Assembly: GCA_964551375.1 (NCBI GenBank)
Contig: CAZKBG010000001.1
Coordinates: forward strand, 490,833 to 554,832
DNA length: 64,000 nt
Direction of reading: 5' to 3'
Source: an uncultured archaeon
GTDB lineage: Archaea; Iainarchaeota; Iainarchaeia; Iainarchaeales; JAAZKV01
Shown: piece after piece, positions 1 to 64,000 of the stretch
How positions within the stretch are numbered: position 1 is the stretch's first letter
Layout of the letters: each line of letters begins with the position of its first letter
Made by a program: the position numbers and the translations under genes
Notes under the pieces: generated by a model
Told to the model about the DNA's origin: nothing
The model's input: the letters and a program-made list of their open reading frames with translations, nothing else
The model's database searches: none

Positions 1-987
1 TAAATGAATTACAAATTGCCTGCTTGTACCCTTCAGAATTACCGTACTGGTAAACCGCAGGAGTAGTTACCCCATTGATTAACAATGTAGGCGAGCCAGT
101 AGCGCCAGCAGCGTTTGAAGCAACTTCGCTTTGCGCCATTAGAGCAACTCCTTCCTTAGCAACACAGTCATTAATCAACGCCTTGTTCAAATCAATTAGA
201 GCCGCAGCGCTTTCCCAGCATGAACCGTTACTTCCGCAGTTGTCATTCACAAGAGTTGAGAAATAAAACCACTTGTTCATGTCGTAGTACTTAGCAACGC
301 AAGCTTCTCTCTGATTCTGAACTGCTTCCGGAGCTCCGTGCAAAGAATCAACATTATTTCCGCTTACCGAAACAATGTAATGCACATTGAAATCCGCTTT
401 GTCCTTTAATAATTCGAAAACAGGGAACATTGTGTCTTCAGCCTGATTCCCGTAAGGACAAAAACTCATAACGTAGAGGTCAACAACAGGCTTAGCTGTC
501 TTAACAGGCTCAACGCTCGCAGTCGGAGTAGGTTCAGTTTTTGGCAAATCCTTTGTCATGTCAAACTTCTGACCAATCAAAAGATTTTCCCCGCTGGCAT
601 AAACATTTCCAGCAGCAACTTCTTTTCCTGCCTGAAGAATTGAGTATTTTAGCTCCATCAAGCCTCCGCCTAAATCATTAACATCCGAAATACTAGCCGA
701 AACTGTATCGTCCAAAAGCAAATTCTTGTTAATGAAATCCCCAACTTTAGTTTTCAAAGCCGAAGTATCAACACTTGCTGTATTTGTTGAAGTTGTAGAA
801 ACCTTGTCCGAATTCAGACCAGCTCCATAACCAACATATGTGCCTGCAAGAGCAGCAATTAACACAAGCACAAGCATTACAACCACAGTAGCCAAACTAA
901 ATCCTAATAGCTTGTCTTCCGCGGGTTTGGATTCAGCATCATGCTCGTGATGAGCAGAATGATGAACCTTATGTTCTTTACTCATAA
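1..987 (-). CDS. Membrane-anchored thioredoxin-fold (DsbA-like) protein; C-terminus runs off the window
   Basis: ATG is the complement of 985-987 and the frame is open to position 1. His-rich N-terminus (MSKEHKVHHSAHHEHD), one TM helix, then a thioredoxin CxxC-type motif (DLYVMSFCPYGNQAED). Not in the ORF track because it is truncated at the window edge. Confidence 0.5.
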
Positions 988-1009
988 TATAACCCCCTAT
1001 AGAGTAACT

Positions 1010-1462
1010 TTAAGTCCACTTGCTACTATTTAGGTCGCAAGCAGGATTAACACCACCATTACTTGAAATAACTTCCCCAGTCACAGGGTCCTTGCCGGCT
1101 AATTGATTCAACGTGCACGCAACACTTGAATCCGGCCCATTACAATTACCGTAAGCAATCCAATTATAAACCGCAAGACCGCCCACAAAAGCCGACCAAA
1201 TCAAAGAAATCACCATCACAATAGTGACAATCATTGACAACGCTTCAAAATGCTTAAACACAAAACCCCCAAAAGGCTTGCTCATTTTAGCAATTTTTGA
1301 AGTAATCTTCATCTTCATCTTCTTATCAAAAGAAGACGTGCACTTGCGCAGAGTCGCTTTTCTAAAAACACAATCAGCCGCTTCCAAAAAATAAGACCTG
1401 TACTTGGCCGAAAAAATGCCAAGAACAGCAAAAACAAAAAGAGCAATAAAGCAAATAACCAT
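1010..1462 (-). CDS. Small membrane protein with paired cysteines; possible redox partner of the adjacent thioredoxin-fold protein
   Basis: 150-aa ORF with hydrophobic helices and Cys pairs (ADCVFRKATLRKC; YGNCNGPDSSVAC; NPACD). Only 22 nt downstream of the DsbA-like gene on the same strand. Too few TM helices for a confident VKOR/DsbB call. Confidence 0.35.
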   Translation of the reverse strand: MVICFIALFVFAVLGIFSAKYRSYFLEAADCVFRKATLRKCTSSFDKKMKMKITSKIAKMSKPFGGFVFKHFEALSMIVTIVMVISLIWSAFVGGLAVYNWIAYGNCNGPDSSVACTLNQLAGKDPVTGEVISSNGGVNPACDLNSSKWT

Positions 1463-1811
1463 TAACTAAAACCCCGGATTTTACGTCTTTAACTGAAAAA
1501 ATCAGCAGGAAAATGTTTAAAAACAGAGGCAAAACGTTCTCCAAAAACCCACCTGCCGCCAAGAATGCGCTCGAAAATAAAAAACAACCAAACGGTTGAA
1601 CAAAAAACAACTTTAACCATAATAAGGGGCCAAACAGCAGTTAATTCATGGAAGAACGAATAATAGAATACAAAAACAACTCCGAAATAGAGCCGATTAT
1701 AATAAAACTGACCAAAGAAAACTTCCTTCTTGTAAAACACGCAATCAGAAACAAAACGCTTTACTTCAAAAAAATAACTTCCCCTCCAGAAACCCATTCA
1801 ATAATACTAAT

Positions 1812-2138
1812 GTGAGGCTGAATAAAATGTTTAGTGTAATAGACAACGCATACCTAAGAAAAGCATACGAAAACCAGAAAATCACAATCAAACACCAAAA
1901 AATACTTTTCATACTGCTGCACGATAAAAAATACTACGAAAAAGGAGAACTCTTAGGACTCACAAACCAATCACTAGAAGAACTTGACGAACTCCTAATT
2001 GACTTAGAAAAAACGGGGCTAATAACAGTAGAAGGATGGCTTGTAAAAATAGCCGACCACGCAAAACTATTCTCAACAATCGACGAAGAACCCCAAAAAA
2101 TAAAAATAACCCAAAAACGAACTAAAAAAAGGGTTTAA
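1812..2138 (+). CDS. Hypothetical small protein, possible winged-helix DNA-binding protein
   Basis: 108-aa ORF with a Lys-rich C-terminus. Helix-turn-helix-like middle (HQKILFILLHDKKYYEKGELLGLTNQSLEELDELLIDLEKTGLI). Confidence 0.4.
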   Translation: MRLNKMFSVIDNAYLRKAYENQKITIKHQKILFILLHDKKYYEKGELLGLTNQSLEELDELLIDLEKTGLITVEGWLVKIADHAKLFSTIDEEPQKIKITQKRTKKRV

Positions 2139-2162
2139 ATAAAAAACGCCTCAATAATAAGT

Positions 2163-2999
2163 ATGCTAACCGAAACACTCGCGCCAATATTTGGCAACAA
2201 CACAACAAAAGCGCTAATCATCCAAACACTAACCGAAAAACCCCTCACAATCAAAGAAATACACACAAGAATCCAAAAAACCACAAACAAAAACATAACC
2301 TACCAAGCAATGCACAAAGCAACAAAAGAAATGATAACAGACCAAATACTCGAAAAACACGGAAAACAAGTGAGGATAAATAAAGAGTGGGTTGAAAAGT
2401 TAGCAAAATTAACTGAACAATTACAAAATCAAAAAGATTACAAAACAGTAAGTTCAACCATACAAAAATTTGAATATAACACATTTTCAGAATTTGGAAA
2501 AGCGATTCTGCGTGAATGGATGAAGATTCAAAATCCAAATAACTTGACTAGTTTTTGCATTCTCAACCATGCTTGGCCATTAATGAGCATGGATAAAGAA
2601 GACTGGACATTATTTCAGAAGCTTTTTACAAATGAAAAATTTTACGGCATAATATCAAACAGCACCCAATTAGACATCGCTTTTGAGAAGCCATTTGAAA
2701 CATTTGGAAAACGAGTGATAGTTGATCCAACATTAAATTTAGAATATGACTTAATAATAATAGGCGACTCAATAACCCAAGTATATTTTGAAAAAAGCTT
2801 TAAACAAGAACATGATAAATTATTTAGAAAGTATAAAAAACTTGATGAAAAAGCTGTGCGTGCTTTAACTGAACATTTTTTAATCAATAAAACGCGAATA
2901 GTTGCCCTTTTGATAACTGACCCACAACTTGCTGAACTTAATAGAAGGAATGCACTGTCAATTGTTGAAAAGTCAATCAAAAAGCACAAAACAAAATAA
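2163..2999 (+). CDS. Hypothetical protein with N-terminal winged-helix-like region
   Basis: 278-aa ORF. N-terminus (TKALIIQTLTEKPLTIKEIHTRI) resembles a wHTH. The rest is not recognised. Confidence 0.4.
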   Translation: MLTETLAPIFGNNTTKALIIQTLTEKPLTIKEIHTRIQKTTNKNITYQAMHKATKEMITDQILEKHGKQVRINKEWVEKLAKLTEQLQNQKDYKTVSSTIQKFEYNTFSEFGKAILREWMKIQNPNNLTSFCILNHAWPLMSMDKEDWTLFQKLFTNEKFYGIISNSTQLDIAFEKPFETFGKRVIVDPTLNLEYDLIIIGDSITQVYFEKSFKQEHDKLFRKYKKLDEKAVRALTEHFLINKTRIVALLITDPQLAELNRRNALSIVEKSIKKHKTK

Positions 3000-3035
3000 T
3001 ATTAAGTAAAAAGAACTATTCTACACAGTGGTTTT

Positions 3036-4274
3036 GTGGTTTTTGACATAAGTATTGGAACAAGCCAAAACTGGGATGCCAAAACAGCAACTTTAGAGGC
3101 TCTAAAAACAGCATTAAAAGGAACTGATCCCCCAAAATTTGCCCTCGTTTTTGCAACAATTCATTACTTAAAAAATAAAGGCTTACAACAGATACTTGAT
3201 ACAGTATATCAAAATGTTCCAAAAAGCACGCCTTTAATTGGAGGGACAGTTGCTGGATTTATGAATAAATCTGGTGTATTTACAAGAGGATTAACTGTAT
3301 TATTTGCATATTCTGACGAGATAGATGTAAAAGCTAATATTGGCTATAACACAAAAAGATCCCCTACAATAGCTGCAAAAGATTGTTCAAAAGGATTATT
3401 ATCAACTACTGGTAAAAAAAATAATTTTATATTTCTAGTATCAAGTGCTGTTGTTCCAAATGTCCCAATATTTAATAAAAAGGTTGTACAGTTAAGCGCA
3501 ATATCCCCTTTTGTAAAAATATTTGATACATTTTCTTCGCTTTTACAAATTGGACCAAGCAGAGACGAAACTGTGTTTAATGAATTCTCAAACGAGATGA
3601 AAGATAGTGTTGGAATTGGCGGAGGCGTTTGTGATAATTTAGAATTATTTAATAATTATGTATTTTACAATAACAAAGTTATAACAAATAGTGTTGTAGC
3701 TCTTGCGATTAGCAGTAATACTCAATACACTGTTAGAACCAGTAGCCGATTATTCCCAACTCAAAAGAAGCTCAATATAAGCAAATTATCAAAAAGTAGA
3801 TATGTTATAGAAAAAATAAATGGCAACCCCCCTCTTGACGAATATCTAAAAATAATGGGTTGGCCAAAAGACTTTATTGATGAACGAATGTACCGAAAAA
3901 TATTTTATTACCCAATAATAAATGAAGCTAATAAAAATAAAGAATCTCGAATGTTTGGTTTGGTTTATGGAAATCAATTTATTTGCCCAATGAAAATTTA
4001 TCCTGGAGAAAGCCAATTATACACATCATCAGGAAAAGACTTAATAGATTCAATAACTGATGTTACTGGCGATGAGAAATCTAAATTTACATTCATTGTT
4101 TCATGCGGCACTAGACTTGAAACACTTGGACACAAAGCATACTTAATAAACCAAAAGATATTAGAAAAACACGACGGCAACTTCCTTGTAATATATACTG
4201 CAGGAGAATATTCGAAAGACACTACTAATATAAAAACAAATTATCAGACAGATAATTCATTGTCCTTTTACTAA
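3036..4274 (+). CDS. FIST-domain-like putative sensory protein
   Basis: 412 aa. The N-terminal pattern (PKFALVFATIHY...STPLIGGTVAGFMNKSGVF...GLTVLF) matches the FIST_N layout as I recall it. Confidence 0.45.
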   Translation: MVFDISIGTSQNWDAKTATLEALKTALKGTDPPKFALVFATIHYLKNKGLQQILDTVYQNVPKSTPLIGGTVAGFMNKSGVFTRGLTVLFAYSDEIDVKANIGYNTKRSPTIAAKDCSKGLLSTTGKKNNFIFLVSSAVVPNVPIFNKKVVQLSAISPFVKIFDTFSSLLQIGPSRDETVFNEFSNEMKDSVGIGGGVCDNLELFNNYVFYNNKVITNSVVALAISSNTQYTVRTSSRLFPTQKKLNISKLSKSRYVIEKINGNPPLDEYLKIMGWPKDFIDERMYRKIFYYPIINEANKNKESRMFGLVYGNQFICPMKIYPGESQLYTSSGKDLIDSITDVTGDEKSKFTFIVSCGTRLETLGHKAYLINQKILEKHDGNFLVIYTAGEYSKDTTNIKTNYQTDNSLSFY

Positions 4275-5414
4275 TTCTTTTAATTCATCAACCGAGTGTG
4301 TTTTATAAAACTTAGTTGCTTCATCCAGAGGAATAATTCCTGCAATTGACAACATCAAAATCAATCCACTTTTCTTTTGATCTTTAAATGAATAAATCTT
4401 TTTCACCAATTTAAGTAATGCATCTGATTCTTCAAATTGTTTTGATAGTGGATTGGATTTAATCTTCTTGCCAATATTCTTACCCAAATAATCCCCCATT
4501 ATGATTGCAGGTAGTATGCCCTCAACGAAAGGTTTGAAATTATCATTCGCGGAGTCCCCAACAGAATAAACATTTCCAAATACCCTTTTTTTAGTAACAT
4601 AAAAAAAAGGGGCTTTTTTACTTTTATTTTTAACAAACTTGGCTGAAGAAACTTGCTTTTTCACAATAGGCAAATCTAAGAACTCATAAAAATATTTTTC
4701 AATTGGCTTCGTAGGGGCAATTCCACCAACTCCAACATTAGCAACCCCCTTCCCTTTCGGAAATATGTAAGCATACCCTTTTGGAGTAAATTCACCAAAA
4801 AATATTTGCTCTTTATTATCATCAATTAGTTCTACCCCATGCAACTCCCAAGAATAAACGTCTGCGTATTGACCTTTTTTTAATTTATAAACTCCAAGCA
4901 GAGTTAAAGTTTTTGATTCCACCCCATCAGCAGCAACTACATACTTAGGAAATATTTCAATATATTTTCCGTTATTATTTACTATTACAGAATTAATTTT
5001 TGATTTAGACTTATTTATCTTAACCAACTCTGTTGATGTCAAAACTTGTCCTCCGTTTGACATTACCTCGTTTGATAGCCACTTTTCAAATCCAGCTCTA
5101 TTAAGTGAAAAAGATTTCCAAAACCCATCTTTTAAATTAAGCGAAACACCTTCTGAATAAAATATCATCCCATCCATTTCCAAATCAAGATATTTCTTAG
5201 GAATTGAAAATGGTAATGCAGGTAATAAATATGCAGCAATTCCCTCAGCACATCTAATATCTTCACCAATTTCGCTTTTCTTATCAATACAAATTACTGA
5301 TTTATTATTTAACCGAGCTGCACGAGCAACACTCAATCCCGCAGGCCCTGCGCCAATTACCAAAACATCACAATTCATTAAATTCACTTTTTGTATACAT
5401 TTTAACTTATCCAA
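4257..5414 (-). CDS. Geranylgeranyl reductase family FAD-dependent oxidoreductase (paralog 1)
   Basis: Rossmann FAD motif CDVLVIGAGPAGLSVA near the N-terminus. Length and the ...GDSAN motif near the middle are typical of archaeal digeranylgeranylglycerophospholipid reductases. True start is probably the internal Met (MNCDVLVIG). Confidence 0.8.
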   Translation of the reverse strand: MDKLKCIQKVNLMNCDVLVIGAGPAGLSVARAARLNNKSVICIDKKSEIGEDIRCAEGIAAYLLPALPFSIPKKYLDLEMDGMIFYSEGVSLNLKDGFWKSFSLNRAGFEKWLSNEVMSNGGQVLTSTELVKINKSKSKINSVIVNNNGKYIEIFPKYVVAADGVESKTLTLLGVYKLKKGQYADVYSWELHGVELIDDNKEQIFFGEFTPKGYAYIFPKGKGVANVGVGGIAPTKPIEKYFYEFLDLPIVKKQVSSAKFVKNKSKKAPFFYVTKKRVFGNVYSVGDSANDNFKPFVEGILPAIIMGDYLGKNIGKKIKSNPLSKQFEESDALLKLVKKIYSFKDQKKSGLILMLSIAGIIPLDEATKFYKTHSVDELKELVKGQ

Positions 5415-6620
5415 CTATAAAAGCTTCAATCCCAACCCAACCGACTTTATTGGTCTTCTTAGCACTGCGGTGATTAAGTGTCTGATTTTATAATCATCAG
5501 AGTCAATCAATGAATCCAAGTGTTGTTTTTCGTTTAGGTAGTTTGCTGTTTCAACTAAGAAGTTAAAGTCTGCATTTGATAATTTGTCATAGGTTTTTCG
5601 GAGGTTTATGATGCTGGTTTCGGTTCCAAATTCCTTGTCAATTTTTTTAGCGTATGAGTTGAGCGCTTCTTTATTTGCGCCGATTGATTTTATTTCTTCA
5701 GCAAGCATTGCCCCTGAACGCATTGCGGGATTTACGCCGTAAGCAAATACAGGGCTCATGGTTCTTGCAGCATCTCCTGCGAAGGCAATATTTCCAATTA
5801 CGCGCACTGATGTTTTTGAAATAGTCCTTTCTCCGCCGTTTTGTTTTATTGTCTTTGAGCCAAGCATTATTCCATAAAGTTCCTGATTTTCTTTTATGAA
5901 TTCTTTATATAGTTCTTTTATTGGGCGCTTAATCAAGGCTTTATTCACCACAAGCATGCACATTCCGAATTTTTTTGATACTTTTCCAGCGAAGAAATAT
6001 CCCCCCGGAGCATAATTTGCGTCAAAAAATATCGAGGTGGTTTTGTCTTCCATTCTTAACCCGGATACAAGGGCTCCAAAGCCAAGAATTTCTGTTTTGT
6101 TTGATTCAGAAACCCCAAGCATTTCCATAAAATAGTTATCGCTACCTGTTGCTGCAACAACAATCTTTGGCTTAATTATGAACCGTTTTTCTTTGGACTC
6201 AACTATTACCGAACTAATTTTATTACCTGTTTTGTTAAGCTGGTGTATTCTTGTTGAAAAGAATAAATTAACTTTGTTTCTTTTCATTGCTTTCATTATG
6301 GAATAATCAAGCGACTTTTTTGATTTTCCCCTCAAGAAAAACAAGTCATGCACTTTTGAAACAAAAGTGAATTTGTCATTAGGAGAGTACCATATTGATT
6401 TGTTTGTTTTGGCAAGAACTGAAAGTTTTAATTCAGAAACAAGTTCTCCAATCCCTTTGTTTTCAGTAATATCAATTTTTTCAGTATGCATTGAGCCGGG
6501 AAACTTGCCCGCATCAATGCAGATTACTTTAAACCCGTTTTTTGCAAGCTTTGCCGCGCACACTCCGCCAGCGGGCCCAGCTCCGACAACTAATACATCA
6601 CAGCGAGTTTCTTTTGCCAT
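5415..6620 (-). CDS. Geranylgeranyl reductase family FAD-dependent oxidoreductase (paralog 2)
   Basis: CDVLVVGAGPAGGVCA FAD-binding motif and AFAGDAARTMSP motif. Directly abuts paralog 1 (stop/start adjacent). Confidence 0.8.
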   Translation of the reverse strand: MAKETRCDVLVVGAGPAGGVCAAKLAKNGFKVICIDAGKFPGSMHTEKIDITENKGIGELVSELKLSVLAKTNKSIWYSPNDKFTFVSKVHDLFFLRGKSKKSLDYSIMKAMKRNKVNLFFSTRIHQLNKTGNKISSVIVESKEKRFIIKPKIVVAATGSDNYFMEMLGVSESNKTEILGFGALVSGLRMEDKTTSIFFDANYAPGGYFFAGKVSKKFGMCMLVVNKALIKRPIKELYKEFIKENQELYGIMLGSKTIKQNGGERTISKTSVRVIGNIAFAGDAARTMSPVFAYGVNPAMRSGAMLAEEIKSIGANKEALNSYAKKIDKEFGTETSIINLRKTYDKLSNADFNFLVETANYLNEKQHLDSLIDSDDYKIRHLITAVLRRPIKSVGLGLKLL

Positions 6621-6646
6621 TGGTAAGCACTGCCTTTAATTTTTTG

Positions 6647-7033
6647 TTAAAACGAGGCGCCCTCTTCTTTTCTATCTATAATAATCTTTACTTTTCTTTT
6701 TGTATTTTCAACTTCAACATCAATCAAACCCATGTTTGCGAGCGAAGGAATTATTACAAGAAGCGAGAAAGTCTGGCTGATTGGAGCAAATATTATTGTG
6801 TAATCCCCAAGTTCAAAATTTAATCTGTCAATTTTATACACAAAAAAGTTTTCAATTATTGGAAAAATCTGATTTGTTGTTTCTTTAACCCTGTTCCAAA
6901 GATTAACATCCTTTACTTTAAGCCCTTCAGGAATTACTCCCCCCAACCCTTTTTTTGCAAGCATGCATGCGAGGACATCATCCATTTTGAGCAAATCGCC
7001 AAGAACTGCTAAAACTTCTTCCTTTTTACCCAT
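6647..7033 (-). CDS. Roadblock/LC7 (MglB-like) domain protein, putative
   Basis: 128-aa ORF. Alternating hydrophobic pattern (VLACMLAKKGLGGVIPEG ... YTIIFAPISQTFSLLVIIPSLANMGLIDVEVE) is consistent with the Roadblock fold. Weak call. Confidence 0.4.
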   Translation of the reverse strand: MGKKEEVLAVLGDLLKMDDVLACMLAKKGLGGVIPEGLKVKDVNLWNRVKETTNQIFPIIENFFVYKIDRLNFELGDYTIIFAPISQTFSLLVIIPSLANMGLIDVEVENTKRKVKIIIDRKEEGASF

Positions 7034-7048
7034 AATAATTAGTACTTA

Positions 7049-7690
7049 TTAGGCAGTTTTGTGGTAATAAAACTTTCTCTTGGTGCTTAAATTCTTGCTC
7101 ACAAGCATTACAACAGCATACCCAATATCCCAAGCAAGGAATGCGAAGAAGAACATTAATGGGAAGAATCCCAAAAGCGCAAATGCAAGAACCGCTATTT
7201 TCATCACAAATCTAAATTCAAAGAATAAATGAATATATTTCCCAAACGGCTTGTGTGAGTGATAAACATTGTTTGAATCAACCCAGTCGTTTCCAATTTC
7301 ATCAAAAATACCGGCAATCGAAATTATTATCAAAGGAATTGGAAGAATTAAAACAAACATGAACGCGCTTGGATCCATGAAGAAGTATGCTGTGTAAACG
7401 CAAAGAACCGCAACTATGAAAGCCAAGTTATCAATTTTTCCTTTAACAATTACTCCTATTATTATTGCAGTAAGAAGCATTGCCGAAGCAGGGTGAAGCA
7501 CCATAATGTATGCCCAAAAAATTGCAGTTATTGGAGAAAGAGCAAATGCAATTGCCTGCGGAAAAGTGTTTTCATCAAAAGCATCGTCAATGAATTTAAC
7601 AGCTGCCCCGATTAAGAAATAAGAAAGTATGAAAAAAAACGCGATAAAGAAAGGGTTCTGGGCAACAAGGGTTTCCACAAGGAAAGACAA
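7049..7690 (-). CDS. Integral membrane protein, function unknown
   Basis: 213 aa with at least 6 predicted hydrophobic helices. No recognisable motifs. Confidence 0.5.
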   Translation of the reverse strand: MSFLVETLVAQNPFFIAFFFILSYFLIGAAVKFIDDAFDENTFPQAIAFALSPITAIFWAYIMVLHPASAMLLTAIIIGVIVKGKIDNLAFIVAVLCVYTAYFFMDPSAFMFVLILPIPLIIISIAGIFDEIGNDWVDSNNVYHSHKPFGKYIHLFFEFRFVMKIAVLAFALLGFFPLMFFFAFLAWDIGYAVVMLVSKNLSTKRKFYYHKTA

Positions 7691-7712
7691 TTATAACACC
7701 TAAAAATGCAAC

Positions 7713-8486
7713 TTAAATCTCTGATTCCTTGATTGTTACTCCGCCACTCTCAAGCGCGTAAGGAATAGTTTGTTTTGAATGGTCAGTGTAACGCATTTTT
7801 CTAATTAACAAGCTTCTCAAATCAACAGAGCCTACTCCGACATAGTGGAGAACTAAAACACCGTCTGCGATGAATTCGCTCACACCATCAGCGCTTAAAG
7901 TTTTTTCATCTTCAGGAAGCTCGGTAGTAAGCATTGTTGTAACGCCATACTTTTTTACTTCCTTAAATAGTTTGTAAAGAACATTTTTGTTCCAAATCTC
8001 TTCAGATCTTGGAATCGGGTTGATTGTTTCAGCAATCTGAACCATTGAGAAAGTGTTTCCGTCAGCAATTCCAGATAAAAGCAAGTTATCAACAAGAGTT
8101 GTCAAAGAATCAACAACAATTCTTTTTGGCTTAAATTCATTAATCACGTTATTCAAAGTCTCTGGGAATTTTGATCCGCCTGTAATATCATAATACCAAA
8201 TTTTAATCAAATTCTTCTGTTCAAGCTCCGCAAGTCTCCAATTATAAGCCCCAGCCTGCTTGTACAATTCTTCCCTGTTCTGCTCCGTAGAAATGTAAAG
8301 GCCTTTTTCTCCAAAAATAGTAGCGCCGTTAACCAAGAACTGCATGCAAAAAGTGGATTTACCAGTTCCTGCTCCGCCCGAAATTAAAACAGTGTTTCCA
8401 TTTGGAACCCCGCCGTTCATGGCTTTATCAAGACCCTGAATACCAGTCTTTGTTCGAATAATCTCCTGCAAAGGCATTTTTTCCAA
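7713..8486 (-). CDS. KaiC/RadB-like RecA-superfamily ATPase
   Basis: Walker A GGAGTGKSTFCMQF preceded by the GIQGLDKAMNGG motif typical of KaiC-like archaeal ATPases. A Walker B-like hydrophobic stretch follows. Confidence 0.75.
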   Translation of the reverse strand: MEKMPLQEIIRTKTGIQGLDKAMNGGVPNGNTVLISGGAGTGKSTFCMQFLVNGATIFGEKGLYISTEQNREELYKQAGAYNWRLAELEQKNLIKIWYYDITGGSKFPETLNNVINEFKPKRIVVDSLTTLVDNLLLSGIADGNTFSMVQIAETINPIPRSEEIWNKNVLYKLFKEVKKYGVTTMLTTELPEDEKTLSADGVSEFIADGVLVLHYVGVGSVDLRSLLIRKMRYTDHSKQTIPYALESGGVTIKESEI

Positions 8487-8563
8487 CTCTGTACTTAGTA
8501 AAAAGAACTAGTATTTAAAGATGACTATGGACACAAAAAATTAATCCACTACTTAAATTTGGT

Positions 8564-10879
8564 TCAAATAAAAGCAGAAACTGTTTTTGCGCCGAGATAC
8601 TTTTTGGCAAGATCGGTAAATTCAGCCACTGCGCCAGCCAAATCATCATCGCTTGTCATGCTTTCAATGTAAATAACAGCGTTTTTTGTCCCTTCAGTGA
8701 ATTTTGTTTTGTCAGATTCTCTCCAGTTCCATCTTCTGCATAAAACATCCTTATCATCGCGGTAAATTACTTCCCCTTTATTTGGATGCTCTTTCATTTT
8801 TCCGCCAATCATAAAGAAATTTTCAGAGCCATCAGCAATTGTGAGCCTTACTTTTCCCTCAACTTTATCCAAGTCATCTCCACCCACAGGAACAACATAT
8901 TTTATTGAAATTAAATTATACAAATCAACAAGCGAGTTTATGTTTGGAAGAGGATTGTTGTTCAAAACTCTCCTCACAAGCGCATCAACTGAAGGCTTGT
9001 TCTTTGCAGGATCGCCGTTGAACGAAGAATATGATGCTCTCCAAGCTTTAAGCTGAGGAATATCAAGAGGATTAAATCCGCCAAATCTTGCCCTAAGCGC
9101 TGATTCTTCAGCCCTCAATAAAGAAGTAATTTCCTTATTTTCCTTGGAATTTGTTATTCCTTCAAGAACTACCACGCCAGCTTTATACCCTGGAAACTTT
9201 TCAACAACAGAAGAACTTATTTCAAATTTCAATTTTCCCAAATCAACTTCTTTTGATTTATTCTCATAAGATTTCTTGGATAACGGCTTGTCAATCGACT
9301 CGAGAAGCGCTTTAACTTTATCAAGACCGATAACTATTATGAAGTTTGATAATTTTGGCCCGAAGTTTTTATTTATTATTATTTTATAAAACGCAGTGAA
9401 GAATTCTTTTTGTTCAATTCCAGATTCTTTGCACGCTTCCCCAAAAAGCTTAATCAATTCATCTTCGCTCTTGCCAAGCATCTGTTTTGCAACAAATCTA
9501 ATTGCCGCTTTCTGCTTGTCAGTCAATGCGAGCTTTGCGTCATCGCTTGCATCATTTTGCAAAACAAACTTGAAATTGTCTTCAGCATAATTGTCAATCC
9601 AAAACTTTACCCTATCAACCATTGAATTAACATACTTCATGTCAAAAGAGTTGAAATAGGAGGCAATTTTTTTCCTGTCAAACTGATACACCTGCGAAAC
9701 AGTCACAAGATGCCTAAAATCAATCTGTGAAGGAATTTCTTTTGGCAATGAAACGGAACTTAATTCATAAATTCGGTTGTTTAATTCAAGGTCCTCTTTT
9801 TCGCACGGCTCTTTTCCAAAATAAATTCTTTCAACTTTCTGAAACTCCGAGTAAAGCCTTATTACATCCATTCCCTCAAAGCTCACTTCAAAATATTTTT
9901 CAGGCCTTTTTGAAACAAAAATGTACCTAATAATTTCCGGAGTGTAAACGCCAAGCATTTCTTTTAAGTCAATAGTGTTTCCCTTAGAAGAAGACATTTT
10001 TCCTCCCTGCCCTTTGATTGAAATAAATTCATACATTATGTGTTCAGGCGGAATTCTTCCAAAAATATCTTTTACAATTACTTCAGCAGTTGTATTGCTC
10101 CCTCCCTCGCTTGAGTGCTCTTTTCCAGAAGGCTCAAAATCAACTTTCTCAAACTCCCATCTCATAGGCCAGTCAACACGCCACTGAAGCTTTGCTATTC
10201 CTTTTTTTCTAAAATCAAAAGTATTAGTAAACCCGCATTGGCACATATAACTTAATGAATAATCCCCGTCATAGCCGATGATTGTAGTATCATCCTTGTT
10301 GCATTTCTCGCAAAATACTCTAACAGGATTCCATTCGCCTTCCAAATCCTCAGCTCTCCACTTATCAAGAACCTCTTTAATAGCATCTTTATTCAAAAGA
10401 GCTTTTTTCATCCCTTCAGAATAAGTGCACGCGCGGTATTTTTTTGCCTGATTCAAAAACTCAGGAAAAACACCCATTTGCGGAAGATAACTCTCAACAG
10501 TTTTTTCATTGTGCTCAGCATAACTCGCATGGCATCCAAAAGGATCAGGCACATCAACTATCGGCTGTCTCAAATATTTCTCAAGCATTTCTTTATTTGG
10601 AAAATTAGCGGGAACTTTTCTAAAAACATCATAGTCATCCCAAGAATAAATAAATCTGACTTTCTTTCCCTGCCTTGCAATCGCTTTTGCGACTAAATCA
10701 ACAGTAATAATTTCCCTAAAATTTCCAATGTGAACAACGCCTGAAGGAGTAATGCCCGCAGCAACAGTGATTAAGTCCTGCCCTTTTCTTTTTTCAATGA
10801 CATCCTTTGCTACCGCATCAGCCCAATGCACTTTTGAATCTGATTCATGCATTTTTTCATTAACAGCCATTTTACCCAC
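8564..10879 (-). CDS. lysK: Class I lysyl-tRNA synthetase with a ~218-aa C-terminal B3/4-like extension
   Basis: Class I aaRS signature motifs are VVHIGNFRE (HIGH variant) and KMSSSKGN (KMSKS variant), the combination characteristic of class I LysRS. At 771 aa it is about 240 aa longer than typical LysRS-I. The tail (PSVDALVRRVLNNNPLPNINSLVDLYNLISIKYVVPVGGDDLD) matches my recollection of the B3/4 domain core. Confidence 0.9.
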   Translation of the reverse strand: MGKMAVNEKMHESDSKVHWADAVAKDVIEKRKGQDLITVAAGITPSGVVHIGNFREIITVDLVAKAIARQGKKVRFIYSWDDYDVFRKVPANFPNKEMLEKYLRQPIVDVPDPFGCHASYAEHNEKTVESYLPQMGVFPEFLNQAKKYRACTYSEGMKKALLNKDAIKEVLDKWRAEDLEGEWNPVRVFCEKCNKDDTTIIGYDGDYSLSYMCQCGFTNTFDFRKKGIAKLQWRVDWPMRWEFEKVDFEPSGKEHSSEGGSNTTAEVIVKDIFGRIPPEHIMYEFISIKGQGGKMSSSKGNTIDLKEMLGVYTPEIIRYIFVSKRPEKYFEVSFEGMDVIRLYSEFQKVERIYFGKEPCEKEDLELNNRIYELSSVSLPKEIPSQIDFRHLVTVSQVYQFDRKKIASYFNSFDMKYVNSMVDRVKFWIDNYAEDNFKFVLQNDASDDAKLALTDKQKAAIRFVAKQMLGKSEDELIKLFGEACKESGIEQKEFFTAFYKIIINKNFGPKLSNFIIVIGLDKVKALLESIDKPLSKKSYENKSKEVDLGKLKFEISSSVVEKFPGYKAGVVVLEGITNSKENKEITSLLRAEESALRARFGGFNPLDIPQLKAWRASYSSFNGDPAKNKPSVDALVRRVLNNNPLPNINSLVDLYNLISIKYVVPVGGDDLDKVEGKVRLTIADGSENFFMIGGKMKEHPNKGEVIYRDDKDVLCRRWNWRESDKTKFTEGTKNAVIYIESMTSDDDLAGAVAEFTDLAKKYLGAKTVSAFI

Positions 10880-11020
10880 TTATGTGTAAAGTAATACTTC
10901 GGGCGTTTAGTTAAAAAAGCTTGGCTTAAATTACGAAAAGAGCAGTTTAGGATTAGAGCCATTTTAAGCTCGGGCATTACTATAAAAACCCCCAAAGCAA
11001 GAAATATTTAACGTGATATA

Positions 11021-11884
11021 ATGGGAAGGGCAGAGCTTTATAGAAAAGGGGGACCAGCACAGAAAATGCAAGGCGCAAGAAAATTAAGAGCCACAGGCAA
11101 CCCGATTTTTCGCCCAGCAGTCGGAATTAACAATAAAACAATGCAAATGGTGCTGAAAAGATGGACTGAAAGAAAAAGAGCCGAAGTGGTAAAAACAAAA
11201 TTGCCCCAAAAATTAAAAGAAATTGCAGGACAAACTCCAAAACCAAGCAGGACCCAAATAAATCAAGCAGTTCAAGCATGGCTTAAGGGAGAAGAACACA
11301 GAGTGATGTCCTACTCGCACCCCATAAAAGGAGCAAATGCGACAGGAAGCGAAGTTGCGATGAGATTTGCAGGCAAAGGACTTACTGAAAAAGCAAGAAG
11401 ACTTGCGGGGCTAAATCCAGAAGCAGCGCAGACTTTTTCAAGATTATTTAGAACCACTACAATTAATGTGCCTGAAATTAAGCTATACGTCGGACTTCCA
11501 ACAGCAATAATTATGCTGAAATTAATAAATAAGGCAGGGTTTAGAAGAGCAAATGCCGCAGTCAAAGTTGTTTCAAGAGAATCAAGCAGAATCATGAATA
11601 AAAATAAGCATAACAAAAAACTATCCTCATACCACAGCGACGCTTTCAATAACATCAGCAGCATGTTTTCAATGGCGCACACACTAAGAGAGCTTATGCT
11701 GCTTGACAAAAGAAACGGACTTGAAGCAGCAATGGATACAATCCATGCAAGGGAAGAAGCTCTTGCAAAGCTAAAAGCGCACCCAGAAGTACAAAATTAC
11801 AATTCTATCGCAAAAAGACTGGCTTCTGAAATTGAAGAAGGAAAAAGAGAAGCTGAAATATTCAAACAACAGAATGGACTTTAA
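11021..11884 (+). CDS. Hypothetical basic protein, paralog family A member 1
   Basis: 287 aa, Lys/Arg-rich. Shares a region with the next ORF (SHPIKGANATGSEVAMRFAGKGLTEKARRLAGL vs SHDIAIIRGGSKVTGTELAVRLVSRELIQTARQIGI). No known domain recognised. Confidence 0.5.
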   Translation: MGRAELYRKGGPAQKMQGARKLRATGNPIFRPAVGINNKTMQMVLKRWTERKRAEVVKTKLPQKLKEIAGQTPKPSRTQINQAVQAWLKGEEHRVMSYSHPIKGANATGSEVAMRFAGKGLTEKARRLAGLNPEAAQTFSRLFRTTTINVPEIKLYVGLPTAIIMLKLINKAGFRRANAAVKVVSRESSRIMNKNKHNKKLSSYHSDAFNNISSMFSMAHTLRELMLLDKRNGLEAAMDTIHAREEALAKLKAHPEVQNYNSIAKRLASEIEEGKREAEIFKQQNGL

Positions 11885-11930
11885 TTTTTCATGAGTACAG
11901 TTATATAAACAACTGAGGCTGAAATTATTT

Positions 11931-12929
11931 ATGCCACAATTAAAACCAAGATTAACTCCATTGCAGGCGGAAAAACTGCGAAAAGCAAGGGAGCGAAAGG
12001 GAAAAGGATTGCCTTTTATTTACCCTATGCAGGGAATGACTAAAGAGGCGCAGCTGGCAGTGATTCAAAGAATAAAACAAGACAAAGAAAGATCTTTAAT
12101 AGAAAAAATGAAACAAAGAAAAGTTGCAAAAATACGGGGAAAAATTATCCGCGAAATTGAGCCTGCTTTTGAAAAAATGACCCACAACGAAAGAACTACA
12201 ATAAGACCGAGCATAATGCACACGCTTTCAAGCGAACTTTCAACAATACGTTTTCCTGAAACAAGAAAAGAAGCAGAGCAAGTGGAAAGAGTTCTAAGAA
12301 TGCACCGAAAAGGAAAAGGGAAAACAATAAACTCACATGATATTGCAATAATAAGAGGAGGATCAAAAGTAACTGGAACCGAACTTGCAGTAAGGCTAGT
12401 TTCGCGAGAACTTATTCAAACAGCAAGACAAATAGGAATTGCGCATGAAAGCGCGCTTGTTGTTGAAAGGTTACTGCATAATAGAAATCAAAAAATACAC
12501 GGCACAAATGTCACTACCTATCCTCCAAATAGCTTACTTTTTATTAAGCTGATAAATAGAGAAGGCGAACAAAAAGCGGTGCATGTAATTGATGAAGTTG
12601 AGAAGCGCGCAGTGGAAATACAAAAAGACGCAAATTCACTTGGAAAAGAAACAAACTACAGCGATGTATTTGTTAATGTAAGCCAAAAAGTTCAGCCCCT
12701 GCAAATGGGTTTAGAGATGAACCTAATGAATAAAGAAAAATTTGTCAAGCAAGCGTGGAATGACTTAATGACAAGAACCCAAGCAGTGGCTTCAGCAAAA
12801 AAAACACATGGAGCAGCACTAGGAAAAGTTCTTGACAAGATTTCAAGTGAAAATATGTCATTTATGGGAGAAATACAGGAATACATGAAACGAAATAATA
12901 TTGGCCCGCATGTACTATTCAGCAAATAA
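11931..12929 (+). CDS. Hypothetical basic protein, paralog family A member 2
   Basis: 332-aa tandem paralog of 11021..11884 (shared G-x-x-x-TG-x-E-x-A-x-R motif region). Basic N-terminus. Confidence 0.5.
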   Translation: MPQLKPRLTPLQAEKLRKARERKGKGLPFIYPMQGMTKEAQLAVIQRIKQDKERSLIEKMKQRKVAKIRGKIIREIEPAFEKMTHNERTTIRPSIMHTLSSELSTIRFPETRKEAEQVERVLRMHRKGKGKTINSHDIAIIRGGSKVTGTELAVRLVSRELIQTARQIGIAHESALVVERLLHNRNQKIHGTNVTTYPPNSLLFIKLINREGEQKAVHVIDEVEKRAVEIQKDANSLGKETNYSDVFVNVSQKVQPLQMGLEMNLMNKEKFVKQAWNDLMTRTQAVASAKKTHGAALGKVLDKISSENMSFMGEIQEYMKRNNIGPHVLFSK

Positions 12930-13221
12930 ATGCTAAAAATAACCCAAAATGCTACTTAAAGACATCAAAAATTACCAGAATGTAATAAAAGATACACTCA
13001 AGCCCCCGAAGTATTTAATAATCACCAGGAAGGGTAATTAATGATGGATGTTAACTTTGTCTGGAGCTTATGATTCTGATTGTAGGCTCACCTCATTATT
13101 AAAGCTCCAGGCAGTTCACCAGTTTAACATCCGCTCACCTAATAATCCCCCAAGCCGAGAGGCTCGACATTATTTGAAAATTTTGTGGCAACCATAAACC
13201 CATCAAACAAACTTTTAGAAA

Positions 13222-13292
13222 GGGGTTGTGGTATAACGGCATTACGCAAGGTTCCAGACTTTGTTATTTGGGTTCAACTCCCAATAACCCCA
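13222..13292 (+). tRNA. tRNA-Trp (anticodon CCA)
   Basis: Hand-folded cloverleaf. Acceptor GGGGTTG pairs with TAACCCC. D arm is GTA/TAC with a GG-containing loop. Anticodon stem CAAGG/CTTTG encloses loop TTCCAGA (U33, CCA, A37). T arm is TTGGG-TTCAACT-CCCAA. Discriminator is A. No CCA encoded. Confidence 0.8.
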
Positions 13293-13328
13293 TAATAACT
13301 TTAAAAACAAGAACGGAGTTGATTATTT

Positions 13329-14459
13329 GTGGAAGAAAGAAAGCGTGATGAGATGAATAAAGAAGAAACAGTGATTATTGACCCTTGGGGAAAAGAGCTT
13401 GTCCAGGACTACACACGTTTAATCAAAGAGTTCGGGATGGAAGCGTTTGACAATAATATTTTCCCAGAGCCAAGCTTGCAGATGCGAAGAGGAGTAAATT
13501 TTGGAATGCAGGACGGAGAACAGATTGCAAAAGCCATAAAAGAAAAAAAACCATTCTACTGCCTCACAGGAATCATGCCATCAAGCGAAAAAATACACTT
13601 AGGAACTGAAACTGTTGTACAAAATGTTAGATACTTTCAGGACCACGGCGCAAAAACTTATATTTTAATTGCGGATGTTGAATCACAAGCCACCCGCGGA
13701 GTATCACTTGAAGAAGGAAAAAGAAGAGCAATGGAATTTCACATACCAGCCTACGTGGCTCTTGGACTTGATATTACAAAAACAAATTTTTACCTTCAAA
13801 GTGAAAACAAAAAAGTTTCAAACCTTGCAGCAATATGCTCTCAAAAAATAACTGAAAATGAATTTAGAGCAATTTACGGAAGCGTTCACCCGTCAAAAGT
13901 AATGAGCGCTTTCACCCAAATGGGAGATATACTTTACCCGCAGCTTGAAGAAAGAATGCCAGGAGTAATTCCTGTCGGAATTGACCAAGCCCCCCACATT
14001 AGAATGGTGAGGGATATTTCAAGAAGATTAAAACAAGATTATGGATTCTTCCTTCCAAGCGCAGTATACAATAAATACACAAGCGCTCTTGACGGCTCGT
14101 TTAAAATGAGCAAAAGCTCGGGAGAATTCTCAAAATTTGATATTCCTGAAAAAGATATGAAAATGGTTGAGAAAAAAATACAAAAGGCGCTCACTGGCGG
14201 AAGGGCAACAAAAGAAGAACAGAGGGCAAAGGGCGGAGAAATAGATAAATGCGTTGTTTATGAATATTGCAAAAACCATTTCATAAAAGACGATAAAATT
14301 CTCTCGCAAATGTATGAAGAATGCGTGAGCGGCAAAAACCTTTGCGGAGAGTGCAAGGCAAAATTTGGAATACCGAATGCGGTAAAGTTTTACGAAGATT
14401 TTAATAAAAACTTTGAGAAAGCAAAAAAGTCAATAGGAAAAATAAAATTTGTGAACTGA
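13329..14459 (+). CDS. trpS: Tryptophanyl-tRNA synthetase (archaeal/eukaryotic type)
   Basis: HIGH-region CLTGIMPSSEKIHLGT and KMSKS motif. The C-terminal block (ALTGGRATKEEQRAKGGEIDKCVVYEYCKNHF ... CGECK) matches archaeal TrpRS, not TyrRS. Confidence 0.9.
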   Translation: MEERKRDEMNKEETVIIDPWGKELVQDYTRLIKEFGMEAFDNNIFPEPSLQMRRGVNFGMQDGEQIAKAIKEKKPFYCLTGIMPSSEKIHLGTETVVQNVRYFQDHGAKTYILIADVESQATRGVSLEEGKRRAMEFHIPAYVALGLDITKTNFYLQSENKKVSNLAAICSQKITENEFRAIYGSVHPSKVMSAFTQMGDILYPQLEERMPGVIPVGIDQAPHIRMVRDISRRLKQDYGFFLPSAVYNKYTSALDGSFKMSKSSGEFSKFDIPEKDMKMVEKKIQKALTGGRATKEEQRAKGGEIDKCVVYEYCKNHFIKDDKILSQMYEECVSGKNLCGECKAKFGIPNAVKFYEDFNKNFEKAKKSIGKIKFVN

Positions 14460-14462
14460 TAT

Positions 14463-15158
14463 ATGCCTAAATTACATTCAAACAGGGCAATGCAACAGGA
14501 AAGAATACGCGCAAGCCAGAAACAGCTTCAGCTTTTGAGAAGAAAAGAAAAAATAAAAGGCCCAAAGTTTGAGGCAAACGGAAAACATTTCCAGCAGCAA
14601 AACAGATTAAGAACGCTTCTTGAGAGAGTGCGCCCAAGAGCAATGAAGCCCCAGCAGGAATTTGGAACAGGAGTGGACTTTGTATTCGCTGGGAAAAAGA
14701 TTGATTTTAAGTTTGGATTTGGAACACTCGGACACAACACAATAAGCGTGAGAATGAACGGAAATGAACTCATAAACAAATCAGACTGGACAATGGTATG
14801 CAACGAACGCGGAGACATAATCATATTTGGGACAGACAGGATACGCGACTTTGTAAAAATGAACAGAAGCAAAATGAAGCAAAATATGTTTCTAAATAAA
14901 GGCACTTATACAATGCACAGAATCCCATTAAGCGAAATGCTTGGGGAAACAAGATACACTGGGAACATACGCTCGGGAAAAGGAATCCTTAAAGCATTAA
15001 AAAAAATGAACCGAATTGACAACCCGAATATGCCTGCCAAAAGCCCTTTTTTAGGACTAGGACAAAGCAAAGCTGAACGGATAAGGATTGCGCAATCTTT
15101 CACACGAATGGGCGCGCCGCCGCAAAGGCCGAGATTTGACCGCAGAATAGGCAGATGA
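14463..15158 (+). CDS. Hypothetical basic protein, paralog family B member 1
   Basis: 231 aa. The core (GVDFVFAGKKIDFKFGFGTLGHNTISVRMNGNELINKSDWTMV) is clearly homologous to the next ORF. Arg-rich C-terminus. Starts 4 nt after the trpS stop. Confidence 0.5.
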   Translation: MPKLHSNRAMQQERIRASQKQLQLLRRKEKIKGPKFEANGKHFQQQNRLRTLLERVRPRAMKPQQEFGTGVDFVFAGKKIDFKFGFGTLGHNTISVRMNGNELINKSDWTMVCNERGDIIIFGTDRIRDFVKMNRSKMKQNMFLNKGTYTMHRIPLSEMLGETRYTGNIRSGKGILKALKKMNRIDNPNMPAKSPFLGLGQSKAERIRIAQSFTRMGAPPQRPRFDRRIGR

Positions 15159-15196
15159 AAATAATTATAAACAAGAAGCGTGTTAAAAGGTAAATA

Positions 15197-15841
15197 ATGT
15201 TTGATGCCCCAAACAATGCCTTACTGTTGGAACTTTTTTTAGAGCACACTCGCGCCAAAAATTGCAGGAAAATTTCTTTTAGAAAAAAAATCCAGCAGAA
15301 AATAAACCCAACCTGCATGGAGCAGAACAAAATGCGTTCAGTGCTTTTGGAAATGATTCCAAAAGAAATGGAAATAATAGAAGACGCGCATTTTGGAGTG
15401 GATTATTTATACCGCGGAATAAAAATTGACCAAAAGTTTTCATTCGGCGCGCTTGGAAAAAATACCATCAAAATCAGGGTAAAAAACAGAAGGCTTGTGA
15501 ATAACTCTGACTGGACAATGATAATAAACAAAAACTGGGAGCTTGAATTCTTTGAAACCGGAAAGCTTGAAGAATTTGTGCGAAAGAACTGGAGCACTGT
15601 TCAGAAAAGACTTGTTGAAAAGAAAAAATATTACGCAGAGTATTCAATAAAGCTTGATGAACTTTACCAGCTTGAAAAAATCGAGCCTCTGAAGGCAAAT
15701 CTTGAAAAAGAAATGCTGATTAACGGGCTTAGCCAAATTGAGTTTATTGAAAATGAAAAAGAGCTCCCCCAAACACAGCTCGTGTTTGATGACTCAATTC
15801 TAAAAAGAAGCGTTCTAACTCTCGCACACAAAAGCCCTTAA
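15197..15841 (+). CDS. Hypothetical protein, paralog family B member 2
   Basis: 214 aa. GVDYLYRGIKIDQKFSFGALGKNTIKIRVKNRRLVNNSDWTMI aligns with the previous ORF. Confidence 0.5.
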   Translation: MFDAPNNALLLELFLEHTRAKNCRKISFRKKIQQKINPTCMEQNKMRSVLLEMIPKEMEIIEDAHFGVDYLYRGIKIDQKFSFGALGKNTIKIRVKNRRLVNNSDWTMIINKNWELEFFETGKLEEFVRKNWSTVQKRLVEKKKYYAEYSIKLDELYQLEKIEPLKANLEKEMLINGLSQIEFIENEKELPQTQLVFDDSILKRSVLTLAHKSP

Positions 15842-15863
15842 ATATTACTCTACTTTATTAATT

Positions 15864-16376
15864 ATGCAAAAACTAAAACTAACCCTTCACACCGCAAAAG
15901 AAGAGGATGCCGACTTTGTTTATGAAATGATGCAAGATGAGGATTACAGGAAGCATTACCTTGAGAGACTTATTTTTAAAAACGTGGATGACGCAAAGAG
16001 CGACATTAATCAATCTATTAAAGACGCTAAAAGAGGAACAAGATTTTACTTTATAGTAAGACGGGGAAAAGAAAATATTGGAATACTTGATGTTTATAAA
16101 ATCAGCAAATCTGACAAAAAAGCATCAATAGGATATGGAATAAAAAAAGAATGTTGGGGAAGCGGGATAGGAAGCGAAGTGTGCAAACTGGGGCTTGAAT
16201 TTATTGAAAAAAAGCTGAAACTGCACTCGGTTGAAGCGACTGCTGATCCATTGAATAAAGCAAGCCACAGAGTTCTTGAAAAAAACGGGTTTAAACTGCT
16301 CGCAACTGTAAAAGATTACTACTATGATAGAGGAAAATTCATTGACAGGGCGATTTATTGGAAAGTATTTGAATAA
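15864..16376 (+). CDS. GNAT family N-acetyltransferase (RimL/RimJ-like)
   Basis: 170 aa with the acetyl-CoA binding motif region (CWGSGIGSEV ... ATADPLNKASHRVLEKNGFK) typical of GNAT. Confidence 0.8.
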   Translation: MQKLKLTLHTAKEEDADFVYEMMQDEDYRKHYLERLIFKNVDDAKSDINQSIKDAKRGTRFYFIVRRGKENIGILDVYKISKSDKKASIGYGIKKECWGSGIGSEVCKLGLEFIEKKLKLHSVEATADPLNKASHRVLEKNGFKLLATVKDYYYDRGKFIDRAIYWKVFE

Positions 16377-16525
16377 ATGAGTCAGAACATTTATTCATTG
16401 GATTTGAAGAAGAGAAAGTTTCTGCAACAAAAGCGTTTTTAGAGCTAATAATATCCCAAATAAGACTTATCTGGCAAGCCAGAACAAATGTATTAAATAC
16501 AGCTATAATCAATACTAAGTGCAAT

Positions 16526-16876
16526 ATGCCAAAGAAACTATCTGTCATGCCAGATTTACTTGGAATTACAGGACTTGAGAAAGAGATATACCTTTATGTA
16601 ATTGACAACTGGCCTACTACCCCCATAGAAATTGCATTGCAGAGAAATGAAGACATATCAGACAGGGACAAGAAAAGACGCGCAAGCACAAAATACGCTT
16701 ATTATGTCAAAAAACTTGTTGGAAAAAAACTCCTTCTTTCAAAAAAAGCAGGAAACAGCATAATTGTATGGCCCGTTTTGGCTGAAAAATACAGAACAAT
16801 TCATAATATTCTGAAAAATCATGAGCCTGAGCACATCGCGGCAATAAACACTCACACAGGTGAGAAACTTGCTTAA
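16526..16876 (+). CDS. Hypothetical small protein, possible DNA-binding partner of the V4R protein
   Basis: 116-aa ORF. Overlaps the next ORF by 17 nt in a different frame. Confidence 0.35.
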   Translation: MPKKLSVMPDLLGITGLEKEIYLYVIDNWPTTPIEIALQRNEDISDRDKKRRASTKYAYYVKKLVGKKLLLSKKAGNSIIVWPVLAEKYRTIHNILKNHEPEHIAAINTHTGEKLA

Positions 16877-17432
16877 CACTTTTTATGATAAATTCCTATT
16901 CACTAACACCCTAAAGTACCAGCACAATAACTTCTATCTTCTTAACATGCCATTTTTGATGATGCCGGTGGATGTAATCGCCGCGCTTTTGGAAATTTCA
17001 GACACTGAATTTCAAAAAAAGATTTATACTGCAATAAAAATGCACACAAAAGAGAACCTTCTTCAGCAATTCAGCCTTACTCTCGGAGTTGATAAAAAAA
17101 AGGAGCTTGATTTGCTCAAAGACTACTTTACCGCATCAGGATGGGGAAATTTGCAGACAATTGACCTCGAATTTGAAACAAAAAGAGCAATAATTCTTGT
17201 GGAGAACTCGCCTTTTGCAGCTGCGCTGAAAGGAAAAAGCGCTAGTCCGGTAGATACCTTCCTAAGAGGAGTGCTTGCAGGACTATTTTCAAAAATATTC
17301 AACGAAGACATTGACTGCGTGGAAGTTGAGTGCCTTGCGCAGAACAGCGAAAGGTGCAAATTCATAATAAAACCAAAAACAGAATTTGACTTTACAAATG
17401 CAATAGTGCAACAGCAATTAAGCGCGGATTAA
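16860..17432 (+). CDS. V4R (4-vinyl reductase-like) domain protein
   Basis: C-terminal motif GVLAGLFSKIFNEDIDCVEVECLAQNSERCKFIIKPK (CxE...C..G...C.F) is typical of V4R small-molecule-binding domains. Confidence 0.65.
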   Translation: MRNLLNTFYDKFLFTNTLKYQHNNFYLLNMPFLMMPVDVIAALLEISDTEFQKKIYTAIKMHTKENLLQQFSLTLGVDKKKELDLLKDYFTASGWGNLQTIDLEFETKRAIILVENSPFAAALKGKSASPVDTFLRGVLAGLFSKIFNEDIDCVEVECLAQNSERCKFIIKPKTEFDFTNAIVQQQLSAD

Positions 17433-17434
17433 AA

Positions 17435-18718
17435 TCAAGCCTTTGAAATCTTGATTTCAGTTTTTCCGCCCATGTACTGCTGAAGAGCTTTTGGAATTCT
17501 AATAGTGCCATCCTTAGTCTGATGATTTTCAATAATTGCCCTAAGCATCCTTGGAACAGCAACTTCAGTCGCGTTTAAAGTATGGACAAATTCTTTATCA
17601 TTACCTTTTCTAACCTTAATATTCAATCTTGTTGCCTGGTAAGAAGAGCAATTACTCAATGAATGTGTTTCAAAATATTTGCCCTCTCTTGGAGACCAGC
17701 ACTCAATATCATATTTTTTAGAAGCAACAGTCCCAATATCCCCAGTGCAAATCTTCACAACCCTATACGGCAGTTCCATTGCTTTTACAAATTCTTCAGC
17801 ATTTTTTACAAGAACCTCATGCCACTTCGCGCTGTCCTTTGAATCACAGAAAACAATCTGCTCTACCTTGTCAAACTGATGAAGCCTAAATAGCCCTCTT
17901 TCTTCAAGCCCATGCTTTCCGCCTTCCTTTCTAAAATTCATTGAATAGCCCGTGTAAAGCAAAGGCAGATCCTTTTCTTCAAAAGTTTCATCCATGTGCA
18001 TTGCAGTCAAAGGATGCTCGGCAGTCGCAATCAGGTAATGATCTTCGCCGTCAATTTTATACATCACACTTTCAAAATCAGCAAGGTCAGTCACACCCAT
18101 ATACGCTTTCTTTGTCATCATATAAGGAGGAATTACAAGCTTAAACCCCTGATTTGACAATGAATTTATGGCAAAATTAACTATTGCGATATTTAATAGA
18201 GCCAAATCGCCTTTTAACGCATAAAATCCTTCGCCAGCAATCTTAACCGCTCTGTCAAAATCAGCAACGCCAAGCTTAACTGCAAGCTGACCATGATGAA
18301 CCACAGCAAAATCTTTTTTCTTAACTTCACCAACGGTTCTTACTACAACATTTTCATCTCCGCTCTTTCCATAAGGCACGTCATCAAGAAGCATGTTTGG
18401 AATGCTCATTAAAAGAAGCTTATTCTCTTCCTCAAGCTGCTTAACTCTCTCTTCCTTTGATTTAATCTTGGCAGGAAGCAATTTTGCTTTTTCTAAAAGC
18501 TTTTTAGTATCAAGCCCTTTGCCCTTGGCAAGCTTAATTTCTTCAGTAACAGCGTTTCTTTTTGCCCTTAGTTCATCAACTTCGGCTTTAAGAGTGCGCC
18601 ACTCTTTATCCTGATTAACCCACGCGTCAAATGATGATAGGATTGCGTCATTATGTCTCTTTGACAAGTTTTCCCTAACTGCTTTAGGATTTTCTCTAAT
18701 AATTTTTGGGTCAATCAA
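17435..18718 (-). CDS. serS: Seryl-tRNA synthetase
   Basis: 427 aa. N-terminal coiled-coil tRNA-binding arm (MIDPKIIRENPKAVRENLSKR...) and class II catalytic core motifs (FRKEGGKHG...RLHQFDKVEQ; TGDIGTVASKKYDIECW). Confidence 0.9.
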   Translation of the reverse strand: MIDPKIIRENPKAVRENLSKRHNDAILSSFDAWVNQDKEWRTLKAEVDELRAKRNAVTEEIKLAKGKGLDTKKLLEKAKLLPAKIKSKEERVKQLEEENKLLLMSIPNMLLDDVPYGKSGDENVVVRTVGEVKKKDFAVVHHGQLAVKLGVADFDRAVKIAGEGFYALKGDLALLNIAIVNFAINSLSNQGFKLVIPPYMMTKKAYMGVTDLADFESVMYKIDGEDHYLIATAEHPLTAMHMDETFEEKDLPLLYTGYSMNFRKEGGKHGLEERGLFRLHQFDKVEQIVFCDSKDSAKWHEVLVKNAEEFVKAMELPYRVVKICTGDIGTVASKKYDIECWSPREGKYFETHSLSNCSSYQATRLNIKVRKGNDKEFVHTLNATEVAVPRMLRAIIENHQTKDGTIRIPKALQQYMGGKTEIKISKA

Positions 18719-18815
18719 TCATATCACCAAAATAATGATACTCCAATAAATTATTAAACGGATTTTGCCCCGGCAGGCGCAACTAATATAGTATATAAAC
18801 AGGATACGCGAAAAT

Positions 18816-19805
18816 ATGTGCATGAAAGGAAAAACAATACTGGCTGATTTGCACACTCATTTAAATGAGAAAAAAATTGACCCAAAAGAATGGTGGGCTG
18901 CGGTAAAACAAAAAAAGCTAAGCATAATCGCAATAACCGAACACTCATATTATTCCCCAAAAGAAGCATATTTGAAACTAAAAAAAATCCAGCCGAAAGG
19001 AATACTGCTTATTCCAGGAGTGGAAGCTAAAACAAGCGCAGGGGATTTATTAATTTACGGAGAAGACGAAAGCATTTACGATACTGAAGATATTTTTGAA
19101 AAAGGAGTTAATGTTGACAAAGCCCTAACTGCGGTAAAGAAACATAATTTGTTGGCTAGTTTTGCCCACCCGCACGGATTCAAACTTGACTCAATATGCG
19201 AAGCCCTTGGAGAAAAAGAAGCCCTAAAACTTGTAAAAAAATACCAAACAGGAGCAGAGTACTATAATGGAATGCTTGCAAGCGCAAACCAACTATTGTT
19301 TGGCAGAAAAATAATAAAGAAATTTTATGGACTGCTTGATTTTATGGACCATAACAGAGCGACAAGCGGGCTTAAAATAAACAAGCCAACCCACTGGACA
19401 AAATCAAAACTGGAAAAAATTGCCCTCCAAACAATTGAAAGAGTAAGACAGGGAATGCTTTTTGCGGAAAAAGCAAAATTTATCACGGTCGGAAGCGATG
19501 CGCACTACCCAAGATCCATAGGAAGCTCGGTAATTGAGATGAAAAGAATGCCAAAAAATGAAAAAGAATTTCTAACAATGCTCAAAAACAAAGAAATTTT
19601 GTGGGCCGGGCCAAATATTCACTCGCACAATCCGGTTGACAGAGTGGGAAGAAAAGAAATTTTTGAAGGATTAGTGTATTTAACCAAGAAAAAAATTTTA
19701 AAAAAGCCAAAAATAAGGATTGTGAAGAAAATTAGGCATAAAATCCTTCAGAGGAAAGGAATAAAAAGAAGTAAAAAGATAAGTAAGAAGGCAAAAGGTC
19801 AATAA
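18816..19805 (+). CDS. PHP-domain metal-dependent phosphoesterase with Lys-rich C-terminal tail
   Basis: PHP motifs LADLHTHLNEK ... ITEHSYY ... AHPHG ... GSDAHYP. The last ~45 aa are about 50% Lys/Arg. Confidence 0.75.
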   Translation: MCMKGKTILADLHTHLNEKKIDPKEWWAAVKQKKLSIIAITEHSYYSPKEAYLKLKKIQPKGILLIPGVEAKTSAGDLLIYGEDESIYDTEDIFEKGVNVDKALTAVKKHNLLASFAHPHGFKLDSICEALGEKEALKLVKKYQTGAEYYNGMLASANQLLFGRKIIKKFYGLLDFMDHNRATSGLKINKPTHWTKSKLEKIALQTIERVRQGMLFAEKAKFITVGSDAHYPRSIGSSVIEMKRMPKNEKEFLTMLKNKEILWAGPNIHSHNPVDRVGRKEIFEGLVYLTKKKILKKPKIRIVKKIRHKILQRKGIKRSKKISKKAKGQ

Positions 19806-19858
19806 TTAGGACAAAAAATTGAAAGCTTTTGTTAAAAAAATAAAAAAAGGTTGGGAAA

Positions 19859-20266
19859 ATGAAGTACGCGGTGACTGAGAGCACTAATGTTGAAAATATT
19901 CCTCGCGACACAACCGAAATTCATCTTGTAAGGCCAATTAAATGGGATAAAATCCAGACTCTTATTCAAAAATGCCCAATAAAAATGATTACTCTATCCA
20001 CTTCCTGCCTTAAGCGACTTCCAAGAAAGACGCAGAAGAGATTAAAGGAAAAAGGCGTGTCAATGGCAATAGAAAAAAGAAGAGGAAGGGCAATTGATAT
20101 ACCCATGGAGAAGATGCTTCAGATAATTGAGCTTAGAAAAGATTACCAGACTGTGCGAGAGATTGAAAAAATCACAGGAGTACCAAAATCAACAGTACAC
20201 TATTTGATAAAATACGCTGACAGAGGAAAGATTAAGAAAGGGAATAATGTAGTTTATCTAAAATAG
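19859..20266 (+). CDS. Hypothetical protein with C-terminal HTH
   Basis: 135 aa. C-terminal TVREIEKITGVPKSTVHYLIKYADRG looks like a helix-turn-helix. Confidence 0.4.
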   Translation: MKYAVTESTNVENIPRDTTEIHLVRPIKWDKIQTLIQKCPIKMITLSTSCLKRLPRKTQKRLKEKGVSMAIEKRRGRAIDIPMEKMLQIIELRKDYQTVREIEKITGVPKSTVHYLIKYADRGKIKKGNNVVYLK

Positions 20267-20361
20267 CCAAATAAAACAGCAAAAACAGCCTGATTTTAAA
20301 TAAAAATTAAAAAAATAATCTCCTGAAAAGGAATTAATACCCAAAAAGCACCTAATTTATC

Positions 20362-21477
20362 ATGGCGCTTGATGCAAAAACACTTGCTTACGTAAAAACA
20401 GCCAAGAGAATTGAGAAAGAATTTGGCGTAAAAGCATGCGTTATAAGAAAAAATGAAAAAAGCATGATTCCTTGGATTACAAGCTCTGAAGGATTTGCAA
20501 TTTATATTATCGCAGGACAGGAAAAAAGGGAAATTGTTGAAAAGATACACCAAAAATATCAAATGAGCGGGGTAATGGTGCAGCACATGTACCCTGTGGA
20601 AGAAATGCTCAAAATAATAAGAGCAAATCCAGCCAGAATACGAAACGAACTTGGGGGAATGGGCTTCTTAGTTCCTTTCTTTTTCAATGAAGAAGTTTAC
20701 GGCAAATACTCCGCGGAGTTCACTGAAAAATTCAAAGCGGAATTTGGACCTCAACTCAACAGGGAAATAAACGCACGGCTTGAAAGACTTGCGCAGTCGG
20801 AAAAGCGAAGCGTAGAACAATATAATGCATTCATGAGAAGAGTAAAAGAAAGAGAAAAAAGGCTTGTAGGGCCGATTGAAGAAAGAGACTTAAGCAGACA
20901 AATGAAGGAAATGGCTGAACACATAAACAAAAAGAAAGGAAAAGTGCTCATTGTTCTTGACAAATCAGGAAGGCCGCTTGGAATACCATTAAAGAAAATT
21001 CTTAGAGAAGCATACAAGCGGGATGTGAAGGTATTTTTCCTCGACCCAAAAAAAGCACGTGTGGCAGGAATTGAAAAACTAACCCTTGCAAGCGAAAGCG
21101 CAAAAACTCTTGCAAAAGAGCACCCTTATTTAGTAAAAGCTGTAAGAAACAAGCAAGTAATGCTTGTGGATGACCAAATCTGGCAGGGAAAAGCCCTTAC
21201 TTCAGTCGCGGAATTGTTAAAACCATTCAAGCCAAAAGGAATTGACGCCACTTATTTATCCGCATATCCAACCGAACCCCAGCCAAGCTGGAGATCGCAC
21301 CAGATGCACCACATAAGAGAGCCAGAAAATGCAGGACGCGAGTTTGTTTCAAAACAAGCAGAGCTAAGCGCTTATGAAAGGACAAGATTAAACAAAATGA
21401 GAGCAAGATTAAACCGAGCCGCAGAGAATGCGGTAAAAAGAATTGCGAAAAATAAAACAAAAATTAGAAAACGCTAA
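20362..21477 (+). CDS. Hypothetical protein with C-terminal phosphoribosyltransferase-like domain
   Basis: 371 aa. Segment KGKVLIVLDKSGRPLGIP ... NKQVMLVDDQIWQGKALTSV resembles the type I PRTase PRPP-binding motif. The N-terminal half is unknown. Confidence 0.45.
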   Translation: MALDAKTLAYVKTAKRIEKEFGVKACVIRKNEKSMIPWITSSEGFAIYIIAGQEKREIVEKIHQKYQMSGVMVQHMYPVEEMLKIIRANPARIRNELGGMGFLVPFFFNEEVYGKYSAEFTEKFKAEFGPQLNREINARLERLAQSEKRSVEQYNAFMRRVKEREKRLVGPIEERDLSRQMKEMAEHINKKKGKVLIVLDKSGRPLGIPLKKILREAYKRDVKVFFLDPKKARVAGIEKLTLASESAKTLAKEHPYLVKAVRNKQVMLVDDQIWQGKALTSVAELLKPFKPKGIDATYLSAYPTEPQPSWRSHQMHHIREPENAGREFVSKQAELSAYERTRLNKMRARLNRAAENAVKRIAKNKTKIRKR

Positions 21478-22547
21478 AGTTTTTTATTTAAAATCCAAAG
21501 AGCGGACTGCATTATTGATTCAATTGTCTGCTTTCCCTTCCACTGCGCGGCTCCTGAATGCCCGCCCACTTCCCCGCCGACCTGCTTTTGAAGAGGAATC
21601 ATCAAATCATTCATTAAATTAAAATTATTTTTATCCTTAAACTCGGTTTCAGCCCTTGCTGAAAGAGTGGTAATGCTTCCTTCTTTTTCCTGCCCGGCTA
21701 CAAGAGAAATATCCGCCCCAAAACCCAATAATTTTGTCGCAGCAGGACCCTGAAAAAAAGAAACAACGCTTGTCACAACTATTGCACCCCCCACTTTTTG
21801 TATTTCAGAACGCTGAGCGGCTTTAAGAAAGGCAATTCTTTCATCATCTTTTAAATTATGCTTTGAGAACTCCAGCACTTCGGCATAAGTCCTTCCTGAC
21901 TTTTTTAATGAATTTGCAAAAGAAGCAAATGAATCGGAGTCTCCAACCAAAAAATGCCCTGTGTCTTCAACTATGCCAATGCAATTCCAAAAATGGGGCT
22001 GTTTATCATCAAACTTGTCCAACAATTTGAGCAATAACTCTGTTGTGGACACAGCGTCTTCATTAATGAAAGCATTTTGTCCTTTTACAATGCTGTCTTT
22101 CTCAATCACATGATGGTCAAAAGCAAATACTTTAGGCGCAAGGCAAATCTTAACCCCGCAGTATCCTTTTTGCACTTCTTCAAAACTCTTCCTCAACTTC
22201 CCAAGCTGCTCAAAAGAGTTAAAGTCAAACAAAATAATTACTCCAAATGCGCACAAATCAGGATTTACTTGAAATGAAATCTTTTCCTTAAAACAAAAAG
22301 ATTGCGCCTGCTCATTTATGTGCGAAGGAATCCCGACAACTGAAGAAATCCCCTGCTTTTTCAAATACTTTTGAAAAATTGCCGCAGAGCAGACAGCATC
22401 AAGATCAGCGTTATCATGCGCAAGAAGAAGAACATCTTTGCCTTTGCAGGCAGAAATAAGATTAGCAATCTGAGTAACTGGCTTAGCCATGCATAAGAAA
22501 TGCATTTGAATAATAAAAATGCTTGCCCCACTTATCGGCGCAAGCAA
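21474..22547 (-). CDS. DHH-family phosphoesterase (RecJ-like/nanoRNase-like, DHH+DHHA1)
   Basis: Motifs HDNADLDAVCSA, AFDHH and C-terminal GGHSGAAQ (DHHA1 GGH). True start is likely the internal Met (MAKPVTQ). Confidence 0.8.
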   Translation of the reverse strand: MLAPISGASIFIIQMHFLCMAKPVTQIANLISACKGKDVLLLAHDNADLDAVCSAAIFQKYLKKQGISSVVGIPSHINEQAQSFCFKEKISFQVNPDLCAFGVIILFDFNSFEQLGKLRKSFEEVQKGYCGVKICLAPKVFAFDHHVIEKDSIVKGQNAFINEDAVSTTELLLKLLDKFDDKQPHFWNCIGIVEDTGHFLVGDSDSFASFANSLKKSGRTYAEVLEFSKHNLKDDERIAFLKAAQRSEIQKVGGAIVVTSVVSFFQGPAATKLLGFGADISLVAGQEKEGSITTLSARAETEFKDKNNFNLMNDLMIPLQKQVGGEVGGHSGAAQWKGKQTIESIMQSALWILNKKL

Positions 22548-22571
22548 AATGAGATTAATTACTATTTATTT

Positions 22572-22964
22572 TTACTTTTTTTTCTTCTCAATAACAGTTG
22601 TCTTATCAGCAACAGGAGCCTTTTCTTTTTCAGTCTTCATTTCAGCTTCAAGCTTTGCCTGAATTGCCTTAAGTTTCTTTACTGAATTCTCTTCCTGCTT
22701 TTCAAGAGTCTTAAGTCTAAGATCAGTGCTTTCTTTTTTAGTCTCAAGTTCAGCCTGCATTTCTTTAGCGTCTTTAGGAAACAAAACATTCCCAACAACC
22801 TTATACACAGTCTTTTCCTTTACTTTTGTCAGTTCTTCAAGCGAAGCATTGACAAGTTCAAGCTGCAGCGAAACCTGCTGTTTTTGAGCGCTGATATTTG
22901 CCAGCATCTGCCTGTTCCTCTCAAATTCCAAAATTGCAGCTCTCTGTTCATCCTCATTCATCAA
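22572..22964 (-). CDS. pfdB: Prefoldin beta subunit
   Basis: 130-aa coiled-coil / beta-hairpin / coiled-coil layout (...KEKTVYKVVGNVLFPKDAKE...). Sits in the conserved position at the end of the exosome superoperon. Confidence 0.7.
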   Translation of the reverse strand: MMNEDEQRAAILEFERNRQMLANISAQKQQVSLQLELVNASLEELTKVKEKTVYKVVGNVLFPKDAKEMQAELETKKESTDLRLKTLEKQEENSVKKLKAIQAKLEAEMKTEKEKAPVADKTTVIEKKKK

Positions 22965-23194
22965 AACTCCTCCAACTGATTAAATAAAACTAACGGCTTA
23001 AGTAAAGCATTAAGCGAAGCCCTTAAAGCAGTTTTGTCCTGCGCGCTAATCTTAATATCAAGCAAAGAATCCCGCTGTGAAACAACCGTTTTGCTTCTTA
23101 AGAACTCTTCCTCAACTTCAGGCTTAATAGACTTAAAAAAACGCAGAGCCTGACTCTTTGAATCAAACCCAAGCTTTAATTCAAGCAAAAACAT
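22961..23194 (-). CDS. Pcc1-like KEOPS subunit, putative
   Basis: 77-aa ORF overlapping the pfdB start by 4 nt. Its size and position (between rpoP and pfdB) match the small conserved superoperon gene later identified as Pcc1. Called on position more than sequence. Confidence 0.45.
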   Translation of the reverse strand: MFLLELKLGFDSKSQALRFFKSIKPEVEEEFLRSKTVVSQRDSLLDIKISAQDKTALRASLNALLKPLVLFNQLEEF

Positions 23195-23229
23195 AAAAAT
23201 AAAATCAAAAACAGGCAGGCGATTTAGAA

Positions 23230-23364
23230 TTATTCAGCCTTAACAGTCTTTGAAATTGGTTCGCGAGTCTTGTAAAGAATCCTATAACCGCAAGAAGGGC
23301 ATCTAACTAGACCTTCAGCAACATTAGTAACTTCAGTTCCGCACTTTGCGCATCTATAAGCCAT
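23230..23364 (-). CDS. rpoP: DNA-directed RNA polymerase subunit P (RpoP/Rpb12 homolog)
   Basis: Hand-translated 44 aa (MAYRCAKCGTEVTNVAEGLVRCPSCGYRILYKTREPISKTVKAE) with a CxxC...CxxC zinc ribbon. Absent from the ORF track (under 60 aa). Canonical position after L37ae. Confidence 0.75.
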   Translation of the reverse strand: MAYRCAKCGTEVTNVAEGLVRCPSCGYRILYKTREPISKTVKAE

Positions 23365-23376
23365 TTATTCAACCCC

Positions 23377-23862
23377 TTATTCGCTTTCCTCAGCGTTTTC
23401 TTCAGCACTTTCTTCCACAGCTTCTTCAACAGCCTCTGTCGCAGCTTCTTTTACTTCAGCCTTTTTCTTCTTTGGCTTTCTTCTCGGCTGTTCTTCTTCA
23501 ACAGGAGCCTTTTCAGCTAAAGCAGCTTCAACTTCTCTTTCAATATCAGAGTAAGATGACTTTTCTTCAATAGCTGTAACCAATTCCTTTGAATTTTCAA
23601 TGAATGATTTCTGTGAAACCATTTTGTTAATAGATTTGCCAACAAGAGTCTGAGTCTCGTAAGCTCCGCCTGTAAATTTATTACCGCATTTATTGCAATA
23701 AAATAAACCAGCAGCTTCTCTTTGAAGTTTTTCAAAACCGCAAAACGGACAAGGCACTTTAGCCTTCATCTTATTTTCAACTTCAAGAACTCTCTTCTTT
23801 ACTCCAACACCGTATCTTCCTTTGAATCTGCCTGTGCTTCCAACTTTCTTTGTGCTGCCCAT
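23377..23862 (-). CDS. rpl37ae: Ribosomal protein L37ae with a long acidic/Lys-rich C-terminal extension
   Basis: N-terminal 90 aa (KKVGSTGRFKGRYGVGVKKRVLEVENKMKAKVPCPFCG...YCNKCGNKFTGGAYE) is canonical L37ae with a C4 zinc ribbon. An additional ~70 aa form an E/K/A-rich tail. Confidence 0.85.
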   Translation of the reverse strand: MGSTKKVGSTGRFKGRYGVGVKKRVLEVENKMKAKVPCPFCGFEKLQREAAGLFYCNKCGNKFTGGAYETQTLVGKSINKMVSQKSFIENSKELVTAIEEKSSYSDIEREVEAALAEKAPVEEEQPRRKPKKKKAEVKEAATEAVEEAVEESAEENAEESE

Positions 23863-24053
23863 TTACGCTCACCAATAAACAAAATCCCCATAGGAAAGGT
23901 TTTTAAACTTGAATTGGAGGTTCCCAAAAAAACTGCCAAAATATCAATAAAACCCTAATAATCGGCTAAAATAGCCCATTTAATCAATATAAAAAATCAT
24001 CAAAAAAATAGAAAAAATGGAAAAGGATTTCTCCCCCTCCACTTTAATTAACT

Positions 24054-24851
24054 TTACTTCTTAACCAATTTTAGAATTTTCTTTCTCTTCTCGTCGTTGA
24101 TTTTGTACGCAAGGTCAATCATGTAGTTTACTTCCTCGATTGTGAAAGCGCCAGCGCCTTTCTGCATTGCGCTCATGAAGTTGTCTTCAGTTGTCGCAAC
24201 TGAAAATCTTGCTTCGCTTGCTTTTTCCTCAACGTAAGTAGGATCAACCATAATTTTTCCGCCAACTTTAACAAAAGTTGTAAGAAGAGGCAGTCTCTTT
24301 AGTTCAAGTTTGCCGTCATATTCGCCCTTAATTATTTTATTTTTGTCATTAAGCTTTGGTTTCTTAGCGTTCATGAAAGCTACAAGCCCCGCAATTGAGC
24401 CGGCATCAAACAAGTTGCCGTCAGCGTTGATTGCATAAAAATCCATGAAAGCAATCCAAACAGCTTCCCCTTCTTTTATGCAAAGACTAGCAAAATCTAT
24501 TGCCTTGCTTTCTCTGATTCCTCTGTCAACAACTCTTGCAACCTCAATTTCATCAAGTGATGGAGGGCCTGACTCGTATTCAGAGTGAGACAATGGCAAA
24601 AGTTCTGCGCCTACCGAAATTGCTCCTTCGTCAGGAGAATCAGGGTACGGTTTATCAACACCCATTTTTATTCCTGCAATAACTTCAGTCTGACCTAAAA
24701 GAACTCTTGCGCTTCCTTCAGCGTTCTCGTACTTATCAACTTCAATTGAGAAGTCTCTGATTTCTTCAAGTCCTCTTCCGTCAAGTCTTTTATCCTGTCT
24801 TGCAAGGTCAACTATTTTTGATAGTTCATGTTCAAGTATAGTAGTTCTCAT
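24054..24851 (-). CDS. Exosome complex component Rrp42 (RNase PH-like, non-catalytic)
   Basis: RNase PH fold motifs (RLDGRGLEEIRDFSIEV...AEGSARVLLGQTEVIAGIK...). Overlaps the Rrp41 stop by 4 nt. Confidence 0.85.
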   Translation of the reverse strand: MRTTILEHELSKIVDLARQDKRLDGRGLEEIRDFSIEVDKYENAEGSARVLLGQTEVIAGIKMGVDKPYPDSPDEGAISVGAELLPLSHSEYESGPPSLDEIEVARVVDRGIRESKAIDFASLCIKEGEAVWIAFMDFYAINADGNLFDAGSIAGLVAFMNAKKPKLNDKNKIIKGEYDGKLELKRLPLLTTFVKVGGKIMVDPTYVEEKASEARFSVATTEDNFMSAMQKGAGAFTIEEVNYMIDLAYKINDEKRKKILKLVKK

Positions 24852-25693
24852 TTTTTCACCTTCTTTGCTTTAACTTCTTTAGCTTCCTTTTTGCTTGCCG
24901 CCTTTGGAGCTTTCTCTTCAGACTTTTCCATTACGCCAGCTTCAACAGCTTTTTCAGAAACTTCGTTAAGAACGAATTTTTCTTTCAAGGCATTCTTCTG
25001 AACTTCGTATATGTCAGCGCATGCTTTCTGAGCTAATGGAATAATTCTAGTCCATTCATCTCTTGTCAAAAGACCATCCATCTGGAGCAGAACTACCTGC
25101 CCTGAGTTAGGCATTATTCCGATTGGAATATCAACTGCATCAGGAGCGTCTTCTTCGTGCTTGTCAAGATCTACAACCAAATCGTTGAATGCTTTTCCAA
25201 CACCAGTAGCCGCAACTAAATCCTTCATAGGGATTCCAGCATCAGCTAAAGCGCATGAAGCAGCTGTTAGGCATGCAACTCTTGAGCCCGCCTGCGAATC
25301 AACAACTTCCACGTAAACGCTGATTTCAGTGTTAGGGAATTGCTCAGTGAAAACAACCTGCTCTAAAGCTTCTGTTAACACTTTTGATATTTCCATATCT
25401 CTTCTATTTGGTCTTGGCTGTTTTCTTTCAGGAACCGAGAATGTTGTCATTCTATAAGTTACTTTCATAACAGCTTTGAGCGCGTTTTGAGTGTGCTTAG
25501 GCAGAGCTTCTCTTGGCCCGTATACCGCAGCATAAACTTTATTCTGCCCCCATTCAAGGTAAGCGGAGCCGTCAGCGTTAGGCAACACACCAACTTTGAT
25601 GCTCATCGGCCTTAACTGATCCATTTTTCTTCCGTCAACCCTCTTCTTGTCTTTCTTATAATCCGGTATTTTTTCTTCAGTCATCATATTCAC
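24848..25693 (-). CDS. Exosome complex exonuclease Rrp41 (RNase PH-like, catalytic)
   Basis: RVDGRKMDQLRPMSIKVGVL...ADGSAYLEWGQNKVYAAVYGPRE...DGSRVACLTAASCALADAGIP is canonical Rrp41. Lys-rich tail. Confidence 0.9.
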   Translation of the reverse strand: MNMMTEEKIPDYKKDKKRVDGRKMDQLRPMSIKVGVLPNADGSAYLEWGQNKVYAAVYGPREALPKHTQNALKAVMKVTYRMTTFSVPERKQPRPNRRDMEISKVLTEALEQVVFTEQFPNTEISVYVEVVDSQAGSRVACLTAASCALADAGIPMKDLVAATGVGKAFNDLVVDLDKHEEDAPDAVDIPIGIMPNSGQVVLLQMDGLLTRDEWTRIIPLAQKACADIYEVQKNALKEKFVLNEVSEKAVEAGVMEKSEEKAPKAASKKEAKEVKAKKVKK

Positions 25694-25706
25694 CTTTCAA
25701 TAAGTT

Positions 25707-26438
25707 TTAGTTTAAAACTTCTGACTCCTCTTCGTTTGAAATTACTTCAGACTCATTTTGAGCCTCTTCGCCTGCCATTGGCTTGTTTTTGAAACCGTTT
25801 TGGTCTTCTTTCTTTATTACAGAAACTTCAATTCCTTCAGCCTTAAAGAAAGCTTCAACTGAATTAGTCAAATTGCTTTTGTAAGAATTCTGGTTGATGA
25901 AACTAACAACTTTTCTTAAAAGTTCAGTGTTTCCGTTTCTTGCCCAAACTCTTCCGTTCTTTCCAATGATTATATCGCACTTAGTTCCCTGTTTCAATAA
26001 ATCAAGCATTGAGCCGTTCTTTCCGATTAATCTTGGAGTTCTAACAGGAGTCACTTCTACAACCTCTCCGCCGAACATTTTTCTCGGAAATCCAAGCTCT
26101 GCTTCTCTTAATTCGCTAACGTAAGTAACTTTAGCCGAAACCAGGTCCCCTACTTTCATTTCTTCTCTCATAACGCTTCTTGGTATGAAAGACTCAACAA
26201 ACGAGTTGATGTTGACATTATATCCCGCAAATATTGCGCGCGACACAACCCCAATTACCACATCTTCCATCTGAGGGAAATATTTTCCTTCAAGCGGAAC
26301 AACGCTTGCTTTCTCATCTTCGCTGTCATTTATTCCAAGAACTTTGGAATATATTTTGCCGTTCGCAACAAAAACATTGCTGCCAAGGCGCTTTCTTTCG
26401 TCCGAGACTAATTCTCCCGGAATTACAATTCTCTTCAT
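25707..26438 (-). CDS. Exosome cap subunit Rrp4 (S1 + KH)
   Basis: N-terminal domain IVIPGELV, S1 domain (GDLVSAKVTYVSE) and KH GxxG motif (IGKNGSMLDLL). Confidence 0.85.
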   Translation of the reverse strand: MKRIVIPGELVSDERKRLGSNVFVANGKIYSKVLGINDSEDEKASVVPLEGKYFPQMEDVVIGVVSRAIFAGYNVNINSFVESFIPRSVMREEMKVGDLVSAKVTYVSELREAELGFPRKMFGGEVVEVTPVRTPRLIGKNGSMLDLLKQGTKCDIIIGKNGRVWARNGNTELLRKVVSFINQNSYKSNLTNSVEAFFKAEGIEVSVIKKEDQNGFKNKPMAGEEAQNESEVISNEEESEVLN

Positions 26439-26487
26439 TCATTCACCTTCGTCAAAAATAATTCAAAACTAAAAAGCGCTCATTCTA

Positions 26488-27198
26488 TTATTCTATTCCG
26501 CCAGAAGTTCCGAGTATTTTAATTATAATTTCGCCATGAGTCGCAGAGTTTAATTCATTTAGCAAATCCTGCTTTGCTCCGCTTGGAAGCAAAAATTCCG
26601 CGGCGAGGCTTCCATCCTTGAGCCACTCTTCTTTTTTCATTTCATATTTATGAATAATAGAACTTGCACGTCCTGCGTACTGCGCGGGAACTTTAACAGC
26701 AAAATCAATCTTCTCCATTGAAATCGGAAGAATATGCCGAATTGCTTTTACGATTTCAGGAACCTGCTCATCCACTCCCTTAAACGGATCAACATGAACT
26801 TTCGCCTGCTCCATTGCGTTTTCAATTCTCACAACTGGATGAGGAGCTTTGTTCTGCGGATTAATCGAGTTTCTTGAAATAAAATTAACAACTTCCACTC
26901 TTCTCTTTTCATGAAGCCTTCTTCTCTGCTCTGTTGTAAGCTGAACATCCCCTTCACGGATAATTTTTACAACAATACTTGCAAGGTCTTCAGTTTGAAA
27001 ACTTTTCTTTAAATTCTCAGGGCTCTGCTCGTCCCCGATTTTAGAATCCTTAAAAACTCTCTCAATCGCCATCAGCGAATCAAGAGGAATGCTTTTTCCG
27101 TGCTTTACTTCCATAGCCAAATTTGGCTCAACAAGTATCTCAAATTTATGCCCAAATCTCTCAAGTCTCGCTACAACAGCATCTTCTACTCGTACCAT
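26488..27198 (-). CDS. SBDS (Shwachman-Bodian-Diamond) family ribosome maturation protein
   Basis: 236 aa. VVARLERFGHKFEILVEP...IERVFKD is a typical SBDS N-terminus. Canonical position after psmA. Confidence 0.85.
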   Translation of the reverse strand: MVRVEDAVVARLERFGHKFEILVEPNLAMEVKHGKSIPLDSLMAIERVFKDSKIGDEQSPENLKKSFQTEDLASIVVKIIREGDVQLTTEQRRRLHEKRRVEVVNFISRNSINPQNKAPHPVVRIENAMEQAKVHVDPFKGVDEQVPEIVKAIRHILPISMEKIDFAVKVPAQYAGRASSIIHKYEMKKEEWLKDGSLAAEFLLPSGAKQDLLNELNSATHGEIIIKILGTSGGIE

Positions 27199-27287
27199 CT
27201 AACAACCCCATTTAGTGCTGTTAACTAGCCCCCGCTTTTTTTGTATTTCCCTCACGGGAGCAAATTAAGTCAATTAATATAAATTAA

Positions 27288-28010
27288 TTAATTCTTGAAA
27301 GCCTGCTTTAGTTCCTTATCGCTAAGGTGCCTAAATCCTTTCTTATCAACTACAGCAAACTCAATTCTTGCCATAGAGATTTTTTCTTTTTCAGGCATGC
27401 TTTTTTCAATAGCCTTGTAAGCCAAATTAATTGCGTCGGTTAAATTCAAGCCTTCCTTGAATTCTTTTTCAAAAACTTCCATTGCTTTTTCTTTATTTCT
27501 TCCAATGCTAACAGCCTTGTACTCAGCAAGCGCTCCGCTTGGCTCGGTTTCAAAAATCTTAGGCCCTTTCTCGTCCACTCCGCCGATAATAAAAGCAACT
27601 CCAAACGGCCTTAGTCCGCCGTATTGAGTAAATGCCTGCTTTGTTTCAGCAATCTCTTTAGCCATTACTTCAACTTGAATGTCTTCAGAATAAACCATCT
27701 TATTGTCCTGCGCTTGTCTTCTTGCAATGCCAACTAATCTTCTCGCATCTCCTACAAGTCCTGCAGAAACAACAGCAATATTGCCGTCAATTTTAAAGAT
27801 TTTTTCAATAGATTCAGGAATTACTAATTTGCTCTGAATACTTTTATCAGCAGCTAAAACTACCCCTTCAGCATAAGTTATTCCAACGCCTGTTGTGCCC
27901 TGCTCAACAATCTTTGAAGCATATTCTACCTGGTATAATCTGCCGTCAGGAGAAAACATTGTAGCTGCCTTGTCATAGGCAGGAACCTTTGAATTTTGAA
28001 CTGGATACAT
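27288..28010 (-). CDS. psmA: Proteasome subunit alpha
   Basis: AYDKAATMFSPDGRLYQVEYA alpha-subunit signature. 240 aa. Confidence 0.9.
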   Translation of the reverse strand: MYPVQNSKVPAYDKAATMFSPDGRLYQVEYASKIVEQGTTGVGITYAEGVVLAADKSIQSKLVIPESIEKIFKIDGNIAVVSAGLVGDARRLVGIARRQAQDNKMVYSEDIQVEVMAKEIAETKQAFTQYGGLRPFGVAFIIGGVDEKGPKIFETEPSGALAEYKAVSIGRNKEKAMEVFEKEFKEGLNLTDAINLAYKAIEKSMPEKEKISMARIEFAVVDKKGFRHLSDKELKQAFKN

Positions 28011-28037
28011 AAAACAACCCCCGAAATCTTGCTTAAA

Positions 28038-28052
28038 CTATAAATGCAAAAA
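28038..28052 (-). promoter_or_regulatory. Candidate TATA-like box for psmA (minus-strand TTTATAG about 30 nt upstream of ATG)
   Basis: On the minus strand the sequence gcaTTTATAGttt lies roughly 30 nt upstream of the psmA start codon. Weak: pattern match only, consistent with a leaderless/short-leader archaeal promoter. Confidence 0.25.
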
Positions 28053-28211
28053 CTACATTACTCCTATATCCTATCCCTTAAAAAGAAATCGTTAGTGCGT
28101 TAAAACGCACCTATTTGCTTTCCCTGTACAATATACTTAGTTTAAAGAATGTTTAAAAACCTGCTTTGAGAGGACTGCCCGCCAAAATGAGCAGGATATT
28201 TGAAAGAGAAC

Positions 28212-28373
28212 TTACCTTTTTCGCTTTCTTCCCCAAAGCCTTCTCATGGCCGCGCTGACATTATTTCCGACTACTTTAACACTAGCCCCAGGATTTGCCC
28301 TTTTACTTTTCCCAAGCGGACCCCTTATTGTAGTAGCCTTAAAACCAGTTGCCTTAAACTTCGGACGAGCCAT
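28212..28373 (-). CDS. Small basic ORF (53 aa), unassigned
   Basis: Hand-translated MARPKFKATGFKATTIRGPLGKSKRANPGASVKVVGNNVSAAMRRLWGRKRKR. Lies between psmA and the opposite-strand gene. Composition resembles a small ribosomal/nucleic-acid-binding protein but I cannot match it to a family. Confidence 0.25.
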   Translation of the reverse strand: MARPKFKATGFKATTIRGPLGKSKRANPGASVKVVGNNVSAAMRRLWGRKRKR

Positions 28374-28506
28374 TAAAAAAACACCTTACAAAACTACTTC
28401 ACTTGTTATATTTAAACTAATTTAAAACAAATTTAATCATTCAAGTAAATTAACGCGTGTTTTACCCACAATTAGAATTATAAATAACCGAAGCAGAGTT
28501 ATTGAT

Positions 28507-29352
28507 ATGAGTCCCCTACCAAGACAAAGATTAAGTATGAGAGGAAGAGCGCTTACTGCAAAAGAAATTGAAGTAATGGACAGGGCAAAAAAAGTAAGAG
28601 CAGAACTTAAAGCAAACTTTGCAGGCGCAGTTAATAGAAATGTAAAAACATTAACTCCTGAAGCAAGAAAAAGATTTGCGCTTGAAAGAAGCGCGAGAGT
28701 AAAAATTGAGCGAATAATAAAAGCAACAAACCCAAGCAACCAATGGATGACAAGATTTGCGCTTGAAGGATTATTCAAATCAGCGGCAAAAAAAGAATAC
28801 GCTGCAGAGGAGCTTGCATTAATTCCAAAAGCATTTGGAAAAGACTCAAAAGCGCTCACAGGATTTTTCTGGGTAAAAGGAGTAAGAAAAGGAAATTTAG
28901 TTGATTATGAAGCAAGAAACGAGCACGCCGTAAAATTATTTGTAAAAGCGCGCGGAAACAGCGCAATACTACTTGAACCCATAATTTATAGAGCGGTAAG
29001 ACAAGAAGCGCTAAATCAAGAAACACGCGAAAGCCACCACGCGCATGAAGAGCACAGAAGAAAAGAAGTGGAAGCAGCAAGAAATATTCACCAGGAAAGA
29101 GTTGCAGGAGTCAGCGGAGGATACAGAATACCATCAAACTCAGGGCGCGAACCTCTAAGGCACCAGATTGGAATGGACACAACGCTTTCTGAAAGACTTG
29201 ACGTGCGAGCAGGAATAATTAGGGGACGAATCCAAAAAGAAGTCAACTCCGAATTTTCAGGGCTGATGCAAAAACATAATGATAATTTTATCAGATCATT
29301 TATCGAACTTGGCGAAAGGCACGGAATAAGCGTTATGAACATAAGGCTTTAG
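28507..29352 (+). CDS. Hypothetical basic protein inserted (opposite strand) inside the exosome superoperon
   Basis: 281-aa ORF with a basic N-terminus (MSPLPRQRLSMRGRALTAKE) and a His-rich patch (ESHHAHEEHRRKE). No recognised domain. Longest ORF at this locus. The antisense ORFs here are low-complexity. Confidence 0.5.
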   Translation: MSPLPRQRLSMRGRALTAKEIEVMDRAKKVRAELKANFAGAVNRNVKTLTPEARKRFALERSARVKIERIIKATNPSNQWMTRFALEGLFKSAAKKEYAAEELALIPKAFGKDSKALTGFFWVKGVRKGNLVDYEARNEHAVKLFVKARGNSAILLEPIIYRAVRQEALNQETRESHHAHEEHRRKEVEAARNIHQERVAGVSGGYRIPSNSGREPLRHQIGMDTTLSERLDVRAGIIRGRIQKEVNSEFSGLMQKHNDNFIRSFIELGERHGISVMNIRL

Positions 29353-29403
29353 AAAAAAATTTAAGGCAAAAAACAAATTCTAAATTTTTTAGTAAATTAT
29401 TTT

Positions 29404-29763
29404 TTATTCTAATTTTGCAAAATCTTTTAGTGTTTTTATCGTCCCAGAAGTCAAAAGCGGATTGATTATAACTTTCTTGTTTCTGATTTTCTCAATAAAA
29501 GCAGTGCCTGCGATTAATTCAAGCTCACGACCGCGCTTGCATTTGATTATTGCCTTGTTTCCTTTAAACAAAACAATTCTTGGATTAATTTCAGCCAAAC
29601 CCTTAGAGCCGAAGAAAGAAAGCAAATCAATCCAAAACCCAAAGTAAAAATCCTTTTCGTTAACATCCGCATTCAGCACTTCAAGAAGAATATAGCGCTT
29701 ACGCTCGCGCTTTGAAAGAGGCGTAATTGTTTTCTTTACCTTTTCAATTTTCATAAAAATCAA
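29404..29763 (-). CDS. RNase P protein subunit Pop5 (Rpp14/Rnp2)
   Basis: RERKRYILLEV ... GNKAIIKCKRG ... TSGTIKTLK aligns with archaeal Pop5 landmarks (RYI..., GNKAII, SGTIKRLK). Canonical position upstream of psmA. Confidence 0.7.
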   Translation of the reverse strand: MIFMKIEKVKKTITPLSKRERKRYILLEVLNADVNEKDFYFGFWIDLLSFFGSKGLAEINPRIVLFKGNKAIIKCKRGRELELIAGTAFIEKIRNKKVIINPLLTSGTIKTLKDFAKLE

Positions 29764-29815
29764 CCAAAAATAATTTTTCTAAAAATAATCAAACCATCAT
29801 CTGCAAAATACTAAT

Positions 29816-30379
29816 TTACTTAACCTCTTCTTCCAAATATTTTCCAGCAAGAGCATTTGGCAGCCCAAGTAAAACCGCAAGAGATTCCCTTACTTTTCTC
29901 GGCCTTAAATGAAGCGGATCCTTTGCTCCCGAAGCCACAATAAATTTAGTTCCCTTCATTTTGCAATATCTCACAACTTCAACGTAATTTTTCCAATACT
30001 GGTGCCTTTCAAAAGAATTAGCTTTCATTAACTCTTCAAACATCAAAACTACAACAGTTTTGTTGTCAGAAAGCTTTTTTGCCAATCCCAAATCAAAATT
30101 CTGCTTTGTATCAGAAGGCTGGAGAAGATAATCAGCATTAATTTTCACAGCAAATTCATTTTCTTTCAAATCAGAGCCGATAACTGCTTTCTTTTTTTTA
30201 GAAAGTTTAGAAAGCTCGCTTGGAGCAGTTTTAGTGGAAACAACAAAACAAGGAGTCATTTTAGCGTCCTTTGCCACTTTTTCCTGAGCGTCAGTATTAA
30301 CAAGCACAATTAGTTCTTCCTTGAAATAAGTGCTGACTGCTAGGAGCTCTTTGAGCGGCTGAGCATAAACTATGTCCAT
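29816..30379 (-). CDS. RNase P protein subunit Rpp30 (Rnp3), putative
   Basis: 187 aa. The C-terminal half (VVVLMFEELMKA ... YCKMKGTKFIVASGAKDPLHLRPRKVRESLAVLLGL) resembles the Rpp30 TIM-barrel C-terminus. Adjacent to Pop5 as in Methanothermobacter. Confidence 0.55.
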   Translation of the reverse strand: MDIVYAQPLKELLAVSTYFKEELIVLVNTDAQEKVAKDAKMTPCFVVSTKTAPSELSKLSKKKKAVIGSDLKENEFAVKINADYLLQPSDTKQNFDLGLAKKLSDNKTVVVLMFEELMKANSFERHQYWKNYVEVVRYCKMKGTKFIVASGAKDPLHLRPRKVRESLAVLLGLPNALAGKYLEEEVK

Positions 30380-30463
30380 TCCAAAAAAACCTTTTAGGTT
30401 AATAGCACACAGGGGAAAATAAACCTTTCCCTCGCGCGTTAAAAATGAATTCCGTGCCGGACT

Positions 30464-31060
30464 TCAGCCGTGGTGGTGGTCAAGAGATTTTTTGAATCTT
30501 ATTTTTCTCTTGTTTGTCAAGTTTGTCAACTTGTTTGCTCCGCCAGCGTAAGTCTTTCCTCTTTCAGCTCTTCCTCTTGAAGTTCCGCTTGAAAGATACT
30601 TTAAGTTCTTATCAGCCATTACAGCAGGAGCTGTTCTATCAGCTAAAACAACTTCAAAATAATGCCACTTACCGTCTTCAGCAATCTTGTATGAGCCAAG
30701 AGCTTCAGCGTTTTCGAAATACTTAGAAGCTTTCTGCTCGCTCATTGCCTGAGTGCTTAATCTTCTTGATAATTTTGCCTGACCCTGTCTCTTTGGTCTT
30801 CTCTTGTTCTTAGGCCTGTGATGAGTTCCAGTTCCTTTTCTAACTCTAACTCTAACAACAAAAACTCCCTGCTTAGCCTTGTAACCAACGCTTCTGGCAG
30901 AAACTAAATTAGTGGGGTGGTCAACTTTAACAACAGCCCTTTCTTCATTTCTAAACTCAATACCGCGCTTTCTCATGATTAACGCATAATCGTAATTCTC
31001 GTCCTTTACTCCTTTCCATTCATTTTGAAAAGCTGCTCTTATGTATTTTGCTGCACCCAT
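30464..31060 (-). CDS. rpl15e: Ribosomal protein L15e
   Basis: MGAAKYIRAAFQNEWKG ... HRPKNKRRPKRQGQ is a canonical L15e N-terminus. 198 aa. Confidence 0.9.
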   Translation of the reverse strand: MGAAKYIRAAFQNEWKGVKDENYDYALIMRKRGIEFRNEERAVVKVDHPTNLVSARSVGYKAKQGVFVVRVRVRKGTGTHHRPKNKRRPKRQGQAKLSRRLSTQAMSEQKASKYFENAEALGSYKIAEDGKWHYFEVVLADRTAPAVMADKNLKYLSSGTSRGRAERGKTYAGGANKLTNLTNKRKIRFKKSLDHHHG

Positions 31061-31127
31061 TTGTACTCACCAGAATAATAAAACGTCTATAACTAAAACT
31101 TCAAAAAAAGCATTTATAAAGCTACCT

Positions 31128-31502
31128 TTAAGGAGATTTTTTTCTAATAGCAACCCGGCGATTTGCGGCTAATTCTCTGCTTTGAACAGGTTTTGAGGAA
31201 GAAACTTTTTCTTTGCCGGATTTTGCTTGAGCAATAAACTTAATTGGAACATTAACAGGACTCTCAGAATTTTTGCCTTTAATTTTGATCTTAAAAGAAG
31301 GTTTAATCGGTTGAGAAGTTCTATCAAACCTAACAGGACTCCTTAAACCAACCTTTTTCATTGACATATTCCTTGCAGCTGCTTTTGCTATTGAAACATT
31401 TCTTTCAGAAAGGAAAAATCTGTCTGCAATGTGCTGAAAAGGATTAGGCTTTCTTTGCGCGGAAGCAGCTCTGTGATTTTGAGCGGTTCTTGTCTGAGGC
31501 AT
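31128..31502 (-). CDS. Hypothetical basic protein
   Basis: 124-aa Arg/Lys/Ser-rich ORF filling the gap upstream of L15e. No family recognised. Could be non-coding. Confidence 0.3.
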   Translation of the reverse strand: MPQTRTAQNHRAASAQRKPNPFQHIADRFFLSERNVSIAKAAARNMSMKKVGLRSPVRFDRTSQPIKPSFKIKIKGKNSESPVNVPIKFIAQAKSGKEKVSSSKPVQSRELAANRRVAIRKKSP

Positions 31503-31548
31503 TTAATCACTAAATAACTATAAGCTTTGCCTTATATAAACGTTAACT

Positions 31549-32628
31549 ATGAGCGAGCCAAAAAATTTTAAAAAAGCAAAAAATAATCTCTGCGACAGAT
31601 GCCGTGAAAAAAGCGCAATAACTCTTGATTACGGGCCGCATAAATTCTGCGAAAAACACTTTATTTACTTTTTTGAGCAAAGAGTGAAGAAAACAATAAG
31701 AAAATACAGCCTCATAAGACCGCATGAGAAAATACTAATAGCTCTCAGCGGAGGAAAAGACTCTGTGGTGCTCTTGCATATGCTTGCAAAATATTATTCA
31801 AAGCTAAATGAGCTTGAAGCTCTTATTATTGATGAAGGAGTGAAAGGATACCGCGACAAATCCATCAATACTGCTGTTGAAAATTGCAAAAGTCTTGGCG
31901 TGCCATATAAAGTTGTGAGTTTTAAGGAAGAATTTGGAATAACAAACGACAAATTAATGCCACTTATTTTGAACAACCCAAAAATGGGAGGAACTTGCGC
32001 ATTTTGCGGAACAATGAGAAGAAATATCATGAACCGCTATGCCAAAATTCTAAAAGCGGACAAGCTTGCAACAGGACATAACCTTGACGATGAAGTGCAG
32101 AGCTTTGTAATGAACGTTTTTAACAATGATTTTGAACGAATGAAAAGAATGAGCGCTAAAGGAGGCGCTGTAGAGCATGAAGGATTTGTAAAAAGAATAA
32201 AACCGCTTTATGAAACCCCTGAAAAGGAAATAATAGCATACTGCGCGTTTAAGGGAATAAAACACCACTCAGAAGAGTGCTGTCCCTACTCATGGACTGC
32301 TAAGAGAAACGAATTTAGGGAAATGCTGAACAATTTTGAGAACAGATTCCCAGGAACGCAGTACTCAATCATCAGATTTTATGAAAATCTACAAAAATAT
32401 GTAAAGCCCGATGAGAATGAAAAGCCAAAACTTGCGCTATCGCTTCATGAATGCAAAAAATGCGGGGAGCCAACTGAACGCGAAATGTGCAAAGCATGCA
32501 AAATGATTGAGAAAATAAAAAATGAAATTAAATCCGGGAAATTAAAAAGCAAAAAACCAGCTGTGTTAAAAAAATACAACAAAAAGCTCACCTGTCACTC
32601 AACAAAGACAGGAATAAAATGCGATTAA
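31549..32628 (+). CDS. tRNA 2-thiolation PP-loop ATPase (NcsA/TtuA/Ctu1-like)
   Basis: PP-loop LIALSGGKDSVV. N-terminal CxxC...CxxH zinc finger (CDRCREK...FCEKH) and C-terminal CxxC...CxxC (CKKCGEP...CKACK) are typical of the TtuA/Ncs6 family. Confidence 0.7.
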   Translation: MSEPKNFKKAKNNLCDRCREKSAITLDYGPHKFCEKHFIYFFEQRVKKTIRKYSLIRPHEKILIALSGGKDSVVLLHMLAKYYSKLNELEALIIDEGVKGYRDKSINTAVENCKSLGVPYKVVSFKEEFGITNDKLMPLILNNPKMGGTCAFCGTMRRNIMNRYAKILKADKLATGHNLDDEVQSFVMNVFNNDFERMKRMSAKGGAVEHEGFVKRIKPLYETPEKEIIAYCAFKGIKHHSEECCPYSWTAKRNEFREMLNNFENRFPGTQYSIIRFYENLQKYVKPDENEKPKLALSLHECKKCGEPTEREMCKACKMIEKIKNEIKSGKLKSKKPAVLKKYNKKLTCHSTKTGIKCD

Positions 32629-32644
32629 GCGATTTGCCTAAGGA

Positions 32645-32983
32645 TCATTTTCTCTTTTTAGGCTTGCTTTTGTTTTTATTTGTAAAAAAGCTGAAAAGAG
32701 GCTCGTTTGGCTCTCTAAAATGAATTTTCAAGGCTAAAACTAAAGTTGTGCCCACAACCGCAATACCATAACCCCAGATAATAGGATAATTTTCAATCAA
32801 AATACCATAAACCAGCCAAATATACGCTCCTGCGACAAAAATCAAATACGCTGTAAGGCTAATGTCTTTTGCGCTGCGATTAATCACAATTTTTCTTGCT
32901 TGAAGAATATGCGCAAAGCTCATCAAGACTCCAAACATTGTCGCAAGAAAATAGAATATTGTTGTCAACAAAGAATCCATCAA
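32645..32983 (-). CDS. Small 3-TM membrane protein (possibly PQ-loop/SemiSWEET-like) with Lys-rich tail
   Basis: 112 aa with three hydrophobic helices and a basic C-terminus (KNKSKPKKRK). Family assignment is tentative. Confidence 0.35.
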   Translation of the reverse strand: MMDSLLTTIFYFLATMFGVLMSFAHILQARKIVINRSAKDISLTAYLIFVAGAYIWLVYGILIENYPIIWGYGIAVVGTTLVLALKIHFREPNEPLFSFFTNKNKSKPKKRK

Positions 32984-32984
32984 A

Positions 32985-34667
32985 TCACTTCAAGGCTTTT
33001 TTCTCAAGCCTGTCGGTTAATTCTTTCTCAAACTTTGTCAGCTCTTCAATCTTAGCGTCAATTACAAGCGTCTTTTCCTGCAGAACCCTGTCCGCTGTGG
33101 CGTTTTTCATATTTAATTCATCAATTGCAGAATTAATCTGAGTCAAGCTCTGCTGCATACCGCTCAAAAACTGCTTTCTGAACTCGTCAAGAACCATAAT
33201 CTTCTGTTCCAATGCCTCAGGGGAAATCTTCTTGCTCACAGACTGAAGCCTGTTCAACTCAACCTGCATCTGCGCAATTAATTCATCCGCGCGCTGGATT
33301 GTAAGCTGCTCAATTCTCTGCTCCGCCTGATTCAACATTCCTTCAGCAATATTTTTTTCAAGCTCAAGAGTTTTATTTATCCTTGCATCCATCTGCGACA
33401 AGTGCGCCGATGCTGAATCAATAAAAGCCTGCGCGCTTGACTTGCTTTTAATCAATTCAGAATTCATTTCAACAACAATCTGGGCTTTTGTTCTCTTTAC
33501 TTCCTCAAGCGCAATAGTAACCTGAGAAAGAGAATGCTCCTGCTGTTTTCTTGCGCTTTCAATAGCCGCAAGATTTTCGCTCAACTGCTTGTTGTACTGC
33601 TTGATTTCAGCAATCTTAGCGTCAATTATAAAAACAATTTCCCTCTGCTTCTGCTCCAGCGCCTCTTTATTGCTTGACTGGATTAAATCCTTCTGCGAAT
33701 CCATCAAAACTTTAAACTGATACAATTCTTTTCTAACAGCCTCATCAACTTTCTGCTGAACTTGTGAATCAACATCTTCCTTTAAGTGCTTCATTTCAGC
33801 AAGCTTAGCATTCACAGCAACAACAATTCCTTTCTTCCAAAGCTCCTCAAAATCAGGGCCCATGTCAATATCCCTTGCTGTTTGAGTTGAAAGATTAAAC
33901 GAAGAAAAATCATCCGCGCTTTTTGAATTCGCAAGCTTTGTCGCAGCATCAAAATCAATTTTTGGAACAACAATATCCTTTGGAACTTCTTTCTCTTTAG
34001 GCTTCACTTCAGATTGAGCCTGAGAAGTTTGATTTTGCGCGCTTGAAGAAGTTTGCGCTTGAGGTTGAGAAGTTTGAGTAACTGCAATTTTTGAAACATC
34101 TTTCTGAACTGAAGGATTTTTCTGGGCAGGAGGAGTATAATTTTTCTGCAGATTTTTTAACGCATCGGTTGGAACAGCATTAGTTTTTGAATCAGAACCG
34201 CCTGATTTTTGCCCGCTTGCAAGAGTGTCCTCAACTTTTTCTTCAAACTCATCGCCGTCATCCATTGACTCGCCAGACTGCTCTGCAACATCCTTCATTA
34301 TTTTATCAGCAATATCCCCTTCGCTTTTTGCTTTATCTTGGGGAGAGCTTTTCACAGTAAGCCCGCTTTCAGAAGTTTTTTTTGCAATTGGAATCTGCTT
34401 TACAATCTGCTCATCCATCGGAACATCAGTTCCGTCAAACTCGGGTTTCTCAGGGCCCGCTGGTTTTTTTGCAGCTGTTTTTTGAGAAGAAGCATCAACA
34501 GGAGCATTTGCGGCTTCAACGGATTTTCTTGCTTCGGCGATCAACTGCATTGCCTCATTCTGGTCAATTCCAACATCGTACAAATTGTCGGCAATTTCTT
34601 TATCTGAAACCCCAAGAGCAATTAGCTTTTGGATAGATTCAATGACAGTAGCGCGCTTATCCATCAT
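32985..34667 (-). CDS. Large coiled-coil protein with low-complexity acidic/Ser/Gln-rich linker
   Basis: 560 aa. Short globular N-terminus (MMDKRATVIESIQKLIALGVSDKEIADNLYDVGID), then a long low-complexity linker, then heptad-repeat-rich C-terminal 300 aa. Confidence 0.5.
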   Translation of the reverse strand: MMDKRATVIESIQKLIALGVSDKEIADNLYDVGIDQNEAMQLIAEARKSVEAANAPVDASSQKTAAKKPAGPEKPEFDGTDVPMDEQIVKQIPIAKKTSESGLTVKSSPQDKAKSEGDIADKIMKDVAEQSGESMDDGDEFEEKVEDTLASGQKSGGSDSKTNAVPTDALKNLQKNYTPPAQKNPSVQKDVSKIAVTQTSQPQAQTSSSAQNQTSQAQSEVKPKEKEVPKDIVVPKIDFDAATKLANSKSADDFSSFNLSTQTARDIDMGPDFEELWKKGIVVAVNAKLAEMKHLKEDVDSQVQQKVDEAVRKELYQFKVLMDSQKDLIQSSNKEALEQKQREIVFIIDAKIAEIKQYNKQLSENLAAIESARKQQEHSLSQVTIALEEVKRTKAQIVVEMNSELIKSKSSAQAFIDSASAHLSQMDARINKTLELEKNIAEGMLNQAEQRIEQLTIQRADELIAQMQVELNRLQSVSKKISPEALEQKIMVLDEFRKQFLSGMQQSLTQINSAIDELNMKNATADRVLQEKTLVIDAKIEELTKFEKELTDRLEKKALK

Positions 34668-34780
34668 ACCACAAAACTACATAGAACTAGTTATAGTTGA
34701 TTTTTCATGAATAAAAAGGTTATGTTAAAGAGCTAAAATAAAAGAAAAAAGCTTGCCCAAAACGGGCAAGATAGCTAAAA

Positions 34781-34999
34781 TTAAGGAGAAATCATGATTA
34801 CGCTGTCTCCGCGAATCATTACTTTACCATACTTAGTCTTCATCTCTCCCTCAACTACTTGAGAGGCGTTTTCTAAATGCAGATTCATATGCACATCAAA
34901 TGCTTTTAGGGTTCCCCTAACCTGCTGATTGCCTTTTAGAACAACCAAAACTTCTTTTTCTATCGCTTCGTTCAATAAATCGAACGGTCTATTACTCAT
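34781..34999 (-). CDS. Sm-like archaeal protein (SmAP/LSm)
   Basis: 72 aa with an Sm1 motif (VLVVLKGNQQVRGTLKAFDVHMNLHLENA) and an Sm2 motif (VMIRGDSVIMI). Confidence 0.85.
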   Translation of the reverse strand: MSNRPFDLLNEAIEKEVLVVLKGNQQVRGTLKAFDVHMNLHLENASQVVEGEMKTKYGKVMIRGDSVIMISP

Positions 35000-35008
35000 G
35001 AAAACACC

Positions 35009-35794
35009 TCATTTTTTCTTAAAAATTGAAAACAACGCCTGCAAAAAGCCGCCTTTTTTAGGAGCAGTGCTTTCTGTAACCTTTAGACCAGTAAGCCTCG
35101 AAGCAATCTTCACCACTTCAACCGCAGCAGGGCAGTCAGGCTTTCTTACAATAACCGGAGAAACTTTCTCCTGCATGAAGCTCTTTCGAACTTCAGGATC
35201 ATAAGGCACAGAACCGTAAATTGGGAGCTCAAGCATATTCGCTATGTCATTTTTTGTTATTTCTCCAGTTTCATTCATCACAAAATTAACAATAACTCCA
35301 ATAACTTTAGAACCAAGCCTTTGCGCAACAATTTTAGTCTTCAACGCATCAGCAATTGCGGGCGAAGTCGGCATAGTAACAATAACAGTTTCCTGCGAAG
35401 CGCTTAACGCGCTTAAAACATTCTTTTCAATTCCAGCAGCAACATCAAGCAAAATATAATCATACTTATCAGTCAACTGGGAAACAACACTTGAGAGCCT
35501 TTCGCTATCCACTCTTTTATAATTATCAAGGCTTAATCCTGAAGGAATAAATCTAACTCCCATCGGACCGTCATAAATAGAATCATGAACCTGAGCTTCT
35601 CCCAAAAGAACATCGTGAAGAGTGATTGGAGAAGACTGCATTCCTAAAAGCAGAGAAAGATTTGCCATTGCAACATCAGCATCGATTAACAAGACTTTTT
35701 GCCCCATTTTTGAAAGAGCAATACCTAAGTTGGCAGTAATAGTAGTTTTTCCTGTTCCGCCTTTTCCTGAAGCAATTGCAATTACTCTCCCCAT
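35009..35794 (-). CDS. MinD/ParA-family P-loop ATPase
   Basis: Deviant Walker A IAIASGKGGTGKTT, LLIDAD and Walker B-like DYILLD. 261 aa. Confidence 0.85.
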   Translation of the reverse strand: MGRVIAIASGKGGTGKTTITANLGIALSKMGQKVLLIDADVAMANLSLLLGMQSSPITLHDVLLGEAQVHDSIYDGPMGVRFIPSGLSLDNYKRVDSERLSSVVSQLTDKYDYILLDVAAGIEKNVLSALSASQETVIVTMPTSPAIADALKTKIVAQRLGSKVIGVIVNFVMNETGEITKNDIANMLELPIYGSVPYDPEVRKSFMQEKVSPVIVRKPDCPAAVEVVKIASRLTGLKVTESTAPKKGGFLQALFSIFKKK

Positions 35795-35886
35795 AAAAAC
35801 ACCAAATAATGAATGAAACTTACAAATAAAAAGCTACTCTTCGGGCCCTAAAAACAAAAACCCCAAATCCTCCAAATCAATTCAAA

Positions 35887-36366
35887 TCATGCCGTCTGCG
35901 CAAGCTTCTTCTTTTCGCCGTTCTGCTTATTTGTCTGAAGCAAGCCGTTTAACTCAAAAGCAAGAGCACGAAGTTCAATATTTGATAATTCGCTTCCAGC
36001 TTTAACAATAAAAACTTTCTTTTCAAGCGGGAAAAGCATAAACCAAGAATCATTTCGCTTAATTAAAACAGATTCAGAATCAGGCATCTCGCTCTTTATG
36101 TAAGACAACATTGCTGTGCCCATAATTCCTTCAGTGTGCCCGTTGCCTTCGCTTGAAACAACCAAGCTCCCGTCAAGATTAGTTACCAAAAAAGAATCAA
36201 CCAAATGTTTTCTTTTCAAAATCATTAAGTTTTCTTCAAAATCCTGCGAATAAACATATTTATGTTTTGATAAAAAGTCTCTCAAAAAATCCAGCTGTGA
36301 GTGAGGCTTCTTAGTGTCATCATCAAGAACGCGAAGCGCGAATCTTCTTAAGACTTTGATTACCAT
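35887..36366 (-). CDS. Roadblock/LC7 (MglB-like) domain protein
   Basis: LVDSFLVTNLDGSLVVSSEGNGHTEGIMGTAMLSYIKSE ... KVFIVKAGSELSNIELRALAFEL is a good match to the Roadblock fold pattern. Confidence 0.55.
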   Translation of the reverse strand: MVIKVLRRFALRVLDDDTKKPHSQLDFLRDFLSKHKYVYSQDFEENLMILKRKHLVDSFLVTNLDGSLVVSSEGNGHTEGIMGTAMLSYIKSEMPDSESVLIKRNDSWFMLFPLEKKVFIVKAGSELSNIELRALAFELNGLLQTNKQNGEKKKLAQTA

Positions 36367-36388
36367 ACAAGCTCACCAATTAAGCACT

Positions 36389-36847
36389 CTAAATTTTTAA
36401 TTCGCCAAGACCATAAGCTTCAAGAGCGCTCTTCTGCGTCTGAGTCTTGCTAAACCTTGGCGAGAATGCTGAAGGAATGCTCTTTGGAATGTCTTTTAAA
36501 TCTATTTTATTAGTTAAAAGTTTTTCGTCAAATGCAGTAACAAGGTCAACTTGGCTTCTGGTTAAGCCAACGCACTGAAAAAAGCCCAAACCCCTTGTTT
36601 CATTGAAGAAATAAGGCAAAGCTTCAGCGCCTTTAACCGTTTTTTCAGCGCCTAAACACTCAACAATGCAGGCAAAAATCACACCATCCCTAAAAAATAG
36701 AGCCCCTTCTTCAATAAAATTGCCTTTAACAGAAAGAATGAGGTAACCGTTGAATCTATTATCCAAAAGCTCCTGAGCTTTCGCCATAAAGTCAAAAGGC
36801 ACATCTCCTTTTGCAACAACTTCCCCAACTGGAAAATTCAAACTCAC
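36389..36847 (-). CDS. Hypothetical protein, possibly a second Roadblock-like protein
   Basis: 152 aa. FNGYLILSVKGNFIEEGALFFRDGVIFACIV is loosely Roadblock-like. Same strand, 22 nt downstream of the previous gene. Confidence 0.3.
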   Translation of the reverse strand: MSLNFPVGEVVAKGDVPFDFMAKAQELLDNRFNGYLILSVKGNFIEEGALFFRDGVIFACIVECLGAEKTVKGAEALPYFFNETRGLGFFQCVGLTRSQVDLVTAFDEKLLTNKIDLKDIPKSIPSAFSPRFSKTQTQKSALEAYGLGELKI

Positions 36848-36964
36848 ACACCGCCAACCAAATTAAACTTAATACTTGCTTTAAACTTCAACAAATACTT
36901 CTAAACTCAACAAACACTTCAAAACTCAACAAACCAATGAAACTAATGAAAATCCAAGTATATA

Positions 36965-37576
36965 TTATTTCTTATCAGCTGAATTTTGATTCTCAACAGG
37001 AGAGGATGCTTTCTTCCCCTTCAAAAAAACCACTTTATCAGCAGTATTCTTTAACGCTGCAGCGCTCATCTCTTCAGCCACCATAGCAACAGTTTCTTTC
37101 CCTCTTTCTTTTGCTTTAATTAACGCAGGAAGAAAATCAGAATCCCTTGTTGCAAACACCAAAGTATCAATCGCATCATTAAACACAGTTTCAGTAGCAT
37201 CGCAAGCCATCACAACATCAATATCAGTAGTGGAAATTATTGGAGTAAACCCTTGATTAACCACCGCTTCAACTAACTTATCGCTCGCAAACTGATTGAG
37301 ATAAACTTTTCCAATCTTAATAATCCCAATCTTCTGCGCTTCTTTTTTTATTAAATCAAGGTCAATCCCGAGTTCCTTTCTCAAAAGATTAGGACCGTCC
37401 ACAAAAACAGCAATCTTCTTCTCATGCGACTTGCCAATCAGCTTCTTAAGTCTTGAAAGCACCAAAAACACCCAACATAATCTGATGAAAACTGAATAAA
37501 ATACTTTCCAAGAATAATTCAAGTGAATAAAAGTGATAAAATGACGGACTTTACCGAACTTGCAAAACTCAAACAA
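36965..37576 (-). CDS. NYN-domain (LabA/DUF88-like, PIN-like) protein
   Basis: KKIAVFVDGPNL ... TDIDVVMACDA ... FATRDSDFLP are hallmark NYN motifs. The annotated N-terminus overlaps the divergent AlkD-like gene by ~54 nt, so the real start is probably further downstream (non-ATG start). Confidence 0.65.
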   Translation of the reverse strand: MFEFCKFGKVRHFITFIHLNYSWKVFYSVFIRLCWVFLVLSRLKKLIGKSHEKKIAVFVDGPNLLRKELGIDLDLIKKEAQKIGIIKIGKVYLNQFASDKLVEAVVNQGFTPIISTTDIDVVMACDATETVFNDAIDTLVFATRDSDFLPALIKAKERGKETVAMVAEEMSAAALKNTADKVVFLKGKKASSPVENQNSADKK

Positions 37577-38281
37577 GAGCTTCTATTACTAAAAAACCCC
37601 GCAAAAGCAAAACTCCTGCAAGGATTCTTTAAAACAGGAAAAGGAGAATACGCAGAAGGAGACGTATTTTACGGAATACAAGTTCCAGACACGCGAATTG
37701 TAGCAAAAAAGTATTTGGATTTAAGCGAAGAAGAACTTAGCGAGCTGATAAACTCAAAAATCCACGAAGAAAGACTATGCGCGCTAGTAATTTTAGTTCA
37801 AAAAACAAAAAGCAAAAAAACAACACTTTCAAAAAGAGAAAAAATGTTTGAATTTTACCTAAAAAACACTAAACATATAAACAACTGGGACTTGGTTGAC
37901 TTAAGCGCCCCAAGAGTAATGGGCGAGTACTTATATTTGGCGAGAAAAGAAGGAAAAGACGAAACAAAAATCCTTTACACTCTCGCAAAATCAAGCAACT
38001 TATGGGAAAAAAGAATATCCATCCTCTCCACAGCATATTTTATAAGCAAAAAAGAATACCAGCACACCATAAAAATCTCAGAAATCCTGCTAAACGATAC
38101 CCACGACTTAATGCACAAAGCAGTAGGATGGATGCTTCGCGAAATCGGCAAGCGAAATTTGGAAGTTGAAGAAGAGTTCTTGAAAAAACACTATAAAAAA
38201 ATGCCCAGAACCATGCTAAGATACGCAATAGAAAAATTCCCTGAACAGAAACGACAATCCTACCTCAAAGGGACAATTTAA
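37523..38281 (+). CDS. DNA alkylation repair enzyme (AlkC/AlkD-like HEAT-repeat glycosylase family)
   Basis: KAKLLQGFFKTGKGEYAEGDVFYGIQVPDTR ... WDLVD ... AVGWMLREIG ... LRYAIEKF matches the DNA_alkylation family layout. Confidence 0.8.
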   Translation: MNKSDKMTDFTELAKLKQELLLLKNPAKAKLLQGFFKTGKGEYAEGDVFYGIQVPDTRIVAKKYLDLSEEELSELINSKIHEERLCALVILVQKTKSKKTTLSKREKMFEFYLKNTKHINNWDLVDLSAPRVMGEYLYLARKEGKDETKILYTLAKSSNLWEKRISILSTAYFISKKEYQHTIKISEILLNDTHDLMHKAVGWMLREIGKRNLEVEEEFLKKHYKKMPRTMLRYAIEKFPEQKRQSYLKGTI

Positions 38282-38350
38282 ATTAACTCACAAACACAAA
38301 AATAAATACGAAAAAGCACAAAAAAATATTAAAAGTTAAAATGTGATAAA

Positions 38351-38803
38351 ATGACTGAAGAACAACTAAGAATCGGCGCCGGAGTTGGAGTAATGGTAGT
38401 AAGAGCAGGAAAAGTTCTGCTTGGAATGAGAGCTCAAAAACCCGAAGAAATAGACGCAGGACTCCACGGAGAAGGAACATGGTGCCTCCCAGGCGGAAAA
38501 ATGGAATACGGCGAAAGCTTCGAAGAAACCGCTAAAAGAGAACTAATGGAAGAAACAGGAATAGAACTAAGAGAATCAAGAGTATTATGCGTAAATAACG
38601 ACATGAACGAATACGCGCACTTTATCACAGTCGGAATGCTGGCAAAAAAATACATTGGAGAAGCGCAGGTAACAGAGCCAGATGAGATAATAGAATGGCG
38701 ATGGTTTGACTTAAACAAAGTCCCAAAAGATTTATTCTTCCCGACAAGAAAGATAATTGAATGCTACAAACAAGGAAGATTCAATCTGCCTGAAAAACAC
38801 TAA
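38351..38803 (+). CDS. NUDIX hydrolase
   Basis: Nudix box GGKMEYGESFEETAKRELMEETGIE (GX5EX7REUXEEXGU). Confidence 0.9.
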   Translation: MTEEQLRIGAGVGVMVVRAGKVLLGMRAQKPEEIDAGLHGEGTWCLPGGKMEYGESFEETAKRELMEETGIELRESRVLCVNNDMNEYAHFITVGMLAKKYIGEAQVTEPDEIIEWRWFDLNKVPKDLFFPTRKIIECYKQGRFNLPEKH

Positions 38804-38927
38804 ACCAAACAAATTTTGCCCAAATAACCCTGATTAACTTTCAAAAAAACAGCTAAAAGGCGAGATTTTTAAACCCAACTAAACTAGTGTGTTTAAGGAA
38901 AAGCTGGGATAAGGCTGAAAACGAAGG

Positions 38928-39338
38928 GTGTTGAAAATGGAAGACGAAAAGAAGTTTGAACAAACAGGATCACTAAAACCAGGGCACTTAGTTCTAATTG
39001 ACGGAGAAGTTTGCCAAGTAAAAAGCGTTGAAAAATCAAAGCCGGGCAAACACGGAGCAGCAAAAGCAAGAGTAACTGCATTTAATATTTTTACAGGACA
39101 AAAAAGAGGACTGCTAAAGGGAACAGATGCTGAAGTAGAAATCCCAATCGTTCCAAAATCAGACGCTACAGTTGTTGCAATCGTTGGAGAAGTAGTTCAG
39201 ATAATGGACAGCACTTCATACGAAACACTTGACGCACCAAAACCAGGCGCTGACTCAGGAGTACCTGAACTAAAATCAGGAGACTCTGTTGAGTACCAAA
39301 AATACGGAACAGCAGTAAAGATTGTAAGAAAAAGGTAA
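38928..39338 (+). CDS. Translation initiation factor 5A (aIF5A, hypusine-containing)
   Basis: Hypusine loop SKPGKHGAAKARV and a C-terminal OB-like domain. 136 aa (start may be Met4). Confidence 0.9.
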   Translation: MLKMEDEKKFEQTGSLKPGHLVLIDGEVCQVKSVEKSKPGKHGAAKARVTAFNIFTGQKRGLLKGTDAEVEIPIVPKSDATVVAIVGEVVQIMDSTSYETLDAPKPGADSGVPELKSGDSVEYQKYGTAVKIVRKR

Positions 39339-39396
39339 TTAAAATTTTAGAGAAGGAAGCAAAAGCTTCCTTTTCAAACTATTTTTTTAGAAAAAA

Positions 39397-39999
39397 TTAT
39401 TCTCTTCCAAAGTACTTGCTTTTAGTGTATCTTTTTCTAATCTCAGGCATGGACTTTAAATTAATTTTTAACCCAGGCACGTGCTTTTCAGCATTTCTAA
39501 TAACATCCATTCCATGAATCACCATAAAAGGCTCTTCATGCTCGACAGCAAAGTCCAAATGATTCACAAACTCTTTAACATCAAAAACATGAACGTCGCA
39601 CTTAAATCCGACTCGTCCAAGCCAGCCTGAAGCTTCGCTCTCAAAAGCTTTTCGTTCAGTATATGAGTGAAAATGATTCTCTGGAACCGCAACCGACAAA
39701 TCAACATCGCTTTTATGCTTTCCATAAACTGGAGTTTCCCGCTCAGTGGCTTTTCTTACCCCCACTTGCGCGCTGCCGTGCATAGTCATTGCCAAAAATC
39801 CAGTTCCAAGTTTTTCTTTAAAAAAAGGAAGCGCCCTAGTTCTTACAAAAAACTCTCTTGCAAGCGACTGGCGCGTAGTTTCCTTAACAAGACGCCCTCT
39901 TGAAGCCTTAAGCCCCCGCTTTCGAATAACCGCAATCCTTTCCCCAGCGCTTTTGAGCTTAGCAGGAACCCTCTTAATCATACCATAAATACTGCTCAA
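39397..39999 (-). CDS. Putative nucleotidyltransferase-fold protein
   Basis: HGSAQVG-x(16)-SDVDLSV fits the minimal pol-beta-type nucleotidyltransferase motif (GS...D.D). Otherwise unrecognised. Confidence 0.4.
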   Translation of the reverse strand: MSSIYGMIKRVPAKLKSAGERIAVIRKRGLKASRGRLVKETTRQSLAREFFVRTRALPFFKEKLGTGFLAMTMHGSAQVGVRKATERETPVYGKHKSDVDLSVAVPENHFHSYTERKAFESEASGWLGRVGFKCDVHVFDVKEFVNHLDFAVEHEEPFMVIHGMDVIRNAEKHVPGLKINLKSMPEIRKRYTKSKYFGRE

Positions 40000-40035
40000 A
40001 GCAAATTAATTAACTTATCCCAAGGTAAAATAAAT

Positions 40036-40737
40036 ATGCAAAACAAGAAAACCGCTGAAAATGCTAAAAAAACTGATAAAAACGCTTTACTCTTAATTTC
40101 AGGCGGAATTGACAGCCCAGTTGCAGGAAAACTGCTAATGGACGCAGGATTTAATCTGCAAGGGATTCACTTTTCACAAGTCCCTTATACTGATGATACT
40201 CCAGAAAAAAAATCCTTGCTTCTTGCAAGAGCCCTTGGATTAAAAGAGATGATTGTTATTGACGCGGGAGAGGAGTTTAAGGAAATTGCGGAGAACTCAA
40301 AGAGAGAATATTACTTTATTTTAATAAAAATGTTTATGATGAAATGCACAGAGAGAATTGCAAATGAAAAAGGAATAGAATTTATCGCAACAGGCGAAAG
40401 CCTCGGGCAAGTAAGCTCCCAAACTATGAGCAACTTAAACACAATAAATTCCTCCGTTCAGATTGAAATACTCCGCCCGCTATTATTTATGACAAAGCAG
40501 GAAATAATTGACATAAGCGCAAAGGAAAAATATTTTGAGATTTCAAAAGGGCCTGAAATGTGCGATGCTCTCGCAAGCGGAAGACCAAAAACAAGAAGCA
40601 GAATAATTGAAACCGAATTTGAAGTAGAATCAAGCAAAATGAATGAACTTGTGAATAGAGCGGTTAATAAAATAAGAATTGAAAGCGCTTCAAAAGAAAT
40701 AAAGCTTGAAAATGAAAGAATAAGTATTTGTAAATAG
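40036..40737 (+). CDS. ThiI-like PP-loop ATPase (stand-alone adenylation domain, no THUMP)
   Basis: PP-loop LLLISGGIDSPVAG plus downstream ATGESLGQVSSQT typical of the ThiI sulfurtransferase adenylation domain. 233 aa, lacks the N-terminal THUMP domain. Confidence 0.65.
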   Translation: MQNKKTAENAKKTDKNALLLISGGIDSPVAGKLLMDAGFNLQGIHFSQVPYTDDTPEKKSLLLARALGLKEMIVIDAGEEFKEIAENSKREYYFILIKMFMMKCTERIANEKGIEFIATGESLGQVSSQTMSNLNTINSSVQIEILRPLLFMTKQEIIDISAKEKYFEISKGPEMCDALASGRPKTRSRIIETEFEVESSKMNELVNRAVNKIRIESASKEIKLENERISICK

Positions 40738-40740
40738 GCA

Positions 40741-41037
40741 TTGTTGATAATAATGGAACTTGAAGATTACACAGGAAAGCCGTGCCGGAGCAAAATGGCT
40801 TACGAATTCCTCCCAAAAAAACAAGTGAAGATAAATCTTGAAATCGCGCGCGAAGAGCTTGAGAAAATCGCCAAAACTGAAATCGCTTCAAAAGTTCTTT
40901 TAATGATAAAACTTGAAAATGCAGTTATTTCAATATTCCCTTCAGGAAAAATACTTGTAAGAGGAGAAAAAGAAGAAGAAAAAGCAAAACTCCTCGCAAA
41001 AAAAGCAATCAAAGTCCTAAAGAAAAGCTTTTCTTAA
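40741..41037 (+). CDS. Hypothetical small protein
   Basis: 98-aa ORF 4 nt after the ThiI-like gene. Lys-rich C-terminus. No family recognised. Confidence 0.35.
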   Translation: MLIIMELEDYTGKPCRSKMAYEFLPKKQVKINLEIAREELEKIAKTEIASKVLLMIKLENAVISIFPSGKILVRGEKEEEKAKLLAKKAIKVLKKSFS

Positions 41038-41241
41038 AGACAAAAAGAAACCTATTTAAAAAAAATCAAAAAAACAATTAACCCTTAAATCCTTGCTGTG
41101 CCAAAACTCCGCAAAAATGCACTAAAACACAATTTACCCTCAAAAAACTTACCCTGCACAAAAATCGAAAGCATTAAATAGAATTCATATGTTAATTCTA
41201 ACATTTAAGTTAAAATCTTCACAACGGGGTTAAATGGAATT

Positions 41242-41997
41242 GTGAAGACAAAAGCAAAGGAGGCTTTTCAAATGGTTGATTTCGGAGGCTGTATCAAAAA
41301 GCCTTTTAGCGACATGAAAACGCTGTTAGTAGGAATGATAATTGGAGCAATTCCAATTGTAAACATTCTCTTAAGCGGATTCATCCTAAAAGTGGCTGAA
41401 GATACATCAAAAGGAAAAAATGAACTAAGAGCATGGGCTGTTGGAGATATTCTTGACTATATATTAAAGGCAATAATATCAGTAGTTATTGCAATAGTCT
41501 ACATGATAGTCCCAATAATACTAATAGTTCTTGGAATAGGCAGCGCACTATTAAGCACAATTGCAACATTGTTGCCGTCATTTAATCCGGCAGCAGGCAG
41601 CGGAGCAATGGCAAATGTAGACCCGATGACTATAATATCAGCAATAATGAATGGAGTTAGCGCAGGCGCGCCATTAATCATTATTGGAGTAATCATAGGA
41701 ATAATCGCAGCATTGCTTTTGCCAATGGCTCTGGTGAAATGGCTAAAGTCAGGATCAGTAGGGGCTGCATTCAACGTAATCGCAGTAATAAAAAACTGCC
41801 TGACAGGTAAATATATTGCAGCGCTAATAGTTGGAGCAATACTCGCAATAATCATCTCAATGATTCTTGGAGCAATATCAATTGCACTGGCTTTAGTGCC
41901 AATAGTTGGATTCATACTAACAATGTTAGTAATGGGATTGACAAGCTACATCGTGGGAGTAATGTACTACTCTATGATAGCACAAACAGTGGATTAA
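41242..41997 (+). CDS. Polytopic membrane protein (paralog 1; possibly Yip1-like)
   Basis: 251 aa with a short soluble N-terminus and 5-6 Gly/Ala/Ile-rich helices. Confidence 0.5.
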   Translation: MKTKAKEAFQMVDFGGCIKKPFSDMKTLLVGMIIGAIPIVNILLSGFILKVAEDTSKGKNELRAWAVGDILDYILKAIISVVIAIVYMIVPIILIVLGIGSALLSTIATLLPSFNPAAGSGAMANVDPMTIISAIMNGVSAGAPLIIIGVIIGIIAALLLPMALVKWLKSGSVGAAFNVIAVIKNCLTGKYIAALIVGAILAIIISMILGAISIALALVPIVGFILTMLVMGLTSYIVGVMYYSMIAQTVD

Positions 41998-42144
41998 AAT
42001 CGTTAAGATCAAAAAGCGGCTAAAATGCCGCTTTTTCTATTTTTTTAAAACTCAAAAACGCAAGAATAACATCCAAAGAAAACCATTAAATAATGTTCAA
42101 CTCCATTTCTACAAGTCAACAATTGAAAAAGACCAAAATTAAGT

Positions 42145-42891
42145 TTGAATTCAGACTTTTTTAAAAGTCTTTTATCAAAATATACCTTGGGGGTGTTGGG
42201 GTTGATTAACGCGCTAATTGATTTATACTTTAATCCGGAAAAGTCGATGAAAAAAGCAGTAGGAAAAGAAAGCATTGTTAGAGGAATATTTAATTTTTCA
42301 ATAATTCCCGTGGTTATTGCATTTATTTTCGGGCTGTTGATAGGAATACTCACACTTGTTTTTGGAGGAAGCCCGACTCCGACTGAAATGATAATGCCAA
42401 TAATCGGATTTCCAATAGGCGCATTCATTTTAGTTCTAATAGGCTCGCTTCTTGTAAATCTATTCTTCTGGTTTGCAAATAAACTAGTAAAAAACCCAAA
42501 AAACTTCACAAAATTATACTACACCCTATCAGTTGGATTTTTGTCAGTAATGATAGTGCTTGTAGTTCCTGCAATAATTTACATTATTGGAATGATGCTC
42601 ACTCAAATAGCCGCAGTTGGACTCGCAGTTAACCCTGCAATGAGCTCATTTGCTTTTTTGGGACTCGCATTAAGCGCAATAGGACTAGTTCTACTAATTC
42701 CATTAGCACTGCTTGGACACTACACATGCTGGCTAGTGTTAAAAGAAGCTACCGGTCTAGAAAACAAGAAACTTGTAAAAGCGCTTTTAATCACAACAAT
42801 CATAACAGCAGTGGCAGGATTCATAATACTAGTACTGCTTGGAGCAATTTTAATTCAAGTACTTGGACTAGGCGCAGTGCCTGCAGTGTAA
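42145..42891 (+). CDS. Polytopic membrane protein (paralog 2)
   Basis: 248 aa. Same topology and composition as the previous gene. Tandem arrangement. Confidence 0.5.
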   Translation: MNSDFFKSLLSKYTLGVLGLINALIDLYFNPEKSMKKAVGKESIVRGIFNFSIIPVVIAFIFGLLIGILTLVFGGSPTPTEMIMPIIGFPIGAFILVLIGSLLVNLFFWFANKLVKNPKNFTKLYYTLSVGFLSVMIVLVVPAIIYIIGMMLTQIAAVGLAVNPAMSSFAFLGLALSAIGLVLLIPLALLGHYTCWLVLKEATGLENKKLVKALLITTIITAVAGFIILVLLGAILIQVLGLGAVPAV

Positions 42892-42991
42892 GAAAGCGAA
42901 ACAAAAGCTTGGCTATAAAAAAGCCAAGCGCCCTTATTCTTTTAAAAAAACATCACACGCTTAAATCATTATAATTAAACAAACAATCGGG

Positions 42992-43438
42992 ATGAAAATG
43001 GAACACTGCTATAAAGAAGGATGCATTTTCTGCAAATTCGCAAAAAAAGAAATTGAAACCGCAATAATTTACGAAAACGACCACATAATCGCATTTCCCG
43101 ACATTAACCCCGCAGGAGTCCTATTAGGGCACACATTAGTTGTTCCAAAAAAACACTTTGACACAATTGACGAAGTTGAGGAAGAATACTTAAAAGAAGC
43201 AATAATTGCAATAAAGAATCTGACAAAAGCAATAAAGAAAATGTCAGGAGCTGAAGGGATAAATATCCTCCAAAACAACGGAAAAGCCGCAGGACAACTA
43301 ATTCCGCACGTTCATTTTCATATTATTCCAAGAAAACATGGAGATGGAATATTTTTTGACGAGAAAAGAAGAAAAATGCACCCAATGGAACAGACAGAAA
43401 CCGCCAAATTAATCAAAGAAACCATTCAAAACCAATAA
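42992..43438 (+). CDS. HIT-family (histidine triad) hydrolase
   Basis: HIT motif IPHVHFHIIPR. N-terminal CxxC (CIFCKF). 148 aa. Confidence 0.9.
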   Translation: MKMEHCYKEGCIFCKFAKKEIETAIIYENDHIIAFPDINPAGVLLGHTLVVPKKHFDTIDEVEEEYLKEAIIAIKNLTKAIKKMSGAEGINILQNNGKAAGQLIPHVHFHIIPRKHGDGIFFDEKRRKMHPMEQTETAKLIKETIQNQ

Positions 43439-43811
43439 AACTCATGAAAAGAACTTTATTTTTGCAGAAAATGAGCGGTTTGGATTTTGTTTTCACCCAA
43501 ACCCCCAAGCGTTTACTTTTCAAACTCAAAAAGTATTAATCTTTAGGGAGTATTATACTAACAAAGAGAAAACGCCAAAAAATCTTACCGGAAAAATTTG
43601 ATTTATTGGCAAATCCCAACACATTTTCTCTAAAATATAGCTCCAAAGAAAAGAAATCGGGTACGCCAAGGGGAATACTTGCGAACAGACGCCGTGGAAA
43701 AGAGGCGGCGCTGTTAAGAAACTCGATTTCTTTTCACAAAAAATGCACCGGCAAAAAGGGGCAAATAGTATTAAAACAAGAAAATGGGCAAAATGGTTGG
43801 GACTGATTAGG

Positions 43812-45929
43812 ATGTATTCAGATTCGGAAGAAGTAGTAAAGCAGGAAAGCTCGCCTTACTTAGAAAGGTTTGAAGAATTCTTTAACGCTGAATACAAAAA
43901 GCAAATTGAAAGAATTGTAGAAGCATACCCGCAGGAAAGAAGTATAACTGTTGACTTTAAAGCGCTTGAAAAATATGACCCGATTTTAGCAGATGAACTT
44001 CTTGACAAACCGGATGAAGTGCTTGAAGCGGCGCACAACGCAATTCAAAATATTCACATACCAACACTTACTACAGAAATTTTCAGACCGCACGTTCGAT
44101 TCTCAAATCTCCCAAAAGATAGGGAAATTGATGTAAGAAACTTAAGCGCAAAACACCTTGGGAAAATGATAAGCATAGAAGGGCTTGTTAGGCTAATTAC
44201 TGATTCTCTGCCTAAAATAACAATGGCTATATGGAAATGCAAAAGATGCGGAAATGTATATAAAATTCCCCAGAAAAAGCACAAAATATACCCTCCCAAT
44301 ATGTGCGAATGCCACTCAAAGGACTTTGACTTAGAAGAAGACAAGAGCGCATTTATTGATTATCAGAAAATACAAATACAGGAAACGCTTGAAAAGTTAA
44401 AAGGAAATGAACAAGCAACTTATGTTGATGTTTATGTCAGCGATGATTTTGTAAATAGAGTAGCAGCAGGAGACAAAACAAGATTTGTCGGAGTACTCAG
44501 ACTAGTTCCGCCGCAAAAAGACAAAAAAGATATTTACGGCAGATATCTTGAAGCAATACACTTAGAAGAAACTGCCAAAGAATTTTCTGAAGTTGATATT
44601 GCAAAAGAAGAAGAAGAGGAAATAAAAAAACTTGCTAAAAATCCGCAGATTTATGAAATGCTTGCGCAAAGTGTGGCTCCCGCAATTTACGGACATGATA
44701 CAGTAAAAGAAAGCATATCTCTCCAGCTTTTTGGAGGAGTGACAAAACACCTTCCTAACGGACAAAAAATCAGGGGAAACATTCACATCCTACTAATCGG
44801 GGACCCAGGATGCGGAAAATCACAATTACTTCAGGCAACAAATAACATAGCTCCAAAATCAATTTACATTTCAGGAAAAACAACAAGTGGAGTAGGACTA
44901 ACCGCATCCGCTGTAAAGGACGAATTTGGAGAAGGAGGATGGACGCTAAAAGCAGGAGCGCTTGTATTAAGCTCAGGCGGAGTATGCATGGCAGATGAAC
45001 TTGACAAAATGGCGCCTGAAGATAGGAGCGCGCTGCATGAAGCAATGGAACAGGGAATGATTTCAGTAGCAAAAGCAGGAATTGTGGCAAGATTTAAAGC
45101 AGACACTTCACTACTTGCAGCAGCAAATCCAAAATTTTCAAGATTTGACAAATTCACTCCTTTTTTAGAACAAATTGACCTACCTGCTTCACTAATCTCA
45201 AGATTTGACTTATTTTTCATGATAAGAGATATTCTTGATAGAACTCAAGACCAGAAAATTTCAAGACACATACTTGAAACCCACCAAAGCGGGGAAAAAT
45301 TAATGCAAGCGCAGCAAAAAGGAATAGCTTTGGCAAAAGAAGAAAAAGAAGAAATTGACAAAAAAACAAAGCCAATAATCGACATGATGGTATTTAGAAA
45401 ATACGTTTCATTCGCAAGGCAAAAATGCTACCCAATACTAAGCCCTGAAGCAATGGAAACAATTTCTGACTTTTATGTAAGTCTGCGTGACCAGGGAAGA
45501 AGCCAAGGCTCATACGCAGCAACAGCAAGACAGCTTGAAGGACTTGTAAGACTTGCAGAAGGAAGCGCAAGAGTAAGACTAAGCGATGTAGTTGAAGTGC
45601 AGGACGCCCAAAGAGCAATAAGACTTGTAAAAAAATCCTTAGAAGAAACAGTAACGGACCCTGACACCGGAAGAATCGACATTGATATTGTAACAACAGG
45701 AGTGACACAGGCAAAACAAAATGCAATCTCAACCGTGCTTAGAATTATTAAAGAACAAATGGCAAACGGAATTGACATGGTTCCAGTGGAAGAAGTTGTA
45801 ACACAAGGAATGGAAAAAGGGCTTGACGAACAAAAAATCAATCAGGCGCTTGACGAGCTTGAAAAGAAAGGAGAAATATACAAACCAAGACACCACTTTG
45901 TAAAACCCACAACTGAAAAGAAAAGCTAA
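43812..45929 (+). CDS. mcm: MCM replicative helicase
   Basis: Zn finger CKRCGN...CECHS. Walker A IHILLIGDPGCGKSQLL, Walker B CMADELDKM and arginine finger SRFDL. Start placed at the internal Met (MYSDSEE), not the longer ORF-track start at 43743. Confidence 0.95.
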   Translation: MYSDSEEVVKQESSPYLERFEEFFNAEYKKQIERIVEAYPQERSITVDFKALEKYDPILADELLDKPDEVLEAAHNAIQNIHIPTLTTEIFRPHVRFSNLPKDREIDVRNLSAKHLGKMISIEGLVRLITDSLPKITMAIWKCKRCGNVYKIPQKKHKIYPPNMCECHSKDFDLEEDKSAFIDYQKIQIQETLEKLKGNEQATYVDVYVSDDFVNRVAAGDKTRFVGVLRLVPPQKDKKDIYGRYLEAIHLEETAKEFSEVDIAKEEEEEIKKLAKNPQIYEMLAQSVAPAIYGHDTVKESISLQLFGGVTKHLPNGQKIRGNIHILLIGDPGCGKSQLLQATNNIAPKSIYISGKTTSGVGLTASAVKDEFGEGGWTLKAGALVLSSGGVCMADELDKMAPEDRSALHEAMEQGMISVAKAGIVARFKADTSLLAAANPKFSRFDKFTPFLEQIDLPASLISRFDLFFMIRDILDRTQDQKISRHILETHQSGEKLMQAQQKGIALAKEEKEEIDKKTKPIIDMMVFRKYVSFARQKCYPILSPEAMETISDFYVSLRDQGRSQGSYAATARQLEGLVRLAEGSARVRLSDVVEVQDAQRAIRLVKKSLEETVTDPDTGRIDIDIVTTGVTQAKQNAISTVLRIIKEQMANGIDMVPVEEVVTQGMEKGLDEQKINQALDELEKKGEIYKPRHHFVKPTTEKKS

Positions 45930-46026
45930 AAAATCAAATCCAGACTAACTTTCAAAAAAACAGCAGAATTAATGACAAAAAACAGGCTAACAGCTTCTTT
46001 TTAAAAACAAAGAGCGTAAATTTCTT

Positions 46027-46968
46027 TTGAGAAAAATGGCAAAACCAACCAGAACAAGAACAATTAAGAAAAAGCCAGCGCATGCGCCACACAAAACACC
46101 TGCTTTAAAGCACGCCCAAAAACCTGTTTCAAAAACCGAAGCAAACGGCGGCACTTGGATAAATAATGAAATCTTCCTAAAACTTGCAACCGTATTTTTG
46201 GCGACAGAAGTACTTGGATTATTTGTTGCAAAAGCATTATTTGCTCAGGGACTCCAGCAGGCACCGTTTGCTGAAGATATTAATGATATTTTAAATGCAT
46301 TCTACTTATTCGGCGTAATAATTTTCATGACAATAGTAATACTTCTTGCGCTCAAAATGAAGCACACAAAGAAAATGCTTTGGGTTGTTGAAGCGCTTGC
46401 CATATTTGCAACATCAACAATAGTGATGAGCGCCTTTTTCCCGACAAACGACTTAGTAGTTCTTGGAACAGTAGCGCTTTTGCTAATACTAAGATACACA
46501 AACCGCAAAAATTTAATGATAAGAAATTTAGCAAGCGTAATCGCAGTAGCAGGCGCAGGCGCCTTTTTAGGAATCTCGCTTGGATTATTCCCAGTAGTTG
46601 CATTTGCAATAATACTTGCAATATACGACATAATCGCAGTGTTTTACACAAAACACATGGTGACAATCGGAAAACAGTCGCTTGAAAACAATTTTGCATT
46701 CACAATTGCAATGCCGACAAAAGAACACAAATTTGAACTTGGAAACGGGGACTTAGTAATTCCATTAATGATAGCATCAAGCGTGCTTGTAAACGGGCCA
46801 TTTTTAAATAATGGAATAATGGCAGGAATCTCCCTCTCAGCAAGCTACATAGGACTTGTACTAAGCATTTATTCAGTATCCAAATGGAAAAAACCAATGC
46901 CGGCGCTCCCCCCACAAACCGCTCTCATAGTAATCGCAATCCTAATCGGGCTTGCTCTTGGGCTTTAA
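46027..46968 (+). CDS. Presenilin/signal-peptide-peptidase family (A22) intramembrane aspartyl protease homolog
   Basis: The family's catalytic motifs appear in order: LAIYDIIAVF (YD), ELGNGDLVIP (GxGD) and MPALPP (PAL). About 9 hydrophobic helices. Confidence 0.75.
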   Translation: MRKMAKPTRTRTIKKKPAHAPHKTPALKHAQKPVSKTEANGGTWINNEIFLKLATVFLATEVLGLFVAKALFAQGLQQAPFAEDINDILNAFYLFGVIIFMTIVILLALKMKHTKKMLWVVEALAIFATSTIVMSAFFPTNDLVVLGTVALLLILRYTNRKNLMIRNLASVIAVAGAGAFLGISLGLFPVVAFAIILAIYDIIAVFYTKHMVTIGKQSLENNFAFTIAMPTKEHKFELGNGDLVIPLMIASSVLVNGPFLNNGIMAGISLSASYIGLVLSIYSVSKWKKPMPALPPQTALIVIAILIGLALGL

Positions 46969-47051
46969 ATAAATAAAACCGCCTGCAAAAGAGCCTAAAT
47001 TTGATTTATATACGTTTTGCTGGGCAATTAAATAGTAGAAGTGAGCCAACA

Positions 47052-47459
47052 ATGCAGAAATATGAAGATTTACTTGTAAAAGCATACCACTCAATACCGC
47101 AAAAGGCGCTAAGCCACGAAAGATTTGAAATACCAAGAGTAGAATCATTCATTCAGGGCGGAAAAACTATTGTAAGAGGATTTAATATTTTAATTAAAGA
47201 CATGCGAAGGGACAAAAAGCATTTCATAAAATGGCTGAACAAAGAAACCGCAGCCCCGATCAGCGAAGGAAACAACCAGCTCTTAATTAATGGAAAAGTA
47301 GGAGCAATACAACTCAACAAATTAATTGAAGCATATTTCAACCAATATGTTTTGTGCTCAGAATGCAAAAAACCGGACACAAAAGTTGTTTCACAGGACG
47401 GAATAAGAATGCTCAAATGCGAAGCGTGCGGAGCAATAAAACCAGTATCAGGACTATAA
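47052..47459 (+). CDS. Translation initiation factor 2 beta subunit (aIF2-beta)
   Basis: MQKYEDLLVKAYHSIP ... RFEIP ... C-terminal zinc ribbon CSECKKPDTKVV...LKCEACGA. Start moved to the internal Met. Confidence 0.85.
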   Translation: MQKYEDLLVKAYHSIPQKALSHERFEIPRVESFIQGGKTIVRGFNILIKDMRRDKKHFIKWLNKETAAPISEGNNQLLINGKVGAIQLNKLIEAYFNQYVLCSECKKPDTKVVSQDGIRMLKCEACGAIKPVSGL

Positions 47460-47543
47460 GACAAAACTTAACAAAACTTATTTTTAGAAATTAAATTAAA
47501 GCAAAAAATTTTGATAAATACGGCTAAATGTTAAAGAAAGCAA

Positions 47544-47843
47544 GTGATATTGATGATAGCAAAAAAACACGAGATTGAATACAAAACAATTGTCGGAGTA
47601 TGCGACAAAGAACACCTTGGAAAAACTTTCACCGAAGGCGAAATAGAATTCACTGCAAGCAAAAAATTCTACGAAGGAGAAGAAATAACAGAAGAAGAGT
47701 TAAACAAAATATTAGACGAAGCGGATTCGGTAAACCTGTTCGGAAACAAATGCGTCGGAATTGCGGAGAAAAAAGGGCTTGTTAGCGAAAAAGGAACGCT
47801 GAAAATAAAAGGAATCAAGCACGCGCAAGTATACAAAATGTAA
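47544..47843 (+). CDS. Hypothetical conserved small protein
   Basis: 99-aa ORF between aIF2-beta and aIF1A. No motif recognised. Confidence 0.4.
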   Translation: MILMIAKKHEIEYKTIVGVCDKEHLGKTFTEGEIEFTASKKFYEGEEITEEELNKILDEADSVNLFGNKCVGIAEKKGLVSEKGTLKIKGIKHAQVYKM

Positions 47844-47882
47844 AACAGGGCAATTTTTGATAAACGATGATTTTTATAGGTT

Positions 47883-48302
47883 TTGAAGAATAAGAATAAG
47901 TTAATTGGAGATGAAATATTGGCAAATTTTAACAGTCAGAAGAGAAAAAACCAGATGAACAAGCGAAAGAGCTTTGGCTCGGCTCCGCAGCCAACCACTG
48001 AAGTTCAAGAAATGGGCTACACAAGAATGAGACTGCCAAACCCAAGCGAGCTTGAAGAATTTGCTATTGTAACACAATTAATGGGCTCAAACCAGGTAAA
48101 AGCAATGTGCGAAGACGGCACAGAAAGCCAGTTTAGAATACCAGGAAAACTTATGAAAAAAGTATGGCTAAGAGAAAATGATATTATAATTATCCAAAGA
48201 TGGGAATTTCAGCCAAGCAAAGGAAATGTTGTTTGGAGATACCTTGGAAACCAAGTGGAATGGCTGAAAAGAAACGGAAAACTTGCAAAACTAGGGCTTT
48301 AA
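47883..48302 (+). CDS. Translation initiation factor 1A (aIF1A)
   Basis: S1-like OB core (FAIVTQLMGSNQVKAMCEDGTESQFRIPGKLMKKVWLRENDIIIIQRWEF ... VVWRY) is canonical eIF1A. Confidence 0.85.
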   Translation: MKNKNKLIGDEILANFNSQKRKNQMNKRKSFGSAPQPTTEVQEMGYTRMRLPNPSELEEFAIVTQLMGSNQVKAMCEDGTESQFRIPGKLMKKVWLRENDIIIIQRWEFQPSKGNVVWRYLGNQVEWLKRNGKLAKLGL

Positions 48303-48358
48303 TTCTAATAAACCAGCACCAAGCTAAGATATAAAAAGTAAAAATCGCTTACTAAATA

Positions 48359-49672
48359 ATGCAAAACAAAGGACAGGGAGCAATAGAATATCTGCTTATA
48401 ATCGGCTCGGCAATACTTGTCGTGGCAATTGTAATAATTGCAATAACAGGAGCGCTTGGCACAGGGCAAACTCAAGTAAAAGACTCAAACCCGGGAAAAA
48501 CAAACAACCCATTAGTTAAGTTAAAAGACGACATGCAGGGGCTGGAAAGAATTGAATTTACTTTTCCTCCAGGAACTACTGAAGTAACTCTACCTCTTGC
48601 AGGAATTGAATACCCAACGCTTAGCGATATTTTTTCCAATGCCCCGGGAGGAACGCAAGTGCTTCTTGTAAGAACCGGAATTAATTATATAAAGAATCCA
48701 GACGACACATGGTTTCCAGACGCAAGCCAAGTACAAGTCACAAACGCTGAAAACTTTAGAGTGACAACCCCGCAGGAATTTTTAATTTCAGTGGCAGGAA
48801 TAGGATACACTACAGACTGCCAAAGCAACATTAACTTTTTAGGAACAATAAATTCAAGACCGACCTGTTGTGATTATTACCCTTTAATTGCAGGATGCCT
48901 TGACCAAAATCTTACAAGCTTTTGGAAGCTTGATGAAACAAGCGGTAAAATATTTTCAGATTTTAAAAGCACAGCAGACGGACAATGCTTTGACATAAAC
49001 TGCCCGTCCCCCACAACCGGACTTTTTGGAACAGGAGGACAATTATTTACTCCAAACAGACAAAATAACCAATACATCCAAATACTAAACCCGACAAGAT
49101 GGAATGACTCAAAAGTAACATATGTAATATGGTTCTACCCAATTGATCAAAACACAAACACAATAGTAAGCTTTCTTTACGATTTAGGCGGAGGAGCAAA
49201 TAGCCCTGATAACTACATGCACGGACGCGGAGGAATATACATTGTGCCCGCAGGAAACGTTGAAGGATATGTAATGAATTACTCGCCGGGAAATGCAAAC
49301 CCCGCCCTAAGCTGCTATGAAAACGGATTTGGAGTAAAGACAACAAATAGAATTAATCTCAACCAATGGAATATGCTTGCCTTCCAAGCGGATTACACAG
49401 GAGTAACAAAAGGGAAATTATACCTAAACGGAGTATTGAGCATTTCAGGAACCAGCCAAAAACAACTGCAGTGCAATAATGAAACAAACATAATGTGGAT
49501 TGGCAGAAGAAAAACAGGCGGAGACGGAAAACTATACCTTGACGGAGAGCATCGATTAGTAAATGATTTCAATGGAATAATAGATGAGGTAGCAGTATGG
49601 AAACGCCACTTAACAGATGCGGAAATAATTGCTCTTTGGAATAACGGCAGCGGAAGAAGGGTTCCTGGCTAA
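48359..49672 (+). CDS. Class III signal peptide (archaeal type IV pilin-like, DUF361-type) protein with C-terminal LamG/concanavalin-like domain
   Basis: N-terminus MQNKG|QGAIEYLLIIGSAILVVAIVIIAI has a prepilin peptidase site KG|Q with Glu at +5 and a hydrophobic helix. C-terminal ~200 aa end in the LamG_3-type motif (GKLYLDGEHRLVNDFNGIIDEVAVWKRHLTDAEIIALWN). Confidence 0.7.
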   Translation: MQNKGQGAIEYLLIIGSAILVVAIVIIAITGALGTGQTQVKDSNPGKTNNPLVKLKDDMQGLERIEFTFPPGTTEVTLPLAGIEYPTLSDIFSNAPGGTQVLLVRTGINYIKNPDDTWFPDASQVQVTNAENFRVTTPQEFLISVAGIGYTTDCQSNINFLGTINSRPTCCDYYPLIAGCLDQNLTSFWKLDETSGKIFSDFKSTADGQCFDINCPSPTTGLFGTGGQLFTPNRQNNQYIQILNPTRWNDSKVTYVIWFYPIDQNTNTIVSFLYDLGGGANSPDNYMHGRGGIYIVPAGNVEGYVMNYSPGNANPALSCYENGFGVKTTNRINLNQWNMLAFQADYTGVTKGKLYLNGVLSISGTSQKQLQCNNETNIMWIGRRKTGGDGKLYLDGEHRLVNDFNGIIDEVAVWKRHLTDAEIIALWNNGSGRRVPG

Positions 49673-49725
49673 AAACCAAAAACATTACTCTAAAAATCCA
49701 AAAGCAACCCTAAAAAAGCCTCTGA

Positions 49726-50544
49726 ATGACAATATATCTAATGGATGTAAGCACACTAACGGATAAAGACACATTAATCGACAGAATGAAAAGAGAAAAG
49801 CGATTAATCAAAGACGAGCACACAAGAAGCGTGTTCAATAAAGTTTTTGACAATGCAACAATTGCAGCTGTGCATGAACTTGCAAGAAAAAAATACTTTG
49901 AAGAGCTTGAATTTGTAATATCCACAGGAAAAGAAGGAAACGTATTTAGATGCGTATCGGGAGACAACTACTACGCGCTGAAAATATACAAAGTTGATAC
50001 TTCTGACTTTAAGCACATGACCGAATACATCATCGGAGACGAGAGATTTAAAGATGTGAGAAAAGACAAGCTTGAAATTGTAAAACTTTGGACAAAAAAA
50101 GAATTTAGAAACCTTGAAGACTTTACAAAAGCAAAAATAAGAGTGCCTCTTCCAATAGGAACAAGCAGAAACTGCCTGTTAATGGAATTAATCGGAAAAA
50201 ACGGGGAAGCCGCTCCAAGAGCAAAAGAAAAACCATTTATTGACATGCAGGCGGCTTATGAAAAAATGTGCGAATACATGGCAAAAATGATAAATGCCAA
50301 GTTAGTGCACTCGGATTTAAGCGAATACAATATTTTGAACAACGATGAAGAACTTGTAATAATTGATGTAGGACAGGCAGTAACAACCATGCACCCGATG
50401 GCAAAAACATTCTTTGAAAGAGATGTACAAAATATTTCAAAATGGTTCGCAAAAAACGGAGTGGCAACTGACTATGACATAATGTACCTTGCAATAAAAG
50501 AAAAAAGCGCGAAATTAAAAGACAAAAAATCAGCTAAAAAGTAA
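49726..50544 (+). CDS. RIO-type serine/threonine kinase (Rio1-like)
   Basis: STGKEGNVFRC (P-loop), ALKIYKV, catalytic loop VHSDLSEYNIL and IIDVGQAV (DFG-equivalent). Confidence 0.85.
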   Translation: MTIYLMDVSTLTDKDTLIDRMKREKRLIKDEHTRSVFNKVFDNATIAAVHELARKKYFEELEFVISTGKEGNVFRCVSGDNYYALKIYKVDTSDFKHMTEYIIGDERFKDVRKDKLEIVKLWTKKEFRNLEDFTKAKIRVPLPIGTSRNCLLMELIGKNGEAAPRAKEKPFIDMQAAYEKMCEYMAKMINAKLVHSDLSEYNILNNDEELVIIDVGQAVTTMHPMAKTFFERDVQNISKWFAKNGVATDYDIMYLAIKEKSAKLKDKKSAKK

Positions 50545-50652
50545 AATTTAAGGCCAAAGCATTAATTTAAAACCTTTCAAAATCATAAATTTATTATTAG
50601 AGAGACAAAGTTAAATTAGAAAAAGAACGGGCAAAATTAAATTTAATAAAAT

Positions 50653-51180
50653 GTGATAAAAATGGAAGAACTAATTAGAATCCCTGAAGACAGAGTGGGC
50701 GTGCTCATAGGCCCTAAGGGAAGCGTTAAGCGAAAGATTGAATCAAAAACAAAAGTTACGCTTGACATTGACTCCGCAGAAGGAGAAGTAACTGTTGACG
50801 GAGAAGGCGAAGGATATTTTAAAGCTCATGACATTGTAAAAGCAATCGGGCGAGGATTTTCTCCTGAGAAAGCATTCACTCTGTTGAAGGATGATTACTT
50901 ACTGAAAATAATTGACATTACAGATTACACAGGAAAAAATACTTCAAACCAGAAAGCAAAAAGAGGAAGGGTTATTGGAAGGCACGGACTTGCAAGGCTT
51001 GAAATAGAAAAAAGAACACACTGCTTAATTTCAGTGCATGGAAAAACTGTTGCAATAATAGGACTTGCGGGAGAAATTGACACCGCGGTTGATGCTGTGC
51101 AAATGCTTCTTGAAGGCGCAAAGCACGAAACAGTAGAACACATCTTATTTGGCGTTAAAAAAGAAAGATTTGAACTTTAA
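50653..51180 (+). CDS. KH-domain RNA-binding protein (archaeal Dim2/Pno1-like)
   Basis: Two KH-like units with GxxG loops (LIGPKGSVKRKIE; VIGRHGLARLEIE). Canonical neighbour of the RIO kinase. Confidence 0.7.
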   Translation: MIKMEELIRIPEDRVGVLIGPKGSVKRKIESKTKVTLDIDSAEGEVTVDGEGEGYFKAHDIVKAIGRGFSPEKAFTLLKDDYLLKIIDITDYTGKNTSNQKAKRGRVIGRHGLARLEIEKRTHCLISVHGKTVAIIGLAGEIDTAVDAVQMLLEGAKHETVEHILFGVKKERFEL

Positions 51181-51347
51181 AAAAAAACGCGCGTTTTTGT
51201 CTAAAATGCCCTAATATGCCCCCCAATATCAAAAAGAACACCTCCATTTAGACTTTTTTTAGCGAAAAAACGGGCATTAGAATATAAACCTTTTGGGCTT
51301 TCCTATTTTGGAAGACAAAAACTTTGAAAAAAACTTGGTGAATATAC

Positions 51348-53063
51348 TTGCCTGAAAAGAAACCAAAAGAAGTTGACGCAACAGTAGCAATGGATGCGGC
51401 AACAAAACACCTTGACAATGAGTTTAAGGAACACTCCGTAGCCGAATTCTTTAAGAAAAACAAGCAAATGCTTGGATTATACGGAAAAGTAAGAACATTG
51501 ACAATGGTAATCCACGAATATGTTTCTAATTCTCTTGATGCATGCGAAGAAACAGGAATACTTCCAAACATTGATGTAAAAATTGACGAACTTGGAGAAG
51601 AATATTACGAAGTAACAGTTACCGACAACGGACCCGGAATAAGCCAGGCGAATGTTGGAAAAGCATTTGGAAAATTACTCGCAGGAACAAAATTTCACAG
51701 AATGATGCAGTCAAGAGGGCAGCAGGGAATCGGAGCATCAGGATGCACAATGCTATCACAAATGACTACTGGAAAAGCATCAAAAGTAATTACAGGGAGA
51801 CAGGACGGCAAAGCAATTTCACTTGAACTTACAATTGACCCAAAAATGAACGAGCCAAAAATCAGCAACGTAAAAGAACTTGACAAAGAATTTAGAGGAA
51901 CTGCAATACAAGCAAAATTTAAGGGAACACTTTACAGAGACTCCGACCAGGGGCCGCTTGAATACTTAAGAAGAACCGCAATTGCAAACCCGCACGCGCA
52001 GCTTTCATTTAGAGACCCTGCAGGACAGAAATTCGTATTTAAGCGAACTCATAATCAAATACCTGAAAGACCAGCTGAAATCAAGCCGCACCCAAAAGGA
52101 ACAACAGTTGACGACATACTTTCATACTGCAAAACATCAAAAGGCAGAACTGTAGGAACATTCCTTTCAAATGATTTTGACAGAATGGGAGCAAAAGCTC
52201 TTGAAGAAGTAAAAAAGAAAGTTCACTTTGACTTAAACAAGGACCCAAAAACTCTTACTTGGGAAGAAGCGGAAGAAATTATTAAAGCATTCAAATCAAT
52301 CGACTTCATCGCTCCAACTACTGACGCGCTTAGACCAATAACTGAAGACCAAATCAGAAAATCGCTTCAAAGCATAGTTCAGCCAGAATTTTTAACAGTA
52401 CTAACAAGAAAACCAGCAGTATACGCTGGAGGATACCCGTTCCAAGTTGAAATTGCAATCGCATACGGCGGAAACGCGGGAAGAAAAGTCGGCGAACAGA
52501 CACAAATGGAAATAATGAGATTTGCAAACAGAGTTCCACTTTTATTTGACACGGGAAACTGCGCGCTAACAAAAGCAGTGCAGACAATTGACTGGAAGAG
52601 ATATGACATAAAGGACCCTGAAACTGCGCCGGTAACAGTATTCATTAATTTTATTTCAGTTCACATCCCTTACACAGGAGCGGGAAAACAGGCAATCGCA
52701 GATGAAGAAGATGTGCTTGAAGAAATAAGACTTGCTTTAATGCAGACAGGAAGAAAAGCAGGAATTTATATCGCACACAAAAGAAGAGAAGCTGAAAACC
52801 AGCAAAAAAGACAGATGTTTTACAAATACATTCCTGAAATTACTAGAGCATTAAGCACAATAACAAAAGCAAGCGAACCGGACCTTCGAAAAAACATGGA
52901 AAAAATGGTTCTGACAAAATTAAAACTTGAAGAGGCAAAAGAAGCTCAAGAAAAAGCAAGAGTGGACAAAGTGCTTAAAGACGATGATAATAGTTTTATA
53001 ACAAAGCCAAAAGCGGAGAAAGCTAAGGCTGAAGAAAAAGCAAAGGGAGATAAGAAGAAGTAA
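51348..53063 (+). CDS. top6B: DNA topoisomerase VI subunit B
   Basis: GHKL ATPase motifs (EYVSNSLDACEE; TVTDNGPGIS; GQQGIGASG), transducer domain and a Lys-rich C-terminal tail. Confidence 0.9.
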   Translation: MPEKKPKEVDATVAMDAATKHLDNEFKEHSVAEFFKKNKQMLGLYGKVRTLTMVIHEYVSNSLDACEETGILPNIDVKIDELGEEYYEVTVTDNGPGISQANVGKAFGKLLAGTKFHRMMQSRGQQGIGASGCTMLSQMTTGKASKVITGRQDGKAISLELTIDPKMNEPKISNVKELDKEFRGTAIQAKFKGTLYRDSDQGPLEYLRRTAIANPHAQLSFRDPAGQKFVFKRTHNQIPERPAEIKPHPKGTTVDDILSYCKTSKGRTVGTFLSNDFDRMGAKALEEVKKKVHFDLNKDPKTLTWEEAEEIIKAFKSIDFIAPTTDALRPITEDQIRKSLQSIVQPEFLTVLTRKPAVYAGGYPFQVEIAIAYGGNAGRKVGEQTQMEIMRFANRVPLLFDTGNCALTKAVQTIDWKRYDIKDPETAPVTVFINFISVHIPYTGAGKQAIADEEDVLEEIRLALMQTGRKAGIYIAHKRREAENQQKRQMFYKYIPEITRALSTITKASEPDLRKNMEKMVLTKLKLEEAKEAQEKARVDKVLKDDDNSFITKPKAEKAKAEEKAKGDKKK

Positions 53064-53077
53064 CAAGGTGTATTTAC

Positions 53078-54232
53078 TTGGCGAAAAAGGTGAAGAATAT
53101 GGCGGGCGAAAAAAGAAAAGCAAAGACAGTTGAAAAGGTAAGCCCTAAGGAAATTGCCGACAGAATAAGCGGAACAGCAAAAAGCATGGTCACACAAATC
53201 AACAAACTTGAAGACCCGCAGTTTACTACAATGCAGAGAGGAAAAAGCAATGTTGTTTGGGACGAGAAAAAAGGATACTTGGGACTTGGCGAAAAAGAAG
53301 TTACACGAACATTCCTTAACATTGCGCACGCAAGAAAATTCATGCAAACAAGCATGATAATGGCAAAAACACAGGAATACTTGCTGCACAACAAGACAGC
53401 GTCTATTCGTGAGATTTATTACGAATTAAAACACACAGTGGTTGATACTAAAGAAAACACTTTTGAAGGGCAGGACGAGAGCGACCCAATCATAGTTGAT
53501 CTTGAACACAGCGTTGACACTATCAGAGAAAAACTAAACCTGCACGCTAATCCCAAGGGAACACTTTACGGGGATGTAACTCTGCTTGATAGAATGCACC
53601 ACAATGATAAATTCAACGCGTCAAAACTGGGAAGAGGCGGATGGAGCATAATGTCAAGAGTTGAGCCTGAAGAAATTGAAATCGTTGACTCAAACGCAGA
53701 ATACCTGCTTGTAGCTGAAACCGAAGCAATTTTTGAAAGACTTATTGAAGAAGGATTTCCAAAAGCAAACAAATGCCTATTAATCGGAACAGGGGGACAG
53801 GCAGCAAGAGGAGCAAGAAGATTAATCCACAGAATACACCACGAGCTTGACTTGCCGACAATTGTATTCACAGACGGGGACCCTTACGGATGGTACATTT
53901 ACTCAGTAATAAAGCAGGGCTCAATGGCTCTTGCAGCGCACTCTGAATTCATGTCGGTTCCTGACGCAAAATATGTTGGAATGACTATTGATGATGTGAA
54001 AGAATACAAACTTGAAGCAGTAACAGAACACATGACTGACGGAGATATTAAAAGAGCAAAAGAAATGCTTGCTTACCCATGGTTCCAGAACAAAGAATGG
54101 CAGGCACAGCTGAAAAAAGCAATTGAAGAAAAAGTTAGAATCGAGCAGCAGGCTCTTGCAAACAAAAGACTTGACTTTGTTGCGACACAATACCTGCCTG
54201 AAAAGATTAAGAACAAAATATTTTTGCCTTAA
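53078..54232 (+). CDS. top6A: DNA topoisomerase VI subunit A (Spo11 homolog)
   Basis: 384 aa immediately downstream of top6B. Toprim-region motifs (LLVAETEAIFERL ... FTDGDPYGWYIY). Confidence 0.9.
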   Translation: MAKKVKNMAGEKRKAKTVEKVSPKEIADRISGTAKSMVTQINKLEDPQFTTMQRGKSNVVWDEKKGYLGLGEKEVTRTFLNIAHARKFMQTSMIMAKTQEYLLHNKTASIREIYYELKHTVVDTKENTFEGQDESDPIIVDLEHSVDTIREKLNLHANPKGTLYGDVTLLDRMHHNDKFNASKLGRGGWSIMSRVEPEEIEIVDSNAEYLLVAETEAIFERLIEEGFPKANKCLLIGTGGQAARGARRLIHRIHHELDLPTIVFTDGDPYGWYIYSVIKQGSMALAAHSEFMSVPDAKYVGMTIDDVKEYKLEAVTEHMTDGDIKRAKEMLAYPWFQNKEWQAQLKKAIEEKVRIEQQALANKRLDFVATQYLPEKIKNKIFLP

Positions 54233-54254
54233 TTAAAGAAAAAATTATTCGGGT

Positions 54255-54722
54255 TTATTTGCCGTTTATTACCTGAGTGAGCGACGCGCCCCCTCTTTTT
54301 CTAACACCCTGATCGCTTTGAGTTCTTCTAATAACAGGAACCCCTGCTTCTTCAAGTCTTTTAAGAAGCTCAACAGCTGCTTTTTTTGTCCCGCCATAAC
54401 GCTTCATCAAGTCATTAGCAGAAACTCCCCGCTTATGAGCAGCCTCGTCCCTAACAAACTGCGCCATTTTCCTTGCTCTTTCAATAAGCCTTGCATTAAT
54501 TTTAGGCTGTTTCACAGCGCGTGTTTGCACAAAATTCCCACGAGGCCTATACCCAGTCTCGCGCGCATGCTTAATCACAGTAGCCCTTGAAACACCGGAA
54601 TGCTCCGCAATTTGAGCATACGATACTAACGCAGGATTGCCCAAAGCAGCGCGAAGTTTCTCCTTTTGAGCAGGAGTCAACACAACAAAACCTTTTTTTC
54701 TTTTTGGACCCATAAATAACAC
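54255..54722 (-). CDS. Arg-rich helix-turn-helix protein with atypical (higher GC) composition
   Basis: 155 aa with two HTH-like segments (VSYAQIAEHSGVSRATVIKHARETGY; VSANDLMKRYGGTKKAAVELLKRLEEAGV). Codon usage is visibly more GC-rich than its neighbours. Its start overlaps the stop of the upstream Mre11-like gene by 1 nt. Confidence 0.5.
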   Translation of the reverse strand: MLFMGPKRKKGFVVLTPAQKEKLRAALGNPALVSYAQIAEHSGVSRATVIKHARETGYRPRGNFVQTRAVKQPKINARLIERARKMAQFVRDEAAHKRGVSANDLMKRYGGTKKAAVELLKRLEEAGVPVIRRTQSDQGVRKRGGASLTQVINGK

Positions 54723-55951
54723 TACTCTTTATTCATTAATAACAGTTCTGCCTTCTCATTTTCGCCAATTGAAAGCAAATCAAACAGCCTTCTTGTTTCA
54801 AAATTCTTAAGCCCTGCTTCTTCAACATTCTTTTCTAATAAATCCACGCCTAAGTCAATAACATTCTTTTTCCCAAGCTGCTCTTCTTTTAATCCCTCAA
54901 TTTTCTTCTTAAAATTCTCAATTGAGAAATTCTTTGAAACGCTAAAAACAGCTTTGTCAGAATATTTTGAAAAATCAAGTACTACATCGCTTTGAGAAAA
55001 GCCCTTTGCAAGCGAGCCGGTTAGTTTTATTCTTACAAGAGGCTTTATTTCAAAAGATTTGCCGCCCAAGAAAGAATCAACTTTTTCATTTGCTGATTTT
55101 ATTACTTCATCAGGCTTAGCGGAAGAAAAATTTATTTTAGCATAAAACAATTTTCTCTGATGAGGAAAAGGAATGAACGTTAATTTCTTTGATTTTGTTT
55201 CAAATAAATAAATTCCTTTAGGCATTTCAGCCTCAAGCTTCTTCATTTGAGTAAAAATTGCAGAGCCAGTTAAGAGAAACCTTTTACCTTCCAGATTCTG
55301 CTCGCTTGTCCAATGAAGGTGCCCATTTAGGATTAAATCAAATCCTTTAGGAAGGTCTGTGAGAGAAAGAGAGGCAATTGCATCATCATCAAAAGGGAGA
55401 AAATCAATAAAGGACTGATGAAGAAGCAAAAGATTTGTGTGATTTGGAATTGGAGTCGGATTGTACTTTTCAAGAACGGCTTTTGCATTCTTTTCAGGAA
55501 CCCCGCCCATTCCATGAATGTAAACAACTTCGCCTTCTTTTTCTAAAATTGCATACCCTGCATGAACATGAACTAAACAATTTGATTCCTCAAGAATATC
55601 AAGCGCGTTTGCAAAATCCTTCCCCCTGAACTCATGAGTTCCATGAATTCCAATAATTGGAATCCCCTTAACTTGAACCCTTTTCTCAGCGCCTAAATAT
55701 GTCCGCTTCATTTCCCTTAACTCGCCATTATTCTCGCTAAATGCATTAAATACTTTCTGCCACACTTCCTGTTCAGGAACCGCGCTGTCAAACAAATCCC
55801 CCGCGTGAAGAATGTAATCAACTTTGTGATGCTTAAACATCCTAATTGATTCTTTGAATCTGGCAAATGCCTCTTCATATCTATCCTCGCCGTTAAAGCC
55901 AAGATGGGAATCAGAAAAAATACCTAATAGCATACAATACCCCCCATCCAA
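54722..55951 (-). CDS. Mre11/SbcD-like calcineurin-type phosphoesterase (DNA repair nuclease family)
   Basis: Metallophosphoesterase motifs GIFSDSHLG, LHAGDLFD, GIHGTHE and GHLHW in canonical order. About 150-aa C-terminal extension. No Rad50 gene adjacent. Confidence 0.65.
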   Translation of the reverse strand: MDGGYCMLLGIFSDSHLGFNGEDRYEEAFARFKESIRMFKHHKVDYILHAGDLFDSAVPEQEVWQKVFNAFSENNGELREMKRTYLGAEKRVQVKGIPIIGIHGTHEFRGKDFANALDILEESNCLVHVHAGYAILEKEGEVVYIHGMGGVPEKNAKAVLEKYNPTPIPNHTNLLLLHQSFIDFLPFDDDAIASLSLTDLPKGFDLILNGHLHWTSEQNLEGKRFLLTGSAIFTQMKKLEAEMPKGIYLFETKSKKLTFIPFPHQRKLFYAKINFSSAKPDEVIKSANEKVDSFLGGKSFEIKPLVRIKLTGSLAKGFSQSDVVLDFSKYSDKAVFSVSKNFSIENFKKKIEGLKEEQLGKKNVIDLGVDLLEKNVEEAGLKNFETRRLFDLLSIGENEKAELLLMNKE

Positions 55952-55968
55952 AAAAGTTAAAACAACTA

Positions 55969-56841
55969 CTAAGGCGCTGAAAATCTTGTTGCTCCGCCAA
56001 TAAACGGAGCGAATGCCTTAACACCAGCCAGCTTTGAATCAGCAATCGCCTCTTCTTTTGATTTTGCAAATGAAAAAAATGCTTCAAGTTCCCCTTGCGC
56101 CAAAAGCTCTTTTGCTTCAATAACAGAAATCTGCTTGAATAATCTGAAACTATTAAATGGAATAAGCCTATCTGAAAGATTTTGCGAAAGAACTTTATCC
56201 CCCATAAAGCAAACTGTGCTCCCGCACTTTAGGATGCTATAAACCAATTCAAAAATTTCAATATCTGAAGCTTTACTTGAGTTGTTCAAAATAACACATG
56301 CTCTCCTCTGGCACCCCACAGGCATTCCTTTTGCTCCGTTTACCGCCCCAAAATAAAAATAAGCTTTCTTATCCTGCGCAATGCAAAACACTTCACTCTT
56401 TGGAGAAGTCAATTTCACTTTCAAACCCTTAATAGAGTCCAATAGTTTTGCTCCAAGCTCTTCTTCAAGTTTTTTTGAAGAAAACTGTTTGCAAAAACTT
56501 TTTCCTCTTACTGCAAAAGTCCCCTCGGGCAGATTATCCTTGCTTATCTTTGCCCCAGATTCGCATAAATCGGCTAATTCAGTAAACTCAACTTCCATTG
56601 AAAGATGCATTGAATGAATTCCAAGACAAGTCAGTAAAGAATCAATCACTTTTTTAGGTTTTGAGTGATACAAAACCATTCTTCCGCCAAATTTATTGAA
56701 CTTCACCCCTTCAACACCCGCTTGTTTTAAGTAAAGCTGAATATTTTTTTTTAGCTTCTTGTTCATGAAAGAGCGAACAACAGGACTTTTTATCGCAAGC
56801 TCAGGATTTGGCACAAGAACTACACAATTAGGCTCAAACAT
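55969..56841 (-). CDS. ThiI N-terminal-like protein (ferredoxin-like + THUMP domain, PP-loop degenerate/truncated)
   Basis: N-terminal KKLKKNIQLYLKQAGVEGVKFNKFGGRMVLY and THUMP-like FAVRGKSF...AYFYFGAVNGAKGMPVG. Where ThiI has SGGxDS this protein has ILNNSSKASD, and it is only 290 aa. Confidence 0.5.
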   Translation of the reverse strand: MFEPNCVVLVPNPELAIKSPVVRSFMNKKLKKNIQLYLKQAGVEGVKFNKFGGRMVLYHSKPKKVIDSLLTCLGIHSMHLSMEVEFTELADLCESGAKISKDNLPEGTFAVRGKSFCKQFSSKKLEEELGAKLLDSIKGLKVKLTSPKSEVFCIAQDKKAYFYFGAVNGAKGMPVGCQRRACVILNNSSKASDIEIFELVYSILKCGSTVCFMGDKVLSQNLSDRLIPFNSFRLFKQISVIEAKELLAQGELEAFFSFAKSKEEAIADSKLAGVKAFAPFIGGATRFSAP

Positions 56842-56920
56842 AAAATAATCAGAATCAAAAAGCCATTTAAATTAAACTAACGGGGGTCGAACAAAACTCG
56901 CTAACTACAATAAAAACAAG

Positions 56921-57439
56921 CTACTTTTTAGAGATTAAAGCATCTTTGACGCCTTTTGAGAGCTTAATAATATTGGTTTTTCCAAAATGTTCAACTTCAA
57001 TTACCCCCCTGTCTGAAAGCCTCTGAATTACCCTATGAGACCTAAGCTTTCCAATCCCCTCAATTCGAGATATTTCAGCCTGAAGAACTTTGCCGTCATT
57101 TTCAAGCAGTTTTTGAACAACCTGCTTTTCATCCTTAGCAAGGAACTGAATTAAAATATCTGAAACATTTTTCAGATTCTTTGACTTGTCCTCAAGCCTT
57201 GAACTCATGAAGAAAAATACAAGCGCCCCTATTACAACTCCAACAATTATGAAAACAGGCGCAAGTTCAGCTAAAAAATTAGCGTAAGCTTCATGCTGGC
57301 AGACTCCATCAATTGTGCACTGCGCAGGCTCTAAATTTGTAATAATCGTAGGAAGATAAAAAGCAAGCCCGATAAGGCAAACTAATATTATTACTCCGGC
57401 AAGGGCGCGCTTGTTTGAAAAGTTAATTGAAATGTCCAT
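56921..57439 (-). CDS. Membrane-anchored winged-helix transcriptional regulator (putative metal-responsive regulator of the adjacent cop locus)
   Basis: Two N-terminal TM helices followed by a wHTH-like domain (KQVVQKLLENDGKVLQAEISRIEGIGKLRSHRVIQRLSDRGVIEV). Divergent to the copZ-like gene. Confidence 0.5.
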   Translation of the reverse strand: MDISINFSNKRALAGVIILVCLIGLAFYLPTIITNLEPAQCTIDGVCQHEAYANFLAELAPVFIIVGVVIGALVFFFMSSRLEDKSKNLKNVSDILIQFLAKDEKQVVQKLLENDGKVLQAEISRIEGIGKLRSHRVIQRLSDRGVIEVEHFGKTNIIKLSKGVKDALISKK

Positions 57440-57647
57440 ATCAAAATATACTCAAAAAGGGTTTATATGAATTACTATTCATTTAATCCCTGTAAAAAGA
57501 GCAAAAATCACGGTTTCATGAACTCGTATATATGGTTTCAGGACCAATATGTGTGGAAAACTCCAAGAAAAAAGCGATAGTGCTTTTTGGTGCCAAGAAA
57601 CCCCTAATGTTTCCCACGCACCAAAAACACTAAAAAAAGGTGAAAAT

Positions 57648-57872
57648 ATGAATGCGGAATTCAAAATAGGCGGAATACACTGCAAAAGCTGTATTGCCCT
57701 AATAAAAATGAATATTGAAGAAATAAAAGGAATAAGCGAAATCAGCGGAAATAATGACAAAGGCACACTGAAAGTAAAATACGACGAAAAGACTGCAAAA
57801 CTCACAGATATAATAAAGGCAATAGAACAGGATGGATACAAAGTAGAATCATACAAGGAAAGCAAAAATTAA
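57648..57872 (+). CDS. Heavy-metal-associated (HMA) domain copper chaperone, CopZ-like
   Basis: GIHCKSC metal-binding motif in the first beta-alpha unit. 74 aa from the internal Met, preceded by a GGTGA SD-like sequence. The ORF-track start at 57549 is probably too far upstream. Confidence 0.8.
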   Translation: MNAEFKIGGIHCKSCIALIKMNIEEIKGISEISGNNDKGTLKVKYDEKTAKLTDIIKAIEQDGYKVESYKESKN

Positions 57873-57880
57873 GCGGGGCG

Positions 57881-59413
57881 ATGAAAATGACTGAACACAA
57901 CAAGAAACTTACGCATGCAACAATCAAAATAAACAATATGGTTTGCACAAGCTGCGAAACAATCATTGAAAAAAGCGTGAAGAAGAAAAACGGGATTGAA
58001 AGAATAAATGTTGATTACAATAATGGGGAAGCAAAAGTTACTTATGATTCTTCAAAAGCGACTCTTAAGGAAATTTATGACGCAGTAAGAGAAGCAGGAT
58101 ATGAAGTTGTTGAAGGCGATGAAAAAAGAAGAATCAGCCCTACACACATTGCCCTTGGAATATTTGTGGCAATAATGCTTGTATTTGGATACTTAGCAGT
58201 ATCAAGCACGCTTGAAGGAATGAACATATCAATACCCCAAATAGATGCAGGCACAAGCGCAATAATAATTTTCTTTGTAGGACTTTTAACAGGATTTCAC
58301 TGCATAGGAATGTGCGGAGGATTTGTATTAGGATACACCGCAGAAGCAAGAAAAGCGAACCCAAAATCGCTTAACCTTGGAGCGCACGCCCAATATTCAA
58401 TTGGAAAAATAATCTCCTATTCAATAATAGGAGGAATATTTGGACTTGTTGGAAGCATATTTGTATTCAGCCCAACACTAAGAGCCATGATCGCAATAAT
58501 TGCGGGAATATTTTTAATATTTTACGCACTAAAAATGCTTAATGTTCACCCATCCTTAAGAAAACTAAGCCTTCCAAGAGGACTCTTTGACAGGCTAAGA
58601 ATCGGACCGCTAAAGAAAAGCTCAAACCCGCTTGCAATCGGACTTGCTAACGGATTATTTATCGCATGCGGACCATTACAAGCCATGTACATCCTTGCCA
58701 TGGCAACTGGCTCATTCACGGGAGGAGCAATAATATTATTTGCGTTTGCAATCGGAACACTAATCCCAATGATGGGTTTTGGAATCTTCGCCTCATTCAT
58801 AAGCAGAGGAATGCAAAACAGCATAGTAAGGATTTCGGCAATAATAGTTCTTGTAATGGGAATACTAATGATAAACAACGGATTAGTTCTGACAGGAAAT
58901 AATGTAACTTCCATATTTGCCACCCCAAACTTAAACGCTTCAAATACACAAGGCAACAACACTAATCTTGCAATTTCAAATAACCCAGCCGATTCAGGAA
59001 CTCAAACAAGCAACGGACCAGGATATCAAGTGATAAACATGGATGTAGTAGGCACAGGATACTCGCCAAACAGCTTTGTGCTCAAAACAGGAGTTCCTGT
59101 TAAATGGGTAATTAATGGAAAAGAAGTCACAGGATGCAACGGAGGAATAATAGTTCCAGCATACAACCTTGATTTTAAGATAAAAAAAGGAATACAAACA
59201 ATCGAATTCACCCCTACAAAAGCAGGAACAATAAACTGGAGCTGCTGGATGGGAATGATACCAGGACAATTTATTGTAAGAGATGATGTGAGCATTGACA
59301 AAGACGGAAAAGTTGTTCTAAGCCCAGCTATTGAAAAAGAAGCGGTTGCTAGCGCAGCCGCTGCACCAAAAGCAAGCGGACACTCATGCGGATGCGGGAT
59401 GAAAAGCGCATAA
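57881..59413 (+). CDS. Three-part fusion: N-terminal HMA domain + DsbD/CcdA-like (DsbD_2) membrane domain + C-terminal cupredoxin-like domain
   Basis: HMA motif NMVCTSCE. Polytopic membrane core with Cys motifs in helices (TGFHCIGMCGGF; FIACGPLQA). Gly/Asn/Thr-rich linker, then a beta-rich domain with copper-ligand-like residues (GCNGG ... WSCWMGMIPGQF) and a terminal CGCG. Confidence 0.6.
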   Translation: MKMTEHNKKLTHATIKINNMVCTSCETIIEKSVKKKNGIERINVDYNNGEAKVTYDSSKATLKEIYDAVREAGYEVVEGDEKRRISPTHIALGIFVAIMLVFGYLAVSSTLEGMNISIPQIDAGTSAIIIFFVGLLTGFHCIGMCGGFVLGYTAEARKANPKSLNLGAHAQYSIGKIISYSIIGGIFGLVGSIFVFSPTLRAMIAIIAGIFLIFYALKMLNVHPSLRKLSLPRGLFDRLRIGPLKKSSNPLAIGLANGLFIACGPLQAMYILAMATGSFTGGAIILFAFAIGTLIPMMGFGIFASFISRGMQNSIVRISAIIVLVMGILMINNGLVLTGNNVTSIFATPNLNASNTQGNNTNLAISNNPADSGTQTSNGPGYQVINMDVVGTGYSPNSFVLKTGVPVKWVINGKEVTGCNGGIIVPAYNLDFKIKKGIQTIEFTPTKAGTINWSCWMGMIPGQFIVRDDVSIDKDGKVVLSPAIEKEAVASAAAAPKASGHSCGCGMKSA

Positions 59414-59462
59414 ATATAACAACAATTAATTAAATAATTAATGCGAGACGAAGGAATGCCTT

Positions 59463-61661
59463 ATGAAAAAAATCACACTACAAGTAGGCGGAATGCACTG
59501 CGCAAGCTGTGCTGTGATAATCAATAAAACCCTGTCAAATAAAGAGGGCGTGAAAGAAGCTAATGTTAATTACTCTAATTCAAAAGCAACAATAGAATTT
59601 GATGAAACCAAGCTAAAGGATACAGAGTTAATTAATGCGATAAAAGGAGCAGGTTATGACGCAACACTCCTTGCAAAAAGAATTGACGCAGAAAAACAAA
59701 ATACGCTTCAAACTAAAGAAATCAAACACATTAGAAATACTTTTTTACTCAGCTTAACATTCGCACTCCCCGCATTCATAATAGGAATGGTATTAATGCA
59801 AATAGGAATTGAACTCCCACACATGGGGCTGATTCTTTTTGTTCTAGCAACCCCAGTTCAATTCATTGTAGGAAAACAATTTTATTTAGGAGCATGGGCG
59901 GCTCTGAAAAATAAAACAGCAAGCATGGACACATTAATTGCGGTAGGCACAAGCGCAGCATATTTGCTTAGTTTGTATAATATTTTATTCAACCCGACTG
60001 CGGGGCAATACTTTGAAACAAGCGCAATACTAATTACACTTGTAATTCTAGGAAAATGGCTTGAAGCAATAGCAAAAAGCAAAACAAGCGAAGCAATAAA
60101 AAAACTAATGAATTTAACTCCAAAAACAGCAAATGTAATTCGAAACCGCAAAGAAATTACAATACCTGTTGATGACATCAAACTCGGGGATTTAATTATT
60201 GTAAAACCCGGCGAAAGAATCGCAGTTGACGGCGAAATAACAAGCGGACACTCAGCAATTGATGAAAGCATGATAACAGGAGAAAGCATTCCTGTGGAAA
60301 AGAAAACAGGAGACAGCGTAATAGGGGGAACAATAAATAAACACGGAACAATTACATTCAAAGCAACAAAAATCGGCGAAAACACCACACTTGCGCACAT
60401 AATAAAACTAATTGAAGACGCTCAAGGCAAAAAAGCGCCAATACAAAGATACGCTGATACGATAAGCGGATACTTTGTTCCAGCAGTTATTGCAATTGCA
60501 ATATGCACATTTATTGTTTGGTACTTTATTTTCAATATGGGATTTTCATTCAGCATCTTAACAAGCGTAGCAGTGCTTGTAATTGCATGCCCTTGCGCAT
60601 TAGGACTAGCCACCCCAACTTCAATAATGGTTGGAACTGGGCTAGGCGCAAAATACGGGATATTAATTAAAGGAGGAGATGCTCTTGAAACTGCCCACAA
60701 ATTAAAATATGTTATTTTTGACAAAACAGGAACTATTACAAAAGGAGTTCCTGAAGTAACCGAAATAATACCTTTAGGAAAAATCAGCGCTCAAAAAGTT
60801 CTTGAAATAGCAGCAAGCATGGAAAAAACAAGCGAACACCCTCTTGCTGATGCAATTGTGGAAAAGGCAAGGCAGGATAAAATTGAGCTTAGCAAAGTTC
60901 TGCACTTTAAAGCAATAGTCGGGCACGGAATTGAAGGAGAAATAAACAAAAAGAAATATTACCTGGGAAACACAAAACTTCTGCTTAAAATCGGAATTAA
61001 ATCCGATGAAATAAAAGAAAAAATGGCAAAACTTGAAAGCGAAGGAAAAACAGTAATGATACTGGCTGATTCAAAGCAAGCGCTTGGATTAATCGCAGCA
61101 GCCGACGCAATAAAAGAAACTTCAAAAGAGGCTGTTTCTTCGCTTGAAAAACTTGGAATAGAAGTTTATATGATTACTGGAGACAACGAAAGAACAGCAA
61201 GAGCAATCGCAACACAAGCGGGAATAAAAAATATATTTGCTGAAGTTCTTCCTGCAGACAAGGCAAATTATGTGAAAAAACTTCAGGAAAACGGAAAATA
61301 CAAAGTAGCAATGGTGGGGGACGGGATAAATGACTCTCCAGCGCTTGCCCAAGCGGATATTGGAATAGCAATGGGAAGCGGAACTGATGTAGCAATGGAA
61401 ACAGGAAATATAGTACTAATGCAGAATAACCTAAAAGATGTGTCAAAAGCAATCAAACTCTCAAGAATTACAATAGGAAAAATAAAACAAAACATGTTCT
61501 GGGCATTGTTCTACAACGTGGTTGGAATACCAATCGCAGCAGGAGTGCTGTACTTTTCATTAGGAATACTCCTATCCCCAATAATCGCAGGCGGAGCAAT
61601 GGCGCTAAGCTCAGTATCCGTTGTAACCAATTCTCTTTTAATGAAAAGAAGAAAATTGTAA
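59463..61661 (+). CDS. copA: Copper-translocating P1B-type ATPase
   Basis: HMA GMHCASC, TGES, CPC (ACPCALGLATP), DKTGTIT phosphorylation site, GDGINDSPAL. Confidence 0.95.
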   Translation: MKKITLQVGGMHCASCAVIINKTLSNKEGVKEANVNYSNSKATIEFDETKLKDTELINAIKGAGYDATLLAKRIDAEKQNTLQTKEIKHIRNTFLLSLTFALPAFIIGMVLMQIGIELPHMGLILFVLATPVQFIVGKQFYLGAWAALKNKTASMDTLIAVGTSAAYLLSLYNILFNPTAGQYFETSAILITLVILGKWLEAIAKSKTSEAIKKLMNLTPKTANVIRNRKEITIPVDDIKLGDLIIVKPGERIAVDGEITSGHSAIDESMITGESIPVEKKTGDSVIGGTINKHGTITFKATKIGENTTLAHIIKLIEDAQGKKAPIQRYADTISGYFVPAVIAIAICTFIVWYFIFNMGFSFSILTSVAVLVIACPCALGLATPTSIMVGTGLGAKYGILIKGGDALETAHKLKYVIFDKTGTITKGVPEVTEIIPLGKISAQKVLEIAASMEKTSEHPLADAIVEKARQDKIELSKVLHFKAIVGHGIEGEINKKKYYLGNTKLLLKIGIKSDEIKEKMAKLESEGKTVMILADSKQALGLIAAADAIKETSKEAVSSLEKLGIEVYMITGDNERTARAIATQAGIKNIFAEVLPADKANYVKKLQENGKYKVAMVGDGINDSPALAQADIGIAMGSGTDVAMETGNIVLMQNNLKDVSKAIKLSRITIGKIKQNMFWALFYNVVGIPIAAGVLYFSLGILLSPIIAGGAMALSSVSVVTNSLLMKRRKL

Positions 61662-61734
61662 GCAAATCTCTTAAGCGCAACCGCACCCAGATAATTTATT
61701 AACCAAAAAAACATACTACTATCGGTGCAACAGT

Positions 61735-62763
61735 TTGGAAAAAAAAGGATTTAACAACAACAAATACTTCAAAGCCCAATTAAAAGCAATAAAAAAAAGG
61801 GCTGGAAAATTTGACAGAGTATACCTTGAGATAGGCGGAAGATTGACTTACGACGGACATGCCTCAAGAGTAATGCCCGGATATAATCCAAAAAATAAAG
61901 TTGAACTTTTAAAAATACTGAAAAATGATGTTGAAGTGCTTTACTGCATAAGCTCTCACGAACTACAAAAAGGAACTAAATGGAGCAATACAGGAATGAC
62001 ACTAAATAAACTTGCGCTAAAAGAAATAGCAGAACTTGAGAGCTACGGGATAAAAGTGCATGGGGTAGTAGCAACACGCTTCAAAGGCGAAAAGAAAGTC
62101 CTTGAGTTCAAAAAAGAACTTGAAGAAACAGGAAAAGATTTATACACAACTTACAACATTGAAGGGTATCCTTACGAAATGCACCACATCTTTGGAAAAC
62201 ATGGATTTAATGCTCAGCCGTACATTCCAACGACTCGAAAAATAATTGTAGTAACAGGCGCAGGAGCAAATTCAGGCAAAATGTTTGTATGTCTCTCTCA
62301 AATCTTCCACGAAGACAAAAGAGGACTTGACAGCGGATTTGCAAAGTGGGAAACATTCCCAATATGGAACCTTCCGCTAAATCATGAAGTCAACATTGCC
62401 TACGAAGCAGCAACTGCTGATATTAAAGATGTAATAATGATTGATCCATTTCACAAAAAGAAATACGGAATTGATGCTGTGAACTACAACAGGGATGTTG
62501 AGAACTTTTATATTTTGAAAAAAATCATCACAAAAATTGCAAAACCGCACAACTTCATGCACAAATACAACTCCCCCACAGATATGGGAATGAATATGGC
62601 AAAAAAAGGGATAGTAAATGACGCTGTTTGCAGAGCTGCTGGAAGAGAAGAAATAATTCGAAGAAACGAATTCTACAAAAAAGAGCTGAAAGGGACTGCC
62701 AGAGAAGAAACACTAAAAAGAATGGAAGAAATATTCAAATCCGCCAAAATTGCGCTTAAATAA
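61735..62763 (+). CDS. Conserved hypothetical protein
   Basis: 342-aa ORF with good coding character. No family confidently recognised from memory. Confidence 0.4.
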   Translation: MEKKGFNNNKYFKAQLKAIKKRAGKFDRVYLEIGGRLTYDGHASRVMPGYNPKNKVELLKILKNDVEVLYCISSHELQKGTKWSNTGMTLNKLALKEIAELESYGIKVHGVVATRFKGEKKVLEFKKELEETGKDLYTTYNIEGYPYEMHHIFGKHGFNAQPYIPTTRKIIVVTGAGANSGKMFVCLSQIFHEDKRGLDSGFAKWETFPIWNLPLNHEVNIAYEAATADIKDVIMIDPFHKKKYGIDAVNYNRDVENFYILKKIITKIAKPHNFMHKYNSPTDMGMNMAKKGIVNDAVCRAAGREEIIRRNEFYKKELKGTAREETLKRMEEIFKSAKIALK

Positions 62764-62785
62764 TTCGACTAAATTGATTAAAAAA

Positions 62786-62856
62786 AGCAGGGAAAGGGAG
62801 TTGAACCCTCCTAACTCCCTCTGCAGGGGAGTGCATAACCGCTTTGCTATCCCTGC
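62786..62856 (-). tRNA. tRNA-Cys (anticodon GCA)
   Basis: Reverse complement GCAGGGA-TA-GCA-AAGCGGTTA-TGC-A-CTCCC-CTGCAGA-GGGAG-TTAG-GAGGG-TTCAACT-CCCTT-TCCCTGC folds as a cloverleaf. U33, anticodon GCA, G37, discriminator U. Confidence 0.7.
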
Positions 62857-62947
62857 CTGAATAGCAAATAAATTACCTAACATTTCATTTAAAAAACTGC
62901 TTAATTGAATGAATTAAAAAACAAACCAGCCATAAAATAAGCTAAAT

Positions 62948-63102
62948 GCAGCTGTGGTGAAGTGGTATCATGCAACCTTCCCAGAGCCTTGCTAAGGCTC
63001 GCGAAAGGGCTATCTTCGCGCTAACTGCGCTCGATAACCCAGATGCAATTAGACAAAGACTGGAAAGAGGTTGAGCTCCGGGTTCGATTCCCGGCGGCTG
63101 CA
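62948..63102 (+). tRNA. Intron-containing tRNA (84-nt intron at canonical 37/38; anticodon CCC = Gly if canonical)
   Basis: Acceptor GCAGCTG pairs with CGGCTGC (one G-U). D arm GTGA-AGTGGTA-TCAT. Anticodon stem CAACC pairs with GGTTG, which lies 85 nt downstream (63069-63073). T arm is CCGGG-TTCGATT-CCCGG. Discriminator A. Intron is 62984..63067. Confidence 0.6.
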
Positions 63103-63143
63103 TCATTATTAATTATTCAAGCAGTTAATCAATAGGTGATCTT

Positions 63144-63674
63144 TTGGAAGCAATTAAATGCATTATGACAAGAAAAAGCATCAGAAAATATTCAAACAAA
63201 GAAGTTTCTGAAAGCGAATTAAAAATAATACTTGAGTGCGCAATGCAAGCTCCATCAGCTGTAAACGAACAGCCATGGGAATTCATCGTAGTAAGAGAAA
63301 AATCCCTTCTTGAAAAACTATCTAAAGTGACACTTTATAGCGGAATGATTAAAACTTCTTCAGTGGCAATAGTTATCTGCATTAATGAAAAAAAAGAAAA
63401 TGTGTGGGGAAAAACTTTTTATGGTAAAGGATTTTCAATACAAGACTGCTCAGCAGCCGCGCAAAATATACTCCTCTCTGCGCACGCACAGGGATTAGGA
63501 GCAGTTTGGGTGGGAGCATACCCAAGCGAAAAAATAGTTTCAACAATTAGAGAAATATTTGACATCCCTAAACACATAACTCCGCTTTGCATAATTCCAA
63601 TCGGCTATCCAAAGGAAAAATTAAAAGCTGAAAAAAGATACAAAGAAGAAAGGGTGCATAAAGAAAAATGGTAA
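63144..63674 (+). CDS. Nitroreductase-family flavoprotein
   Basis: RKSIRKY ... AMQAPSAVNEQPWEFIVV ... and downstream conserved Gly-rich segments. 176 aa. Confidence 0.85.
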   Translation: MEAIKCIMTRKSIRKYSNKEVSESELKIILECAMQAPSAVNEQPWEFIVVREKSLLEKLSKVTLYSGMIKTSSVAIVICINEKKENVWGKTFYGKGFSIQDCSAAAQNILLSAHAQGLGAVWVGAYPSEKIVSTIREIFDIPKHITPLCIIPIGYPKEKLKAEKRYKEERVHKEKW

Positions 63675-63708
63675 AAATAATAATAAACAATATCAGAAGG
63701 ACTGGTAA

Positions 63709-64000
63709 ATGATTATCGTAAGCGCATGCCTTGCAGGATACCACTGCACATACAAAGGAGGCAGCGCGCCCGCAAAGCATGTAATTGAACTTGTGAAGCA
63801 GGGGAAAGCGGTTCCTGTGTGCCCTGAACAACTCGCGGGCTTTGGAACACCAAGACTTGACGCTGAAATAAAAGACGGGAGAGTATATGAACTTGGCGGA
63901 AGAGACATTACAGAAATGTTTGAAAAAGGCGCGCAAGAAGTTCTGCGAATAGCAAAACAATATGGCTGCAAAGAAGCGATATTAAAAGCCCGCTCCCCAT
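63709..64000 (+). CDS. DUF523-like protein (YbbK-type), partial; runs off the window end
   Basis: Hand-translated MIIVSACLAGYHCTYKGG...VPVCPEQLAGFGTPR matches the DUF523 N-terminal pattern (SACLLG.PCRYDG ... CPE..GG.PTPR). The ORF-track minus-strand ORFs here are antisense artefacts. Confidence 0.5.
   Translation, partial: MIIVSACLAGYHCTYKGGSAPAKHVIELVKQGKAVPVCPEQLAGFGTPRLDAEIKDGRVYELGGRDITEMFEKGAQEVLRIAKQYGCKEAILKARSP

Follow-up and report, generated by a model that had tools for sequence, protein, structure and literature searches.

Modular pilins that join a pilin N-terminus to a Laminin_G_3 domain (PF13385) are among the commonest builds of this kind in bacteria (PMC8179133). PilC of Streptococcus sanguinis, a lectin-bearing minor pilin, unites a class III signal, a short pilin module and a concanavalin/LamG lectin module (PDB 7oa8; PMC9934059). 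Across Archaea, class III signal proteins with non-pilin domains are widespread and are often encoded away from filament loci; furthermore, class III sugar-binding proteins of Sulfolobus were proposed to assemble via their N-terminal helices, and TFF system 1, with its two platform genes, was described for methanogens and DPANN (bioRxiv 10.64898/2026.04.22.720090). An expansion of LamG-like proteins has already been noted in Mia14/ARMAN, for which a role in host interaction was proposed (PMC5498576).

There are few cultivated models for the recognition and holding of partner cells or surfaces by DPANN archaea. Here, we analysed a 64-kb stretch of DNA (64,000 nucleotides, hereafter the window) of an Iainarchaeum-type archaeon, whose host dependence is assumed, and in particular the ORF at 48359-49672 (+ strand, 437 aa), hereafter the target. 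It represents a concrete candidate for such a function: a shaft-pilin-like stem with a lectin-type head, in a genome that also has an assembly ATPase and a prepilin peptidase. Since the stem copies a short pilus protein and the tip carries a LamG domain, the target is probably an adhesin, and we think it reasonably likely to be a modular minor pilin of an Epd/Tad-like type IV pilus (TFF system 1). A helix-only Epd/Tad-like pilin would then be the base of a direct counterpart, in archaea, to the bacterial modular-pilin strategy.

Comparison with described systems

The target resembles PilC in its class III signal, short pilin module and concanavalin/LamG module, and it and the bacterial modular pilins are alike proposed as filament-displayed adhesins. 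Nevertheless, bacterial modular pilins carry the N-methylation motif IPR012902, whereas the target has the archaeal class III signal PF04021 with Gln at +1. In contrast to PilC, the pilin module of the target is a helix only, without a beta-sheet pilin head; an orphan domain and a four-Cys connector are added, and the gene lies outside the pilus locus. Sequence homology between the two is detectable in the jelly-roll alone, and glycan binding and a tip location are putative for the target. The bindosome of Sulfolobales likewise has a binding domain behind a pilin-type signal and helix, with genes apart from the assembly genes, but its head is an ABC-type solute-binding protein and not LamG, and no ABC transporter lies beside the target.

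DPANN proteins of ~300 aa with a class III signal and LamG_3 are abundant under the NCBI name 'LamG-like jellyroll fold domain-containing protein'. They share with the target the QGAIEYLLII... N-terminus and the LamG_3 head (28-35% identity) and are, as the target, scattered amid housekeeping genes. The target and its ortholog in the sister genome (P0002) differ from them in an additional segment of ~125 aa between helix and head, made up of the orphan domain and the Cys connector, and in their unique site between the aIF1A and RIO genes. Because the class III plus LamG architecture is common in DPANN and was noted before (PMC5498576), our finding refines existing ideas and opens no new category; what is unusual in the target is its aIF1A-RIO position and the extra orphan domain.

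Genomic context of the gene

The gene order around the target is MCM, presenilin-type SPP, aIF2beta, DUF424, aIF1A, target, RIO1 and KH/Dim2-like, with all flanks above the Pfam cut-offs; the aIF2beta, aIF1A, Rio kinase and KH/Dim2-like assignments of a preliminary description of this DNA were thereby confirmed. The two ORFs 3' of the KH gene are provisionally called Topo VI B and A, following that description and the colinear ORFs of relatives, to which they are 72-90% identical. The features of the locus, given as positions in the window, are:

47883..48302, + strand: aIF1A, upstream flank (Pfam eIF-1a, 59 bits)
48330..48337, + strand: TATA-box-like element TATAAAAA, 22-29 nt 5' of the target ATG, read from the sequence
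48359..48373, + strand: predicted leader peptide MQNKG, with Lys at -2 and Gly at -1, partly covered by the Pfam Class_IIIsignal match (residues 3-27)
48374..48460, + strand: mature hydrophobic alpha-helix QGAIEYLLIIGSAILVVAIVIIAITGALG, putative pilin assembly module (residues 6-34, Glu at +5)
48461..48532, + strand: polar linker TGQTQVKDSNPGKTNNPLVKLKDD... (residues 35-58; pLDDT <50, without regular structure)
48533..48805, + strand: orphan middle domain (residues ~59-149), predicted small beta-sandwich
48806..48904, + strand: Cys-rich connector (residues ~150-182) with C154, C170, C171 and C180
48905..49651, + strand: LamG/concanavalin-like jelly-roll head (residues ~183-431), from Pfam, PHROG, AF2 and fold matches
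49726..50544, + strand: RIO1 kinase, downstream flank (Pfam RIO1, 191 bits)

Among the loci compared, only the window and the closest sister genome have the gene at the aIF1A-RIO junction. Because aIF1A abuts RIO directly in seven related loci (Iainarchaeum-type and Micrarchaeia), the sister alone shares the gene and a methyltransferase occupies this site in one relative, the insertion is, as judged from synteny, lineage-specific, which favours the preliminary description. The preliminary description had also called the placement unexpected. This holds for the aIF1A-RIO site, which is unique, but not for the occurrence of a pilin-like gene among housekeeping genes, since every relative examined is so placed.

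The RIO promoter region (~49699-49723) was kept from the uninterrupted junction, and on the right the junction aligns with that of a relative in which the site is empty; conservation in the junction alignment is limited to the RIO promoter side and to the left junction of the sister. Flanking direct or inverted repeats, an integrase or a tRNA, looked for around the target as scars of a mobile element, were not found. The target and P0002 are 61% identical, against 76-94% for the flanking genes. That the two known orthologs diverge far more than their neighbours would be typical of surface recognition proteins and is as expected of a specificity determinant.

TATA-like hexamers 5' of the genes of the window are most frequent at -29 to -27 relative to the start codon, where the target element also lies, and the sister genome keeps this element as TATAATAA. 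We infer that it serves as the own promoter of the target, and its distance of 22-29 nt from the ATG implies a leaderless mRNA or one with a very short leader. The GC and GC3 of the target deviate from the window mean by no more than 1 sd; together with a TATA element at the modal distance, this composition was counted in favour of a native gene.

Domain organisation of the target

Pfam placed Class_IIIsignal (PF04021) on residues 3-27 with 26.3 bits (E 6.7e-6), above the gathering cut-off of 23.7 bits, and a motif scan revealed the target as the single class III signal ORF of the whole window. Its N-terminus, MQNKG/QGAIEYLLII, has Lys at -2, Gly at -1, Gln at +1 and Glu at +5, so that the prepilin-like KG/QGAIEY start reported previously stands. 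In the alignment of 13 family members, -1 is G or A and +1 is Q in every sequence, Q6-I15 are invariant and Glu at +5 is strictly kept. Prepilin peptidase cuts class III signals after the -1 residue, as is generally known and as the Pfam model has it; by this rule, the target would be cleaved after Gly5. Kyte-Doolittle analysis detected one hydrophobic segment (residues ~5-38), and the AF2 model has a helix at residues 7-34. The linker that follows (residues 35-58) differs in sequence and length among homologs.

The middle domain is carried by the target and P0002 and, weakly, by P0084, P0023 and P0028 only; in the family alignment, the members of ~300 aa are without it. A sequence search recovered almost no relatives among 1.84 billion representatives, and a PDB fold search with this domain gave no match at E <= 1e-3. 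Of five AF2 models of the domain alone, just the best one reached a pLDDT of 74-94. The connector has the motif DCxxNINxLG...CCxxYPLIxxCL, and its four Cys are all present also in P0002 and P0084. In total, eight Cys of the target are kept in P0002, and this even number suggests extracellular disulfides.

Laminin_G_3 (PF13385) matched residues 236-423 with 59.6 bits (E 5.2e-16; cut-off 27.6 bits) over 148 of the 151 profile positions. The C-terminal LamG_3 motif described earlier, IIDEVAVWKRHLTDAEIIALWN, was found, and within it F404, G406, I408, W414, R416 and E422 are invariant or nearly so among 13 family members. In the AF2 model the head is a beta-sandwich, with pLDDT means of 10-residue blocks mostly at 66-92 and a few at 53-61. 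A profile search against PDB sequences retrieved the S-layer-domain protein 4qvs (E 3e-10), pentraxins, sialidase lectin domains and tetanus toxin Hc, while a fold search returned AbnA domain 4, TeNT Hc and PilC (7oa8); the Foldseek match to 5hon_A had an E of 2.2e-10 and a TM of 0.75 on the target, and that to 7oa8 ranked 33 (E 7.6e-9). Pfam, the PDB profile search and the fold search therefore agree on the jelly-roll that the preliminary description had expected.

It should be added that residues 183-431 align weakly with phrog_18503, an uncharacterised phage protein family (E 8.4e-8), and that a GH16-type ExDxxE glucanase motif was looked for in the target and is absent. The best matches being non-catalytic, the head is predicted to be a non-catalytic, ligand-binding module of lectin type. 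LamG domains can bind proteins and lipids as well as glycans. The signature of this predicted C-terminal domain, Laminin_G_3, is not specific to pilus biology. Membership of the target in TafC (Tat-fimbriae) was rejected, as NCBIfam NF052521 gave 11.5 bits (E 0.12) against the required score of at least 410 bits.

Pilus machinery in the genome and in related DPANN

Pilus operons of related DPANN, located only by a metagenome scan, have the order ATPase, two T2SSF, a short first pilin, more pilins, Peptidase_A24 and further pilins. They resemble the Epd pili of Methanococcus maripaludis (TFF system 1) and Tad/Flp systems in one ATPase, two TadC-like platform genes, a dedicated A24 peptidase and a first pilin mostly without a globular domain; the target gene, in contrast to those systems, lies outside the pilus operon. 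The DPANN operon was placed in system 1 on gene content only, and its first pilin is the presumptive major pilin from position and size. In seven of ten operons this pilin has ~54 mature residues and is without a globular head; in the other three it has ~89-97 mature residues and a Cys-rich tail.

A T2SSE ATPase (P0102), which shares 77% identity with the operon ATPase, is encoded on a 946,135-bp contig, the same size as the contig with the target. A prepilin peptidase with Peptidase_A24 and Arc_PepC (P0231) is likewise on a 946,135-bp contig, which derives, as does that of the target, from run SRR12133403. The identical contig size places the ATPase in the target genome; for the peptidase, the contig and the shared run do so. 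The sister genome (GCA_964544205.1) has the order ProRS-ATPase-T2SSF-T2SSF (ATPase-TadC-TadC). The genome thus appears to have an assembly ATPase and a platform, the latter as read from the sister genome only, and the lack of ATPase and peptidase that would have spoken against the preliminary description was not observed.

Within the window itself no pilus machinery was found. A 560-aa ORF beside MinD (32985-34667, - strand), considered as a platform protein, is a low-complexity coiled-coil protein, and a KaiC-like ATPase (7713-8486, - strand), considered as the pilus ATPase, is not T2SSE. Similarly, the 10 kb around the genes of five relatives contained no pilus genes.

Mature residues 6-37 of the target share 25-28 of 32 positions with the first pilin of the ten operons, the comparison set being operons of related DPANN and not the short pilin of the target genome itself. 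The helix of the target, with Glu at +5, appears in this respect compatible with the first operon pilins of related DPANN. Furthermore, P0084, 32% identical to the target over 224 residues, consists of helix, middle domain, Cys connector and LamG; its gene follows the short pilin immediately within a pilus operon, and in its genome the aIF1A-RIO junction is empty.

Proposed function and alternative explanations

If the target is a modular minor pilin, its precursor would enter the membrane via the class III signal and be cut after Gly5 by the A24 prepilin peptidase, whose gene lies elsewhere in the genome. Since its mature helix has almost the same sequence as the first operon pilin, the ATPase and TadC platform might polymerise it into the same filament as the short pilin. 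The linker, the orphan beta domain, the disulfide-rich connector and the LamG head would then project from the core of the filament, either at the tip or on the shaft. There, the head could recognise a glycan or glycoprotein as its ligand, borne by another cell or by a surface, and a role in cell-cell attachment may follow. Where the filament is otherwise built of helix-only subunits, steric hindrance may confine a head of 400 residues to the tip or allow it to be incorporated only rarely. The gene would be an independently transcribed gain that dates to the common ancestor of the target organism and the sister; a copy from a pilus operon, or a paralogous one, probably gave rise to it, and its insertion site lay 3' of aIF1A and 5' of the RIO promoter. 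The location of the target and of the examined ~300-aa LamG relatives outside pilus operons was counted against the minor-pilin reading.

It is also conceivable, though rather unlikely in our view, that the target is anchored in the membrane as a lectin or binding protein similar to the bindosome, with the signal used for processing and anchoring only and no incorporation into a filament. Its LamG head would then serve to capture glycans or other substrates on the surface of the cell. Such a protein would fit the spread of class III proteins with non-pilin domains, often far from filament loci, the position of the target and most LamG relatives outside pilus operons and the bulk of the head beside helix-only operon pilins of ~54 residues. 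Nonetheless, the 25-28 of 32 identical helix positions reach well past the cleavage site, and recognition by the peptidase alone would seem to need less constraint than this. The strict conservation of Glu at +5 and the homolog of the same architecture directly after the short pilin in a pilus operon also argue for the minor pilin, and assembly through N-terminal helices was proposed even for the Sulfolobus proteins.

The strictly kept Glu at +5, which would permit stacking below other subunits, could also serve a target that is the principal subunit of a separate filament, with LamG domains coating the whole fibre. An own promoter within a constitutively needed gene cluster would suit such a subunit, as would the ~300-aa relatives, in which LamG directly follows the helix like a pilin globular head. 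We regard this as quite improbable: the matches listed include only a single ATPase (P0102) of the 946,135-bp contig, the helix resembles the short operon pilin, which makes a shared filament simpler, the long flexible linker and two extra domains are unlike known major pilins, and the target gene occurs in two genomes only, whereas the pilus operon is broadly conserved.

Finally, the concanavalin-like superfamily includes glucanases, the head has its weak match in a phage family and the junction took foreign genes at least twice (once the methyltransferase), but a secreted or anchored glycan-degrading enzyme, or a receptor-binding protein of mobile-element or viral origin integrated here, is scarcely credible given the missing ExDxxE motif, the non-catalytic lectin modules as best matches of the head, the lack of flanking repeats, integrase or tRNA, GC and GC3 typical of the window and an N-terminus that is the native DPANN pilin helix.

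On a wider scale, we tentatively put forward the idea, for which the odds are somewhat against, that in DPANN of the target's group the near-invariant helix QGAIEYLLIIGAAILVVAIVI acts as a universal adaptor, forming the shaft when alone and otherwise fused to swappable heads, and that the target is a recently invented head that sets the host or substrate specificity of its lineage. The heads listed by Pfam for the DPANN helix are LamG, GLUG, beta-helix, Ig-like and pentraxin/sialidase-like. The same idea also takes in the new-fold middle domain of the target, its faster divergence than that of its neighbours and its own promoter inside a translation and ribosome-biogenesis cluster.

Domain architecture and predicted structure

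The open reading frame 48359-49672 (+) encodes a protein of 437 amino acids with the N-terminus MQNKGQGAIEYLLIIGSAILVVAIVIIAITGALG. Pfam analysis placed the class III signal (PF04021) on residues 3-27 (26.3 bits, gathering cut-off 23.7) and Laminin_G_3 (PF13385) on residues 236-423 (59.6 bits against a cut-off of 27.6, with 148 of 151 profile positions covered). With the cut taken after Gly5, Gln becomes mature residue 1 and Glu stands at +5. The class III prepilin signal with Glu at +5 and the C-terminal LamG_3-type domain, both claimed in a preliminary description made from the sequence alone, were thus recovered by profile searches, the latter also by matches to lectin-type jelly-roll folds. 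A single hydrophobic segment (residues ~5-38) and eight cysteines (154, 170, 171, 180, 210, 215, 319 and 372) were observed; all eight are kept in P0002, the ortholog in the sister genome GCA_964544205.1, and judging from this conservation they would fit extracellular disulfides. A motif scan of all six frames revealed no other ORF with a class III signal in the window.

The full-length AF2 model (13 sequences, mean pLDDT 61) comprised a helix at residues 7-34, an unreliable middle part and a beta-sandwich from ~183 to 432, where pLDDT means of 10-residue blocks were mostly 66-92. Foldseek comparison with the PDB pointed to non-catalytic lectin-type jelly-rolls, with domain 4 of the arabinanase AbnA (5hon_A, E 2.2e-10, target TM 0.75), tetanus and botulinum toxin Hc and trans-sialidase lectin domains among the matches, and PilC, the lectin-carrying minor pilin of S. 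sanguinis (7oa8), at rank 33. Searching PDB sequences with the family profile returned the S-layer-domain protein 4qvs (E 3e-10), pentraxins, sialidase carbohydrate-binding modules and toxin Hc. Residues ~59-149, modelled alone with four relatives, gave one model, the best of five, with a small beta-sandwich (pLDDT 74-94); the other four were poor, and no PDB fold match was obtained for this segment at E <= 1e-3.

Genomic context and insertion

The neighbourhood of the gene is as follows, with Pfam matches above cut-off unless stated otherwise:

43743-45929, MCM
46027-46968, presenilin-type SPP
47001-47459, aIF2beta
47544-47843, DUF424
47883-48302, aIF1A
48359-49672 (+), class III signal and LamG protein
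49726-50544, RIO1
50653-51180, two-KH Dim2/KRR1-like protein
51348-53063 and 53078-54232, putative Topo VI B and A (from the preliminary description and 72-90% identity to colinear ORFs in relatives)

The flanking genes thus agree with those described previously. For the junction comparison, relatives of the RIO kinase were collected with one genome per species, and window proteins were mapped onto the ten loci returned. MAGs of the 'Candidatus Iainarchaeum'/'ainarchaeum' type preserve the order MCM-SPP-aIF2beta-DUF424-aIF1A-RIO-KH-TopoVIB-TopoVIA, and their RIO proteins are 66-82% identical. At seven loci (L005, L007, L008, L009, L010, L011 and L012, the last from a Micrarchaeia MAG) the aIF1A-RIO gap held no gene, only about 20-215 bp of non-coding DNA. 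Among the ten, the LamG gene was present solely in L013 (same contig as L002, GCA_964544205.1), which represents the closest relative of the window organism (MCM 91% identical); its copy, P0002, has 438 aa and is 61% identical over the full length. In L004 the junction is occupied by another gene (5116-5991), which encodes a 291-aa SAM methyltransferase (Methyltransf_11, 91.9 bits). The junction has therefore taken lineage-specific genes at least twice and seems tolerant of gene insertion, and the insertion claimed in the preliminary description proves to be lineage-specific. With these outgroups, the simplest history is that the gene was gained once, in an ancestor shared by the window organism and its sister.

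Since the right junction can still be aligned with L005, where the site is empty, the point of entry lay between the stop codon of aIF1A and the promoter of RIO. A TATA-like element, TATAAAAA, lies at 48330-48337, 22-29 nt 5' of the ATG, and is kept in the sister; this is the modal distance for TATA-like hexamers of window genes (-29 to -27 from annotated start codons). Such clustering near starts throughout the window suggests that many genes of this organism are expressed from leaderless mRNAs.

It should be added that the MCM gene of L007 (1150-2072), L009 (783-1885) and L011 (860-1962) contains an interruption of ~0.9-1.1 kb at residue ~357 (split tblastn match), probably an intein; the window MCM is uninterrupted.

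Family and placement of relatives

A search of 5.8 billion proteins returned 70 matches. The best matches after P0002 were ~300-aa proteins of DPANN MAGs (Diapherotrites/Iainarchaeum, Nanoarchaeota, 'archaeon') with 28-35% identity and the same precomputed architecture, PF04021 plus PF13385, named by NCBI, where named, 'LamG-like jellyroll fold domain-containing protein'. Across the family alignment Q6-I15 (QGAIEYLLII) is invariant, position -1 is always G or A, and the LamG C-terminal motif (F404, G406, I408, W414, R416, E422) is kept. In the short relatives LamG follows the helix almost directly, whereas the target and P0002 have about 125 additional residues between them. Other matches had only the N-terminal ~40 residues in common and carried GLUG, right-handed beta-helix, Ig-like or pentraxin/sialidase-like heads. 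One protein with PF04021 and no LamG, P0037 (432 aa), is a second such protein on the target's 946,135-bp contig. Its C-terminus is Cys-rich; in L003 (202-1107 and 1186-2484) its gene adjoins that of ribosomal protein S19e and another Thr-rich ORF, at least 301 aa long, in which no N-terminal signal was captured.

Five relatives inspected with 10-kb flanks had housekeeping neighbours (tRNA synthetases, chaperonin, TFIIB, POR, mevalonate pathway), some occurring as tandem pairs, and no pilus genes within 10 kb. In compact genomes of this kind, housekeeping clusters are therefore the usual place for a pilin-like gene, and such a location is no anomaly. The adhesin-like pilin had been regarded as unexpected at this position; this holds for the site, which is lineage-specific, but not for the scattered placement, which is normal in a large family.

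Pilus machinery

When metagenomes were scanned with the family alignment, 80 loci came back. In 11 of them a same-strand gene for a FlaI/CpaF-like ATPase precedes the class III gene by 2-4 kb. The complete operon is seen in L061, in this order (Pfam above cut-off unless stated otherwise):

T2SSE ATPase
two T2SSF platform genes
59-aa pilin (first short pilin)
109-aa pilin
57-aa pilin-like ORF (motif scan alone)
Peptidase_A24 with archaeal C-terminal domains
149-aa pilin
104-aa pilin (18.1 bits, below the 23.7 cut-off)
TctA

The other operon loci repeat this order wherever contigs reach far enough. In gene content (two platform genes, dedicated peptidase, leading non-globular pilin) these DPANN operons match archaeal TFF system 1, which a recent survey recorded in methanogens (Epd pilus) and DPANN (bioRxiv 10.64898/2026.04.22.720090).

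With a profile of nine operon ATPases we retrieved P0102 (570 aa, 77% identical), and with one of six peptidases P0231 (370 aa, 64% identical, PF01478 + PF06819 + PF06847); the longest contig of each is 946,135 bp, the size recorded for the contig carrying the LamG gene. P0231 also occurs on a Logan contig of run SRR12133403, the source run of the target-bearing contig L001. Downstream of it, much as in L061, are ORFs of 150 and 106 aa, a 114-aa ORF, TctA and JAB; the first two occupy the positions of L061's minor pilins and have no Pfam match on record. P0205, a 90%-identity cluster mate of P0102, lies in the sister assembly in the order ProRS-ATPase-T2SSF-T2SSF. A prepilin peptidase and pilus machinery, on which the preliminary reading had been made to depend, were thus found.

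Many DPANN pilus ATPases are ~990 aa long with intein/LAGLIDADG/HTH_3 Pfam domains (including P0122, P0129, P0135, P0142, P0146 and P0155). The operon ATPase at L101 1365-3085 (GCA_026397035.1) has the same intein domains, yet its called product is 573 aa; P0102 has no such domains.

Stem identity and proposed function

The pilin encoded first behind the platform genes was compared across 10 operons. Seven have a precursor of 58-63 aa, which leaves about 54 residues when mature and amounts to little more than a single helix; the remaining three have one of 94-102 aa with a Cys-rich tail. Compared with the target stem QGAIEYLLIIGSAILVVAIVIIAITGALGTGQ, the first operon pilin is identical at 25-28 of the initial 32 mature residues, and the target is therefore a short operon pilin extended at the C-terminus by a long segment. 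For the middle domain of the target, P0084 (32% identity) is the only clear sequence relative; the two proteins share the helix, the middle domain, the DCxxNINxLG...CCxxYPLIxxCL connector and the start of LamG. In GCA_026397035.1 the P0084 gene is directly 3' of the intein-bearing ATPase, T2SSF, T2SSF, a 46-aa and a 59-aa pilin, which physically ties the target's architecture to the pilus operon in a relative. P0084 (L101 6206-7338) ends at 7030 and its LamG runs on in a different frame to the contig end (...FKGGIQEVAVW), which points to a pseudogene with a frameshift or to an error in the assembly. The same MAG has the empty aIF1A-RIO junction of L005. The window copy may have descended from a P0084-type operon gene, their identity being just 32%.

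Domains, synteny and machinery support the preliminary interpretation of an inserted pilin-like LamG surface protein, and we consider it probable that the target is a pilin cut by the A24 peptidase and co-polymerised with the short pilin, displaying a LamG adhesin head. The parts needed are present. We infer that the peptidase would cleave the prepilin after Gly5, that the ATPase/TadC machine would polymerise its helix together with the short pilin, and that linker, orphan domain, connector and LamG head would be exposed as an adhesin, either at the filament tip or along its shaft. The main alternative, a cell-anchored binding protein with the class III signal serving processing and anchoring only, would have a precedent in the class III solute-binding proteins of Sulfolobales, but appears rather unlikely in view of the extent of helix identity to operon pilins, the invariant Glu5 and the location of P0084 within a pilus operon. 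A separate LamG-coated filament built from the target is less likely. Less likely, too, is an enzyme or a mobile-element origin: the protein has no GH16-like catalytic motif, no flanking repeats, integrase or tRNA were found at the gene, and its GC (0.406 vs 0.381 +/- 0.025 for the window) and GC3 (0.338 vs 0.333 +/- 0.041) are ordinary.

The lectin-bearing pilin concept and DPANN LamG surface proteins are already known. Modular pilins are established in bacteria, where PilB (vWA) and PilC (concanavalin-like lectin) of S. sanguinis form an adhesive tip complex (PMC9934059, PMC8179133); in a database survey that leaves archaea unmentioned, PF13385 was one of the modules most often joined to a pilin N-terminus (PMC8179133). 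An expansion of LamG-like jelly-rolls in DPANN, some at type IV pilus loci, was described with a proposed role in host interaction (Mia14, PMC5498576), and LamG proteins with signal peptides are listed for Nanohaloarchaeota too. The searchable literature contained no explicit report of DPANN LamG proteins bearing the shaft pilin's own helix and no description of the three-part variant found here. Three things are new: the site is lineage-specific, an orphan middle domain and its four-Cys connector are present, and the stem is nearly identical to a helix-only operon pilin.

Other features of the window

An HMA-domain and DsbD_2 transmembrane protein (57881-59413, +) adjoins an HMA and P-type (E1-E2) ATPase (59463-61661, +); the pair resembles a metal-handling or thiol-disulfide module and might bear on the formation of extracellular disulfides. 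A single-domain KaiC-like ATPase (7713-8486, -; 182 bits) adjoins ORFs of 213 aa (7049-7690, hydrophobic N-terminus) and 128 aa (6647-7033), neither with a Pfam match. Tandem paralogous ORFs at 11021-11884 and 11931-12929 (+; 22% identity, E 1.6e-12) have basic N-termini and no significant Pfam match. A 560-aa protein (32985-34667, -) with a long low-complexity acidic/Ser-Gln-rich region, a C-terminal coiled coil and no Pfam match is encoded near a MinD/ParA-type ATPase (35009-35794, -), beyond which are two small Pfam-less ORFs. The class I lysyl-tRNA synthetase (8564-10879, -; 771 aa) has a fused C-terminal B3/4 domain, a domain known from the PheRS beta subunit. Finally, 24054-28010 (-) holds a canonical archaeal exosome/proteasome run with two RNase PH subunits, Rrp4, SBDS and the proteasome alpha subunit.

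Follow-up and report, generated by a model that had tools for sequence, protein, structure and literature searches.

Introduction

ScsB, a membrane protein of the DsbD/CcdA type, is linked to copper tolerance, and MerP/MerT and CopC/CopD are uptake modules encoded within resistance loci. The CupA protein of Streptococcus pneumoniae (PDB 4f2e and 2mry) is held at the membrane by one N-terminal helix anchor, lies in the cytoplasm and gives Cu(I) to the cupredoxin-type domain of CopA (PMC7558416), and its binuclear Cu(I) centre uses C74 and C111 as the ligands of site S1 and C74, M113 and M115 as those of site S2 (PMC5646241, PMC7558416). In reviews CupA has been described as limited to a few streptococci (PMC5646241, PMC7558416). 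HMA-DsbD_2 proteins of gut Firmicutes were inferred from metagenomic data to be probable members of the copper-sensing CsoR regulon (PMC4938975), which is the only mention of HMA-DsbD_2 proteins found in a literature search that returned no study of the protein described here or of its family. This protein is encoded in a cop locus of the window, that is, the whole stretch of 64,000 nucleotides of archaeal DNA that was analysed, and it joins an HMA domain, a DsbD_2 membrane core and a CupA-type domain in one chain.

Results

The gene and its locus

The open reading frame begins with ATG and encodes 510 aa, exactly as the original prediction had placed it, while the public annotation of this sequence (P0001) starts two codons downstream and yields 508 aa. 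Sequence comparison indicates that this is a real gene, with a chance reading frame ruled out, because more than 2,251 relatives are present in databases and the nearest distinct ones are 56–69% identical over their full length. All motifs quoted in the prediction exist in the translation, the gene order regulator, CopZ-like, fusion gene and CopA was correctly given, and the three domain calls are borne out by Pfam as HMA, DsbD_2 and Cupredoxin_1, as listed in Table 1. The genes are closely spaced, with 8 bp between copZ and the fusion gene and 49 bp between the fusion gene and copA. The longest reading frame for the copZ-like gene begins at 57549, and position 57648 is preceded, at a distance of 7 nt, by a GGTG ribosome-binding site; the copA product scores 656 bits against the NCBIfam model ATPase-IB1_Cu (cutoff 397).

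Table 1. Features of the cop locus and of the 510-aa fusion protein, with positions in the window.
Feature	Position	Strand	Residues	Basis
Membrane-anchored regulator, 172 aa, divergently transcribed	56921..57439	−		Pfam DUF7343 E 8e-10, TrmB E 3e-3
Conserved block, putative promoter/operator, in the divergent intergenic region	57510..57550	+		Conservation in orthologous intergenic regions
copZ-like single-HMA metallochaperone, 74 aa from ATG at 57648	57648..57872	+		Pfam HMA E 7e-14, NCBIfam CopZ-type
Fusion gene, 510 aa: HMA / TM0 / DsbD_2 core / linker / CupA-like domain / CxC tail	57881..59413	+		ORF, Pfam, conservation, AF2
HMA domain, predicted cytoplasmic, M20-x-C22-x-x-C25	57908..58111	+	10–77	Pfam, AF2, conservation
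NMVCTSCE			19–26	Read in translation
Extra helix TM0	58139..58219	+	87–113	AF2 helix, hydropathy, K/R-rich flank preceding the helix
Six-helix DsbD_2 (CcdA/DsbD-clan) membrane core	58259..58891	+	127–337	Pfam, conservation, AF2 helices
FHCIGMCGG			139–147	Read in translation
IACGPLQ			261–267	Read in translation
Disordered Asn/Thr/Ser/Gly-rich linker, predicted external	58892..59020	+	338–380	AF2 pLDDT, composition
CupA-type cupredoxin domain, predicted extracytoplasmic	59021..59281	+	381–467	phmmer, Foldseek, conservation
GCNGG			418–422	Read in translation
WSCWMGMIPGQ			453–463	Read in translation
C-terminal extension: helix 482–494, disordered Gly-rich tail ending C503-G-C505-G-M	59282..59410	+	468–510	AF2, conservation
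CGCGM			503–507	Read in translation
copA, Cu(I)-exporting P1B-type ATPase, 732 aa, one N-terminal HMA domain	59463..61661	+		Pfam E1-E2_ATPase, Hydrolase, HMA

Domain architecture and conservation

Conservation was assessed over 100–120 relatives at 39–69% identity to the fusion protein, and the Pfam scan of diverse relatives covered 90 of 148 representatives. The residues C22, C25, H140, C141, M144, C145, H169, C263, M330, C419, C455, M457, M459 and C503/C505 are invariant or nearly so across the conservation set. The HMA domain (PF00403) is matched with 50.1 bits against a curated cutoff of 24.8 (E 4e-13, residues 14–75), and its metal loop has the form M-x-C-x-x-C, in which C22 and C25 are kept in 119 of 120 relatives. 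In the AF2 model the domain shows strands at 10–18, 39–45, 50–56 and 75–77 and helices at 24–34 and 62–71, which gives the expected beta-alpha-beta-beta-alpha-beta order, with a pLDDT of about 90–98 across most residues.

The membrane core scores 151.6 bits with DsbD_2 (PF13386; cutoff 24.9, E 3e-44), residues 130–329 covering profile positions 2–199 of 199, and the same profile is matched by all 90 diverse relatives tested. The related DsbD_TM profile (PF02683) reaches 22.6 bits for the fusion protein, under its cutoff of 27.1, and matches 60 of the 90 diverse relatives at E ≤ 1e-3. Within the relatives alignment, TM1 carries the invariant stretch G-F-H140-C141-x-x-M144-C145-G-G, H169 is invariant at the cytoplasmic start of TM2, A-C263-G-P-L-Q is invariant at the kink of TM4, and M330 in TM6 is nearly so; the AF2 core likewise has six helices with TM4 kinked at C263. 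The two halves of the core align with each other at E 0.006 and low probability, with MC145GG paired with AC263GP. The best fold match of the core in the PDB is CcdA (5vkv), at non-significant values (Foldseek E 0.39, TM 0.38–0.42), and a search of the core profile against PDB sequences gave no match.

Seven transmembrane helices are strongly predicted, with the HMA domain inside and the CupA-like domain outside the cell, the latter as the original prediction had supposed. The AF2 model contains seven such helices, Lys and Arg residues average 12.3 in the loops predicted to be inside versus 0.3 in the outside loops (100 relatives), and in bacteria the relatives have a LysM domain, which binds peptidoglycan, C-terminal to the CupA-like domain. 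Both ends of the core are predicted to face outward, and the additional helix TM0 would bring the HMA domain to the cytoplasmic face.

Behind the core, residues 343–378 of the linker have a pLDDT below 50, and the linker contains three N-x-S/T sequons and neither Lys nor Arg. The following domain aligns with CupA (2mry/4f2e) at a phmmer E of 2e-11 with all S1 and S2 ligands in register, C419, C455, M457 and M459 falling on the CupA ligand positions; the first three occur in every one of the 120 relatives, M459 in 119 of them. The cupredoxin fold that had been expected for this segment is also found by Foldseek, for which CupA (4f2e) is the top PDB match, at 1.1 A rmsd over 88 columns, 35% identity and a TM score of 0.83, followed by the metal-binding domain of pneumococcal CopA (4f2f). 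The domain is therefore, by alignment and predicted structure, a homologue specifically of the CupA-type binuclear Cu(I) chaperone domain. Residues 381–467 contain no histidine, so that a type-1 blue-copper electron-transfer site (His-Cys-His-Met) is excluded, and nitrosocyanin matches are weak (E 0.01). In the tail, C503 is kept in 109 and C505 in 111 of 120 relatives, about 90% of the close relatives ending in CGCG, and a CxC or CC pair occurs within the last 15 residues in 104 of 120 close and 54 of 112 diverse relatives.

Distribution and gene neighbourhoods

The original prediction had not recognised the combination as a described fusion and had named prior abundance in databases as grounds against it. 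Such abundance is what was found, the architecture being carried by at least 552 species genomes, with 636 clusters at 50% identity matching at E ≤ 1e-30, whereas no paper that describes or tests it was encountered; the combination is thus already very common in databases and appears to be undescribed in the literature searched. The carriers are mostly DPANN archaea, together with some methanotrophs (Methylococcales) and Alphaproteobacteria. Of 77 related loci, 57 have a small HMA (CopZ-like) reading frame immediately 5' of the fusion gene, and CopA follows the fusion gene, in the same orientation, in 62 of the 69 loci with enough flanking sequence. The order copZ, fusion gene, copA is found in archaea and Methylococcales alike. 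For two alphaproteobacterial copies without CopA, the neighbours (a DUF5134-LysM protein and an IS66 transposase) give no functional hint.

The divergent regulator and the intergenic region

The regulator encoded on the opposite strand comprises a TM helix, a short external loop with C41-x5-C47-x-H, a second TM helix and a cytoplasmic winged helix of DUF7343/TrmB-like type. Its relatives are present in 52 of 80 related loci, and the loop cysteines are kept in 36–37 of 39 aligned relatives, mostly as CxHGxxCPMW; these sequence features make it a candidate for sensing copper outside the cell. The divergent intergenic region has palindromic and repeat elements, and its conserved block contains two GGTTTCA repeats about 21 bp apart that flank an AT-rich, TATA-like stretch. 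The form (A/C)(T/C)GGTTTCA-N-ATAT(G/A)TATGGTTTCAG-NN-CC(A/T)ATAT is common to the orthologous intergenic regions of two loci, L005 and L007, whose fusion proteins are 57–58% identical to the one described here. The 9-mer ATGGTTTCA shows no enrichment over the whole window, and the operator idea therefore rests solely on the paired occurrence of the repeats and on their conservation in orthologous promoters.

Discussion

Comparison with described systems

The external domain and CupA are homologous, share the same fold and the same C...C-x-M-x-M ligands of S1 and S2, and in both cases belong to a membrane-tethered protein encoded beside copA. They differ in that the domain here follows a seven-helix membrane part and, by prediction, faces the outside of the cell, and the local CopA differs from the pneumococcal one in bearing an HMA domain, not a cupredoxin domain. 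Pfam groups the core in one clan with DsbD, CcdA and ScsB, strongly by DsbD_2 and weakly by DsbD_TM, and it appears to share with them six helices, a cysteine in TM1, another at a proline-containing kink of TM4 and a cysteine-bearing external domain after the core. Unlike these proteins, which have a single cysteine in TM1, the fusion protein has H-C-x-x-M-C there and further invariant His and Met residues; its cytoplasmic partner is a fused HMA metallochaperone domain, not a thioredoxin, and its external domain is of Cu(I) chaperone type, not of thioredoxin or Ig-like fold. The characterised members of the clan (CcdA, DsbD and ScsB) transfer electrons, not metals, and C145 and C263 appear to occupy the position of their redox pair, as judged from a weak alignment and fold match, which are counterpoints to a role of such a core in passing metal.

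With MerT/MerP and the MerTP fusions the protein shares a common logic of external metal domain, paired intramembrane cysteines, cytoplasmic HMA-type acceptor and ligand exchange. The membrane cores are, however, non-homologous, the HMA domain lies inside rather than outside, the metal would be copper and a reductase partner is absent. The NCBIfam model MerTP_fusion gives 55.7 bits against a cutoff of 180, over profile positions 114–185, and homology to MerT was rejected as this match is confined to the HMA part. The Firmicutes HMA-DsbD_2(-DUF2318) proteins (COG2836) have the HMA and DsbD_2 module in common with the archaeal protein and differ in carrying an external DUF2318 instead of a CupA-type domain.

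A putative Cu(I) relay and its alternatives

The fusion protein is tentatively proposed to act as a thiolate relay that carries Cu(I) across the membrane without ATP and works alongside CopA, a reading whose likelihood falls a little short of even. The seven-helix protein would serve a copper-responsive operon of regulator, copZ, fusion gene and copA, and its cytoplasmic HMA domain could trade Cu(I) with CopZ and with the corresponding domain of CopA. Both His and Met act as copper ligands, and H140, C141, M144, C145 and C263 could form a soft-ligand cluster in the middle of the membrane, with H169 at its inner and M330 at its outer mouth. The CupA-type domain and the flexible CxC tail, carried on a linker of glycosylation type, would form the external end, and Cu(I) might move along these thiolate, thioether and imidazole sites by ligand exchange, on a scaffold like that of DsbD with metal as the cargo in place of electrons, comparable to MerP/MerT for Hg(II). 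We infer passage of the metal through the core, and its direction, on top of the observed domain identities, ligand conservation and synteny; movement outward, or a hand-off to an external sink that would aid detoxification by CopA, is favoured because the gene appears to be transcribed together with copZ and copA in archaea of reduced genome size, which are expected to need little copper, DPANN archaea having tiny genomes with probably few copper enzymes.

The main alternative, which is less likely, is that the core passes electrons outward as in DsbD or ScsB and keeps the cysteines of the CupA-like domain and of the CxC tail reduced, so that the external domain would bind Cu(I) leaving CopA or reduce outside Cu(II) to Cu(I), with the HMA domain as a copper-sensing or docking module. 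Consistent with this are the membership of the core in the DsbD/CcdA clan with DsbD_TM found in two thirds of the diverse relatives, CcdA as the top, if non-significant, fold match, the likeness of the pseudo-symmetric C145/C263 pair to the CcdA redox pair, and a layout that mirrors DsbD in setting a cysteine-bearing external domain behind the membrane core. CupA itself reduces Cu(II) through C74 and C111, the source of its re-reduction being unidentified (PMC5646241). In 29 of 80 related cop loci there are, in addition, one or more genes of FtrD-like, DsbA-like, VKOR or thioredoxin-like type, which points to thiol-redox chemistry, and separate DUF2318/FtrD-like genes are present in 17 of 80 related archaeal loci. 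However, the cop locus of the window holds no thioredoxin gene, among 90 diverse relatives the fused cytoplasmic domain is of metallochaperone fold in 76 and a thioredoxin in none, the intramembrane cysteines number three, not two, and we know of no role in the DsbD/CcdA literature for His or Met in dithiol-disulfide exchange that would account for the invariant membrane residues H140, M144, H169 and M330. In a metal island of Streptomyces, moreover, the genes next to the DsbD_2-cupredoxin gene encode two canonical CcdA proteins and a TlpA reductase; reductant therefore already has a route of its own there, which suggests separate jobs.

The opposite direction of metal transfer, in which the external CupA-like domain and the tail would capture Cu(I) that then travels via the membrane site to the HMA domain and finally to CopZ, is improbable. 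It would serve to sense copper or to acquire it in a controlled way, a role also proposed for CopC/CopD of copper-resistance operons, which together with MerP/MerT provide precedents. The chain of sites is symmetric and silent on direction, relatives occur in the copper-hungry Methylococcales, and the membrane potential, which favours cation entry, would drive a passive cation relay inward, so that export would require coupling. Against uptake stands the tight linkage to the exporter CopA noted above, because of which copper induction of an uptake protein would load the cell with copper; the Methylococcales copies adjoin CopA too, and the low copper need expected of DPANN archaea argues in the same direction.

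The names given to relatives by PGAP and JGI ("sulfite exporter TauE/SafE family protein", "Cytochrome C biogenesis protein transmembrane region"), by which the protein would be a sulfite/organosulfonate exporter or a CcdA of cytochrome c maturation, correspond to a reading that is close to refuted, as copper-binding domains lie on both flanks of the core, the kept neighbours are CopZ and CopA, not genes of sulfur metabolism or cytochrome maturation, and no TauE/SafE model was among the Pfam or NCBIfam matches at E ≤ 0.01, for which reason the exporter identity was rejected.

Significance

Taken more broadly, the DsbD_2 core may be a new kind of copper transporter, in which the CcdA/DsbD electron-transfer scaffold has become a Cu(I) conduit that needs no ATP and which with the putative copper-sensing regulator would make up a previously unrecognised copper-handling system, apparently retained across much of the DPANN radiation and shared with some methanotrophs; this is put forward with considerable doubt. 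If the Cu(I) relay is real, it would add a class of copper transporter beside P1B-ATPases, RND pumps and CopD/Ctr-type permeases, and the DsbD/CcdA scaffold would have been re-used for metal in place of electrons. Domains of CupA type with the CupA ligand set are widespread beyond streptococci, and here such a domain is predicted on the opposite side of the membrane. The label "sulfite exporter TauE/SafE family protein" carried by many of the relatives listed is unsupported and merits correction. Homologues in Streptomyces and Acetoanaerobium, which are expected to be cultivable, allow the hypothesis to be tested. Few stress systems are retained in the very small genomes of DPANN archaea, and the cop locus, being among them, is probably important to these organisms.

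Gene organization of the cop locus

The open reading frame of the fusion gene proved genuine, beginning with ATG and encoding 510 amino acids in which all the motifs quoted in the original prediction were found, and the public gene call of identical sequence (P0001) starts two codons downstream and is 508 aa long. The neighbors claimed for it, a regulator, a CopZ-like HMA protein and CopA, were likewise recovered from the ORFs with Pfam and NCBIfam. The copZ-like gene and the fusion gene are 8 bp apart and the fusion gene and copA 49 bp apart, so the three genes look co-transcribed. The closest protein matches were from Diapherotrites/Iainarchaeota, which assigns the window, whose G+C content is about 38%, to a DPANN archaeon; the housekeeping genes upstream of the cop locus confirm that its origin is archaeal.

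Features of the cop locus and its surroundings in the window
Feature	Position	Strand	Remark
tRNA-Trp	13222-13292		
Topoisomerase VI subunit A	53078-54232	+	Upstream of cop locus; archaeal housekeeping
Mre11-like metallophosphoesterase	54722-55951	-	Upstream of cop locus; archaeal housekeeping
THUMP/ThiI-ferredoxin-like protein	55969-56841	-	Upstream of cop locus; archaeal housekeeping
Regulator, 172 aa	56921-57439	-	Divergent
Non-coding block	57510-57550		Candidate operator and promoter
Inverted repeat	57584-57627		Likely copZ 5' leader
copZ-like HMA protein	start probably 57648	+	GGTG ribosome-binding site precedes start
Fusion gene, 510 aa	57881-59413	+	
copA, P1B-type ATPase	59463-61661	+	
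DUF1846 protein	61735-62763	+	E 9e-116; directly 3' of copA
tRNA-Cys(GCA)	62785-62857	-	After DUF1846 gene

The regulator consists of a TM helix, a short external loop, a second TM helix and a DUF7343/TrmB-type winged helix. Its loop carries C41-x5-C47-x-H (CxHGxxCPMW in most relatives), with the cysteines kept in 36-37 of 39 relatives. The regulator may sense copper outside the cell as a one-component system; no description of the membrane-anchored regulator was found in the literature. The non-coding block in the divergent spacer holds a pair of GGTTTCA repeats, spaced by about 21 bp, on either side of ATAT(G/A)TATGG, and has counterparts in the related loci L005 (~3061-3110) and L007 (~3149-3230), the fusion proteins of the three species being just 57-58% identical. 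Its 9-mer showed no enrichment elsewhere in the window. The perfect 10-nt inverted repeat (TTTTTGGTGC / GCACCAAAAA, 24-nt loop) is not kept in L005 or L007.

Domains and conserved residues of the fusion protein

The HMA domain (residues 14-75, E 4e-13) and the DsbD_2 core (residues 130-329, E 3e-44, whole profile covered) were both identified by Pfam as anticipated, while DsbD_TM and Cupredoxin_1 (residues 380-466, E 1.5e-3) matched under the Pfam cutoff. The proposed cupredoxin-like C-terminal domain was borne out as a homologue of the Streptococcus pneumoniae Cu(I) chaperone CupA (2mry/4f2e, E 2e-11 in a sequence search of the PDB), with more remote kinship to the cupredoxin-type metal-binding domain of pneumococcal CopA (4f2f). 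In the AlphaFold2 model, built on an alignment of 100 relatives (mean pLDDT 83), the best PDB match of this domain was again CupA (4f2e, 1.1 A rmsd over 88 columns, 35% identity), followed by 4f2f and the Bacillus anthracis Cupredoxin_1 protein 4hci. The two cysteines and the C-x-M-x-M of CupA align with C419 and C455-W-M457-G-M459, which occupy the positions of the ligands of the Cu(I) sites S1 (bis-thiolate) and S2 (Cys and two Met) (PMC5646241, PMC7558416). Since the domain has no histidine, a type-1 blue-copper site is ruled out, and the domain is predicted to bind Cu(I) as a chaperone rather than to carry electrons. The protein falls within HMA, DsbD_2 and, in Cupredoxin_1, the CupA-type branch; membership in the CcdA/DsbD electron transporters, TauE/SafE or MerT is not demonstrated.

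Across 100-120 relatives (39-69% identity), the invariant or nearly invariant residues were C22 and C25 of the HMA domain; G-F-H140-C141-x-x-M144-C145-G-G in TM1; H169 where TM2 begins on the cytoplasmic side; A-C263-G-P-L-Q where TM4 is kinked; M330 close to the outer end of TM6; and M387, W409, C419, C455, M457 and M459 of the CupA-like domain, with the C-terminal C503-G-C505-G kept in about 90%. Alignment of one half of the core with the other is weak (E 0.006), MC145GG pairing with AC263GP and LKM219LN with ILM330IN; it would fit a 3+3 inverted repeat organized, like that of CcdA, around a central pair of cysteines. Unlike CcdA, the core has an additional His-Cys and Met in TM1. No sequence relatives of the core alone were found in the PDB, and its top fold match, CcdA 5vkv, was not significant (E 0.39).

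Membrane topology

The model contains seven membrane helices (87-113, 127-159, 166-193, 198-219, 250-276, 279-306 and 309-337), the fifth kinked at C263, and disordered stretches in the linker (343-378) and the tail (502-510). In 100 relatives, the predicted cytoplasmic loops hold a mean of 12.3 Lys+Arg versus 0.3 in the predicted external loops, and the linker after TM6 of the fusion protein has no Lys or Arg and three N-x-S/T sequons. In addition, some bacterial relatives (the locus L072, the proteins P0045-P0050, and two of 90 representatives) carry, C-terminal to the CupA-like domain, a LysM domain, which binds peptidoglycan external to the membrane. Together, helices, charge bias, sequons and LysM relatives strongly predict the HMA domain inside and the CupA-like domain outside, whereas pneumococcal CupA serves the cytoplasmic domain of CopA, on the opposite side.

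Distribution and genomic context

The combination, which the original prediction did not recognize as a described fusion, turned out to be widespread. An initial homology search yielded more than 2,251 matches, and 116 of the best 120 combined HMA, H-C-x-x-M-C, C-[GAS]-P and a later C-x-M-x-M. An exhaustive search with residues 84-510, leaving out the HMA domain, gave 636 clusters at 50% identity (E<=1e-30) and 2,315 at E<=1e-10, and when a single genome was scanned for each species, at least 552 genomes carried the architecture. Among the matches listed, the chief carriers were Woese-, Nano-, Iain-, Micr-, Aenigm-, Undin-, Nanohalo- and Altiarchaeota, others being Methanoperedens, Methylococcales and Alphaproteobacteria; homologues also occur on cultured-bacterial replicons of Acetoanaerobium, Streptomyces, Deinococcus and Mycolicibacterium. 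Among 90 diverse representatives, DsbD_2 was present in all, HMA in 76, Cupredoxin_1 at threshold in 63 and a thioredoxin domain in none. Variants have two or three tandem CupA-like domains and tails ending CGCG or CCGG. Relatives are named "sulfite exporter TauE/SafE family protein" in databases (JGI uses another name); no TauE/SafE profile of Pfam or NCBIfam matches the fusion protein.

A literature search found no paper on the fusion protein, the nearest published report being one in which HMA-DsbD_2(-DUF2318) proteins of gut Firmicutes were inferred from metagenomes to be members of the copper CsoR regulon (PMC4938975). Reviews describe CupA as restricted to a few streptococci. A heavy-metal P-type ATPase on a Mycobacterium lentiflavum plasmid (NZ_CP092424.2, 34415-34678) matches the CupA-like domain, which suggests that CopA proteins outside the streptococci also bear cupredoxin-type metal-binding domains.

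Neighbor proteins were clustered for 80 related loci. Of the 69 with sufficient flanking sequence, 62 have CopA downstream and on the same strand, and 57 of 77 loci have a small HMA ORF immediately upstream of the fusion gene. The membrane-anchored regulator family was present in 52 of the 80, FtrD-like/DUF2318 proteins in 17, DsbA-like Thioredoxin_4 proteins in 14, ArsR regulators in 11, small thioredoxin-like proteins in 7 and VKOR in 6, so that copper handling and external thiol-redox chemistry are repeatedly co-encoded. Expanded cop loci of other DPANN genomes include the last five families (for example in L016, L026, L032 and L048, 5' of the fusion gene; L031, 7463-7894; L017, 7740-8183), a hemerythrin and a stand-alone Cupredoxin_1 protein (L029, 7479-7964); the window has no such gene between copZ and copA. 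Moreover, a metal island on a plasmid of Streptomyces sp. NBC_00637 (NZ_CP109047.1, 409583-420422) combines a DsbD_2-cupredoxin gene with HMA proteins, a MerR-type regulator, a P-type ATPase, two canonical CcdA genes, TlpA, glutaredoxin and peroxiredoxin.

Possible mechanism

Beyond the domains, ligands and operon, which are observed, we infer the passage of metal through the DsbD_2 core and its direction. The protein joins a cytoplasmic HMA domain to an external Cu(I) chaperone domain that bears a flexible CxC arm; between them, copper-type ligands cluster in mid-membrane, with His at one mouth and Met at the other. This anatomy is most simply read as a relay carrying Cu(I) across the membrane by exchange of ligands. 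Cu(I) from CopZ and the HMA domain would pass to H169, through the C145/C141/C263/H140/M144 cluster to M330, and on to the CxC tail and the S1 and S2 sites, a path reversible in principle. Small DPANN genomes are expected to encode few copper enzymes, and this, with the operon linkage, favors Cu(I) moving outward or being passed to an external sink in support of CopA; export would require energy coupling.

The strongest competing reading is a relay of reductant, like that of DsbD or ScsB, keeping external cysteines reduced, to which the clan membership of the core, its pseudo-symmetric Cys pair, the thiol-redox neighbor genes in related loci and the published Cu(II) reduction by the two cysteines of CupA, with the re-reductant unnamed (PMC5646241), all point. 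However, the intramembrane His and Met are invariant, a third intramembrane cysteine is present, the partner domain is HMA in 76 of the 90 representatives and thioredoxin in none, and the Streptomyces homologue is adjoined by separate CcdA/TlpA genes, all of which argue against the reductant relay. Inward, Mer-like Cu(I) transport, along the same reversible path, is a third possibility.

The fusion system as a whole is a novel arrangement of known parts, and the fusion gene is unexceptional within its family, which is very large, misnamed and experimentally untouched, and for which Streptomyces is expected to offer a genetically workable host for testing.
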